A DNA stretch of 64,000 nt, taken from NCBI GenBank assembly GCA_050084515.1, contig CM114271.1, positions 46,500,001-46,564,000 on the forward strand. Reading direction: 5' to 3'. A model generated the notes under the pieces. That model was not told the origin of the DNA. It did no database searches and was given only the letters and a program-made list of their open reading frames with translations. The stretch is from Blasia pusilla (taxonomy: Eukaryota). Shown here in pieces: positions 1-64,000 of this stretch. Both the position numbers and the translations under genes were made by a program. Numbering within the stretch: position 1 is the stretch's first letter; the number at the start of each line of letters is the position of its first letter.

Positions 1-47
<47 letters not shown>
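1..47. repeat. (CT)n microsatellite within an LTR-derived fragment
   Basis: Pure ct dinucleotide run at the window start. Its flank (catgtcaaaccaaac...) recurs at ~1200-1400 and, inverted, at ~2250-2400. Confidence 0.95.
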
Positions 48-49
<2 letters not shown>

Positions 50-2571
50 GTCAAACCAAACCTATTTTACTAATGAGAGGTTTGGGTTACTTAGTATGTA
101 TAAGGCAAGAAGGATCATAGGTCTGCTACCTCATGCTAAGAGATTCAACAAAGACAGAATGAGTTCCAAAGCTCCCTCTCTTTAAACCTTAGAAGATCGA
201 GGATGGCCTATTGAGGCTTTGGGTAATTTAAGAGAGGAGGTTTCCCCTTCGTTTCGGCTCATTTGAAGCTATTTAGAAAAACTTTTTATTTTGGGTAAGT
301 TTCAATTAAAAGTATAGTTGAATTTCCAATTTGGGAAGTGGCCATTGACCCACTATAGTAGCTCACGAGCCAATGACATGACTAGTGAGTATAGGTTATC
401 ATGGAAAGATTTTGGATGAGGAAAGGGGGTATATTGTCGAAGCCTTCTACCATACTTGTCAATTTATCCTATAAGGTGTGATAGTTGTTGTGAGCAACGC
501 AACATACATGGCTATACCATATCGCTTCACAACATACATCATTATAATCAAATACAAAGATAAACACAAGAGATACCATAGTCACTCGTGGCATCTAAAC
601 ATCAAGACGATTGTGTACCAAAATATCTCCAATCACGCCACCCTCCCCCCCTCCCCTCCCCTCTAACTAGTGATTAGATTCCTCTAACTCCATATAGTCA
701 TCTATCCCTACCTCCTATGAAATACATCACTAAGAGCAAAAAGTTTGGATGCTCATTTAGCCCCATCGTTAGTCACCTTCTTGCTATCCACACCAGCGAC
801 GCAAGTCGAGATCTATCACTAACTAGTATGTACTCTATTTACATATGGGGCACATTCATCATCCTTGAGGAGCCCTAATGAGAGGTGGAGTCAAACATGC
901 TATGTGTCACCCTTTTGAACATCCATCACACAGTAGCGTAGTGGTTGCATCGCGGGTAGATCCACAAAACATACAATATAAAACTGCAAGAGCTAATGCT
1001 ATGCTTAGATCAATTGTACCATCAATGTTTGGAAGGTTAGATCGTGCGCAATTTTGCACATTGTCCTTCCAAACCATGTCATCACGTCTCTCCAACAAGA
1101 GGATATCGGATGGCAACACCTCACACACTCTCAGGATGGTGCATCCTATTGTCACATCCAACGTTGTGAGTGCCCTCTACTACAAGTAGACTTAGCTCCC
1201 TTTACCCTAAGAGAGGGAGCTTTGGAGTTCATTATCTCTTAGTTGAACCTCTTGGCAAGAGGCAGCGGAGTTATGGTCCTCCTTGCCTTGTGAGTAATCC
1301 AAACCTTTGATTAGGAGAGTAGATTCAATTTTACATGAGAGAGAGAGATGGAGTTTTTATGAGAGCTTTTGAGCAATCTTGATTTACAAAGAGAGAATAA
1401 GCCCAAAATCTCCCTCTCCTTAGATCTACCCCCTTCCTTCTCCCAAGCTCTTTACATAATAATATATGCTTGCAGGTCATCTCCTTGGCTCTTGATTTGT
1501 TGTAGAGGGTCAAGGGCCACTTCCCTAAGTAGAGAGTCAACTATACTCCTAATAGAAACTTACCTAAAATAGTAAGTTCATATATAGCTCCAAATGAGCC
1601 AAAACAAAGGTGAAACCTTATGCCTTAGTAGATCATCCTTGACCTCTTGAGGTTGTCCTCTAATCTCATTAAAGGAACTCTACCTCAACTGGTTGATCTA
1701 TCCTAAAAGATGTAATACTACTCGTCTTAAAATAGCAAGCCAAAACTAAGTAGAGAGAGGCAATTAAATGACTAAATTTGCCTTACTAGTTTGTTTGCCC
1801 TCAACATAAGATAGTTGCTCACCATTGGAAGCAAATCGAACGAATTTCATGGTATGAGTCCTAAAATGGAGTTATGCACATAGTCCTTCCAAACCATACT
1901 ATCATGCCCCTCTAACAAGAGAACTCCAAATGGAAAAAACTCGCATACACTCCGAATGGTGCTCCATTTTGTCATATTCAAAGCTATTGGCATCTATTTG
2001 CTACAGGTAGAGATACTCCCTCTGATGGAACCTTTCGATTTTTGGTTGATAAAGTCCTCCCCAAATTGTATCATACCTTAATCTTCGGAGAGGCCTTTGG
2101 TTGGTCTTAGGTAAGTAACATTTTGAGTATATGGTCACCTTTCTATTTTTTTTTAAGTGGCCCATAACCTCCGACATCATGTCAAGACCCAAGAAGGTGA
2201 CTTGGGAGCATAGGTTACCATGGAGAGAGCTTGGGGGAGGGGAGGGGTATACCTCAAGGAGAGAGAGCTTGAGAGCTCATTCTCTCTTTGTTGAACCTCT
2301 TGACACAAGGCAGCGGAGCTACGGTGCCTTGCCTTGTGAGTGTAACTCAAGCCTCTCATTAGGAGAGTGGGTTTGGTTTGACATTGAGAGAGACATGTGA
2401 GAGTGTACACATGTGAGAATTATGGTGTTGTGAGAGAGATTGGATCTTATTTTATTGGAGATATTTTGGCACTTCTTGTCTCATTGTTTGGATGCTATGA
2501 GTTAGCATGGGATCGTGCGTGTTTGTGTGTGTGTGCGATGACAGCGATGTATGTTGTGTATGCGCACGACA
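48..2571. mobile_element. Scrambled remnants of a Gypsy LTR retrotransposon related to the DNMT/PHD family (integrase C-terminus/PHD, purine tract, LTR pieces)
   Basis: Minus ORF 907-1161 (DVTIGCTILRVCEVLP...CMFCGSTRDATTTLLCDGCSKG) aligns with the integrase-PHD ORF at 39924-40229. A second fragment lies at ~1870-2070. G-rich purine tract on the minus strand at ~640-662. LTR end ...gcgcacgaca at 2571. Confidence 0.75.
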
Positions 2572-4249
2572 AGGCAAACAAGGTTCGAGACCTTGAAGCC
2601 AAGAAGTCAAGGGCGAGAAGCAATGAACACATGAGATGGCGAGATGCTACAAGACTACTCATGAAACGCAAAGAGTGACAAGACAACCGTGCTATGCTAA
2701 ACGGGCAATCAATATGAGCGTTATCCATAAGATACATGAAACGCAAGTTCAAGATCCAAGATAAGTTTGGGGATCCAAGAGTTGCATTAGTTGCAAGAAA
2801 CCTCCGCCTAGCCATCTTGATGGATATCTAGTCAAACATTGGTCCGCAGGTTGCAAACCACATTTGGGTTGAGGGCCAATCAAGGGCCTGAGGAGCAAAA
2901 TGGGAAAGATGGGATTATCCCAAAAATCCCCAGAAGTACCTCTAGGGGTGACAATCTCCCTCCTCATCCACTTAAGTCCTTGAACCAAGAACTAACCGTG
3001 ATGCATATTTAGCCGTGTTTCAGGTTCCAACTCGAGGACGCACCTTGAGGAATTAACCAACGTGCTCTGGTTTAAGGCAAGCCACTTGGGGATATTGGTC
3101 AAGGCTTGGGTAAAAGGCTTTCTAAGAAGATGGTACGCACTTGGGGAGACTCAATCCAATTAGCACTAGCGGATTTTCGGCTACCTACGGAACGTGCAAC
3201 CGATTGAGTCTTTGGGACTCAACCTAAGTCTTTTGCTTGCAAAGCTAAAGGTTGGGAGTATTTCAAGGTGGAGCTAGCTAAAGTAAAGGTTAGACTCTAC
3301 GACACAAAATCTTATTTTCATCAACAAGTCATGTTCCTCAATGGTGACGTAACTCAATACTCTTCGACGGTGTAGTCTTGTTCAATGTAGCAAAGTGCAA
3401 CAACCTTGTTGAAGAAAAATGACATAACATCTAATGACATAATTTTTTTTTTAAAAGGCGATACTTCCCCTATCATCAAACGCTCTTTACTCCTTACAGC
3501 TAGTAAAGTTCCACTATCAACAGAATATAGGGCAACCATAAGTGGCATGATGCGGAAATTGGAAACGTATTGCAACTACATGTATCACAATATGATCACT
3601 GTGGACTCTAAGCAACTACCATGCAACATTATATATCCATGAGTGACAAACGTGGTTGGACCATATCAATATGCAATACCTTTGCCTTCATTGGTCAAAC
3701 TATAATCGAAGGATGATCCATAAACACTCAATGCTCTAGAGATATTGACCAATTACCATGTCACACTTGTATCCATATGGCCACAACTATGTGCGCATGG
3801 GTTCTATTTTAACTTTACTCAAAATTCAAAATTTTTCTTTTCCTCCGAAAGGCCTTGGCTAATACAAAAATGGCCATCATTTTGTCAATTTTTCATAAAA
3901 TTCTCTACTATTATTTTTTTGTTGCATTCTCTATTCAAAGATCCATAGCATCATGAAAGTTTTCACAACATAAAGTATGGACCTATGATTGACAAAGACT
4001 GTCATACAATCCATAACCTAATTTTTGGTAGTGTGCATTGCTTTTGTATGAAAAATCCTCACATAGAAAAAACAAGCTCGTGCTCTGATGAGCCATAGGT
4101 TGTTGAATAGGGAACACAATCGCCAAAATGCAAACTGAGTGAGAACATCATCGAACTCCCTCTCCAAAAACGCACAACTCATCCACCTCTCTTTACAATT
4201 CTCACGTATTCTCTCTTTGTAAAACAAAAACTTGTCTCTTACAAACACA

Positions 4250-4350
<101 letters not shown>

Positions 4351-4723
4351 CTTGACCCTAAACCCTAAAAGGATCAAATATAAGATCAATTATCTTGAAA
4401 TAAAGAATTAACCAAAAAAATAAACACGTTAATATTCATCTCTTCTACCATGGATTATTTCCAAGGGGATTTGGGGGAGGGGTCATTTGAAGTGGATAGT
4501 CCTCCCCCATATGGAGGGGTCCGTCGGAGTCTATTTGAAGAATTTCTTATTTTTGGTTAATTCTTTATTTCAAGATAATTGATCTTATATTTGATCCTCC
4601 GATGGTGCCCCTTGGAAACCATCCATGGTAGAAGAGATGAATATTAATGTGTTGACAACTGAGCTTTGTCTTCATGACATAGATAAGCAATCAATGAGAA
4701 AACTTGTGAAATGATAGTACGCT

Positions 4724-5180
4724 GTGAGACATGCGACTGATGGATTTATTCCTTTTGCAGTGGAAATATTCGGTCATTTACATGTGTCTTTTGATACTTT
4801 TATGAAAACATGTGCTCACCACTCCCTCGAGAATCATCACCTTGCCCCTTCCCGTAGTCCTTCTCTCTCGGTAGTTACTACTTATTTTCGGCAATGCATC
4901 TCAATGGCGTTACAACGTGCACAAGCTTTGGCATTGATACGTCGTGCGGAGGTGGTGGGGGGTCGCTCTCCTCTTCGTCCATTCACGTTTGACCAACCAC
5001 TCGTGTTCTTGTTAGATTTGTTTGAGGCTATCAATCGTGTAGCTCGTTGAGCCGGTGTTCGTGTTGGATTGTTGCCATTTTCTTTTTGCATTCTTTTATG
5101 CATTTTTTACTCCTCTTTTGAGTTGTTATTACCTTTCTTTGTCCTCTTTTGAATTTTATTTTATGATAAAGTGGATATAT
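4724..5180 (+). mobile_element. 3' fragment of an RLE-type (CRE/R2-like) non-LTR retrotransposon
   Basis: ORF 4724-5050 FIPFAVEIFG...YFRQCISMALQRAQA resembles the C-terminal FxPxxxExxG...QRLSVALQRxNA end of restriction-like-endonuclease LINE ORFs. It is followed by a T-rich 3' UTR. No RT upstream (5'-truncated). Confidence 0.6.
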
Positions 5181-7652
5181 ACTCATAGTACGGAATGCAT
5201 TTGAAAGCCATAGTCGCCTAAACCTATGCCTTTCGCATACATCAGTGTAAACACATTCAAAGTCCCTAAAATAGAATGCACTAAACCAAACGAAAAGGCC
5301 AATGGAAAAGTAGTCCACCTATGTGGCTGGAAATAGGGAGTCGTAATAGAGGCCGTAAATGCCAGTCATCATAAAAAACCGATGGCTATTTTAGCACAAG
5401 AATGTTCGAAAACGCACCACGTCCAAATGTTGTCGACCGTGAACCAATGATCGGGGAGATCTGGGATTACGAGTAAACCTAGCCGGTAAAATTCGAGAAT
5501 TTTACCGACTGATTTTAAAATTGCTTATGAAAAACCAGTTGGATTCGAGCATGTCCTTTGTATTTAGTATCTGAAAACCGGTTCAAAAACCGGAATTACT
5601 GTTTCCGATAGGACATTCCCGGCGATGTACCGGGTCCCACGAAAAAACTCCCCGAACTCTGCCGTGAACGCATTACCTCCGAGAGTTCGAATGAGGGCGC
5701 TTCATTTGCTCATTCATTTGCTAAACCTTATCCTGACAGTTTGTTTCATGAAATGTCACATGTAAGAGCAGGTTCCGCCTCTTAAATTTTTTTCCCATGC
5801 CCCCTCTTTTGTATCGTGATGGGTTTCCCATCCTTTTTCTACATATACATATTTAATATTTGTTTTTCCCACAAGAGAATGTAAAGGCAAAGGGAATCGT
5901 CGAAAGCCAAAAGTGGGGTACGTTCGACAGATATGGATGCGACCGCCTCTCTAACCTCATGTCACCTACCCAACTTCACTTATTACGTTACGCGAAGAAC
6001 ATGTGCGGGGCGCTTGCGCACTATGATGAAGGCCGGCAGAGGATTAACTTTTGTGATAAAAGGAAATTGGCGCTCTGTTTTTGGGGCAGGCGCAGTAATG
6101 GCTCATTCATCTTCTGTTGTTGTTAAGCGAGGACTTTTAGAGCGTACCTGCGAGAGTCGAGGGAGGCGAGAATATGCTCCAGGTAATTAATGAAGCAACT
6201 TGGAAATTATTGATCGCTTTTGTTGTGCCTAGTTTCGGTAGGGGTCCACTGCACATAAATTGTCACTTTCGTTCGAAGGCCACCCACTTCCTCAGGGGCC
6301 TTACTCATGGACATGTCGACATTCGCATGCATGGCGACGTAGGGGAAATGGCGTGCTCGAGATTGTGAGGTACGGAAGAGCGCTTCTGCGCGAGGGATGT
6401 TGTGAAGATTGCAGTTCGTGCATGAGATGAATGTGACCGACATTCTGCCGGTTAAGTGTATGGCATTTCGCCAACGGTTTCTTCAAATGGTGGAAATATC
6501 TTTGCGTATTCTCTCTGCCACGTTCTCGGTATCTGGTCCTTCGGCGATTGTGTTCTGGATGAACGAAATACGGTACGTGAACGAAAGACCGTCAGGAATC
6601 ACGTGTTTTGGCGTTCGACAGTTTCCATCGCTTGGATTTTGGAACCGATAATAAAATGCGAGGGTGCTCTCCGGAGTCGCTCCGATCATCGACCCTCGAG
6701 CATGCTGTCAGTCATGGTCAACGTACGTGAGCGCGGCCGACTACCAGTAGAGACCGACCTGTGAACAAGAGTAATGTCCTCTCCACGAACGTCTCCAAGG
6801 AGGGAAACATCGTCGTGTGGCGTGCTGGTTTCAGACCTCACACAGTGCTGCGAGGAGATGGGAGTCAGGTGACATCGAAGAAATAGCTCGGATCTCGCAA
6901 ACGCAGTTGGGCGATGGCAGAGGGTTTCGACTGGCACAGCTGCGCGTCCCAAGTACTGTATCAATCGGACAGAAAGCGTTTAAAGACAGGCAGAGGCTCG
7001 AAGAATGTACATGAGGCGGTCATGCCTACTGTGAAGATCTCTGAAAGTTCCGACAGATTTTACTGGTTTCAACATAAGAGTATTAATTATTATTGTCTGC
7101 AGTCATGGGCATTGAGCACTGTCAACTTCGCACTGTATTCACCCGAGTTTTTGCAATATCGAGGAAGACCTAGCAAATAGGAAATAGCCAAGCAGCCTGA
7201 CTATCTGTAAGGTAGAAAGAACTGGTACTCGTGAGTTCTGGCGGTAAGGTCATATTGAATCGTCCACCATCCGAAACGGACCTCACCAGACATAAGTTTG
7301 CATCCTCCACCCATCCATCCACCCACAGAATTGGAACATTTGGTAGCTGGAATAAACACGACCTCCCATATCAAACTAGAAAACACCCTTGAGATTATCT
7401 TCAGGGTGGAGAGCTTTACACATCAGGCGACATAAAACCATGTCACGGTAGAAAAAACCGAGCCTCGCACCAGCCACAATGGTCTGTCACTGTAAGCGAA
7501 CTATTTTCCTATTCGCCATGTCAGTATAAGGACCCATGTCAGTGAAAGGAACAATGCCGCCTGCCCATACATTGTCCCTCGAGTGTCACAAATATCCAAT
7601 ATCACCTATGTCATTTGCATGATATAAAAACAAATGAGAATCCAGAATTTAA

Positions 7653-10600
7653 TCACGAACTGATGGAGGGTAACAGCACAGATGAGACACACACAGGTGC
7701 TGCAAAAAAGAGAGCAGGAGTAAACCCACTGGGACCCCTGCGTCGTCCACCACCACCACTACCACCACCACTAGGGCTTGAACCCGAGGGCTTCATTAGC
7801 TTCCGCTTATACCTCTTCAATGCTGAAGCCAAATTTTCCTTTCCTTTCGGAAAGGCTATGTCTCCAGCAGCGGTGCCTGTGCGCCCTTTCCGGGAGCTAA
7901 CAGCTCCTTCCACTTCTTTAATCCTCTCTAAAAATACTGCGGCACTTGTACCCTTCCCTTTCGTACTACTTGAGCTTCGGCCCCAGGGCCATGATGGTTG
8001 GTAGCTTGGAATGGCAGAGCTTGCCAAATCCCCACTGCTGTAGTCGCGCAAGCTTCCTTGTAAGCTCCCTTGTCTACACAGCGAACTTCTGCGCTTGATT
8101 CCATCAAGTAACATAGGATCATTTATACATCTACACAATGGGGGTACTGTCCGAGGCTTAGAAAATGCAGGCTCCAGAACACCCTGCAAGGATACATCAT
8201 ACAGTCAGAGAAACAATTCAGTCTAGCTAACTGATCTAGTACACATGAACACAAAGCCATAAACCTCAAACTAATAAGAGTTGGCAGGGGAACTTCTAAA
8301 TCTGCACAATAGAAAAATGAACTTAGTCAGACTTGTTCACAGGACCACACCTACTCATCTACACCAGACCTAGCATTTTCAGTAGGAATTGTACCACCAA
8401 CATGAACCAGGTTTGTAGGAGCCTGGTGGTGGAAGGGTCTTGGCGTGACTCATGCCATCACATCTTTGATCATTTCCCACCCAGAGTGGTTGAAGACCCT
8501 TGATGAATCAGATTTGTGACATATTGTGCCACTTAATCTTCAAAACTTACAGGAAACTTACTCAGACTGCTAAACCTATCACTGAAGACCAATTAGTGAA
8601 GCCAAATATAAATTCTTACCTGGAGTCTGTTCAACACATAGGTATACTTTCCCCATAGCTCCGGTCGACTTTCCATGTAAGACAGTTCCAGGACCCGATG
8701 TATACACCATACACCAAAGCTGATGAGTATCGACCTATCCCACACGCAATTGTCTCCACAATGAGGAGTAGGATTGCTAACTTTTGCTGTAGATAACAGG
8801 GATTCATTGCAGCTCCTCTGAGACCGACTGTGATTTTCCCACAGAGAGGGCTCAATACTACCATATAACCTGGATACATCATATTTCTCAGCCTCCATCG
8901 TAGTCCTCTGCATAGCAGCAGTTGCAGCAATAAGATCCTCATCTGCTCCATTGTCTGGTCGGAAAAGCCAGTCTGAACCTTCCAGCCGGAGAAGTTTCAC
9001 CAGGCAAGTGCGAAAGTTTTCAAGAATCTCCCGTTCAGACTCTACAGCCTTCATCAAAGAGCTACCTGAAACAGGTGGTGGCAGAGGTCGGGTATTGCTC
9101 CTCCTTCCAGGCAATGGAGATGCTACACCTATAGTATCTGTACTCCCAAAAAGTTGTTCGAAAGGCTGCCTTGACCATAAGGAGTGATTTTCAGGTCTTG
9201 GGGTGGAAGTCTGAATAGAAAACCCATCCTTGTGTGATTGAGAAGGAGAAAGCTCATCGAAAACTAATGGTGCCCTGTCTTTATCTCCTCCACGACCGAT
9301 CGGAGAATGTCCAAGAGAGACTGTGCGGCGGATATTACTACCCTGAGTGCTTCCTACTGGATTCATGTCTAGTTCTCCAGTAGCTCGATATACTAGAGGA
9401 TTCCACCTGCCGGTTTGGTAAACAAGTGGATCCCATTGAGAAGAGTCATAACTTGACGTTTCAGAAGGACCCAAATGTTTCTCTGTTTGTGATAACAGTC
9501 GATCAGAACCTTCAGTATCAACAGAAGTCCTGGCACTTGCTTTGATGCTTGACCACGGAGAAGTCAGTAACGGTTGAGCTGAAGTGTCATATGTATTTTG
9601 TCGTTCACCACGAAGTGACCGTGAATCAACTTCTAGATGACCTTGACCTGTAGCAGACTCTGATCCAAAGATCTTCATGTCCAGATGCAAAGGCCTTGCT
9701 TTGGTACCACCTGGAAAACCTGCTCTCCCAGAAAATGATGGGCTTCGATACCCATGAATTGTGGCTGGCTGGTAATCATACTCTTCATGATGGCTTGGGA
9801 AGCGCATGCTCGAGTATCGCCGTTCACCCTCATGACCTGAAATCCCGTACTCTGGCATCCGGGCTTGTGACATCTGAGATGAGGTGGATGCGGCTGCATG
9901 TGTCCACAACCGGCTGTATGCATCCGTACAGCCACTCTGGTCATTCAAATTATTAGGGGTTTTCCAGGACCACTTGGGCTGTATTTGTGGCTTTCGATCT
10001 TCAGTCCCTTCTTGGTAGCCTAACTTCTCCTGCTGGGCACCATCCAAATGCGAAATCGGAGCAGATGTGCCAAGGGATTTATATTGGATAGGCTTACCAT
10101 AGTAGTCAAATAGACTTCCCCAAAATTCTTCAAGAATAGAAGCAAATTGCCTGCGTGCAGCCCTTCCTAGCCCAGAGAGTCTAGAAAGGCTTCCACTCCC
10201 ACTTCCTCCTCCACTACCCTCACTAGTGTCACTTCTCACACTTCTTCCAGATTCAGGTCCTTCGTACTGAAAGATGTTGGAGCCACTATTGACGGTGGGT
10301 CCTACTGCATCTACAATCACGTCATCTTGTTCCAAGGTCTCCCAAGCATCCATTTCATCATCATCCTTCCCTAGCAATTCTGAATCTGCCTCTGCCTCTG
10401 CTTCAGTTAGGGCAATGGCTTCCCTATCTTCAGCTGTTCGTACTTCCTCCACAATGACTGGCTTGATGATATCCAATTGATTTGCTTCAGACTTTTGTGG
10501 GGAGGAAGCACATGGAGATCCAATAATAGAAGAGCTTGTAGAAGACAAGGGATCAAGCAGCGAAAGGTCATCGCAGCTACCAACAGAATATACTTTCAGG

Positions 10601-13600
10601 GCCTCCTCATTTTTTGAAGGTTCAGCTGAAGCTTCTTGATCCCCTTCAGTCAAATCTGGGCTCTCCGCATATTGGGTACTAGCAACCAGAGATGATTCAA
10701 CCACCACAGTTTCCTGATCATCTTTGCTATAAAAGACACTTTCCACAACAGAGGAATGGTCAAAAAAGCTAGATGAGGTTGCGACGTCCAGATGACCATA
10801 ATCTTCTTGTTCTCTCCTCTCATAAGCTTCAATCCAGAGAGCCCCTGCTGCACAGTGGCTGTCCATTTTCAGAGGACTAAATATCAACCAAATCAGGAAA
10901 CCAAGTGTCACAGCCAATGAGAGAGATATGGTGGCAAAGACCATACTTGGCACTGATTCTCCTCCAATAGCCAGAACCCACTCAAAGCCAGGCACGTACT
11001 CCAGTGCACCAAAGCCAGCACCACCCTCTTCACTTTCTCCAAATACTAAATCAAAGATGAGCCATATGTTAATGCCACCTATCAAAGTAATGGACAACCA
11101 TGCCAAGGTTTCCGAAAACAAAGAGTTTTTGTGGGAACCCATGATCCTCTCACAAGAGGTAATTTTGATCAGAGGAATAACAGTGAAGGGAAGCTGAAGG
11201 GCCAGTATCACTTGGGAGAAGACCAGCATTCGATAGGTGCCTTCGTGACCGTATCTCCACACACATATGGCTGCAGGAAATATTGCTATTGCACGAATTG
11301 TGAGCCGGTGTAGCCAAGGGTGAACTTTATATTGTAGAAACGTCTCTGACACTAGCTGCCCAGCCGTACTTCCTGTGAGAGTAGACAGCTGACCTGCAAC
11401 TAGCAATGCTAGACCAAATGCCGCAGGGGAGATTGAATTGTTCAAAATCTGCATCCAGACAAGAGATTTCTCAAAATTCTTGCAGCACCTCCAGTGGCAA
11501 GATTGTATGACAGGTAGGGTCAAAGACAAAATATCACCAATTCGTAAAAAGGAACAACGCACAATAAACCTAAGCACCTAATCCACCACATCCTACATCT
11601 TTACCACTTCATCTAGGTAACCAGGTAAAACTTCATTTTCCATCGGGAGCCTGATCACTTCCATTCACAGTAATACATGCAGTCACAAGACTAAAATATA
11701 TGACTCGCCATGAGAATAAAAGAATTCTCCATAGCTCCTATACTATGAATCACTCCTTTGCTCTACAATGCCCTCATCCAAAGAACCCTAAACAACTACT
11801 CCATAAACCTATCACATGGACAGGTAGTTATGACCCTTCCTCATTCTGACTCATACCACACTGCCAGAAAATATCATGGCTATTTGTCCGCTAGTTTGAG
11901 AACATGGCTTCCAAGTTTCTAAAAAGGAGTCTATTCTTTTATTCAAGTGACTCGTTTCAGGGTCCAATGTCTTAGTTGTCCAAGAACATACATCAGAGCA
12001 GCCAATTAGTGACGAGCATGTGTGAGTTGAGAAGTGCAAGTTCAAACTCCAAAAACTTGAACTGAAGGATTGCCTGCATGTAAGCAAAAAAAGTAAATAT
12101 ATAAAGAAAATCAATCTACCTGCTCTATGAGAGCCTGTGCATCTTCGAGTGTGAGGACAACAAGGCCGGCGTTGTGAAAAGTAGTGACAGCCACAATCAG
12201 AACAGTCAAGTTCACCACGAGCACGGCACTGAAGGCAGATAAGGTGTCCAACAAATTGTAGTGGCACAGCATATCCACTGATTGATTACCTGCCTTTGAT
12301 TGTCCCTGCTTCAAAGCAAAGAGGCACATCACAATCAAGTCTTAACCCCCTATGTGGCCTATTTCCATGGACTCACTGGCATGCACCCGGGGCATGCAAC
12401 ACATAAACCATCAAGACAAATCTTATTTGACAAGTGCTAACCCAAACAATGACAGGCCTGCAGTGCTCAATCGGAGTTACAAAATAAGGATTGACCAAAT
12501 TTTACATTCCAATCCGAATGCTTAGGCTCACTCTTACAAATTAAAATAGTAAAAATCTTTTTGACCAAACAGGGAACTTACACTCCACTGTTTCTACAAT
12601 GCAATTACCTACTGATAAAATCCAGCATGCTCTTGTGTGATCCTTGAGAGATCTCAATCCACAGCAGCTGTACGGGGAATTCACTATGTATTTGTTCCAG
12701 AGGAGTCCTGAATCTCAACACAGATCCCTATCAGCAGATCATTTCTCAACACCCTTACCCATTAGCAGAACGGCTGACTCTAATTATAAAGAACATCACA
12801 GAGATATTAGATTACATACTTGAACCAGAGAGGAATGCAGGTAGAAGTTGTGAGGCATCACGTTGGCGCCCAGCAAACTGATTGCCGTGTACAAAGTGTC
12901 GTGTCTAAGCTTTGGCCACATGCCCACGACCATTGCCAGTGGTGGTGGACTAGTAAGTATACTGTCCAGAAGAAAGCACAGCAATACCATTCCCACCACG
13001 AAAATAGTGATCACTTCGGCCTTTCTTATTTCCTGGGAAAAGGCCCGCACAACCAAATCAGCTCACCCAGCCCACTCAGACCTGCTCTCTATGGGAGACC
13101 GGGCAAACAAACTACATCGCCATGTGCTCTAAATTGAATATGAATCAGGGTCGGTAACACTTACCATCAGAGGTAAAATGACAAGAAATACCACTGAATC
13201 AACAACCATCAGGAAAAGACTGGGAAGAATTGGCATCCGAAGTACAACATTCAACCCTATAGCTGTTCCCAACACCTGCAAAACCTCCAACAGAGCATAA
13301 AAAATCTGTCATTCCATGCACTGGACAATCCACAACATTACCAAACACTTCTCACAGTCCAGTCACGTGATAACATTGCTTTCAATAAATTCAATTAAAC
13401 TAGACTCTTGAAATGAAACACACCCCCATCTGTTTTGGCATAAATATCTTGCTCTATGGTGACAATCTCTGTAGGATATTTGTGAGCTGTCATTATCTAT
13501 GTGGGGTGCTCCCTTCAAATCCATCATTCCTAGAACTGGCCATGTGGACTCAGTTACTACAATTGCATGAAGTGTGATGGATGTGAAGTCACACTTATTT

Positions 13601-15015
13601 GAGCCTCTGAGGTTTAAAGTATACATATTTATCTCTCATCATCAAGGGGAAAGCCAGTGCAGTCTTCACGAAACAAACCATTGTCAGGTCTAGGGTTATG
13701 ATGGAGATCTCGCAGAAAAACCAAAGCAGTGCACAGACTGCCCAAGGATACTCCTCTCGACAAACCTGCGCACAAAGAGAAAGAGATTCAGCGCACAAAG
13801 ATGAAGGAGCTAGAAATGGACATACAAAGTTTACAGACATGGGACGATTGACCAAACATTGCAATGTCTGGTAGTACAGCAATCTGATTAGCCCTCACTC
13901 CCTGCAAGTAAGGACTACTTGGGACGGCCACATCTTCTATTCAGTCTGATTGGATTTCATCCACATGTTCACGTAACTCCCAAAACAAGTGCCTTAGATT
14001 GCAAACAAGGATTTCAGTCTGACAGAAGGGAATCGTCCCTACTAGGATATCCAGTCATGACATCCAGGTGCTACCCATAACTGAGATACGTGTAACAGAT
14101 ACTGAAATGGAAATACCATAACCGATGGACAAGCTGTATATTCTTTGTAAAAATAGGGCACAATAACATCCATGACATCCATTGGGATCGTACGGATTTA
14201 GGGAAAATATCTGAAGAATCACACTAGTCCAAGTCATTATCGTTACTTTAATCACTGGAACTCAACATTTTCTACTAGAAAAAATCTTGGCAATTTCAGA
14301 CACATTCAAGGAGAAAAACCAGTTTCCAATCAAACATGTAGAAAAACATGGAGAGCTTTCCAGAACTCAACATGAAAAAAGGACCTACGATCAAAAAAAT
14401 CAGTTGATCATACAAAATACAGTAAAGTTCGCCAGTGCCGTAGGTTCAATCCTTCAAACACACGTTTGCTCGAAAGATCAATTGGTGTTTTTCACTAAAA
14501 TGTTAGAATCAGACATGCCACTGTGCTGCCTTTAATCAGACATTCTCGCCCTAAAAATGCAGACGTGGAACACAGGACTAGTAACTGCAGAACCTCTCCT
14601 CCCCATCGCTAATTGAGTCTCAAGAGGAACAATGTAATGGCATGTAGGGAGTTAAAAGAAGATAGATGGCTTGAAAGACGGCTATCGCACCTAGCAATAT
14701 GATTGTGGCACGGGAGAACATGACACTGGGTGCATTCGAACCCGTAACAAAAGTAAGTTACGCCCAAACCATCTGAGCCACCTTGAAAGGAAGAATAAAA
14801 GACTCTACCTGGGCCAGATGTTTCTCTGTAGTCACTCCAAGTCGAGCTGACAAGGTTTGGAAAAGAATTGCGACCAGGTTTGAAAGAACCACCACCCACA
14901 TCAACTCATAGCCGAAACGTGAACCTCCTTCTATGACAGTGGCCCAATTCCCGGGGTCCATAAACCCTACGGCTACCAGGAATGCTGGGCCGATGAAAGG
15001 TAGTAACGTCCCCAT
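7653..15015 (-). CDS. EIN2: ETHYLENE INSENSITIVE 2 (NRAMP-like membrane domain + CEND), 7 coding exons: 15015-14809, 13765-13679, 13275-13165, 13032-12820, 12305(or 12308)-12120, 11448-8620, 8183-7653; ~1387 aa
   Basis: NRAMP motifs ([34 protein letters not shown]) and EIN2-specific CEND motifs ([18 protein letters not shown]...[90 protein letters not shown]). All introns are GT-AG and all exons join in phase 0. Confidence 0.97.
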
Positions 15016-17799
15016 ATTAGACGCGCCTTGGTCCCTAACCTTGACCTCGTCGTATTATCCTTCCGGCCGGACCAAGGGCTCTGAAAATTCGCCAATCCAG
15101 GATCAGTCTGACGACTGCGGATGTATCAACGTCGTGAGACAGAATCCTGCGGTGATATGGACATGCGGAAGTAGTCGGCTGTTTAGTCCTAGCTTGAATG
15201 GAGTTCTGAGGTGGTCACACTCTAAACATTGATAAATCTGATCTGCTGTTGTGAGCCTTGGACAGTTTAATAGCAACCCCACCGAAGCACCTTATTTCCT
15301 GCGGGTGATCGAGTATAACATCGTTTCGACGAATACACCATAGACCCCTTCAGTTTTCGTCTAATCCAAGAACGATCACGGATAAACGCACCCTTGGAAA
15401 CGGGCTGCTTTGACCAGCCTTCAAAGTCTCCGCTATAATATCTGAACCTGTCAACGCTCGCTTGTCACGTGACGAATACTCTCCTGAGCTTGTTGGAGAT
15501 TGCACGCGCTGTCTGATATGAATGTGCTCAGTTTCTAGAATCATGAAGAGCACGTCAAACAGAACGATTTGCCAGAGCAAAACCGTCAAATCCGAGATCG
15601 GTGCACGAAATTGAATGGTGAAACAGTTTCAAAGAAAGAATGTCCCATTGCACCTATGCCGACCTTTGCGAGAAGTTGGACGTTCGAGAAAGTCCGGCGC
15701 GTAGACCTGATCGGGGCAAACACGGCAGCTCAAAAGTTAGTGAAATACCAGAAGCAAGCGACTGGAGATTCACTCGTTCGCACAGCTCTTGAACCAACCA
15801 GGACCTAGCACATCACCTCGTATGAGCCTTTTCTGAGGTTCACACAGGCGTCCTCCGACAATGGCAGCCAGGAGAATGAAGACAACCAGAACTCAGCACG
15901 CACAACGAGCACCTTCGACATTTTCACCAGCTATCCTTCGGATGAAAAGTATTCAGGTGGGGGACACCGAGGCAAGGCAGAAGAAGGGGGGAGGGAAAAC
16001 TCGAAACTGCAGTCAGCATCGAATCAGAGCCGATGTATGGAAGTCATCACAAGAGCAGAGGCCGCGGACACCAGCTATCACCTACAGACCTAGGGAAAGC
16101 AACCAGTGGAGGGAAATTGGGATTACGTTTCACAAGCTCAGAAGTAAGTTGGCCGGGGAATGGCTGGTCATGTCAACACGATGCAGCCGTCCGATTTCTC
16201 CGCCATCGGCCACCCTCCTCATTTACCTCGCAGAAGCATCATCGCGAGAACTCGCCCCCTGCCTCAAAATTATGCTCGGGTCAATCCCCCGGTTTCTTAA
16301 CGCGGATGCGCAATCTCCCACGGGGCAGTAACGGAGACGCACGACGGCAAGGTGTGGTGGTGCTGGTGTTCGTTTATCCTTCAATGTTCACACTCGCAGA
16401 AAGAGCGATGAATCGTGGCTCTTGGTACACAAAGCCGCGAGGGCACGAGCGAAAACATAACCGTGTAAAAGGGCCCCCTCGCCGTCCGTCCTCTGTTCTT
16501 CCACTGCAAAGCGCCGCAGCCTCAACACAAAGGTCTGCGTCTCTGGGAACCAAACAGCCGGAATAGACTACTCTACGCAGCAGGAACGGCAGCTCAACGG
16601 TGCGAATACAGAAAGCGGCACCCGACGCGCGTGCGTAAGTTCCCTTAAGGCCCGGCCGCAGGCGTGTGGCGGAGGTCTTCTGGCTTCTCAAGGCACGAGC
16701 AGCGTAATGAGTGTTATTACTCCCTAAACGCAACGATTACCAACCGGCAGACCGCTCTTTACGCATCCCGCGAAAGCCCTGTCGCAATCCATCCATGGCA
16801 CTCACGGATGATTCCTATCTCCGTCCGCCTCGTCGAGAACGTGCTCTCCTTCCGACCAATAAGCTAAGGGATAACCCGAACAAAACTGGACGGAACGGAA
16901 CTAAAGCGAACAAAACAGACGAACTCTCCAGCAGCACGAACGAATCACAGCCACTGTACCTAGCTGTTTCACCCGGAGGTAGCGTCGCCGGCGAGGGTCC
17001 GCCGTTGTGGGTGGAGGGGTTGGAGCACATCGGAACCACGTAGTAACCAACTACTGCACACGAACATAACATCATCGGAGATAGCCTCGCAAGCACCGTG
17101 AGCGTCGAAGTGACGTGGCCTCGCCTTCCACTCTCGCCGCCGAGCGTGCGTGCGCGCGTACTTGCTGCTACTGCAGTACAGAACGTAGAACTCAAATCCG
17201 TCCACCCTTTCTTCGCGGGCCTATTCTCCGTCTACGATCGATGTATGTATGTATGCATGCCTCAATGTATATACACGCGATTACGCGCATCATCCATTGC
17301 CCGGAATAACCCAACCGGACGGTACCGGGCAAGGGAAGTCTGCCCTTTCCCGGTCGAATCCCGCGCGCGCCTGGCGTCGCTCTCGTCTGTCTGCAGCCGC
17401 ATCTCTCTCCCGTCATTTCCCGGACCGTCCGTGCCCTCCGCGACCCGCGGCTCCTTCCGCGACGACTCGTCACCCGTTTTCCCCCACCCGCGCATGCATC
17501 CGTGGGCGCTGATTCCCCCGTCTCTATCCCGCGTTCTTATCCTTTCTCGCCACTCACTCGCTCTTTCACGGTGTGACCTTTCGGAGTCGGCTGACTTTTA
17601 CCCCTTCGTAACTCATGTCAACGAAGGGGTAAATTTACGAAGGGATAAATATATACTATATTCTTACGTGGACGTTCGGGAAGATCGAATTGAACACGGT
17701 GAAAAAAATGGTTCAAAATTTATTTCGAGAGGGAGTTTTGGAATTCATTTTCTCTTTTTTAGTAAGAGGTAAGTCTACTATTTATGAAGAATTTGAACC

Positions 17800-19030
17800 A
17801 AAAGATTAAAGATTGGCCGGTCTCACCCAAAGCAAGATCATGTGTAGGGAACTCTTCACTCGTTGGATATAGGAGAAGATGTTCCTAACTTGTTTGACTA
17901 TTCATTGATTGAGACTAATGAGTTACTAATTGATGCCCTTAAGGAGGGTTTGGATGAAACAAAATCAATATTGATCAGGTTGAATATGTCTCCTAGGTCT
18001 TCTTTGCTAGTAGGTCAGAGGCGATGGTAGTTGCATCCATGGGATGTGGAGGCAGAGACGTGGCCTGATTCCGCTCTTATGAATGAGGCAGTTGCATGTG
18101 ATGACTCTGAGGAATTCATAGAACATAGACCGACAGTAGGCCCTTGTCCACGCAAAGATTCTAGTGTTGATGAAATAGAAGTTGATGACCCAATGCCAAA
18201 GGATTTGAATAGTCTTGATGCGTGGGAAAGTGATGCACAAGCCTCCTTTGATTCTAGAGTGATTGGTGAGGACTTCGTTGAAGATGCAGATAAGGATCCA
18301 TCCATAGAGACATAAACATTAGGACATGAGGTAAGGCATGTATTTAGTTCAATTTTGCAGGAATGTACTGATGGAGTTCTTCGTCGAGTTGTGCCTATTG
18401 TGACCTTTGAGGGCAGAGTATACTTCAAGTCTACTTTGGTGAGTGGTTGGGCCTTCAATCCTTTCATTTCTAAAGATAGGCTAACACGTATGTCACAGAA
18501 AACATATTACACTACATGTAGGGTAAAAGAACCAACTAATCCAAATTGCCTAACTTGTTATGTTGACATTGGAAGTGATATAGTTTTTTTGTTTGAATCT
18601 ACTGCACAAGTAGGCCCTTCTACTAGATCAAGTAAGTCAAAAAAAGAGAAAACAAAAAGAACTCAATGAGAATAGGGTAGTCCCTACAATTGAGTTTTGA
18701 TTAGGTCGCATTCTATTCATCAAACATAAATATGGTAGTCAATGGGGTAGATGTACATCTCCTATTGACATTTTGGACCGGCCTGTCCCAAAAGATGGGC
18801 AGACATGTAGTGTCTGTCAAATATTATGCAATTGGTATCGACGCTCAGGTAAAAGCAAAACCTTGTTCACATCTGATGAATGTGATGGCCAATATATTTA
18901 TATTGAAATGGTAATTTTGAATGTGATTTTGTCCATGAAGCCAAGTCTTATATCTAGGATATCTGAATTGGATAATGGTGATATACAAGTGGTCAATGAT
19001 TACATCCGCAAAGTGTCATCTTTTGCCTAG
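17800..19030 (+). pseudogene. Degenerate ORF remnant of unknown, probably transposon, origin
   Basis: Broken protein-like ORFs 18031-18315 (acidic), 18355-18669 (VVPIVTFEGRVYFKSTLVS...SKDRLTRM) and 18773-19030 in CpG-poor sequence next to the TE cluster. No family recognised. Confidence 0.3.
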
Positions 19031-19339
19031 TGATGTGCATGTTATAGTGTGAAGTAATTTTTTGAGATTATGATAGGCTAGTTTTGGGAGGGGATAGGTT
19101 AGGGGGATGACGGGTCTGGACTAGTGAGTATCTTGCTCATTTTGAGGTTCAATTCCTCATCGTCATAAGTGCCAAAGTAACTATGTTTGGCAGTGGTGGT
19201 GGATGTTGTTGATTGTGAAGACTCTTATCAAGTGCAACAACACAAGTCCGCCATGTGAAGGTAAACTTATCTTTAATTTTAAGCCCCTACTTCACAAGTT
19301 CGCCAGTCATAGAAATGCTTGGACTCGACTCAAATCTAT

Positions 19340-19806
19340 AGGGTGTGGAATTTACGCAATAGCCTCAACCTTCATATGTTGAACATCTAACCCACGTGGA
19401 TATATGGTGTGTCCCAAGTACTCTATCCGCTCCCGGAAGAACTTTCACTTGCCTAGATATAACTTCAGTCCATGTAACTGCAATCGCCGAAACACCTCCT
19501 CCAAGTGTCGCTCATGCTCCTCAACCGCGCAACTGAAGATAATAATATTATATATGTAATGCCATACAAAATCCAAGCCCAGCCAGAATCCTATCCATCA
19601 CTCTCTGGAACTCCGCAAGGGTGTTCTTCAACCCAAATAATGGTAAGAACTACCATTGATATGAAGAATCTCTCTTGAACCGATCTATCCCCCAAAATAT
19701 TGTCTTCTACTTGTCCTCCATTTTGATACGAAGCTGATGATAGCTAGCATGGAGATCTAAAGTACTAAAGATCTTTGCATGCCCAACCGTATCAAAGATC
19801 TCTTGA
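19340..19806 (-). mobile_element. RT fragment of the DNMT-Gypsy family (downstream part of copy 2)
   Basis: Reverse complement matches ~37610-38060 (EIFDTVGHAKIFSTLDL...PFGLKN...EFQRVMDRILAG). It continues the minus-strand copy that breaks off at 41083. Confidence 0.8.
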
Positions 19807-22800
19807 GAAGGTTGCGCAGTCGGCGTGGTTGTAGGGCTGACGGGGTTGAGCAAGGTAGAAGAAGTGGGCGGGCGCGGACATGGTAGAGCGGGCTTACCTT
19901 GGATTTTTCAGGGTTGAGATTTTTCTGACGACCTTCATAGTCCATTGGTAGTGGTTGTGTGTTGCGGATTGGGAGTGAGATGAGTTGTCCGCACCGATAG
20001 TTTGTGGTGGAGAGTGTTTCGACGGAGTGGTAGTGCTAGAGACACATGCACTGATGTCGACGGATAGTCCGCATCTGTTGACGGGAGGTTCGACGTGTTG
20101 GGCGAGGAGAATGTTGTGTTGCGGAGGTTGTCATATTACATGGAGGAGGGGATGTTGACAGTGCAGTAGGTTGGTGGGCGTGATCAGGTTACCCATTCGA
20201 GTCCCTTTTCCCGCACTTGTCGTGTGTGATTGAGAGTGTTGGGTATCGGGTAGTATCTGGTGCTAGGTGGGTGCAGTGATGGTGACGAGTGCAGACTCTT
20301 TTCATGTGTGGCATATGGTGGATATACGACGGTTGCCGAGTAGGGGTCGCATGTATGATCCGAGAGTGTCGCTAGGTTAGGTGAGTCAGTTGGGAGGCTC
20401 ATGGTGAGCCCCAAGTGTTGAGTGTGAGTGAGGCCGGGTGTGTCATCACAGGATTGACGTTAGCATAGGTGAGCTAGTGAGGAGTGTGGGAGACTCTCGG
20501 TGAGTCTGAGTGCTTGAGTGGATGAGACAGGGTTGTCATCACGGCATTCTTCCATGGTTTGGAAGAACGGGGTAGTGCGAGCAGTAGGAGTGGTGTGACA
20601 CGGAGTGGACTGAGATACCGAGGGGTTACGAATGAGGAGCTATCTTGACATCCATCCGTGGCTCGATCGTCATCACTGGACACCATGTCTGGTGACGAGA
20701 TCGCAGACGAAGGCAGTATCACTTGGCATGAGATGGACGACATGGGCCATAGGGGCATGCGTCGTTTCTCGGGTACAGTGGGCACCATGGACTTAGATGA
20801 TATTATCCAAGAGTTTGAAAACTTCCAAGAGATACGGACCTCGACACGGTTCAACCCTTTCATGGCATGGAAGGGTTTGTTCCAACACTTGGAGAGTCCT
20901 CTGATGGATGATTATATGGAGTTTCAATCACCATATTAGCTAGAGATTTATGCCTGGAGGATGTATTGGGCTCCAGGGTATGTGTCCATTAGTGGTCGCA
21001 AGGCATATGATGGGATCGTGAGAGGAGAGAGACCCACATCATCAGCCCGGAGACTAGATGGAGAGGAGGGCAGTGAGACAGGCGATGTGGTAGAGACCTC
21101 TGGTGGTAGAGGGCCACCTAGCTTCAGTCCCACAATGGAGTTCTTCTGACAGTTAGGGAAGAGCTACCAGGGCGTACGCACCGACAAGTTGAAGAGTATA
21201 CATGATTTTTAGCAACGATCGGGGGAGAGTCTGAGAGAGGCATTCACGCGCATGAGGAGGCTGATCATTGCTACGTATGGAGTGACTAAGGCGCAGTCAG
21301 TCCAGTATTGGTACGGGGTTCTGGACCGAGAACTACGTAGGAGAGTCCGAGATGCGGTGCTGATTCACACACCGAAGCCCACATTGAAGGTGGTCTTTGA
21401 GTTGTTTGAGCGTATTGAGCTCAACATGAGTGAGGATCAGGTAGTGACCGCTGGATTTTCTTGAGAGTCGACGGGTCCACGATCGACGGTGACCCCACAG
21501 GTGCCACATCGAGCACCAGTACCACGGGAGCGGGCCAGTGTGCCCAGAGAGCAGGCCGAGTACCGTGAGCCTATGAGGCAATAACCCGTACCTACACATG
21601 TTTCCCAGCAAGGACTGTTGTTGTCTTGTTGGACGATTGGAGGGGCCCATAGGCAGAGAGACTACACACAATATGGGAGAGGACCATGAGCGCCTCCGAT
21701 TACTCAAGAGCCACAGAGGATGGCCCCACCATAGTACCAGTGTGATTATTGCCATAGATATGGTCACACTAGGGATAGATGTTTTAACCTTCGTCCAGAG
21801 GCACGTCTAGAGGTAGGTCGAGGGTCTGGGGGCGGTAGTCTTGGAGATGGTCAAGGAGTTCTTCTTTGATGTGGTGGTAGAGAACCACCACCAGCCAGAG
21901 GAGATGGAGCAGGAGCATCAAAGTCGGCACTTCTCTCATGCATCGATCAGTTGGAGCAGAGGATTGTTGTCATAACGATGATGCACCTCAGGGAAGGCAC
22001 GGAGCCGCAAGAAGCTAGTGTGGCTCCAGCTTCTACCTCTTACCTTGACCCGGGTGAGGATCTCGCTAGTATAGGGTTTATGTGTAGTGCAGCTCAGGTT
22101 GAGGCGGCTGCAATGGTGACTAGGGGTGCTCCAAGAGGCATCGATCCGTCAAGATGTGGAGTTGAGATTGACCTACCGGAGGGTACCGATGGGCGGTAGG
22201 CCAAGCTTCCACAATCATTCATATTGTGGAAGGCACTAAACACACCATCGATGGTGCCTCGATGACCAACGGTGCCTACAGCTCGGGCAGGTACGTCGAC
22301 ATCACGAGGAGTTGGAGTGACAACTCCTATGCCGACTCGAGTGGAATCAATGTCGACCATAGTGTTGGAGGTGGCCATCAGAGTGAGTCAGAATCTGCTA
22401 TTTTCCGCCATAGAGTTGGCAATGTTGGGAGTTGGACTAGCTGAGGTGTTCTGGCTGGGAGGTGCGGTAAGAGGAGAGGAAGAGAGGAAGATAGGAGAGA
22501 GGAAACTACCTTCAACCGAAATAAATACTTTTTTTTAAGAGAGTTTCCGTTGGGTTGAAGAGAGGAAACTTTTTGTTTTAATTTTTTTGCACTTTTTTGC
22601 AGTCCCACAGTTTTTTTTTCCTCTTCCATATTTTGGCAAGCCCTCTAAGTCCGACGAGTTGCAAATTGCACAAAATTTAGAAAACTGAAAAATCAGTGGA
22701 ATCATAAGTGTGGAACCAATCACTTTTTCCATCCAAGGTATGGAAAAAATCTATCATTTGCCCCGGGCTGAATAGAGTTCAAGCTCAAAGTGAAGGTTCA

Positions 22801-22840
22801 GGAAAAATAAAAGTACAATCTAAAACCTCATTTTGCATCC

Positions 22841-25800
22841 TCAAAGTGGTTTGTTTAAAATACTTCGCACTTCTTTGAGGGACAGAATTGGTTGGTGGAT
22901 TCCTACTCCTACCTCCGACTCTCTTAAAACTACCAGCAACACATAGTACATGTGCTTACAAGGGAAATACCTTTTTCCACTTGTCTCTCTTTGGACAAAG
23001 TCATCACATGAACATGTGGGAAAGCAACAGATGTGCACCACATACACCCCTATGACACTTGAATTTACAGTGTTGTTCCTGAACCAATACATCCTTCCTA
23101 TTCCATTGCCACTCAAGACATCTTTCGTGGCGATGATCTCCATTTTTGCCTCCCGAGTTGATGCAACTCGCTTTGCTCTCTCCACCGTTGGCCTACACAT
23201 TCTGTTTCTCTTCATCCCATTTCTAGACTCAAATAGAAATAATGGATTGAGATCATCCACCTTCTCCGGGTACATGTTGACATCAATCTTGGATTGAATA
23301 CGAAATGCGAAGGTCTCTATAATGCGAACATGCTCGAACTTCCCCGCTCTACGAGTCCAAGCCGGCACTTGTAAGATTGTCCACGCCGCCTTGAGTGCGA
23401 TTCGTCACTGCGGCGATGGGCCAAATCGTGGGGTATTCCCGGAGCTCCAATGGCGCCGGATAAGACTTCCGGAAAGCGCAAGATTCATTTGGGAAAAGAA
23501 GTACTTCAATTGATCCCCGGTCCTCGTGAACGATCAAAGGTTTTGAGTCCCCAAAACCGCAAAGTGATCATCGGTCCTTGTATAGTTCTTATTTAGGAAA
23601 GTGTTGTATGCTCTCCTAATGCCATCAGATCCCGCCCCCGCAGTGGGTCCACGCCCTGGGTTGCTCCGAGATATATGCCACCGTTTTAGGTTGCAATCCA
23701 CCTCCATTACCGGAATCCCATATTGTTGAACCACCCAAAGGTGATGGATGTTGTGAACTTCCAAAGAACGGAGGGCTTTTGAAATAAAAAAATTCACTGA
23801 TTTTGGAGAAGTAACTCCATCACGGATTTGGGACAGGTCCGGGGTCCCCGAATACTTGGGCGGCGTAATTTCCTCATCCAAATCAATCACCGGATTCGTT
23901 CCTCGATGCTGCCTCTTCACCTGCATGAAGTCAAGATACTTATCTAGTCTCTACAAGTCTCGCTTTGACCGCTCTACCACCATCATCAGATGGGACGTCT
24001 TGAAACCCGCCCACAAATATCCCCACCAATGTGTACGTCTTGCTCGAGGGGAGTTCCAGCTACGCACCGGTTGAAGGCTTCCACATACATTTTTTCATCA
24101 CGAGATCTCACAGCCGCCCTGACATAGAGCTCGTAGATCGACGGCCCCCTTCCTTTTGTTATGCCTTTTGTGAGGAAGATATGGGATGCTGCAGACTGTA
24201 GCATTGCTCTTGCCTGGTCTTGTTGGCATGCCTCCCCAAGTGAAATTCGTTGGCATGCTTGTGACGACCTCTAGGAGGAATGAACACTTTCTGCTCCACT
24301 TGTGTTGGGGCAGAGGGCATTTTCATGAACGTTCAATCCCTGCAACGATGGCAATGTTAGAAGGGAACGAAAATAACTCAGCAGTCAAAGACATAAGCTA
24401 CCTGTCGGAACCAGACGGGTTGCAAGCCCGAGGCATCCCATAAACGACTCTGCGACCTGTCGGGTCCCGACCTGTTGTAACCTTAAACCCACCTACTGCA
24501 ACCCGTCGGAACCAGACGGGTTGCAAGGCCGAGGCATCCCATGAACGACTCTACGACTCGTCGGGTCCCGACGTATTCCAACCATAAACCCACCTATTGC
24601 AACCCGTCGGATTCAGACGGGTTGCAAGGCCGAGGCATCCCATGAATGACTCTGCGACCCGTCGGTTTCCGTCGGGTTGCACACTCTGGTTGCACCAAAA
24701 TTCTGGATGCAACCCGTCTGTTTCTGTCGGGTTGCATACTCGGGCAACCCGTTGGTTTCCGTCGGGTTGCACACTCGGGCAACCTGTCGATTTCCGTCGG
24801 GTTGCACACTCGGGCAACCCGTCGCATCCGACAGCTTGCTTGGTTTCTTCGGTTTGAAATCCCTATAGTTCCCACGCTTCTCAACCTGAGCTGCAACTTT
24901 ACAAACAATTCTCAGCGTGAGCTTGACAAGACAAAATACTGAACTCACCTGCCGCATGAAGTTTCCCCATTGTCTCGTACGTACTCTCCACCAACTCAAC
25001 CAAGAGCACAACTCTTTGTACTTCCCCTCAATCGCATGCTTCCTCCACCACCCATGAAGTTCTTCCTGGCATTCCATGGCGTGCTTCAACGTTTTGTTGT
25101 CCTTGCAGCCTTGGAGTAGAGTGACATGCTCTGTCCTCTTATTCTCCTTGATGCAAGATTTGGTGTACCGGGTCACAAACTGTTGCCAATGGAAAGCATC
25201 CGACCTTTCCCTCTCCGGTTGAACCTCTCCACCCCAAAACACTTCTCGGATAGCAATCCACCAAGGTTGTGCATTGTCTGCCATGAACCCATAAATTTTC
25301 GGAGGTGGCCTTTTGTTTTCCTTCACCACCTCCAATAAGAGCAACCAAAGACATCTTCAACCGCCAACGTAAATGCCTTTACTTCAGACAAATATAGTTT
25401 TGAGTCCCTTCTCCACATGGTCATAAACATGAGCACCCATTGTCAACCATCCGTTCAAAGACTCAGAGCAAATATCAAAGCTTACCCAGCTCCCGTAAAG
25501 ATCTTCCTCTTCCCTCATTCGATCTATAAGATCGAGGCCACTCGACGGACCTGTGGTTGACATTTTGAAGACATAGGTCCTGGATCCCTCGCCTCCTTGG
25601 CCCATGAACTGCCATCTCTGAATGAATGGAAATCTGGAGTTAGCCTTGATTCTGGCGATGGCATCCATTTTGGCCATCTTTCCATCCAGAACTCGTATTT
25701 GACGCAGCAAATTCCGGAAGCATTCAGGATCAGCGGAAAATGCGAGATTTTCCCAAAGTTGTTTCTCCTCAGCCACCGTGATCTCATCCTGTCCAGGGAT

Positions 25801-26958
25801 TCCAAGCAATTGTTCACAAATTTGTGATGCCGTTGTGAGTTTGATCACTCCGGGCTTTGAACCTGGAGAGTTTCTGTAGACCTCGGCAACTTTTTTCGCC
25901 ACATCCTCCTTGATGTGTCTCTGAATTGCATCGGTCACAAGATGAGTGTGGGAGCCAACATGAACTGCCAGCCTTGTGTACTCTGACGTGGAGCCCAAGT
26001 CGTGGACAATGAAAAATATGTATGCAGGACACCCTCCAACGCAGAAGGGCGATGCCTGACAATGAGGACATCGATGGCCTCCCGGCAATATGGTGGCACC
26101 GACCTTGTATGGAGTTTCTGCATTCTTGGGGGGGAATTGCGACGTATTGACTCGCCCATTGCGCTCTAGATACGGGCATGCTGGACTTCTACACTCCAAG
26201 GATCCCACGCATTGGCGGCGGGAGACAATCCAAGGACCATATGGAATTGAAGCACTAGTCCATTGAAGCCTACACCATCGATGACAATCAGACTTTCTGT
26301 CCATATCCTTCAGGCGTCCTCCATCTTTCTTTTGAGTAGGAGCAGCAAGTGGAGGCAACTCAAAAATGCAATTACCATCGTACATGGGCGGCAGCTCATC
26401 GACAAGAATGTGCTTGAACATTTTCAAGGCCAGAGACGAAAGCAAACTATTGCCTGATACTCGCAAGTGGAACGAGTAGGCGAACAGAGGGCCCGGTTGG
26501 TGTCCGACAGATCCACTGAGGTTGATAACATCCGGAAGCTCTTTAGGAAGAACAACATTGTTACGAGCATGTGAAGTTGGAGTCGAAGCCGGATCTGCTG
26601 AGCTAGGAGTTGCAAACGTAGAGCTCGGAGCATTAGGAAATTCTCGACCGTCTACTTGGGAAACAGACGAATTCAGGGGCAGGCCGTAAACTCTATATTG
26701 ACCATTTGCTAGAGGTAAGAGATTCCATACTTTACGGTCTGCAGTCACTGGCTGGACTATCTCACCTATTATGTCCTCCATACCGTCCACCCTAACATCC
26801 TTGGATACAAAGATGGTTCCAATTTGGAGAAGAAATCGAACAGAGAGAAAATTTTCATCCACTGCTATGAAAGACTCACGGGCTTGCGGTCGAATGATTT
26901 CTGATTGGGGAAGGGCCGCCAGATGACTGCCACAAGTGAGCTTCACATAATTATCCAT
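22841..26958 (-). pseudogene. MULE-type transposase (GCM/WRKY-like Zn DNA-binding domain, DDE core, SWIM finger); exons 26958-24949 and 24339-22841
   Basis: N-terminal RQCVGSLECRSPACP...CPHC...GCPAYIFFIV...VHVGSHTH (GCM/WRKY-fold-like). D1 WVSFDIC, D2 FMADNAQ, DAFHW at the CxxH position, and catalytic E in NTSGAESVH after a GT-AG intron (24948-24340). SWIM CSCDDF...PCKHMYYV. Premature stops at 25386, ~25359 and 24273, plus frameshifts in exon 2. Confidence 0.85.
24398..24840. repeat. Palindrome array A (~10 copies of the 27-bp palindrome; ~100-bp then 35-bp periodicity) in the transposase intron
   Basis: e.g. gcaacccgtcggaaccagacgggttgc at 24498, gcaacccgtcggattcagacgggttgc at 24599, and copies at 24709/24744/24779/24814. 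Confidence 0.9.
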
Positions 26959-27021
26959 TCCCAGAAATTTTGTACGGGAGGAGGGTGAGAATGAGAAAGA
27001 GAATGAGAATGAGAAATTTTA

Positions 27022-27028
27022 ATTTATA
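27022..27028 (-). promoter_or_regulatory. TATA box of the transposase gene
   Basis: TATAAAT on the minus strand followed by a ctcatt/ctc Y-patch, ~70 bp upstream of the ATG at 26958. Confidence 0.55.
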
Positions 27029-27236
27029 GTGAATAGGAAAACAGATACTCCTGACAGATTTTTATTGACAAGATGAAGTTCAGTAGGTGACATTGTCTAA
27101 CACAATGGATCCAATTCTGTTGCAATGTGTTACCGGATTTGGGAAGCAGAGACGTGGGTTGCGAAGCACACTTCATTTTGTTGGAACACGTCGAAGTCCT
27201 AGTAACTCAACAATTAACCCAAGCTAAGCGAAGCCT

Positions 27237-27790
27237 GCAACCCGTCGGCTTCGGACGGGTTGCACGCTTCTGACTTACCTTCAAACGCAAACATGGTCGA
27301 AGCTGGCAACCCGTCGCTCTCCGACGAGTTGCTCGGATACCGCTCCTTCTTGCCCGAAGATGCCGGAGGCGTGCAAACTGTCTGTTCCCGACGAGTTCCG
27401 CACCTATTTGCCCAAAGACGGCGAGGCGTGCAACCCGTCGCCCTCCGACGGGTTGCGTAAGGGCCTCGCCTTGTTTCGCTTACATGAAGGAAGCGTGCAA
27501 CCTGTCGGACTCCGATGAGTTGCGCGGGAAGCCCGCGTTGTTAACCCTTGACGAGGGAAGCATGCAACCCAACAGTCTCCGACGGATTGCGCGGGTACGT
27601 CCCGTTCTTGTCCGAAGACGGCGGAGGCGCACAACATGTTGGTCTCCGATGGGTGCGCGGGTACCTCGCATTCTTGTCCGAAGATGGCGGAGGCGCTCAA
27701 CCCGTCGGTCTCCGACGGGTTGCTCGGGCACCTCGCGTTATCTTCCCAAGACGGCAGAGGCGCGCAACCTATCGGACTCTGACGGGTTGC
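27237..27790. repeat. Palindrome array B (~9 copies, ~67-bp period) in the shared divergent promoter
   Basis: Copies at ~27237, 27306, 27372, 27430, 27497, 27564, 27631, 27697 and 27764, with a recurring spacer ...ccgaagacggcggaggcg. Confidence 0.9.
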
Positions 27791-27879
27791 CATTTTTCAC
27801 GTCCGGACTTCCATAACGGCCGGCACGTCGCCGTCGAAAGGACGACGGGACTCAACAGTCAGCCCAACGGCTAGAAAAG

Positions 27880-27887
27880 TATAAATA
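27880..27887 (+). promoter_or_regulatory. TATA box of the ParB-MTase gene
   Basis: TATAAATA followed by a pyrimidine-rich tcatttctggtttctcattt initiator/Y-patch, upstream of the ATG at 28147. Confidence 0.6.
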
Positions 27888-29354
27888 GGGCAGAAATCGC
27901 TCATTTCTGGTTTCTCATTTCACGATCTCCATTCCTCTCTCTCCCGCGCAACAGCTGATCAGATATCGAGGGGCGTTTCACACGGCGAGTCATCGCGAGT
28001 CAAAACGAGGGAATGAGAGCGAGACGGTTCGACCAAACAATCGCGAGACGATTCGAGCTACCCATCAAGGCGACTCATCTCGACATCAGCAAGGCGACTG
28101 ATCAAGCGATTCATCGTGGACATAGGTGGAGGAATTTCCGGGAAAAATGACGAGGGAAAAATCTCTAGCAAACAAGTCTGGGAGCTTCACTCCGAAGTCC
28201 ATTAGGACTCCTGCGTCAGCATCTCCAGGGCCTCGTTCGGCAAATGAAATTAGGCAGCAGGAAATCGAGGAGCGGGAAAGGGAAGCGGAGATGCACAACC
28301 AAGAGCTTCTTGCGAGACGTGTTCAAGAGGCGCTTGATAGACAGAACGCAGAGGCTGAGACGTCGCAGGCCTTGAAGAAAAGGATCGCCGACGAAAAGAG
28401 AGAAAAGAAGCGTCTGGACGCGTGGGTGAGGAGAGCAGAATTGGCTAAAGCGAGGAGGGAAAAAGCGATAGCCATTGATGACAGCCCTGCCCGTCCAACC
28501 GAAAGTGTTGAGATGCGGGAAATGTCCCCGATGAAGTCCGGGGACACAATCAACATAGCGGAAACGCCAGAAGTTCAAATCACGGACGATGAGATCATGA
28601 GGACCGCCAGCATGGAGATGGGGACATTGCCGAAGAAGCCGGAGAGCGGTCATTCTCATCTCCAAGCCCGGCGGAAGACATCGACCTCTATCGGATCGAC
28701 GAGTTCCCAGTCGATTTTCCAGCTGCTATCTTAGACAAGTTGGTTGGTCAAGAAACCGACCCAATTTTCGAGCGGGTAAGAGAGGATCTGGGTTTTTTGA
28801 ATTATGTGAATTGCAATTCATTGGGAATTCAGTGTAGCTTATTGATCTTGTCCTGGTTCTGACAGGTGGTAAAGCAGATGGCACTGATGGAGGGCCATAA
28901 CGCCCCGAGGATTCCACTATGCCGATTGCGGAAAATGGAATACGTCCGCAAAATTCAGTCCGACGAGGACATCGCGAAGCTTAAACAATCGGCGGCGACA
29001 ACATCCTACGTCGACAACTTTCCTCCCTTCTATGTTCAGCCTTACGTTGAGCATGGAACCCAAGCCTTGGTTACGGAGGAGGACTTGGATAAGCTCGACA
29101 CATTCTGGAGGATGAGAGACCAGGATTTCAGAAGGCAAGTAGAGGGCACGGAATTCAGCTAGATGAGGAATCTGTATTTCTTCATCTGGGATGGAAATCA
29201 CAGGTTTATGGCGTGGACCAAGTTTGCAGAGGAGCGGCCCAACTCCTTGGAGGCACATTTTTGCGTGAAGGCAGTGGTCCTTCATCCATTCCCTCATCAC
29301 ATGGCGACGGTGGAGATGGCAATGCATGCCATGAACACGTAAGTATCTTCTTGC

Positions 29355-30062
29355 TGCAAACCATCGGACTCCGGCAAGTTGTTTGGGTCGGCAATCGTTG
29401 TTGGGATGCTTTTGTTAAACGCAACTCGTCGGACTCACGGCGAGTTGATTGATTGATGAATGGGTTAGGTTATTGTTTGCCGAAAGCAACTCGTCGGACT
29501 CCGACGAGTTGCTCGACTCGACGCCTTTTCAAGATGTTTTTTGAAGAATGCAAGTCGTTGGACTCCGACGAGTTGTTCGACTGACCACAGGTTTAATAAG
29601 TTTTTGCCCCAAAGCAACCCGTCGGAGTCCGACGGGTTGCTTGACTCGCCGCCTTTTCAGGATGTTTTTTGAAGAAAGCAACTCGTCGGACTCCGACGAG
29701 TTGTTCGACTGACCGCAGGTTTAGTATGTTTTTGGCCCAAAGAAACCCGTCGGAGTCCGACGGGTTGTTTGACTCGAAACTGTTTTTGGCCGAAATCAAC
29801 TCGTCGGAGTCCGACGGGTTGCATTCGGAAGTTGGTTTGGCAAATTTTGCATCAAATTGCAAGTTTCCATTCAATTGCGCAACTTTTCGGACTCCGACGG
29901 GTTGCTATGTTCACGTTTGATACAGACTATCTAACAACCCGTCGGAGTCCGACGGGTTGCATCATTTAGCTTGTTGCTAGAATCCGACCTTGAGCTGTGA
30001 CGACCCGTCGGACTCCGACGAGTTGGAGGAACCCATGTAACTTACAAATTTTCTGACGGGTT
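29355..30062. repeat. Palindrome array C (~11 copies, ~64-bp period) in intron 2 of the ParB-MTase gene
   Basis: Includes a perfect aagcaacccgtcgga-g-tccgacgggttgctt at 29612-29642. Other copies at 29486, 29550, 29678, 29742, 29796, 29934 and 30000. Confidence 0.92.
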
Positions 30063-32208
30063 GAGTTTGGATGTGCAGGATTGTATCGGAGGGGAATGTC
30101 ACCCACCACTCGATCCAGGACTGCGATCGGGTGAAGAAGGTGCTTACGACGCACCCGGGAGAGTACAAGGGGTTCTTGGGGGACGCCCTGGTAAATCAGA
30201 TGCTTGCAAAGGGTGCATAGATAAAAAAGAAAACTTGGGCAAATAAGTTTATTTCCCAAGATGCAGCCGTAACCATCCTTTGCTTTGGTCAAAGATACAC
30301 GCCCAAGAAGAGCGAGACCGAGCTAGAGCGGAGGGAGAAAGTATCTGGGTCTGAGCGCGCAAAATTCATCCAAGCTGCAGTATCTGCAGCCTCAAAATAC
30401 ACGGCGAGCAAGATGCAACGATACATCAGCATTCTCAACCCCGAACTTGGTCTGGAGTTTTACAAGGAGCTGAAGGCGATTATCAAGCGCCAGCGGAAAA
30501 GGGATGAAGATCCGCAAGGTCGGATTGGGGAGAAAGTGTCCCTGGATCGCGTGCATCGGTTTGCGTTGTCCGGCATGAGTGAGTTTAGGAGGATCCGACT
30601 GATGAAAATTAGTCTCGAGGGCATAGAGGCCCAGAAGAGGGCGGCACACCATCCTCCGAGTATGTCCGATCCAGTGATCTCCCACTCGCTACGCGAATGG
30701 TCGTTCTGGGACGCGTTGCGGGTTATCGGGAAGTCCCGTGCCGGACGGCCTGCAAGCGGAGCTCAAAAGATTAGAGCCCATTCCGGATGAAGCAAACCTG
30801 GAAAGTTCTGTAGATTTTGAGGTTTGGCTCGACGACATCCGAGACAAGCCAATCAAAAACCCAGGATTCAAGACAATGTTCAAGGTTTGCGTCCTCCCTC
30901 ACGCAGAGCTTGAGGAAGAAATCAAGGGGAACAAACGGGATCAAGCAAAGAAGAAGCGAGATCTACAGGAGCAGACGGCGGATTCAGTTTGAGTAAAAGT
31001 CGCCAACGGATGGTCTTGGTACCTGCGTCCAAGTGTAAGAATGCAGTACTGGGAAAATTACCGGCAGCCTTGAAATTGTGGGCTTTGCCACCTGATGGAG
31101 AGACATTCTCCATGTACGACATGGAGATGGGGCAGCACATGTCCGATTGGGAGGTGGAGAATTTCCCCATTTGGCTTGACTTCAACGACCCTGAAGACAT
31201 CACCGATAAGGATTTACCATTGCTTCATGATGCAGCGGCCTCAGGACAAGACAACATCCCCAATTTTGTGCAGCTTGAAGACTTCTTCGGAGGAGATGCG
31301 GAAGAGCAAGCCCACGAGACAGCTGAGTTGGCTTCCAAGGTTCGCACAGCCAAAGACAAATCCACAGCGGGTCTCAAAGGCAAGGCGAGGGGAGGGAAAA
31401 ATTCTGAGGCCGAGTCTTCCCAAAGAGAGGCTGGAGATTCTAGGCCAGAGGCGGAATCTTCCGGGCGAGCGGGGAGTGAGGGTCGGAACAGGTCCTCGGC
31501 GAAAAAAACCCTACCAGAGTCTGAGGTCATAGAGACCCCGACAAGCCGTCCGCAGACTCGGGAGAAGCGGAAGCGAGAGGTGCCAGGGTTGTCCCAAGGA
31601 GAATACAGTTCCATCATCCTTGGGAAGACACACACAAACAACGACCCGGACAAGCGTCCTCCTTCAGTTCACTCCTTTACTGGATGAGCTGAAAAGCTTC
31701 AGTTCTCAAGCGTCGACACCAGCCATTGATAAATTGACAACGCTCGAACGGAAGCTCCAACAAAACGGGCACGCTGCCTGGACGGTGAATGGAGTGGTCG
31801 AAGAGGTTGGGGTGGATCTCTTGATCGCTGATCTGCCCTCGGGGTTGCGACTGTGGGGAGAGAATCCGTCGGACGGGGTACCTGACTGGAATGTGCCGCT
31901 CTCTTATGACCAAATTGCGCTATTGTTCTCCTTTGCAGACGCCTATCTGAGTGACAGGGGCTGCTTCTTAGTGTTGACTGGAGGGAGCGAGGACGAGCTC
32001 TTCAACCTCCAGTGCGTCAAGAGGTTGCTAAAGTGGAGGACGGCGCAATCGTGGATCATAAAAAATGAGTATCCACTCCGATCCGCGACAAGTCAGATTC
32101 GGGCAAGGCTTAATTCCTGTAGTAAAATCTCAAATATATTTTCAGATTCGGGTAAGGCTCAATGCGTGTGAAATTCAGATAGTATATCTCCGTTGTTTTT
32201 GTCCGTGA

Positions 32209-32487
32209 GCAACCCGTCGGAAGGCGACGAGTTGCTGGCTTAGAGCAGCCCATGCTCGGCTAAGAGCAACCCGTCGGTTTCCAACGGGTTGCATCTTTCC
32301 CAGAAACACAGGGAAAACCGTGGTGTACTTGCAACCCGCCGGAACCCGACGGGTTGCAGTTGCTTTTGGTTTTTCCCTGTGTTTAGGGTTGCTCTCAGCC
32401 GAGCATGGGCTGCTCTAGGCCAGCAACCCGTCGCCTTCCGACGGGTTGGTCAGGGAAAAAACAACCCGTCGGACTCCGACAGGTTGA
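32209..32487. repeat. Palindrome array D (5 copies) embedded in a long fold-back in intron 3 of the ParB-MTase gene
   Basis: 32209-32272 is the near-perfect reverse complement of ~32386-32448. Inner arms are aaacacagggaaaacc / ggtttttccctgtgttt. Confidence 0.88.
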
Positions 32488-33164
32488 TCCAAAGTAAGTA
32501 ATTGAAAAAAGTTATCTAGGGTCAAGCCGAGTTCTTTGGTGACGTGTTGCATATTATGCCAAGTTGCTGACATTTTTTCCAACGTGCTTCTTTACAGATG
32601 GACCACTCCTACGTTTATTGCTTCCTTCGGCCCGAGCACAATTTCTAGGTGTTCAAGATCCAGGATCCTGTGGATCCATGCTCAGATGGGTACAACTTAG
32701 ATAGTTTGTACAATTCCCCCCCGGGAATTTACATGCAAGACGGTACCCCACTTCTTGGAGGAAGGGAAAAGTTGCTAGCCCTGATGCAAACGCTCATCGA
32801 GCTCTGCTCAAAGCCGGGTGACTTGGTGTTCGACTTAGTGGGACTTTCAGGGGCAAGTATCAAAGGCGCATGGCAGAGTGGCAGGAACATTCTTTGCCTC
32901 GAGGGAAGGCAAGAACTGTTTGACCTTTGCAAGGAGGCAAAGGCAGAATACGAAGGGCTGGTTGGGGCGTACAACTCTCCACCGAAGCCAAGAGCTCCGG
33001 TTCCAGACCCACCATTGGTAGTGACTCCATCGTCACTTCCAATGATTCCGAAAATCGGGAGGGCAAGGCCGAAAGTAATTTTGCAAGAGTTCTCGGACGA
33101 TGACGAGTGAGTTCAAAGAACTCAAGGACCCACCTTGACTGCAGCGTTTGGAGTAGGGAGTTAT

Positions 33165-34300
33165 TTGATGATGAGGCAAAAGATTTCATAAAATAGATCA
33201 AATGTACAATTCCGAGCTTTTTTCGGATGATATAAAGGAGATGATTTTTTCGAACGATGGTGGTGCTTGTAAAAGTTTGCTGAACATTTTTTTGTCTTTT
33301 CGAATGTGATCGTTTATGTACTCCACGGACTTCTATTTTGCAACCCGTCAAATTTCTCCTGCTTGCAACTTTTCACTTTTTGACGATAGCACCTTTTTAC
33401 CACTTCCAGGCAACCTGTCGGATTCCGACAGGTTGCCTGATCGGACTCTTTCCCTGTTGGTCCAACTTAAGAGGCAGTATGGCAAGCTTCTTCCCTTGGC
33501 AGCTTCCCCTCAACTCGTAAAGGCAGGCGTAGGCTTCTTTTCTTCTCTCATACGTGTTGGATTCCTACTACCTGTGCGATTGCCATAATGGTATTACCAA
33601 GGACGGAGCACATATTGATATTGGATGGGTGTCACATTGCAGAGCGTACAAGGTATACTGCCAAGGAAGGCGGTGGGACTCAAACCAGGTTACATGGGAC
33701 CGTTATGGCGTACCTAGGGGGGGGCCAAGGCTCTCAAATTTGCCAACATTTTTTATCCCCGTCTACAATCGGCCAGAGGAGCCACTTGTATCCTAGGACA
33801 TTCCTTTTGTATTGTCACCGAGGAGAGTTATGAGTAAATTTGTAGATGACGAGGCTGAAGAAATCATAGACTAGGTCAAATGTACATTTCCGAGGTTCCT
33901 TCGGAGGTAATAAAGGTCGAGATTTTTTCAACCGACAATGGTGTTTGTAAAAGTTTGCTGGAAATTTTTTTGGGACTAGTGCATTGTGTTATTTTAGCTA
34001 CTCGGAATTACAATTTTGCAACCCATATGATTCCGACGGGTTGCAACTTTGAGCTTTTTGCCCACTGCAACTTTTTAACCATTTCGGACAAGTCGTATCG
34101 AATTTCGACAGTTGGTCGCTAAGTGATCGGACTCTTTCCTGTGAGACCAACCGACGATTGTGGCGGGCTTCTTAACTTTTGGCTCGTTCCCCTACATTCG
34201 TCAAACCAGTTGTAGGCTTCTTTTCTTGTCTAAGATGTGCAGGATTCCTACTACCTGTCGGATTGCCATTTCGGATTCCCAACCTGTTAGATTGTCGTGG
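33165..34300. repeat. Diverged tandem duplication (~680-bp offset) near the right end of the MULE, each unit carrying palindrome copies
   Basis: 33167-33590 aligns with 33845-34270 (gatgatgaggc...caaatgtaca...gtaaaagtttgctg...gatcggactctttcc...ggattcctactacctgt). Palindromes at 33410 and 34018. Confidence 0.8.
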
Positions 34301-35949
34301 GTGCAAGGTGGAAGAAAATCACTTCTAAAAATCTTTCCTTTCTTATGGTGAGCTTTCTTACGGGTTGGGAGGGGTGCAACTTCTCGGTTTCTCAACTTTA
34401 GGATCTGAATGAAGGGACATCAGTTCCTCTTTACTCCAGACAGCTAACAATCTTTTGGTTCAATTATCCTCTCATGTGTTCACATTTCACAAAGTTGGTC
34501 TTGAGCAGACACCATTCATAACCAACAGAAAGTTGGTTATGGGGCAATTTAGGGGAGGCCATGATGCAGGCAACAATCCCTGCAAAAAGAGAGGTTGGCA
34601 TTCGGATGGTCCTTCAACAAAAATACCCATGGGCACTGCTTTTTGTAGACCGAGACAGGTAATGTTAAGAAACTTAGGCTCACATGGAGAGTGATGGAAA
34701 AATGTTTGTAGTGGTCTTATGATGTCTACTTTTTTTTCGCCCCCTGGAAAAAGGAGGTTTCTTTAGGCCCGAATGTGGACCACTACCTACTCTCTTCTAA
34801 AGATTTCATGAATTTGAAAGCAAACAAAAATTTCAAATATGTCAAAAAGTTTTGAAGAGAGGAGGCGGATTTGGCCCTTTTTTTTAAAGAGAGACTCTCC
34901 TCTCTTCCTCTCTTCTTCTCCTCTCTTACTCTCTCCTGCCAGAATACCAGCCCCCTCTGGCTGGCCGCCACGTTGTGTGAGCGTGGAGAGGTGACTGCTT
35001 CTTGTTCAGAGGTGATTGAGGAGGTGGTGGACTTGCCCTTAGAGTCGATGCTCAGGACGTCCCCCACAGAGTCATGGCATGCGGCGGCGGTGAAGTTGGT
35101 AGATATGCCAGCTTGACCGACCATAGAGCAAGCAGTGGTGACACGTGGAGTAATGTTAGTGGATAACTGAGTTGGAGTATTTTGCTTGGTTAGTCTGACG
35201 GGGATAGTATATAACCCACAACACGTCCTACTTGATTCGGGAGCGCAGCCCTTGATGTTAGGGAAGCCGACGTATTTAGCGTTGGGGTTACGGAAGGCCG
35301 ATATTGAGCCTTGTCCCTTCCAGATACAGACCTCAATTGGGGCGTGTCACCCACGGAGTATATGAATCGATAGGAGATAGTTGTCAAAGTCCAGCCAGAG
35401 CATGCGACGGATAGTGCTATGGTGCGCACATGTGCGATTACGACACCAGCTGAGTCGTACGATGTGTTGGTGGGGAGAACAGTGTTATATCTCCTAGGAT
35501 TCATCGTGGACTTCTGGGAGGAGACCGTTGCTTATCGGCCACGGTGGCGGTCAGGTGATGGCCAGATGAGTCACTTACCCTTGCAGTTTTGAGACAAGGT
35601 GATCGATCACAAGACGAGTTTGTGATCACATTGGCAGCTTTCACAGGTAGTGTTAGTTGGCTAGGAGAGTTGTGAGAGGGGAACGCACATGCAGAGGATG
35701 TCCCAGTAGCTGATAGTCCCACGGAGAGACAGGCCATGGCGGCTGTCTCTTCCCATGATGGTGAGACCTCTTCACCATTGTGAGGTATAGCTCAAGAGTT
35801 ACAGAGCAGTGCCGATGACCTCGTGAGGCAGGCGTGGAGTCATGCCTTTATCCCGGAGCAGCGAGAGTCAAATGGCGATCGGGCTCATGGAGTGGAGACG
35901 TTGACCCCACTGGATACCACACCCATTGTGTGGCACAGTCTAGAGGAGG

Positions 35950-36880
35950 GTGTTAGGGTGTTAGATCTCTTCAAAGGGATTAGGACCGGATTGACTGCAG
36001 TATTGCAAGCGGGCATATGGGTGCATCAATACCTTTATGTGGAGAGAGATGAGACCATGCGACAAGTATCATTATGTCACGTAGCGAGATTGGTCCAGAG
36101 GTATCCTAAGTTGTTGGCGGTAACTACAGTACGGGGATATCAACATACACTACCCGTCAACATCTCTTTGGTGGGGGCGCACGATCTAGATAGAGTTGGC
36201 ACCATTCATTTGGTGATTGCTGGATGGCCATGTTAGGGTCATTCATCAGCTGGCCGAGGATTTGGATTGCAGGATCCGAGATCAGGAATGTTTTGGGAGA
36301 TGCTGCAAGTAATATGACACTTGCAGGAGAGCCAGATATGTTCTCCAACGTACATTTTGGAGAACGTGCCATTGTTGGGAGACACTCGTGCACGTGTGAT
36401 GACAAGTGTGCATTATGTGAGGTCTTGGTTGGGACATGCTGTGTTGTTAGATGCAACCCGAGTTGGATCATGCACCTATCATCCATGATTGTGATGGATG
36501 AACTTGATACCATCAAAGATACTGAGTCGAGCATACAATGGAGTCCAAAGAGCACCACATCTCACAGTGGATGCTATTTTGGGCTCAGGGCGTCGATCTC
36601 AGGTGGTGACGTGGGATGATAGACCACCGTTGGCGATGGCTATAGGGTGGGGGAGTTGAGGGCAGCCTTACCTATGTTGGTGAGCTTCCCAACATCCCAT
36701 GCCTTTCGTCAGGGAGGGCCAGGCATGATTTGGGATGAGGTGACCGGAGCATTGGAGGAGCCTACAGCGGATGAGCGTGAGCGCGCCATGGGGTTCGCTA
36801 TAGGTACTACGGCAGTGGTAGGGATGATTGAGGCATCCCGGAGATAGGTGTTGGGCAGGCGATGGACCTCAATGGTCTCA
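35950..36880 (+). pseudogene. Retrotransposon-encoded C5-cytosine DNA methyltransferase domain (copy 1)
   Basis: Motif I VLDLFKGI (35961), motif II YVERD, motif IV IAGWPC*GHS (PC 36228-36233), motif V DPRSGMF, motif VI ILENV (36360), degenerate motif VIII, motif IX EPTADERERAMGF and motif X LGQAMD, in canonical I-X order. Confidence 0.9.
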
Positions 36881-39800
36881 CATGGATAGTCATCACCCTA
36901 GGTATGGTTGAGCAGAGACAGATGCGAGTATCATCCATGTCGTCGCGTCCACGAGTTGAACCATTGCCTACAGGGTCTGTACAGGCATTAGGTGGGGGGG
37001 GGGGGACGAGGAGAGATAGGCACCCATGGACTTCTTGGGACGTCATTTGAGCGGAGAGTGCGAAGGCGGTCAGAGTAGCACATGTTCATTTTTTGGATGT
37101 GGAGCATGGTGTACAAGGTCAGAGTGGAGTGGTTGTTGTGGAGGTGGCTAGGGTTGCTACATAGCAACCAAAGCCGGAGGTTGCGTCCTCTCCGAGTGAG
37201 GTCACGATGGAGACTTGGGAGTTGTGATAGGTCTCAAGTTGATAGGAGGAGAGCGATGGCGAGTTCATAGGTTTTTTAGAGGGCATGTCAGTTGTTTTGC
37301 CTTCAGTATGAGAGACTTGGGTACGCTAAAGGGTCTCGGGATACGGATTGAGTTCGATAGTGATACGCCAATCTTTCGTCGACCCTACAAGTATTCTGAT
37401 ATGGAGCGAGCCTTGATTCAAAATAGGAGTCAGGACTTATTGAAGGCAGGACTTGTGGAGTTATCACATATGGAGTATGCATCTTCCACAGTCATACCGG
37501 AAACGGAGGATATGTATGGCAATTGGACGGATAGGCGGATGTGTGGAGATTACCCTCCTATCAACCGACAGACAAGATCAGATCAGTATGCCACGTCCAT
37601 TCTTGAGGAGATCTTTGATGCAGTAGGGCATGCAAAGATCTTCAGTACTTTAGATCTCCTTGCTGGCTATCATCAGGTTGGAGGACAGGGAGAAGACAAC
37701 ATTATGGGGGATAGATCGGTTCGGGAGAGATTGCTTATATCAGTGGCCGCTCTTACCATTTGGGTTGAAGAACGCGCCTACAGAGTTTCTGAGAGTGATG
37801 GATAGGATTCTAGCTGGCTTGGATTTTATACGATGTTACATAGATGATATTCTTATCTTCAGTTCCGTGGTTGAGGAGCATGAGCGACACTTGGAGGAGG
37901 TGTTTTGGCGATTGCAATTACATGGACTGAAGTTACATCCAGTCAAGTGCAGATTCTTTGAGGAGCAGATTGAGTACTTGGGACACACCATATATCCAAG
38001 TGGGTTAGGTATTCATCAGACAAAGATAGAGGCTATTACGCAGATTCCACGCCCTACAGATGTGAGTCGAGTCCGAGCGTTTCTTGGACTGGTAAACTTC
38101 TATCGACGGTATGTCAAGGGTTATAGTGCAATCGCAAAGTCTTTGACCTTGTTGACGAGACTTGATCAGGTTTGGTTGTGGGGAGATGATTAGGAGTGAG
38201 CATTTTAGGAGCTCAAGGACTGGTTGACGTCCTCGCCCATTTTACAGAGACCGATTAGGGGTCGCCCATTCTAGTTACATATGGATTGGAGCATGTTGGG
38301 TCTAGGAGCAGTGCTTACTCAGAGGGATGACGAGGAGAGGGAGTTCGTTGTGGCTTACGCAAGCTGATCAAACAATATTGCAGAGGCAAAGTACAACTCT
38401 TACGAGGGAGAGTGCTTGGCTGCAGTGTGGGCCGTGGCACATTTCAGGTGCTATTTATTCGACAACCCTTTCACACTTATCTCTAATCATCAGCCGTTGA
38501 GGTGGTTGATGGAGTCCGACAAGCTTACGGGAAATCTTGCCAGGTGGGCTCTATTACTATATGAGTATGAGTTTGAGGTGGTTCATAGGCCAAGTCGGCT
38601 GAACCAAGATGCGGATGGGTTGAGTTGTAACCCATGTCCGAGTCAGAGAGACGACACATGAGCTCGATGGCACGGAGAGAGTGATGAGGAGATGGTGCCC
38701 GAGATGTTGGTTGACTATGGTAGGTCAGTCACAGGTGATGACTCCAGTGGTGGGGTAGGCTGATGAGTCTTTGGATCCGGAGGTCAGTAAGGAGGTGACA
38801 AGTGGTCATGATATCCATGACGATGTGGAGGTTGTGGAGTTCTTGGGCACTGGCGTCATAGCGAGCATAGTGAGTGCTAGGGAGCAAGATCAAATCCTAC
38901 AGAGAACCAAGAGGTTCAGGTGGGAGGGGACTCACATTTTGCGGGTATGGGGAGATGGTAGGATACAAGTGGTACCTCATCCTTCCGAGCAAGCACGTAT
39001 AGTGCAACATGCCCATGAGGAGTTAGGGCATTTTGGAGTAAAGCATACTTACAGCTTACTCTAGATTCAGTATTGGTGGCGCGGCATGCATATTGGGGTA
39101 CAAAAATTTGTGGCCAGATGTATGGTATGTGACAAAGTACGAGCATCCTTCTTTGCTCCCACTCCGCAGTTACATCCTTTGCTGATTATGGGTTTAGGTT
39201 ATTGATGGAGTTTAGACTTTGAGGGATCTTTGCCATTGATAGGGCGTCATCACAAGTACGTGTTGGTCATGGTGGAGCATTTCTCCAAGTGGATAGAGTT
39301 GGTGGCACTACCGGACAAGGCAAGAAAGGGAACAACTTATGCGTTTCTAGATCGTGTGCTTAGTCACTTTGGTGCACCGGCGGAGGTGTTGACTGACCAG
39401 GGTACCGAGTTCAGGGGAGAGTTTCAGGCCTTGTATGATCAGGCGCTGATAGATCACCGCACCACGTCCAGAGATCATCTTGAGGCGGATGGGTTGGCGG
39501 AGAGAGTAGTACAGATGTTGAAGAGAGGATTGCGCAAGTATGGCTTGCAACGGGGACAATTGAGGGAGTGGGACCTATATTTGCCATGGTTGGCTATAGG
39601 TTATCGCTTTAATCGGAAGGCATCCTTAGCATCATTTTCACTGTACTTTTTGCTCTTTGGGAGAGAGCCACATTTACTTGTAGCTATTCGACGGAACATG
39701 GCGGAGGTGTTAGATCTTGATGATCCAGATGTGTGGGTACAAGCATGTCTCTCAGAGGGCGGAGATTTTTCGTAGAGTTATGCCTATGGCCTTTGAGAAC

Positions 39801-40468
39801 TTAGCTATTGCTCAGCATAGAGATACATTGAGGTACGCAACCATTCGTGGAGGAGGTTATCATCCAGGGATTAGGAGATTTCATCCTGGAGAATACTTGT
39901 ATTTATAGCAGGCGGCACCCACGATGCTAGATGTCACTACATGGCGCACGATCCTACGTGTGCGCGAGGTATTACCGACCGGATTCCTCATGTTGGAGGG
40001 ACAGGATGGTATGGTTTGGAAGGATCATGTGCGCAATTGTGGACCATGTCATCTTCTGAACGTAGACGGGATAGTGGATTCGAGCTTGGCAGTGGTACTT
40101 GCAGGCTTGAGGTGTATGTTGTGCGGATCTGCGAGGGGTGCAGCCACCATGTTGGTATTTGATAGTTGCTCTCAAGGGTGGCATATGTCATGTTTGACCC
40201 CCCCTCTTGATATAGTTCCCACGGGATGATGGATGTGTCCGAGATGTGTATAAGGTAGTAGGTCATGTCAGAGAGATGTGATATTTTCTATCTGGAGTTA
40301 GGGGGATCCAACTGCCAGCTAGGGGGCGATTGTGTGATCTCCATGTATATGTATGAGTTGATTTTTGTACATGTGTGGATCTACCCGTGTGTGGAGAAGA
40401 TCGATGTTATGTGGTATAGATGTGATCAGCGATGCATATTGTATAGCGATATGTATGCGCACGACAAC

Positions 40469-41082
40469 TATCACATCTGAGTAGCCCATAGGCCGAGATC
40501 TATCGTGGATAGGGCGTAAGAGCCAGTGGACTATCTTGAGTGTAACTTTGTCCCACGGTGTCGGATAAGGTTGAGGATAGGTCCATTGTGTCAGGAACAT
40601 TGTTTTTGATAACTTTCCTGTTGAGGTCTTTCACAAGTGACTTGTTGACCAGGTCACCCGCCCCTGGTAACCTGTATGCACAGGTTACCAAGTGGATAGC
40701 TATTTTTAGGGGAAGAGACTTTTGGCTCTTCCCAACCATATATAAGAGAGGAAGATGGCTTTCCTAGGCCATCTTTCTCATGTTGGGCCGTTGGAGCACC
40801 TCTCTTGTATGTGTGTGAGATAAGACTAGGGTGCTAGCGTCCGGATTCCTTGATAGCGCACGGTGGACGAGGTTCGATATGCAGATGTAGATTGAGGAGT
40901 GGAGTTTTAGGCCAAGTGTGCCGTTTTTACTACTCTTTATTTTTGTTGTGTGATCTCCATGTATATGTATGAGTTGATTTCTGTACATGTGTGGATATAC
41001 CCGTGTGTGGGGAAGATCAGTCTTGTGTGGTGTAGATGTGACCAATGATGTATGTTGTGTAGCGATATGTATGCGCACAACA
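40469..41082 (+). repeat. 3' LTR of Gypsy copy 1 (~614 bp), preceded by an extra ~135-bp copy of its own 3' end (40331-40466)
   Basis: Starts tatcacatc (tgtcacatc in the paralogue), has TATATAAG at ~40739 and ends ...gcgcacaaca. Homologous to 43164-43784 and ~49390-49692. Confidence 0.75.
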
Positions 41083-43163
41083 TGGTGATAATCTTCACAT
41101 ATTCACTGATCTATCCAATTATCATACATATCCTTCTTTGCCGCCATGATTTTGGCAGATGCATACTCCTCATGCAATAACTCCACCAGTCTTAACTCTT
41201 ACTTTGAGGAAGGCTTGCTCCATATTGGAATACTTGTAGGGTCGATAGAAGACCAACGTATCACTAGCCAAATCTATCCGTGTCCCAAGACCCTTTAAAG
41301 TACCAAAATCTGCAATACTAAAGGCGAAACATGCAACCCACATGCCCTCTCAAGAACCTATGTGTCTGTCGTCTCTCTCCTCTTGTCAACTAAAGACCTA
41401 TCAGAGGCTCTCAAGTCTCCATCGTGATCTCACTTGAAGAAGATGCAACCTCTAGCTTTGGTTGCAATGTAGAAACCCTAGCCACCTCTGCTACAACCAC
41501 CCCATTCTGACTTCCCACATCATGCTCAATACCAGAAGAATGAACATGTGCTATTCTGGCCACCTCCGCAATCTTTACTCTAACGACATTGTAACAAGGC
41601 CATGGGTGTTTAACTCTCCTCGTCTCAACCCAGCCAATGCCTCTACAGATCCTATAGGCTATGCGCTATGCATGGACATGACGACATAGATGACATTTTC
41701 ATCCACATCTACCTAGCCATACCTAGTTTGACTATCCATGTGAGAGAGTTTAGGTCCTTTTCCTGCCCCAATATCTGTCGCTATGATGCTTCTAACATGT
41801 ATGGCATCACAATAGTACCCGTAGCAAACCCCATGGCATGCTCACACTCATCAACGGTAGGATCTTTCAATGCTTGTGTCTCCACGTTCCATTTTATGCA
41901 TGGTCCTTCTTGACGAAAGGTATGGGATATTGGGAAGCTCACCAATGTAGGTAAGACTGCCCTCAATTCCCCCATCCTATTAGCTACCGCCAATAGTGGT
42001 CCATCAATCCGGGCACCATCTAAGACCAACACCTTGGACCCAAGATAGCATCCAATGTGCTCTGTGAACTCCATCATAAGCTTGCCTCAATACCATACCT
42101 CCAATGGTAGAAGGTTCGTCCACCACAATCATGGATGGTGTGCGCGCGATCCAACTCTTGTCACATCCAAAACTACGAGAGGTCCTAACCACAAACTCAC
42201 TTGATACACACTCGGTATCACCCATGTACGAGTGTCTCCCAACAATGGAAGTCTCAAGAATTTACGTTGGAGAACAAGTGTGGCTCTCTTGCAAGTGTTG
42301 TAATACTTGAGACATCTCCCAAAACATCTTTGATCTCGGATCCTACAATCCAAACCCTCGGCCAATTGATGAATGACCCTGACATGGGCATCCAACAATC
42401 ACCAAATGAATGGTGCCAACTCTATCAAGGTCTTGCGCCCCAAAAAATGAATGTCGACGGGTAGTATATGATGATACCCCCATACTGTAGATACCAAGAA
42501 TGGCATGGCAATAAGTCAGGATAAATATAGATCAACCTCGCCACATGGTGCAATGAGACTCGTCATACAATCTCATCTCTCTCCACACAAAGGTACTGAC
42601 GCACTTGTATACCTGCATGCAATATTGCAGCTCGTCCCGTGTTGATCCCTCCGAAGAGATCTAATACTCTAACATGCTCCTCTGAATATTGCCACGCAAC
42701 AAGTGTGGTATCCAATGGTATCAACATCTCCACACTAGAAGCCCGATTGTATCTCGACTCCGTAAGCTCTGGGATAAAGGCATAACTCCAAGCGTGCCTC
42801 ATGAGGTTATCTGCAAGTCACGGCTCATACCCCACAATGGTGAAGTGGTCTCAACAACATGGGAAGAGACACCCGCCATGGCATGTCTCTCCATGGGACT
42901 ATCTGCTACTAGGATGTCCTCCGCATGTGCATTCCCCTCCAACAGCTCTCATGGCTAGCTAATCCCACATGTGAATGCTGCCAATGTGGTCATTGTATTG
43001 TCATGTGATCAACCACCTTGTCTCGCAAACTATACGATTGACTGACTCATGTGGCCATCACCTAATCGCCACCCTGGCTGATAGGCAATGGTCTACTCCC
43101 AAAAATCAAGGAGGAATCCTAAGGGTTCTAACTCAATAATCCCCGCCAACACATCGTATGACT
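41083..43163 (-). mobile_element. DNMT-Gypsy copy 2 (protease C-terminus, DNMT domain, start of RT)
   Basis: ORF 42563-42802 VRVLDLFGGINTG (intact motif I), VIVGCPCQGHS at ~42375-42405, DVTRVGSRAHHP, DPTVDECEHAMGF. RT start breaks at 41083. Confidence 0.88.
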
Positions 43164-45046
43164 TGTCATGCGCATACACATCGCTACACAATCCACATAG
43201 TTGGTCACATCCACACACCACACAACACGATCTTCCCCAACATACGGGTAGATCCACATATAAACAAAATATACTCACGCATATACACCGAGATCCCACA
43301 ACAAAATCAGAGTAGTAAAAATAGCTCACCCGACCTAAAACTTCACTCATGAATTTACATCGGAATATCAAACCACATCCATCCTCCGCTATGAGGGAAT
43401 CCGGATGCTAGCACCCTAACTCCTACACATCCACACACGGTTATGCAAGAGAGATGCGTAAGGCTCAACATGAGAAAAATGGCTTGAGAGAGCCATCTCT
43501 CTCACTCTTATACCCTTGGGAAGAGCCAAAAGACTCTTCACCCAAAAGTAGTCGTACCAACGATAACCTGCATGCAGAAGTTACCGGATTACCGGTGACT
43601 CGATCAACAGATCACTTGACGGACTAAAAAGAATTTGGAAATTGCCATTAACGACGTTCCCAACACATCAGACTTATCGCCAACCTCATCCGATATCACG
43701 GAACGATGTTACACCCGAACAACCCGCTGACTCTCTATGCCGTCGATGCGATAGAACTCTACCTACGTCAAATAAGATGTGACAGTTGTCATGCGCATAC
43801 ATATCACTACACAACCCACATCGCTGGTCACATCTACACACCACATAACACTGATCTTCTCCAACATACGGGTAGATTCACACATAAGAGAAATACACTC
43901 ATGCATATACACCGAGATCCCACAACCACCCCATAGTTGGAAATTGGGTCCCCCTAACTCCAGATAGTAAACACCTATGTACCTGACATGATCTACCATC
44001 TTATACACATCTAGCACCATGAATGTTGTCGACCCCGCAACATTTCCACACTGCAACAACCCGCCGTGTTGATCCCTCCAAAGAGATTTAACACTCTTAT
44101 ACCCTACTCTAAACATAGGCATGGCTCCAAGCCTGCTTCACAAGCTCATCTGCACTCCATGCATCTCAACGCTTGTCCCCAACAACAATAACAAAGCTCT
44201 GCACCATGGGAAGAGACACCCACCCTGGCATGTCCCTCTGTGGGACTATCTTTTACGGGAATGTCCTCCGCATGTGTGCTCATCTCCATGAACCCTCTTG
44301 ATCAGCTAACACCACCTTTGAATGTTGCCAATGTGGTCACCGAATCTTCACGTGGTCAACCACCACTACATCCTGCAAACTCTACCGGTAGATGGCTCAC
44401 CCATCCATCACCTGATCGCCACTCTGGCCGATAAGAAATTGTCTCCTCCCAAAAATCCAAGATAAAACCAAGGGGATACAACAACGCACTTCCTACCAAC
44501 ACATCATACGACTGTGTCCATGTCGTAATCTCCCGAGTGCGCACCATCACACTATCCGACTCATGCTGTGGCTTGAGTCTAACCACCAACTCCTGTCGGG
44601 TCATCTATTGCGTGGGTGATACGCCCCCAATAGAAGTTTGTATCTAAAAGGGAGAACCCTCAATGTCACCTTTCCGTAACCCCAACGCCAAACATGCCGC
44701 ATTCCCTAACATCAAGGATTGCACTCCCAAATCAAGTAGGATGCGCTAGGGGTGTTACACCATACCTCTTGGACTAACCAAGCAAAAAACTCTTGCTCGG
44801 TTATCCAACAACACCACACTTGGTGTGATCATGGCTCACTCTATTGGTGGCCTAGTTGGCATATCTACCAACTTCACCATCGCATCATGCCATGACTCAG
44901 TGGAAAACGTCCCGAGCACCTGCTCCGAGGGCAAGTCCACCACCTTTTCAACTACCTCTGAGCAAGAGGCAGTCACCTCTCCATGTTCACACAACATGGC
45001 GGCCAGTCGAAATACCTCCGTTGGTCCAACTCCCAACGTCACCAAC

Positions 45047-45880
45047 TGTGATACCCACAATTTTGTACTTTTGAAGAAATATATCTTTTTATTCAATGAA
45101 GACTTGTATGTACATTATGATTTTGATTTTTATATATTATCATGGGGAGGAATGAGTAAGATTAAAGTGAATCACGAAGCTCCAAGGACAAGGTAGAGAG
45201 ATAGAAAATCAAGGATTTGCCTAAGAGGAGAGGAGACTAAAATAACGAAGTCTCAAGACCCAGCAAGAAGCTTCAGAACGACAATGAAGCTCTGCAAAGC
45301 TCTGTCTATGAAGTACTTCGCTCTATAACGAAGCATGAAGAAGAAGAGAAAGAAGTACTTTGCTCTTGTACGAAGCACAAAGAACGAAGCACCTGGAACA
45401 AGAACCAAGAATGAGTAGTAAAGCAATCATTCATTCATTCTTATGTACGATGCTTTTGTCTGAGTATTCTTATTGGGTCTGCAGAGTGAGGAGTGAATCA
45501 GGCGAACCTTTCTCATCAATGAAATAATCAACATAAAGTTATAGGAAATCTATTTGACAGAGAGTAGCCTACCGAGACGGATTGAGTTCCGAAAGTAAGA
45601 GAAGCCAACTTTCATGTTGAGGTCTCTGTGAGGTTTCTTGATATCAAGAGGAAATATAACTGAACCTGCTGTCAACTCCACTAGAGAGAATTGAGAAAAG
45701 AACCTTTGGTACTAAGAAAGATCCGAAGATATTGATAAGACATTGAATATAAATCATACACATTTAAATACAACTATTACAACAGAATTGTAATTTTGAA
45801 CTCTCTTTTCATCAAACAATGATCCTCTTGGGGATCGAACTTATTAAACAACTGTAAAATATAAACTATTGTACATTACA
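45047..45880. mobile_element. Solo LTR (834 bp) of an unrelated LTR family inserted in copy 3
   Basis: TG...CA ends with short inverted termini (tgtgat / attaca) and a 5-bp TSD ccaac at 45042-45046 and 45881-45885. The flanks rejoin as continuous Gypsy sequence. Confidence 0.9.
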
Positions 45881-46572
45881 CCAACTCCATGGCGGAAAAC
45901 AATGGAGTTTGGCTCACCCTAGTGGCCATCTCCAACGACATGGTCGACATTGGCTCCTCCCGAGCCAACATAGGAATTGTCTCTCCAACTCCTCGTGACG
46001 TCTACGCACCTGCCTCACGCGTGGGTACTACCAATCATCAAGGCACCATCGACGGTATATGAAGTGCCTCCGACAATATGAATGACTAGGGAACCCTAGC
46101 CTGCCGCCTATTGGTCCCCTCCTATGGGTCAATCTCAACCCCACCTCTCGATGGCTTGGTTACTCTTGCAGCACCCCGAGTCACCACCGCAACAGCCTCA
46201 ACCTGAGCGGCACTACACATAAATTCTATCCCTGTAGAATCCTTATCACGATCGTGGTAAGATGTGGAGGCTGGCGCCACACTAGCTACTCTAAACTCCG
46301 GGCCTGCCTTTAGCTCCATCATCGTCATGGCATCAATCCTATGCTCCAACTGATCGATGCGGATAAGGAGCGCTGCATCGGGTGCACATCCTCCATCTCT
46401 TGTGACGAGTGATGACACTCTACCACCACGATCATCCTCTACTCAATCTCCACCAACTCTCTCGCCCCCAAGTCCTGTGCCTACTGACCATATCGGTGAT
46501 AATGGCATATACCTCTACCATGCTTTTCCTCTTACCCTTCGAAAGATCAAAACACATATTCCTAGTGTGACC

Positions 46573-46576
<4 letters not shown>

Positions 46577-46640
<64 letters not shown>
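46577..46640. repeat. (GA)n microsatellite inside gag of copy 3
   Basis: ~32 ga units, absent from the homologous position in copy 1 (~21755). Confidence 0.93.
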
Positions 46641-46646
<6 letters not shown>

Positions 46647-48659
46647 AAAAAAAGATAGTGATAATGATCACATTGTAACTATGGTGGGGCCATCCTTTGT
46701 GGCTCTGGAGCAATCGGAGGCCCCTCAGCCCTCTACCATGCTTTGGGAAATCCCTTTGCCTATGTGGCCCACACACGTCCAACAAGCCCACCCTGGTCCC
46801 TACTAGGTAACATTTGTGGGTTCGGGCCATTGCCTCATCCGCTCACGATATCCGCCTTGCTCTTTGGGCCCATCGGCCCGCTCCCTTGGTACTCGTGCAT
46901 GCTGGGGTACCTATGGGTATACTCCTACTCGTCGACTCGTCGAATCCCGCGAAAATCCCGTCGTCACCAACTACTCCTCACTCATGTTGATCTCTACCCG
47001 TTCAGACAACTTGAAGACCACCTTCAATGTGGGCTTTGTCGTGTGAAGCAACATTGCATCTCGAACTCTCCTCCGTAGCTCCTCATCCAGCACCCCATAC
47101 CAATACTTAACTGATTGCACCTCAATGATCCCATATATTGCAATGATCAATCTCCGCATGCGCGTGGACACCTCCTTCAGACTCTCACCCAATCTCCACT
47201 GAAAATCATATAGACTCTTCAACTTGTCAGTTTGCACGGCCTACTAGCTCCTCCCCAACTGTCAGAAGAAGGCTATTATAGGACTAAAACTCCGTGGTCC
47301 TCTACCACGAGAGGTCTCTGCCATCTCACCACTCTTATTGCCATCCTCTCCATCTAGTCCCCGGGCTGATGATGAATGTCTCTCCGCCCTCACTATCCCA
47401 TCATACGCATCGCGGCCACTAATGGACACATACCCTAGAGCCCAATACACCCTCCAGGCATCGATCTCTATAGAGTATAGAGATTGGAACTCCATGTAAT
47501 CATCCATGTGTGGACCCTCCAAGTGGTGGAACAACCCCTTCCATGCCTACAAGGGTTGAACCGCGTAGGGGTCTATATCTCATGGAAGTCGCACAATGTT
47601 TTGAACTCGTGGATGAAGTCATCTAGATCTATGGTGCCTACCACACCTGAGAAATGACGCATGCCCCAATGATCCATGTCGTCCATCTCTCTCCATGTAT
47701 CACTGTCCCCATCTGCGATCTTGTCACCAGACCCGCTGTCTAGAGATGACAATCCAGCCATCGAGGGGAGTCAGGATGGTTCCTCACTCAAAACCCCTCA
47801 ATACCTCACACCACTCTGTGTCACTCCACTACCACTACTTGTACTATCCCGTTCTTATGATCCCTAGAAGAACGCCATGATGATAACCCTGTCTCACCCG
47901 CTCAACCACTCAGACTCACCAAGAGTCTCCCACACTCCTCACTAGCTCACCTACGCTAATGGTAATCCCGTGATGACACACTCCGCCTCACGCACACTCA
48001 ACACTCGAGCTCACCATAAGCCTCCCACTAACTCACCTAAACTACTGACACTCTCGGGTCATACACTCGACCCCTACTCGGAAACCGCTGTATATCCAAC
48101 AACATGCTTCAGATGAAAGGAGTCTACACTCATCACCATCGCTACATCCATCTAACACCAACAACTACCTAATACCCGACACTCTCAATCACACAAGATA
48201 AGTGCGGGAAAAGGGACTCGAATGGATAATCTGAACACGCATGCCAATTTACTGCATAGTCAACACTGACCCCTACATGTGGTGCGTTAACCTCCACGGC
48301 ATGACACTCTCCTTAAAAAACATATCGATCCTCCCGTCAGTAGATGCGGACTACCCGTTGACATCGACACGTGTGTCTCCATCACAACCCTCGTAAATCC
48401 TAGCCACGCCTGAAAAACATCAAGTCTTGGAAATCTTTCCGCTACTCCCGAGCACTGCTCAACCATTCCAAGTCATGAAAACTCTAAGAAAATGGCAACT
48501 CTGAAAGCCAAAAAAAACCTCTACCACATAGTGATTCCAACCACATCTGGCCCTAACCATGTAGTTTTTTACGGTGTTGGAATCGGTCGAGGTAGGACCC
48601 AAGTATGCAATTGTAGTTAGCTGGACTGAGTTCGACAAACGCTGTTGGTAGGGCTACGC

Positions 48660-49692
48660 AGTCGTGCTAGAACAAACCCTTCCATGCGATGAAAGGGTTT
48701 GATCGCGCAGGGGTTCGTATTTCTTGGAAGTCACACCATGTGTCGAACTCCTAGACAAAATCATCTAAGTTGATGGTTCCTACCACATCGGAGAAACAAT
48801 GCATGCCCTGCTGGCTCATGTCCTCCATCTCCCTCCATGTGACACTACCTCCGTCTACAATCTCATCACAAAACCCGTTGTCTAGTGATGAAGATCTAGC
48901 CACAGATGGGAGTCCAGATGGTTCCGCACTCAAAACCCTTGGACATCTCACTCCACTCCATGTAACTCCACTACCACTACTCGAACTACCTTGTTCTTCC
49001 AAACACTAGAAGAACACCATGATGATAACCCTACCTCATACGCTCAAGCACTCACACTTACCAAGAGTCTCCCATACTCCTCACTAGCTTACCTACGCTT
49101 ATGCTAATTCCGTGATGATTTACCCGGTCTCACGCACACTCAAAACTAGCCCTTCACACTGAGCCTCCCAAACTAGCTCAACTAAGCTATTGACGCTCTC
49201 TCGGATCATACACACGATCCCTACTCGCGAAACTGACCTATATCCACAAGCATGCTACACATGGAGGGAGTCTACACTCATCACCATTGCTACGTCCATC
49301 TAGCCTAAGCTCTACTTGATACCCAACATCCTCAATGACATGAGTCAAGTATGGGAAAAAGTATTTGAATGGGTAACCTCAACATGCACGCCATCTCTCC
49401 CTCTCTTATAGCTATTTTTGGGGGACAAGCCAAAAGGATCTTCCCCCCAAAATAGTCTCTCCAATCCTAAACCTACGAGCATAGGTTACCAGGTGACTGT
49501 TCGCTCGGTCAACAGGTCACCTGGCCGAAAATAGCAAAGAAGGGGAATCGTCATAAATGCTGCTCCTAACGCAAAGGACTTGTCGTCAACCTCATCCGAC
49601 AGCTCAAGATAAAGTTACACCCAAACAACCCATTGACCCTCTATGTCGTCGACTCGGTAGAACTCTACATGTCGGCTAACTAAGATGTGGCA
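48660..49692 (-). mobile_element. 5' LTR start plus 5' UTR/gag fragment of the DNMT-Gypsy family (possibly the 5' end of copy 2)
   Basis: Starts tgccacatc at 49692, homologous to the LTR up to just past the TATA box (~49410), then jumps to the 5' UTR and gag (ORF 48751-49002 matches ~20560-20820). Confidence 0.8.
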
Positions 49693-50658
49693 AAGATGCC
49701 CACATTGCAATAGCTTGCATAAATTTTTCGGACATTTTGTGTGGCCCTCACAAGTTTTTTTTTCTTTGTTTCATCTAGCGTATCCACGTGTCCTACACAT
49801 GTTTGATAATTATTTTCTTCCCATCCCTCTCAAAAGGCCATACATTGGTTATCCTTAGGATGAGGCTTTAAGAAATCAAGATATGATTGGATTTACATGA
49901 AGAGATGAGAGAGAGAGATGATGAGGAGAATACAAGTTAGAGGGAGTTATCAAAGACCACCCAAAGGATTTGAAAAAGAGATAGACGACATAAACCCACA
50001 TTGAACTAATCATAAAAGTGAAAGAGACTATTCAAATATCACACACCTATATTATTAAAGGAGAATAACTTCTTGATTTGCAAACATATCTCCAATTGAC
50101 AAGACAATGAAATAACAAAAAAATGTTTTGGTAACATGAACAAAAAATTCTTATTTTTTGCATATTAAGCAACATGGTTATTAGTTTTATTTATTTATGT
50201 ATCATCCTTTCCTATTTTGGATTCCAAGGGCACACTACAAACTTACCTTCTCCATGCACTATTTAAACTTAGCCAACTCTCCTCGATTAAAAAAAGAAAA
50301 AACGGCAAGGTCAATGCGCATTATAAGGGCAATGAGTAGTAAGTCGTGTGTGGAAATGATTTTTTTAATCCCAATCCATAAGGTATCCTCGAATAGAAAA
50401 TAATAATTTTCCTAAATTCACTCGGGTTGAGTTTTATCATGAGCGGAAATGGTTTCCGAAATATCACGTCCAGATCAGGCGATACAACAACAACGAGATC
50501 TTTGACCGACCGACGACGAACGTAACTCGTGTTACGTTGATGTCCGTCGGCGTTTCGGTTTTACGTCCGTCTACCGGATGAGACGGGAACCCGCTTTCTT
50601 GCCCCCGTAGAGAAAGAAGGAATCAGCCGGACGACAAGGAACCGCCGGACGGTTCTAG

Positions 50659-50990
50659 GACACGCGTGTAACGCGCAGAACGCCAAGCTTTGAAAATGCC
50701 AGAAGATTACGTGGCAACATGGCTATGCGATGTCATGAACGCCACGATTCCATGAATCCATCACGGGTGCGCATGCATGCATGCATGCACAGATGAATAC
50801 ATACATAGATCCCATCCAGTGACGCTGATCGAGCCCGCGCCGCGCATGCACACCGGAGGCGCGAGGCGGGGTGGGGCTCATTCGTAACAGTCCTGTAAGC
50901 GAACGAAACATACCCCATAAAGGACGGGTTTTCGCGGCTCTGTTTTGGACCTCAGTGCGAGATATTTGTTGACGGGGTTTCCTGCACGTG
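50659..50990. promoter_or_regulatory. Cluster of ABA/ABI3-type cis-elements (CE3, ABRE, RY repeats, G-box)
   Basis: gacacgcgt (reverse complement ACGCGTGTC, CE3) 50659-50667, ACGTGGC 50709-50715, (CATG)4CA 50772-50789 and CACGTG 50985-50990, all in CpG-rich DNA. Confidence 0.45.
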
Positions 50991-53900
50991 AGGAGATTCA
51001 ATGTCTATAGTTGTCCACAATCGTGACGATGGCTTTTTCTTTCTTCCGGTTGAAGCTTGTGCTTGTGTTCTCTACTCCGGCGATGCGAGCAGCGAGAGTC
51101 CATTCGGGCAGGCTCAAATGGGCGAATGGAGTGCCATAAAGAGGATTGATGATTCTCCCCCGCTCCTTTGAAAGATGAACGGATTTTCTCCGCTGATGGA
51201 GGCCGTTTCCAGTAACACGTTGACCGCTGGCTGGTCGTTTCCAACTTTCCATGACTCTATCGTGAGGCGTTTTCACGCACTCGTGTTGCTCGCCGCGCTT
51301 GGATCTGCATCTGTATCAGCGCGTTTGCGCAATCCTCCATAGGTTTTTCTCCTCAAACTCGGTAGGAGATACCGTGGGGAGTTCACGAATACTGGGTCGA
51401 GGACTTCCCCGGGCATAGCGGCAAGGGTGATACGTATTCAACGCATCTTCACTGTCGCTTTAAGTGGAGCAGCTTATGAATCCACTTTCCAGCAGCAGGG
51501 TCTACTGTTGAGTCATGTCAAGCGTGATATTTTCCTTCCGGAGTCGGTGATCTTTGGTAATAGAGGTTTTCAGATGTCGAATATGTCTGGGAGAAAGACG
51601 GGACACTGAGGCGTCGGCGACTCCGAACTTCTACAGTGAGCCGTCGACGACTCCAAGGTAGGGTTCCGGCCGTGGAGGACGTCGATCCTCCTATCTTCTT
51701 CGCCATCGAAAATCCCGGCCTACTGACTTTAAGCTCAAGGGTAGAGTCCAGAGAGTCCATAATCTCCACATGGGACTTCGGTGGAGCTGAGTTATTTCAT
51801 ACGAGCCGGGCTCGGGTTACATACATGCACAGCGTCCAAAGTTCTGACCGGTCAGGCCAAATCTCGACGATTATCATTGAACAATGGTAACATGTCCACA
51901 TGATAGGGCACGGCGTGAGATCAAGCGAGTAGATGAGAGCTCGCTGGATTCGACGGATTCCCGGCTGCCGGTCCCCTTCCAAGAAACCCCACGGCTCAAC
52001 TTGCCACATAAGTCCAAGTTAGAGAGGGACTACCACAAATAAAATGGGGCCCTCTGCAGACAAGGTGGTGGATCATGATTGGTTACAACCAAGCGTGTTC
52101 GACTTGCATAAGATAGATACCTAGTACCTGGCAAAACTAAGTTTAGCATCGGTGCATAGTCCTGAAACTTTCGGTTCTGATTTTTTTGTTTATCCTTCAG
52201 ACCTTCCCTCTATTACTTATTTACAATCAGGACACCCAACACGGTATCACTTTAGTTAACTTCCGTCGAAGAATGCATGTGCCAATGCACAGAGACGCAC
52301 GTCAGCGTATGGAACACGGCCCAGTCAGCATATGAATAAAACTGATTCGTATAAACGAGGGTTAGTTCATTTTTTTATCCTTAAAGCGCTTCTCATAAGT
52401 GCATGTCACGTTGATGATTTACGAAGCGTTTCCATACGGATGAAACCCAGATTTGAAGGAAAAGCTATTCCTACGTCGCATCCTCGTGGTTCATACATCC
52501 TCCCTGTGTAAGTTGCGGTTGATGTACTGTTCGTTCGTTGCCTTCACGGAATCACGGGTGAAGCCTCGAGTCTGCTCTTGATGACTAGACAACGAAAGGG
52601 TGGGTCCACAGCTGTTCGTAAGCGGCGAATTCTATCCGAATTCGCTCGTCCCGTTGGAGCTACCCATTGATGATGGAGTTTGCGCTTCCTCATTGGTCTC
52701 GACATTCTAACTGCTCAGAGATTTGTTTGTCGTGTGGCTTGACACGTACGACTGGGCCCCGGGCCCATTGCCAAAAAGGGTTCGCGAGACCGGTGACAAT
52801 CCAGCAATCTCGTGGTTGCTACCTCCCTTCTTCGATCTCTGCCTTCGCCAGTTATACGCGACGAGGGATGGCCCTTGCCTTGTTCGTGGGAATCATCTCC
52901 TCTCGTAACCTGGGGTCCGGGACCATGAAACTGTCACTTCTCTGGGGGCTGGACCAAGGCTTTAGACGTGCAGGTGGAGAACTGTTACAGACGCGTTTCG
53001 GGAAACGCTAATGATGCCTGATGTTCCGGTCTTCGCACATCGGCTTCTTCTCTACCAGTGACCAGGCTTGGGATTTCTGGGATAGGACCGTGAAAACTGG
53101 ACGGCAAGTACTGCGAGAAGAAAGTTAGTAGTGAGAACGGATCAGCAAACCTTCGACAGCGTTCCAGGAAACGAGAACTTCGGCGACGCCGTCTGCATCT
53201 TGACGCCGAGCTGCACATGCGCCGAGCTGCTAATGGATTTTGTCGACGATCATGTGGAATACAAGTCGGAATATAATTTGAAGCGTAGATCTCTATCATG
53301 CTCGTATCTCCCTGTGTAGATTATGAGCTGATAAGAACATTTGGGTTTTCCAAGGGCGAGGTGGTCGTCAGGTAAGAATTGGAGGGTCTATAATCGCGTT
53401 ACATCTTCTGGTAGCGGCCATCATCGCATCATATATTGCTTAGCAATTCGGAAAAGTTACGTACAACGAATCCTGGTCACGAGGAAATCGAGAGATGGTC
53501 ACTATTGTCTTTCACAATGGCTCTACAACGGCAGACAAGGTTCCCGCTTTAGGTGAAGCACAGGCCGGTCCTGAGTCAAACTCCTGATGCTCCTGAAGTG
53601 GAATATCGCACCAATGCCGTAGTTATTTTGGTACGCTTGGAGGTATTGCTGCTCAGAAACATCATAAACAACCAGTTGCCATTAAATTCAGAAGCATAAT
53701 AATAAATTACCATCTGACCTAAGAAAAGTAGGTTAGTCAACCTCAAATTGTTCGGTACAGTACATAGCACAAATGAATTCTCCAACATGGTAGGCTCATC
53801 GCTCATGGGTGGAATTTCAAATCCTAGGTCAGGAAGGTTGTATCCTGTGCTGTTAGAACCAACATCTACCTTTAATTAATATCAACCTCCAATGCACTCT

Positions 53901-55609
53901 CCACCTGCCACTCATACCCGACCATGGTGCAAAAATTTACCTCATAGGGACTGTATTGGACGCAGCTCCGGGGAAGCCTTCCTCGCTATTACAGCCTTAT
54001 TAGCTATCTACCCACACCAGAAAGATCTACCCGTTTGCGAGTAGCTTGGAGCGGCGATTTCGAGATGGTCGCGGATCTCCGAAGTTGCAGTCAACCTTCC
54101 CGCACACAATACAACCCCTGACAGGACACATATCCTAATATTCCTCTACATACACCAAGATTCTTCAGATCCATAATACGGTATCAAAGATCACCCCGTA
54201 TAGAATCGAAGATGTTCGACCTTGTTTGGTTTCGGAAAAATTGATTATTATTTTGGTACTTCCTGTTTTGGTGGCAATCCGTCGTTTACCTTAATTGATT
54301 TCTTTACCCACTAATGGCCTATACTCACTTCATGCACTCCCTCTTTGGTATGGGACCGCAGCCACAAATTCGTTTGTGACTACCCACCTCTCTAGTGGTC
54401 AGTTGAGTTAATCATAGCTACAGGTAAGCGTTCCAATTCCCCCTCGATCCTTTTTCAGGATGCCCAGTTATTGCCTACGCTACCGCTCGCCGGCTTGGGT
54501 CACCAACTTAGGGTCGGAGAAGAATATAATTCGGACCAATCATGAAAGTTTTCATGTTGATAAGAGACAGTGTTTCCATCCTCAGCCATGATCTTTAGGA
54601 GGCAACCGTACTCTTAGGACAGCACAAGTCGCATACACTATCACATTCCCCACTGCGTGAGAACGTGACAGTCTTGCTATTTCATAGTCAGGTGCCGTTG
54701 CCGTGCATTAGCGACCACGTTAAAGCTTCCAAGTTCCTTCTTATTGCTAGTACAGGTCAAATAAGGATGAATTCCATTTCCAGAACACTGCCTGGTTTCT
54801 CCCCGTCACGGAAAGCAGTCACTTTTTTGGACATCTAATTGAAAATTTTCCTATCCCAGATTCTCTATATTTCAAGCAACATTTGTTACAACTCCTGCTC
54901 TGGTCAACACCACTCGCTGATAAGAACGGGAGAACGTACATATTAGAGTCTCTTTGACCACCTGAACATTCCCTGACGCACTTTGAATCTTCAAAGCTGT
55001 ATACCCCTCTAGCCGTTTTACTGCAATGGTCAACCATGTCTATTTTTGCGCATCTTGTTATAAAAGGCTCTTTCCTTCTCTTCCCAGCGTTTCTTTCCTG
55101 CTAATGCATCCTTCAAACTATCTCAAATATTGAACTAAACCTGCACTTTTGCTAGCTCCAACAAATTGAAAAGGTCTGAAACATTAATAAACTTTTCCTT
55201 CACAAAATATCCCCAGAATCCTTGACTTAGAACGGGAAGGATGCATCTTTGCAATTCTGCTTGCTACAAGGAGGAGATGAAGATTGGTTCCTTTTCTAGT
55301 GAAACACCAACTTACAAGTTTCACTTGACACTAGTTTTGTCCAGAAAACATTTCAAAGGATGCTACCACTTCCAAAATACAAACGGTAGACTTTGAATTT
55401 GATACAGAACAAGGGATGGTTCTCCATTTGAGATATGCAACCATCAAACTCAGAGACAATAAGATCGCTATTTTAGTTACTCTTCTCATATTTCCCATTT
55501 CCCATCTCCTGGCCTTTCATCTCCTGGTCTCCTTGACAGCTTCCAACAAAACACAGGCATGACTTTCAGTGTTCAGAACTTCCTTATCTCCCTTAGTACA
55601 GTCCAAACC

Positions 55610-58600
55610 TCATAAAAAGAGGAATTCCAGTCCACTGGCATTGGGTGTGAGGCCATGCTCAGCTAAATAAACTGGATTATGAAACTTGCTCAGATGACGG
55701 ACTCCACTATCACACAAGATCGTTACTATTGTATGGCCAGGCCCAAGCAGTTTTGCCACCTGGACAGCACCGACACAGTTCATTGCCGATGAACTACCAA
55801 TGAATAATCCATCTTCCCTCATCAAGTATCTGTCATAACACAAACCAACTTTATTAGAATTCCGAAAAATCTGCACCCAGTTACCTACTCAACAGATCAA
55901 TCACTATGCCAAGTCAAAACGTTGTCAGAATGATCTTTGGTCTTGACTCAAAAAGCATAGCTCTCTCCATTGAGCAAAATAAAAGAAGCTGAAAAAATGA
56001 GAGAAATCAACCGTGACATCTCCACAGCCTCTTTATCTGTACCCCGAAAGGCACCATCAAGTTGTGCAAGCTTAAAATTCTCTGTTAGCCGATTGATCCC
56101 GATGCCTTCAGTGATGGTGTCAAATGGATTTCTGAGGCGTTTTCCCTCTGCTTCCTCGTGAGTGTACATCACTCCACGCGTTACACGATTGAAAAGGCCC
56201 GAGCCAGGTGGATCAATCAAATAACACTTCACATCTGGATTTCTTTCCTGTTGACAGGCAAATTCCTCTTTAGGGACAAGTGAAGGTAAATTTGAGGGAA
56301 CAATTTGCTCAATAGATGCATCTATGGCTATTCTGTAGTCAAGGGGGTAACTAACTTGCAGCAATATCACTCACATGCAATCTTCACTCAGATTTCCTAA
56401 TTCGAAGAGGCTTGGCAGGAGAAAATTTGTGAAGTAAAATCTCTTCCAAGTCTACATGACAGCTATGTCAAAAGTAACACAAAGATTAACATATTTGTCA
56501 GGGAGTCAAGGTAGAAACTCCCACCTTCAGGAAACAAGATACTCCCGCAACAGTCCCACCCGTGCCAGCAGCAGCCACAAAGGCATGGATCTCCCCACCA
56601 GTTTGGTGCCATATCTCAGGTCCAGTTCCTTCGAAGTGTGCCCTAAAATTTGCTAGGTTCTCAAATTGATTGGAAAAAAATCCTCCACTTGTCCTCTGTT
56701 GACTTTGAGACACTTCTGATTTCAGCCTATCCTCCCTCTCAGCAATACCCACATGCTTGACCTCAGCAATGTTTGGCTTAAGATCTGCATACTGCTGCTG
56801 TGAAGTTTGTCTCTTCCATTTGATATACTCGTTTTCAACCTCTGCTGCCCTCCGTCGTGCAATATTAACAAAGTGGTCCTTATGAGTGATTGAAACCGGC
56901 CTTACTCTCTCTACAGTTGCACCAAGCGCCTCCAGAATCTGGGACTGCAATGAGGTATTTAGTACACAAGCACAAGTCTACAGTAAACCTCTGAAAACAT
57001 CATCAACCAAACTTTTGGCAAAATGGAAACCTAAAATGAAATGGAAACAAAGAAGACACAAGTTAGAACAAAAACTTGGAACGCAGTTTTTGTTCCAAGT
57101 TTAGGAACAAAAACTACAGTTCTCTAGAACTCTCTCTACGGTTGCATCTCTACTTCTCAGGTTACAGATCACATGAAAACAGCAAAATTCAGATCATGGA
57201 TCTATTGGCTTGCCTCTGCTTCTAAGAGGATTCAGTGAAAGAGAACATCAATATCTTTGCAGAATTCATACAAAACCCTAATGAAAAAGTTGGGAGGAAA
57301 TCTGCAATTATTATAAGCAGTATTCTCATATGAAGTATGGCAACGATCAGTCCAAAAGTAGACTGGGAACAAGTCTTGTAGGTACAGAGAAGTTGAGCTG
57401 GAAACTCGGAGCTCTGGAAGGTACAGAACTATTTCAATTCTGCGAAGAGAAACCTTTCAGCATATGGAAAGCACAAAGGAATTCAAGGGAATGAATTCCT
57501 TTGTCATCATCTCTACCACAGAGATGATGACCATTTGTTGAAGGTTTGCTGCGTGAGAATTTTATAGCAAATAGATACGAAGCTTATCAAGAGGGTGCAT
57601 AGGTTACAGTGTTGGGTCAGCATTTTCTTATCTTCTCGGCTATAACTTTAAGAATCTTCATGACGAATCCATTTAAGCTTACAGATATAGATGAGTGACC
57701 ATCAGGGCAATCTCATGGAATCCAAATCAATTCCCAGACCCAAACCCAAACCCTATATTTTGATCTCTGAAGATCTAGATCTAACTCTTGGGAAGTGGAG
57801 GGGAGTTTCATTTAAATCTCAATATCGTCAACAGATTCCAAAAAAAAATGACGACACAAGAATTACCATGAGTTATAATTCTGAAACACAGCATCTGACA
57901 AGAAAAATGCAAGGCAGGAAAGGAGAATGTGTCCATTTATGGACTCTTGTGGAATCCATTGAACCCATGATTGAACCAAGTACAACTAAAAATTAGCATA
58001 GCCACTGTGAGAGGAAGGAGTAAGAACCAGAGGTTATATCTACAGACCCCCATCTGGTCTCGTGGATAAGGGTAAACTTCAGCATGACTTGCGAAGCCAA
58101 ATATTCCTAGTAACACCAGGCAAGAACGAAGAAGCTAGTGTCGTGAGCACACACCAGAAAATTAAGATATCAATCCATACTACGATTGGTCCATACTTAA
58201 TCAAGTCCAAAAGACATCAAACTGGTTTGAGAAGGTGTGCACTTACAACTGACCTTCTCAACAGCTGCATCATCTGGAAGCACTACATGGCACTTGCATC
58301 CAAATGCTGCAGCAACCATAGCCAAGCTAATTCCCGTGCTCCCTGCACTTCCCTCGGTGATGAGCCCCCCATCGCGGAGAGTTCCCGATTGTAGAGCCTG
58401 GTGGACATACAGATAAACAAACCGAAATGATTTAGAGCTTGGAAAAGGAAACGTCACGTTTAAAATTACGAATGCTCTGGCCACACGGACCCGAAAATTG
58501 CGAATGCAGTTAGTTCTCCTCTTGACTGTTAAAAACATAGCATCTCCGAAAGGAGACCTTCAAAGCGTTCGAAACAGTACAGCGGATATAAGACAATGTG

Positions 58601-59158
58601 AACAACACCTTTCTGATTCAGATACTGTCAATTGAGCCAAATTTAGATGAAGGTTGCACCTGGCAGGTTGTGTTACTCTGAGTGACAGACCTCCTCTATA
58701 ATCTTGGCTGCCACTCGATCTTTCACGCTGCCGCCAGGATTCAGAAACTCCGCTTTTGCAAGTATCTGCAATGGGAGGAAAAATCAGAACTTTCAATGGG
58801 AGTCAGTCAAATCAGACCAACGAAATGGGATCAAATTATTGAAAGATGAAAGAGAAACTTATGCAAAACGCTGAACGCAAACCTCGCAGCCGGTGGCATT
58901 AGAGAGGCTGTTAATTCTGATAAGTGGAGTGTTCCCGATCAGACCAAGCAAGCCTGCCCGGATAAGCACATCATCTCCTACGCAAGACGCATTCCGTTTC
59001 CTCCCAATCCGTCTACTGTCTCTACCGCAGTCAGACTCGGTTATCTGTTTCAATGCTGACTGAAGAGCGCGCCACAGCCAGTTCGAACGGCAAACCCAAA
59101 GAGTTGTTGCCGCCACTAATAGAGTTGTAGCCACCGTTGATCCCTTGGACAACTCCAT
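55610..59158 (-). CDS. PLP-dependent cysteine synthase-like protein (fold type II, 'cysteine synthase 2'-like subfamily with N-terminal hydrophobic anchor); exons 59158-58883, 58765-58691, 58397-58254, 56944-56525, 56247-56012, 55829-55610; ~456 aa
   Basis: IGNTPLIRI, PLP lysine motif KAEFLNPGGSVKDR, EGSAGSTG, NQFENLANF, AGTGGTVAG, TITEGIG, EDGLFIGSSSA, TILCDSG. All introns are GT-AG with consistent phase and no internal stops. Confidence 0.93.
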
Positions 59159-59902
59159 GAGCTTTCGATCAATCCAAATTTCTACCTATCTCAAGAGGCA
59201 ACGTAATAACCGTCACACAGACAGCCGGTACCTCTGCCCCATTTACGACCTTAATTCGACAGCAACCTCCCTTTCGCTTCTTCAAATCTAGAGCCATCAT
59301 GATCTCCACATCATTCTCTTATCAACAATGTCACTTTCTGGGAGAGCCGTCCGATCATTGTCATGATTCCCTCAGCGACCGCTTAACACCCTGCGAAATG
59401 GCTCGGATAATACTCTGAACCGAGAAAATCACCGACACAAAATCATGCATCTCCCACTCCATTCACGGCCCTATTTTGACAACATCCGCTCAATCGTCTG
59501 ATTCGTCTCTCCAAATCAACGCTCGATCATTTCCGCATCATTCTTTCTCACCAACGCTATCGCCCTCAGTAGGAGCGATCCTCTCACTGAGATAAATGAC
59601 GCACGGACTACACTACACAACTCGTGGAAATGCCGGTGCAAGAATCCGTGCCTCACATGCCCTTGAGAACGAACGAATGAGAGAAAGGCGACCTCGGAAA
59701 GCTCATCCATCTGCCGTTCAAACATGAATCCTCTTCCGTCGAGTGTTTCTTTCGTTACTTTCGAGTGAATTTTTTCGTTCTTTTTTCGTAGAAAATTGAT
59801 TTTGTTTAATAATTTAGAAATACTTTTTCATTTCAAAATTTAAATATAATATTCTTCAAATAATTCTTAAGTAACATTTAAATAAGATTTTATTAGCTGA
59901 AA

Positions 59903-62900
59903 CTAGTGAGAAACATGATGTGACATATCAATACTAAAAGAATTATTTTATTAAAGGATTTTTTTATACATCATATTTAGTGTGAAATGTCTTTTTTCAT
60001 TCGAAAGCGCATCATTTCCTATAGTTATATTTTTTACTTTTTTTTCTTACTTTTGACAATGCTGCATATAATTGACCATGAGAAAATATTGATTTAGGGA
60101 AGTAAATTACTATCTTTTACTATCTTGACCAAAGATAATAAAGACCCTAAACTCATTCCCTCATCCGAACGGAATCAACACTAAGGTAAATACGTTCCTG
60201 CATAGAACAAATATATCTTAGAAGATGAATTTAATTTTGATGCATAATATAATTCAAGTATTTGTAAAGAAAATGACATGAAAATTATTTGACAACCAAT
60301 ATTACCTCTCCATAGAATAGAGACATGACTTCAGCATTGATATCATCAACATCTCGATTTTTTGGTGTAAGAATTGTTATATCTCTTGAAAATGTGACAT
60401 CACGAAACTTTTCATAATCATTTCCATAGATGATGTCAATAAGATCACTTATATTCTTACTCCTCGTCACCATATCATTTGGCAATCGTACAAAATCCTC
60501 TCCCAAGTGATATTCAGAAGGCACACGTCCCTCTCCAACCTCCAATAACCAATTTGCAAAAGCTTGTTGTTGTACACGCATATTCACCTCCAAATTTTGA
60601 ACTCTCCTATTCGTTGTAAGATTCATTACCCTCACATGAGACCATAAATATGACCTCTTTAATGTAGCTTGAATAATTGTTGGACGGTCTCCATGACGAA
60701 CAATAGGTAACACTTGGCAAAAATCCCCACCAAAGATTACTAATTTGCCACCAAACAGAACATTCCTCAAGTCTTCCGATACCACTCCCATGATATCTTG
60801 AAAGGATCGATTTACAACCTCAAATGCATGGCGATGAATCATCGGTGCCTCATCCTATATGATAAGCCAGACCCTTTGAATCAAGCGCGCAATTTCGCTA
60901 TTAACAGGTAAACTTCAAAAAATATACCAAAAGATATTAGTATTTTGGGCAAGTGTTATCTTTACAATATTAAAAGAGTTACAAAGTCATGAAATGGTTT
61001 AATACTTACTTGCAAGTGGAATTTTCATCTATATTAATTGGAATCTTGAGCGTGAGTGTGCAATGCGTCCTCCATATAACAAAAAAGCATCTATCCCCGA
61101 AGAAGCGACAGCTAAAGCTATCCCTCCAGCACCTTGTACACTTGCAATAAGAAGATTGTATTAAAAGGTTTTTCCTGTTCCACCAGACCCGTCAATGAAG
61201 AAAAATTTTGAACCAGAAGAAATATCACCAGCAATAATGCTATATAGCACCCCAAATCAACCTTTGTCCATCATTCAAATTTTCCTCTCCTAACCTAGCT
61301 TGCTCATATAAGTCATCTCGACCATACATGAGCTCTTCTACTTCCAAATACGAATATGAAGATGAAGCTTGGAAATCTGCTTGAGGCATATCAAGGAAAT
61401 CGGATAATCATTTTCCTTGATCTTGCAAATGGTAGTGGATATCCAATAATGTTGCGTTAATAATTAAAGCGCCTAGAGCAAGATCGGAAATCCCTGTTTT
61501 TTGCATATAGAAAATGATTCGGGAGTAAATCCAAAAGAAAAAGCCAAAAATCAGAATGATTATCATAGAAATAGGAATAGGAATTACCTCGCGTCGCTCA
61601 TATAAGATATCCTCTATGAGTGGGATAAAAAATTGACCCCATAGTTGAGCACGTCAAGTTGGGGTGTTATAAGCGAGAATAATTTCAAAGAATTCGTGAA
61701 GCGTATGACCTGTGCGGATTTCTGATGCTTCTTGAAAGCATGAGAATACTTCCCTATCATCCTCAAGAAGCCCCATTTGAATAGCAGCCTCCTTAAATGT
61801 TGGATATAGCACTCCTTGCACAGTTCTCAAGTATTCATACGTAGTTACGCCTCGAACATGATGAAGCAACAACCGCAACCAATGTCGTTATCCTTCACCT
61901 ATCAAAACTTGAATGTAATCGCTTAATATACCAAACATTAAAATGATCAAAAGGACACTTGAAAATTTACATAATTTGTAAGTACATTATGGAAATTGCA
62001 AACATATTTACCTGGGTGAGTAAGATATAAGCGACCAATGGGATGACCAGAACCATTTCTCCTTTGAATTCTACGAATCCATTTTTTTTTGGGTCCAACG
62101 ATAATAGGAAGGAAAGTCGATGTATAGATATTTGCGAGCCTCCAAATCTAACTGATTAGTTGCAAACCATTGTGTAAGAGTTGTCTCCCTATTCCTTTGT
62201 AGTATCTCCTCAACATTATCGTGATCGTTGAAGAAAACACTTTGTAACTCGGATAGATGAACTCCCAACCTTATAATACTTGGATTTTCCGCATGTAAGC
62301 TAAACTTGAACAATCTCCAACATCTTTAAGAGGAAGAAACGTATTTATATATATAAGAGACACAAAAATGATGACAAGAAATTAGTAAAGTGTGATATGT
62401 TCTCGAATGTAGACATATTGAAGGAATGAAAAAAGAATTCACAAAAGAGTGATTACCTTGCATCAAGATAATGTGAAGTTTCATCAATTGACTCCCTTGT
62501 CGTTTCAGTGCTTGCCTCATTTGAAACCTTAAATGATATCGCATCGGATCCCTTATATACATATTTGTATAAATATTTTACAGCTGAGATGGCATTCGTG
62601 ATCTCCAAATTGATATGACAATCAAAGAGAGTACATAACAAAGGATTGTAAGGAAGGACCCAACGTTTGTCCAAACTTTGATTGCGCTTCATTACTTTTA
62701 TTCCATTATCCAGCCTGTATCATAAGAATGAAGGAAAACCCTAAACCCTAAACCCTAATATAAATTCACCTGATAAAAAAATTAGAAGTTAGGGAATTTT
62801 TGAAAATCCTAAAGATGCAAAGTTAGATTACATACCTTCGATAAATCGGATATCCAACCTTACTCTTCGTAGTTATGCTTGCAAAAGGCTTAGGATAATC

Positions 62901-64000
62901 TTTGGTATACTTCTTGATTTCCTTATCCATGCATGGAGAATTTGGATTAAGTTGTCCACATGGACCATGAACCATGCAATTTGTTACAGTAGAATGAAGT
63001 GTAGGATGAGTGTTTGGATTGGGAATCTCAGCAGATATTATATCATCATAATCAGATGTTGAGCGTGGCTTATCCTCATGATGAAGAATAATCAAAATAT
63101 GTATATGTGGTAGACCTCTTTTTTGGAATTCAACCACATGAATGCAACCAACAGCCCTTCCCAATATGTGCATCTCGAGAATAAGCCTTAATAACTCCTT
63201 TTTTTTTTTCTCAAAAACTCGCACAATCAAATCTGGTCTATCGGTAGGTTGTTGACAAGGTAATAGTGTTGAAGTGATCTCCACCCATTTAGGATTGCAC
63301 GTCATTGTTAGAAAGTAATCTGGTTTCCCATGGTGCCTCACAATGGCCACTGAATCTTGATAAAGTTGATACATATGGCGCGGGCCTCCACTAAAAGAAG
63401 ATGGCAATACAATACGCCTCCCAAACCTTGCACCATCTCTGTCACTTTGATATAGAATATCCTTTAGACCTTGATATAATTCAGCTCGCAACTTCTTTTG
63501 ATTTAATAGAACTCAAGATAGTCATTGCATCTCTACTATAGCATACAAATCAACCATGTACTCTTGAATAAGATGCCCAAATCAAAGCAAACGATTATCG
63601 TCATCGCACCAATACTTTTTTGAAGTCGAAAAGAGGCAAATTGTAGCGCTGTAATTGTTTTTCTCCTTCCTTCATGAAGAATCTCACCATCAATTCTTTC
63701 TTCCTCAATACAGTCATCAAATCCTTGCATGTCTCCATCCAATGTAGTAGGAATAATGATAGTCATGATTTCCTCAAATCTCCCAAGAGGTATTCCTGGA
63801 TGTCATCCTACTTCACTATAGAGAAATAATAGAACAAAATGTCATAGAACATATGCTTCATTTAGATCTGAAATACGAAGAACTCCTCCACCATGTAATT
63901 GGACAATAATATCATGTGGGTTCACATGTTCACTACCATCACTAGGTAAGATTGCTACAACCTGGATGCAATTGGCAAGCTATAACGTTTGGCCTCGATC
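59903..64000 (-). mobile_element. Decayed Helitron (Rep-Pif1 helicase, intron-containing), running off the right edge of the window
   Basis: Rep motifs FLTMTCNPKW, VEFQKRGLPHIHIL and YLYKYVYKG. Helicase FFIDGSGGTGKTF (~61170-61205), II*DEAPM, FGGDFCQVLP and IFSHGQLYAALSKV (~60050-60095). Candidate 3' end CTAG|T at 59906-59902, preceded by a decayed hairpin. Multiple stops and frameshifts. Confidence 0.92.
62736..62758. repeat. Short interstitial (CCCTAAA)n telomere-type repeat in a Helitron intron
   Basis: aaaccctaaaccctaaaccctaa, about 3 units. Confidence 0.6.

Follow-up and report, generated by a model that had tools for sequence, protein, structure and literature searches.

Within the window, that is the whole 64-kb stretch of Blasia pusilla DNA analysed, lies a dead member of a land plant's DNA transposon family, one that is present in many copies, is bounded by TSDs and is most likely Mutator-like. 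The family carries an accessory gene of about 1150–1200 codons that is conserved beside the transposase. The layout of its protein is a disordered acidic N-terminus, a ParB/Srx-fold, a helical middle and a C-terminal beta-class amino-methyltransferase (MTase) fold. By analogy with other transposon proteins there is perhaps an even chance that this protein binds the element's own palindromes, as a dimer and in cis, and thereby aids expression of the element or shields it. The features are as follows (window positions).

22450–22458, no strand: left TSD copy, 9 bp, TCTGGCTGG; the empty-site reads share the 9 letters
22459–22499, no strand: left TIR, a purine-rich GAGG/AGAGG run
22841–23404, minus: transposase C-terminal ORF, CxC..CxH SWIM-like zinc finger
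23534–23950 and 23986–24270, minus: transposase ORF pieces, mutually out of frame in this copy
24398–24804, no strand: palindrome cluster a, 7 sites, inside the transposase gene, where a non-coding gap is taken to be an intron
24613–25356, minus: transposase core ORF with FMADNAQ..AFHW, where the region of the second catalytic D is presumed to be
25384–27018, minus: transposase N-terminal ORF, 544 codons, Cys/His-rich putative WRKY/GCM-type DNA-binding region
27238–27789, no strand: palindrome cluster b, 6 sites, in the spacer that separates the divergent genes
28147–28775, plus: accessory exon 1, N-terminus rich in acidic residues and lysine; lacks 1 nt near 28621 that most family reads have
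28866–29339, plus: accessory exon 2, ParB/Srx-like domain, IPLCR ... FFIWDGNHR; premature TAG at 29160–29162
29487–30025, no strand: palindrome cluster c, 8 sites, within the intron behind the ParB-like exon
30221–31687, plus: accessory middle region, three overlapping ORFs in two frames; helical, no known family
31788–32081, plus: N-terminal half of the MTase-like domain, motif IV DLPS (31830–31841), conserved VPDWN
32210–32486, no strand: palindrome cluster d, 5 sites, within the intron splitting the MTase-like domain
32649–33110, plus: last exon, ending in the stop codon, with motifs X and I of the MTase-like domain (FDLVGLSGAS, 32829–32858)
33411–33435 and 34019–34043, no strand: two isolated palindromes, 3′ non-coding part
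34895–34955, no strand: right TIR, pairing with the left
34956–34964, no strand: right TSD copy, 9 bp, TCTGGCTGG; seen in the empty-site reads

The element and its transposase

The element spans 22459–34955 between the two copies of the 9-bp TSD, and its TIRs are imperfect (22470–22499 against 34895–34924, 30 nt, 93% complementary). Raw DNA reads of Blasia pusilla itself (run X18, 1.93 Gb) served as the empty-site test. They contain a joint of 22449 to 34956 that skips 12506 bases and at which 9 letters fit both sides. The exact joint is supported by 63+76 reads and the same joint shifted 3 or 6 bases onward by 151+143 and 220+206 reads. Such reads represent the flanking repeat in its empty state; the insertion and its 9-bp duplication are therefore real and, with the TSD and TIRs, bear out the 12.5-kb element of the original prediction. 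Mean X18 depth across it is 2567, or 1.65% of read bases (a family share of about 1.6%), with 3085 over the transposase part and 2338 (76%) over the accessory gene part; a second copy was not found within the 64-kb window. Few RNA reads match the element (683 and 837), and only 0 and 5 do so at a likeness of at least 99%, from which it follows that the RNA reads stem from other copies.

The divergent gene pair that had been described is present, with transposase ORFs on the minus strand (22841–27018) and the gene of about 1200 codons on the plus strand. For the GCM-like/DDE/SWIM character ascribed to the transposase there is a weak SWIM match (PF04434 against the 22841–23404 ORF, E 0.012, 15.6 bits, under the 19.6 cut-off) and there are GCM and MULE leads, but a Pfam MULE match was not found, even with readthrough of two stops. 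No profile match to the transposase is significant, and the N-terminal ORF, to which the first catalytic D region is putatively assigned, lacks any Pfam match; its Atlas leads are ZSWIM1-3_RNaseH-like, MULE, GCM and FLYWCH clusters (0.82–0.92). The named Atlas clusters nearest to the core ORF are PF10551 MULE (scores of 0.88–0.89, a lead only). In this copy the transposase carries in-frame stops and indels, with indels at 23786 and 23985 in most family reads (X18).

The accessory gene and its protein

Stops and frame changes in both genes mark the copy as pseudogenised, as had been proposed. Lesions of the accessory gene (about 28147–33110, plus strand, about 1200 codons) include the TAG (29160), one frame change near 28621 and another near 30735: 1450 of 2086 X18 family reads have an additional T after 28621, and base 30735 is missing from 1203 of 2365. 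Two further frame changes lie within 30914–30992 and 31533–31687, and the overlapping of three ORFs in two frames across the middle region implies at least two frameshifts there. The first intron (GT..AG, 90 nt) is at 28776–28865. A donor GT at 29340 opens the intron behind the ParB-like exon, and its acceptor is somewhere between about 30079 and 30240, a range in which an earlier exon start received no support on test. The intron splitting the MTase-like domain has a donor-like GT at 32152 and its AG at 32647–32648, though the phases misfit in this decayed copy.

With the MTase part as query, phmmer matched 14 of 1.84 billion representatives at E≤1e-3. Ten were looked up, of which two are known only from Logan and eight are annotated proteins, six of Riccia sorocarpa and one each of Riccia fluitans and Ceratodon purpureus. 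Searching with a profile built from the ParB-like exon retrieved Ceratodon M758_1G295400 (1147 aa, E 1.3e-52), two fragments of 382–385 aa and an Adiantum protein, and full-length relatives are present in mosses and liverworts as well as in a fern. Four collinear blocks link the window gene to the Ceratodon protein. Exon 2 matches Ceratodon P0028 at aa 226–382 (34% identity, E 3e-25), 30221–30790 matches aa 461–590 (E 6e-4) and the last exon aa 1058–1118 (41% identity, E 3e-10); a local HMM match to 31788–32081 is circular for the window's own sequence.

The metagenome set comprises 80 loci in 32 clusters at 90% nucleotide identity. Downstream of the ParB-like match, and in its orientation, middle and MTase matches come next in 5 of the 11 clusters with at least 5 kb downstream, and L064 and L081 also show this order. 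Opposite-strand transposase relatives are upstream of the ParB-like gene in four clusters. Relatives of the core ORF are upstream of, and in opposite orientation to, the ParB gene in L036 (2e-13) and L070 (1e-9), and a relative of the C-terminal ORF is upstream of that of L073 (tblastn 5e-8). The recurring gene pair, the moss, liverwort and fern relatives and the near-equal read depth support the accessory gene as a conserved part of the family.

The DGNHR signature reported for the ParB/Srx-like domain is at 29190–29204 and reads FFIWDGNHRFMAW. All 26 of the Foldseek rows listed among ranks 1–34 for the model of this domain are ParB, Noc, KorB, PadC, sulfiredoxin, SbnI, serine kinase or Atu1540. 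The best, B. subtilis ParB-CDP, has a probability of 0.94, but no match reaches E≤1e-3 (best 0.12, TM about 0.3), Pfam ParB families match no family member and a sequence profile against PDB found no ParB. The pLDDT is 70–92 over residues 70–200 and reaches 96 when the protein is modelled at full length, and the fold searches weakly back the predicted assignment. The dN/dS of this exon is 0.21 and 0.37 in the sole 2 of 15 pairs with unsaturated dS. In canonical ParB, an HTH domain behind the N-domain reads the palindrome; here neither the full-length model nor Foldseek revealed an HTH or other DNA-reading module beside the ParB/Srx-like domain, and the region behind it is modelled, at low confidence, as helical.

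The MTase-like part has motif IV first and motif I last, which is the PF01555 order and agrees with the permuted amino-MTase originally predicted. PF01555 itself finds the Ceratodon protein at 30.4 bits, over its cut-off of 26.7 (model positions 2–217 of 221), but the window gene at 21.2 bits (E 3e-4), below it. The family profile matches CcrM (1.8e-9) and DpnA (1e-8), and the 141 Foldseek matches of the Ceratodon relative at E≤1e-3 include CcrM (1.9e-11); N4CMT (8s9m) is matched at 2.4e-9. Fold searches on the model thus strongly back the assignment to a beta-class fold. The canonical catalytic motif has not fared likewise: all 17 family sequences examined have D-x-P-x as this tetrapeptide rather than (D/N/S)PP(Y/F/W). 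It has no aromatic in 16 (the exception is P0028, DTPF) and no PP pair in 16 (the exception is P0008, DPPT), and motif I is likewise loose. With DPPY replaced throughout, methyl transfer is doubtful, and 'MTase' is a label for the fold of the accessory protein rather than for an activity.

A tentative alternative is that the domain is a pseudo-enzyme, which would bind element DNA or SAM without methyl transfer and serve as a shield or scaffold. METTL14 is an example of a catalytically dead MTase partner. In favour are the uniform D-x-P-x, the family DlPeg falling on DPPYN in the alignment to CcrM, and the DIRS1 MTase domains having been judged inactive on like grounds (Iyer et al., PMC4738411, in the part available). 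However, D and the second P, then VPxWN, plus GDxVxD..GA(S/T) are kept from liverworts to the fern, which implies selection on that surface, the fold is intact in the model (pLDDT 80–93 over aa 900–1125), and the sequence alone is compatible with a non-canonical active site. Given the non-canonical loop, a binding or scaffolding pseudo-enzyme seems about as likely as an active 6mA/4mC enzyme. The distinction concerns chemistry only and is compatible with binding of the palindromes.

Palindromes and what may read them

The palindrome, CAACCCGTCGG-N3-CCGACGGGTTG, is 27 bp and has 28 sites with at most 3 mismatches, all in 24398–34043; the remaining 51.5 kb of the window has none (100 shuffles expect 0). 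Half-sites with at most 1 mismatch are likewise confined to the element (54 of 54), so that the element specificity claimed for the palindromes holds. Nowhere in the 718 kb of related loci does the window's own half-site occur. Relatives have other arrays: a repeated 12-mer with at least 10 sites (a threshold set post hoc, once the data had been seen) is present in 11 of the 20 cluster representatives that extend at least 1.5 kb upstream, controls having 4–8 sites with one exception, and CT-rich low complexity accounts for 2 of the 11. A palindromic consensus is present in 6 of the 20, with 5 different motifs (e.g. GAGCTACTCTTGG-CA-CCAAGAGTAGCTC). The suggested co-occurrence of gene and palindrome array is seen in only these six of the 20. 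These arrays differ from those of the window and are positioned just upstream of the same ParB gene; relatives with different palindrome arrays of their own are what a cognate protein–site pair would be expected to yield.

Acting in cis on its own element, the accessory protein would as a dimer probably recognise the arrays, the bound protein would occupy or mark the element's DNA or chromatin, and this might favour expression of the element or protect it from host silencing. Such self-recognition has already been proposed for algal ParB-MTase accessory proteins. VANC of Arabidopsis VANDAL MULEs is thought to recognise repeats in its own non-coding DNA and to counter silencing, but the likeness is an analogy of role, the proteins being unrelated.

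With roughly half the probability of such self-binding, the arrays may instead be transposase sites (subterminal or internal transposition enhancers) or parts of a bidirectional promoter, the accessory protein acting elsewhere, e.g. on host chromatin or transposition intermediates. Promoter elements would fit the location of cluster b, exactly between the divergent genes, and that of the relatives' arrays, immediately upstream of the ParB gene. The transposase also has a Cys-rich putative DNA-binding region, and none that reads DNA was detected in the accessory protein. However, 22 of the 28 palindromes are not intergenic but are found within introns of the two genes and in the 3′ part. Sites for transposase are usually in or near TIRs, but near the ends of this element there is a single half-site-like stretch (22650–22663). 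Furthermore, the association of ParB gene and array recurs in red algal elements of an unrelated transposase superfamily (bioRxiv 10.1101/2025.02.11.637652, in the part available).

It is unlikely that the palindromes were selected as hairpins (RNA or cruciform, for intron structure or as a small-RNA source) or that they are a small, unrelated foldback repeat that invaded the element. The 12-bp stem is perfect or near-perfect with a 3-nt loop, 89.9% of cells are paired, and symmetry is retained after change in both arms at three sites (29487, 29679 and 33411), but covariation is at chance: the score (0.096) is the same as the mean of the shuffles, and the 3 cells observed with a change on both sides are reached in 195 of 500 shuffles. 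The lack of half-sites elsewhere in the window means that this is not a dispersed repeat here, and sequence flanking the core varies from cluster to cluster. That the accessory gene is a one-off Pack-MULE-like capture of a host or bacterial fragment with no role for the element is highly improbable. In its favour are that MULEs frequently capture host fragments and that this copy is broken, but it is contradicted by the read depth (76% of that of the transposase in a family at 1.65% of read bases), the same gene pair in diverged elements, the full-length moss, liverwort and fern relatives with conserved motifs, and a dN/dS of 0.21–0.37.

Algal counterparts and the land plant family

ParB-MTase accessory genes, and the idea of self-binding, have precedents in the literature on brown, red and green algae. 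Ectocarpus Sola1-1_Ec32 encodes, opposite its transposase, a 1104-aa ParB-like and N4C/N6A-MTase protein, and the available text proposes that this binds and modifies its own element and points to cases in green and red algae (Dinatale, Craig et al., Genome Biol 2025, PMC12477816). Likened by description only, the two have in common a single long protein (about 1200 codons here, 1147 aa in Ceratodon) on the strand opposite the transposase of a giant DNA transposon. They differ in that one is a Sola1 element of a brown alga and the other a Mutator-like element of a land plant with a 9-bp TSD. The Blasia element also has palindrome arrays, of which the available parts of PMC12477816 make no mention for Sola1-1_Ec32.

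In Bostrychia Plavaka, a ParB-domain accessory gene adjoins tandem inverted-repeat arrays, and the comparison with VANDAL was made (Petroll et al., bioRxiv 10.1101/2025.02.11.637652). From the same source, as far as available, PAG2 and PAG3 of Plavaka (EnSpm) occur in Bostrychia, other red algae and also Chondrus Mutator elements, and PAG accessory genes switch between transposon superfamilies, Mutator included. Shared with the Blasia element are a ParB-domain protein, repeat arrays and an N6A-MTase-type domain on the same elements. Plavaka, as described there, divides these between two proteins, ParB with a 2OG oxygenase (PAG3) and MTase with SET (PAG2), unlike the one protein of Blasia, whose element also has arrays within introns.

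The chlorophyte-type Dam family has an N-terminal ParB-type HTH, and prokaryotic ParB-MTase fusions occur in phage ParB-Tls loci (Iyer et al., BioEssays 2016, PMC4738411, in the part available). Both resemble the Blasia protein in joining a ParB-related module to an amino-MTase, with an ultimate origin in prokaryotic mobile elements. On that account chlorophyte-type Dam is group 2 (M.EcoKI/M.TaqI/Dam-like) with a ParB HTH, whereas the Blasia MTase is nearest CcrM/DpnA/PF01555 and its ParB part corresponds to the N-terminal ParB/Srx domain, beside which an HTH was not detected. DN4MT1 and N4CMT share the beta-class PF01555 fold with the Blasia family, but their motif IV is canonical and not D-x-P-x. 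In bdelloid N4CMT it is SPPY. In Marchantia DN4MT1 it is TSPPY, and the available text reports no ParB-like domain, unlike the Blasia family (bioRxiv 10.1101/2021.02.12.428880); the proposal that such elements were the vehicle for amino-MTases like DN4MT1 finds no support here.

The Ectocarpus and Bostrychia precedents, as far as their available texts go, remove the claim to a new transposon system as such. Within the literature searched, a ParB-methylase transposon of this kind, previously described only in algae, is new for land plants.

Insertion, transposase gene and abundance of the element

The original prediction of an element bounded by a 9-bp target-site duplication is borne out both by the flanking sequence and by reads from the empty site. 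The 9-bp TCTGGCTGG lies on either side of the element, at 22450-22458 and 34956-34964 (the MULE/MuDR range is 8-11), and the inverted ends are imperfect, 22470-22499 pairing with 34895-34924 (30 nt, 93% complementary). Reads of X18, a raw DNA run from the same organism (1.93 Gb), join 22449 to 34956 with 9 letters common to both sides (63+76 reads), and the same joint is placed 3 or 6 bases further on in 151+143 and 220+206 reads respectively. This joining of the flanks without the element, with 9 letters in common, confirms the insertion and the 9-bp duplication, and sets the element length at 12,497 bp. The element is nested in a plus-strand Ty3/Gypsy-like LTR retrotransposon (20000-22458 and 34956-41000; RVT_1 at 37654-38193, E 3e-21, and rve at 39206-39775, E 1e-12), most copies of which are without the insertion in the X18 reads.

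The window is eukaryotic and contains spliced genes, an Nramp/EIN2-like ORF, a Helitron and the LTR retrotransposon. The latter is very abundant (flank depth about 2400 in X18), and GC skew across its region is strongly positive. Within it, the ORF at 35784-36236 (plus) has two stretches, LDLFKGI..G and VIAGWPC, which by eye resemble motifs of C5-cytosine methyltransferases; Pfam gave no match to this ORF at E<=0.01, and it could encode a DNMT-like domain or the likeness could be chance. [In the 994-codon ORF at 8593-11577 (minus), the first 150 residues are similar (E 1.8e-29) to the C-terminal part of Nramp and are followed by a long extension. Streptophyte EIN2 has this layout, which favors a land-plant or charophyte origin for the window. 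A Helitron Rep fragment is present at 62823-63512 (minus; Helitron_like_N, E 1.8e-46).]

The transposase gene is a series of ORFs.

Transposase ORFs
25384-27018, minus strand
24613-25356, minus strand
23986-24270, minus strand
23534-23950, minus strand
22841-23404, minus strand

Together these encode a cysteine/histidine-rich N-terminal region, a D-motif core resembling a DDE transposase and a C-terminal finger, whose CxC..CxH pattern is visible in the C-terminal ORF. Many MULEs have a C-terminal SWIM zinc finger, and long terminal inverted repeats (TIRs) are typical of many of them. The SWIM profile PF04434 reached E 0.012 on the C-terminal ORF (15.6 bits, under the 19.6 cut-off). Otherwise neither the separate pieces nor 24613-27018 read through its two stops had a Pfam match at E<=5, MULE PF10551 included, and a PDB search gave a single match at chance level. 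In Atlas, a protein-language-model cluster map that provides leads only, the neighbours of both large ORFs are MULE, ZSWIM RNaseH-like, GCM and FLYWCH clusters (scores 0.82-0.92), the nearest named ones for 24613-25356 being MULE (0.88-0.89). The duplication and the inverted repeats agree with the Mutator-like identity first proposed, and profile support is weak. With the Atlas leads and the 9-bp duplication taken together, Mutator-like is the best label for the element, though without proof by profile. In L014, a metagenome locus with a related element, TIRs of 703 nt (79%) at 4001-4703 and 14756-15458, about 10 kb apart, enclose a transposase relative, a palindrome array and a ParB-like gene.

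The mean depth of the element in X18 is 2567, which is 1.65% of the bases read. As most of these family reads are 85-95% alike, the family is old and large, and no second copy was found within the 64-kb window. The transposase part has a depth of 3085 and the accessory gene one of 2338. With these depths, and relatives in a moss, liverworts and a fern, the accessory gene is part of the family and not a one-off capture.

The accessory gene and its relatives

The accessory gene, whose strand is opposite to that of the transposase, encodes a ParB/Srx-like and amino-methyltransferase-like (MTase) fusion.

Features of the accessory gene
28147-33110, plus strand: accessory gene, from its ATG
28776-28865, plus strand: intron of 90 nt, clean GT..AG
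29340, plus strand: GT donor at the end of exon 2

Exon 2 contains IPLCR and FFIWDGNHRFMAW, and the last two coding blocks are, in order, IADLPSG...VPDWN and GDLVFDLVGLSGAS. (BLASTP did not support an earlier exon 3 start, placed by eye near 30080.) That this copy is pseudogenised, as had been stated, follows from a premature TAG at 29160 and four frame changes. One is a 1-nt loss near 28621, an additional T being present there in 1450 of 2086 family reads, and another a 1-nt gain at 30735, where 1203 of 2365 reads are missing the base; the additional two are within 30914-30992 and 31533-31687.

Two RNA-seq runs with the same species label have 683 and 837 reads on the element. Nearly all are less than 95% alike to it, and therefore come from other copies. 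First mates are mainly plus over the transposase gene and mainly minus across the accessory gene's 3′ half; if the libraries were of the usual stranded kind, these would be sense transcripts of both genes. In some RNA reads (17 and 27) and in 39+31 DNA reads, 33119 is linked to 33597 through intervening letters that differ from those of the window. The joint marks a structural variant and no intron, the expressed family copies having another 3′ segment here. [At 28923-28959, 30-38 reads per run match these 37 bases alone, with 100% agreement, and continue into unrelated sequence on both sides; an abundant unrelated transcript has the same short stretch.]

Relatives of the MTase part, read through its intron, were sought by phmmer among 1.84 billion representatives, giving 14 matches at E<=1e-3 (best 1.5e-13). 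The 10 looked up comprise annotated proteins of two liverworts, Riccia fluitans (one) and R. sorocarpa (six), one of the moss Ceratodon purpureus and two known from Logan assemblies only, with no algal protein among them. For the N-terminal half of the MTase part, a search by word index had given no longer relatives; the exhaustive search gave the 14. With the ParB-like exon as query, two short relatives were obtained, and their profile brought up M758_1G295400 of Ceratodon (1147 aa, E 1.3e-52), two fragments of 382-385 aa and an 866-aa protein of the fern Adiantum capillus-veneris. Four blocks of the gene align in order with the Ceratodon protein.

Collinearity of the accessory gene with the Ceratodon protein
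Exon 2: residues 226-382, E 3e-25, 34% identity
30221-30790: residues 461-590, E 6e-4
N-terminal half of the MTase part: residues 902-988, E 0.002
C-terminal half of the MTase part: residues 1058-1118, E 3e-10

JGI metagenome contigs scanned with the ParB-like profile yielded 96 relatives, of which 80 loci (718 kb; 32 clusters at 90% nucleotide identity) were retained and searched with local HMMs of four regions and by tblastn with the transposase ORFs of the window. Among the 11 clusters with at least 5 kb downstream, five have MTase matches (<=1e-3) 2.5-5 kb downstream of the ParB-like match and on its strand; of the other six, one has a weak MTase match, one the middle region only and four none. 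MTase matches occur in two clusters with shorter flanks as well, one (L064) directly and one (L001) via its near-identical L081. Transposase relatives are upstream on the opposite strand, as in the window, in four clusters (L014/L015, L036, L070 and L073). A scan of viral_contigs revealed no relative. The dN/dS of the ParB-like exon was 0.21 and 0.37 in the two of 15 pairs that could be estimated, the others being saturated.

[L081 (1-4691) is a 4.7-kb contig, from a bin named as an uncultured Synechococcales cyanobacterium, that has a complete ParB-like/middle/MTase-like gene with intron-like breaks and is 98.4% identical to metagenome contig L001. It is probably mis-binned eukaryotic, bryophyte-like DNA and not a bacterial homologue.]

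The analysis shows that this ParB-like plus MTase-like class is present in mosses, liverworts and a fern, that it is conserved under selection, and that it sits in a family filling more than 1% of a plant genome.

Predicted folds of the accessory protein

For the N-terminal domain, sequence searches did not reveal ParB. The Pfam ParB-clan profile (ParBc) did not match the window exon or six relatives, the sole Pfam match to the exon was DUF1015 (E 0.018), and PDB searches with the exon and its 3-sequence profile gave no ParB. The fold was examined in the 216-aa relative P0027, in place of the broken exon of the window. Its AlphaFold2 model, from a 7-sequence alignment, has pLDDT 70-92 over residues 70-200, and in the full-length Ceratodon model pLDDT of this domain is up to 96. 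Foldseek with P0027 against the PDB gave no match at E<=1e-3 (best E 0.12, probability 0.94, TM about 0.3), yet the 26 rows listed for ranks 1-34 are all ParB, Noc, KorB, PadC, sulfiredoxin, SbnI, free serine kinase or Atu1540, and the ParB chains among the matches are bound to CDP or CTPgammaS. WDGNHR is invariant in 6/6 aligned sequences and degenerate in the Adiantum protein. The ParB/Srx assignment in the original prediction is therefore favored by the motif and by the uniform kinds of structural match, but not by Pfam or by Foldseek significance, and on the models a ParB/Srx fold is likely.

Within that fold the nucleotide-binding motif is of the G-x-x-R type, GERR in ParB and GCHR in sulfiredoxin, and the GNHR of the family is nearer to the latter. 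Canonical ParB has a helix-turn-helix (HTH) domain after its N-domain and clamps in a CTP-dependent manner, whereas neither Pfam nor Foldseek recognised an HTH after the domain in the 1147-aa Ceratodon relative, the 500 residues that follow being modeled as helical or disordered with low confidence. A homodimer prediction with two copies of P0027 residues 62-216 scored 0.00, which gives no verdict either way.

The C-terminal domain is clearer. PF01555 scores 21.2 bits on the MTase part of the window, under its 26.7 cut-off, and exceeds that cut-off in the Ceratodon protein (30.4 bits, model 2-217 of 221) and a Riccia one, P0010 (27.6 bits). The family profile matches CcrM at 1.8e-9 and DpnA at 1e-8. 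Foldseek with the Ceratodon relative gave 141 matches at E<=1e-3, the top one CcrM (1.9e-11), with M1.HpyAVI, M.BceJIV, bdelloid N4CMT, MboIIA, RsrI and PvuII also leading. The order of motifs in the window is IV ... X-I, motif IV being upstream of motif I, and the permuted fold first proposed thus holds; the prediction of a beta-class N6A/N4C MTase fold of PF01555 type is firm.

Activity is another matter. At the position of CcrM DPPYN, motif IV is D-x-P-x in 17/17 family sequences, with DLPS in the window and, among its relatives, DLPK, DAPE, DVPE, DFPT and others. One of the 17 has an aromatic residue (DTPF) and one has PP (DPPT), and the family departs from the canonical tetrapeptide (D/N/S)-P-P-(Y/F/W). 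The motifs around the catalytic loop, VPxWN and GDxVxD..GA[ST], are conserved, so this surface is under selection. Judged by these residues, methyl transfer by the family cannot be assumed and enzyme activity is doubtful. The systematic loss of DPPY is a warning against naming such genes DNA methylases. [Public databases list several Riccia homologues as ‘DNA methylase N-4/N-6 domain-containing protein’ or as ‘Trimethylguanosine synthase’, the latter being the UniRef name of P0007, P0010, P0012 and P0018 from Riccia sorocarpa. Because of the PF01555-type fold and transposon context, it is probably a wrong automatic name.]

Palindrome arrays and possible self-recognition

The palindromes are specific to the element, as originally suggested. 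With up to 3 mismatches in its 22 specified bases, GCAACCCGTCGG-N3-CCGACGGGTTGC has 28 sites in the window, where 0 are expected by chance, and 28/28 are within the element, as are 54/54 half-sites with up to 1 mismatch. They avoid coding sequence: seven are in the transposase-gene gap, six between the genes, eight in the intron after the ParB-like exon, five in the MTase-domain intron and two in the 3′ part. Hairpins were considered, and covariation of pairing was not above chance. As, in addition, the sequence adjoining the palindrome core varies among clusters, what is conserved is the half-site sequence, which is the expectation for a protein site and not for a hairpin.

The half-site of the window is not found in the 718 kb of related loci, and exact-word scans for recurrent short-loop palindromes there revealed none. 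With mismatch-tolerant scans, many related loci have arrays of their own directly upstream of the ParB-like gene. A 12-mer with at least 10 sites occurs in 11 of the 20 cluster representatives having at least 1.5 kb upstream (2 of the 11 are CT-rich low complexity), while downstream and shuffled controls have 4-8 sites, with one exception, L080 (19 sites downstream). The consensus is palindromic in 6 of the 20.

Array consensuses in related metagenome loci
L070 and L014: GAGCTTCTTTTGG..CCAAAAGAAGCTC
L051: GAGCTACTCTTGG-CA-CCAAGAGTAGCTC
L031: ATGGTTAAATTAACCAT
L036: TTCCAAcattTTGGAA and ATGCATCGATGCAT
L073: GGGGAG..CTCCCC

Three of these match the format in the window, with arms of 12-13 nt, a centre of 2-3 nt and GG/CC flanks. 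Since the site threshold was chosen after the data were seen, and in most related clusters arrays are lacking or escaped detection, they are only suggestive of a protein-site pairing. Constancy of array position with change of sequence is what a co-evolving protein-site pair would predict, and is likewise suggestive.

The proposal of a possible new epigenetic system of transposons does not stand as to novelty, as the class is already in print for algae. In Dinatale et al. (PMC12477816), Sola1-1_Ec32 of Ectocarpus encodes, opposite its transposase, a 1104-aa protein with ParB-like and N4C/N6A-MTase domains, and green and red algal transposon proteins of like kind are suggested to bind and epigenetically modify their own element. 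In Petroll et al. (bioRxiv 10.1101/2025.02.11.637652), red algal Plavaka elements have ParB-2OG-oxygenase and N6A-MTase-SET accessory genes, tandem inverted-repeat arrays adjoin the ParB gene, homologues of the accessory genes occur on Chondrus Mutator elements, and the VANDAL analogy is drawn. ParB-HTH-Dam fusions are described for chlorophytes and chytrids by Iyer et al. (PMC4738411). The family has both domains in one protein beside a transposase, as do the algal proteins by description, and is a land-plant member of that kind; no report of land-plant ParB transposable elements was found in literature outside subscription journals and supplements. Such elements had also been proposed as the route of amino-MTases, such as Marchantia DN4MT1, into plants. 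Motif IV of the latter is TSPPY (bioRxiv 10.1101/2021.02.12.428880), whereas that of the family is D-x-P-x, and nothing was found to link the two beyond a common fold.

The observation first made is confirmed, and its interpretation is partly supported in that the module is real, conserved and element-specific; a link between accessory protein and palindromes is what we infer. We consider it rather unlikely that Mutator-like elements of land plants encode a protein and site that co-evolve as a pair and serve as a transposon-encoded self-marking epigenetic system. In such a system, a ParB-type protein, dependent on a nucleotide, would be loaded onto the 27-bp palindromes of its own element and, in cis, would either write 6mA/4mC by a non-canonical active site or block 5mC. 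To our knowledge, few accessory proteins of transposons recognise the element that encodes them, VANC being the one studied case, and the ParB-MTase class is so far known from descriptions in algae only. The self-marking reading is testable in genetically tractable bryophytes such as Ceratodon, and lineages with differing palindrome arrays at the same place are concrete candidate protein-site pairs for those that are transformable. If true, such a system would go some way to account for the growth of one family to about 1.6% of a genome.
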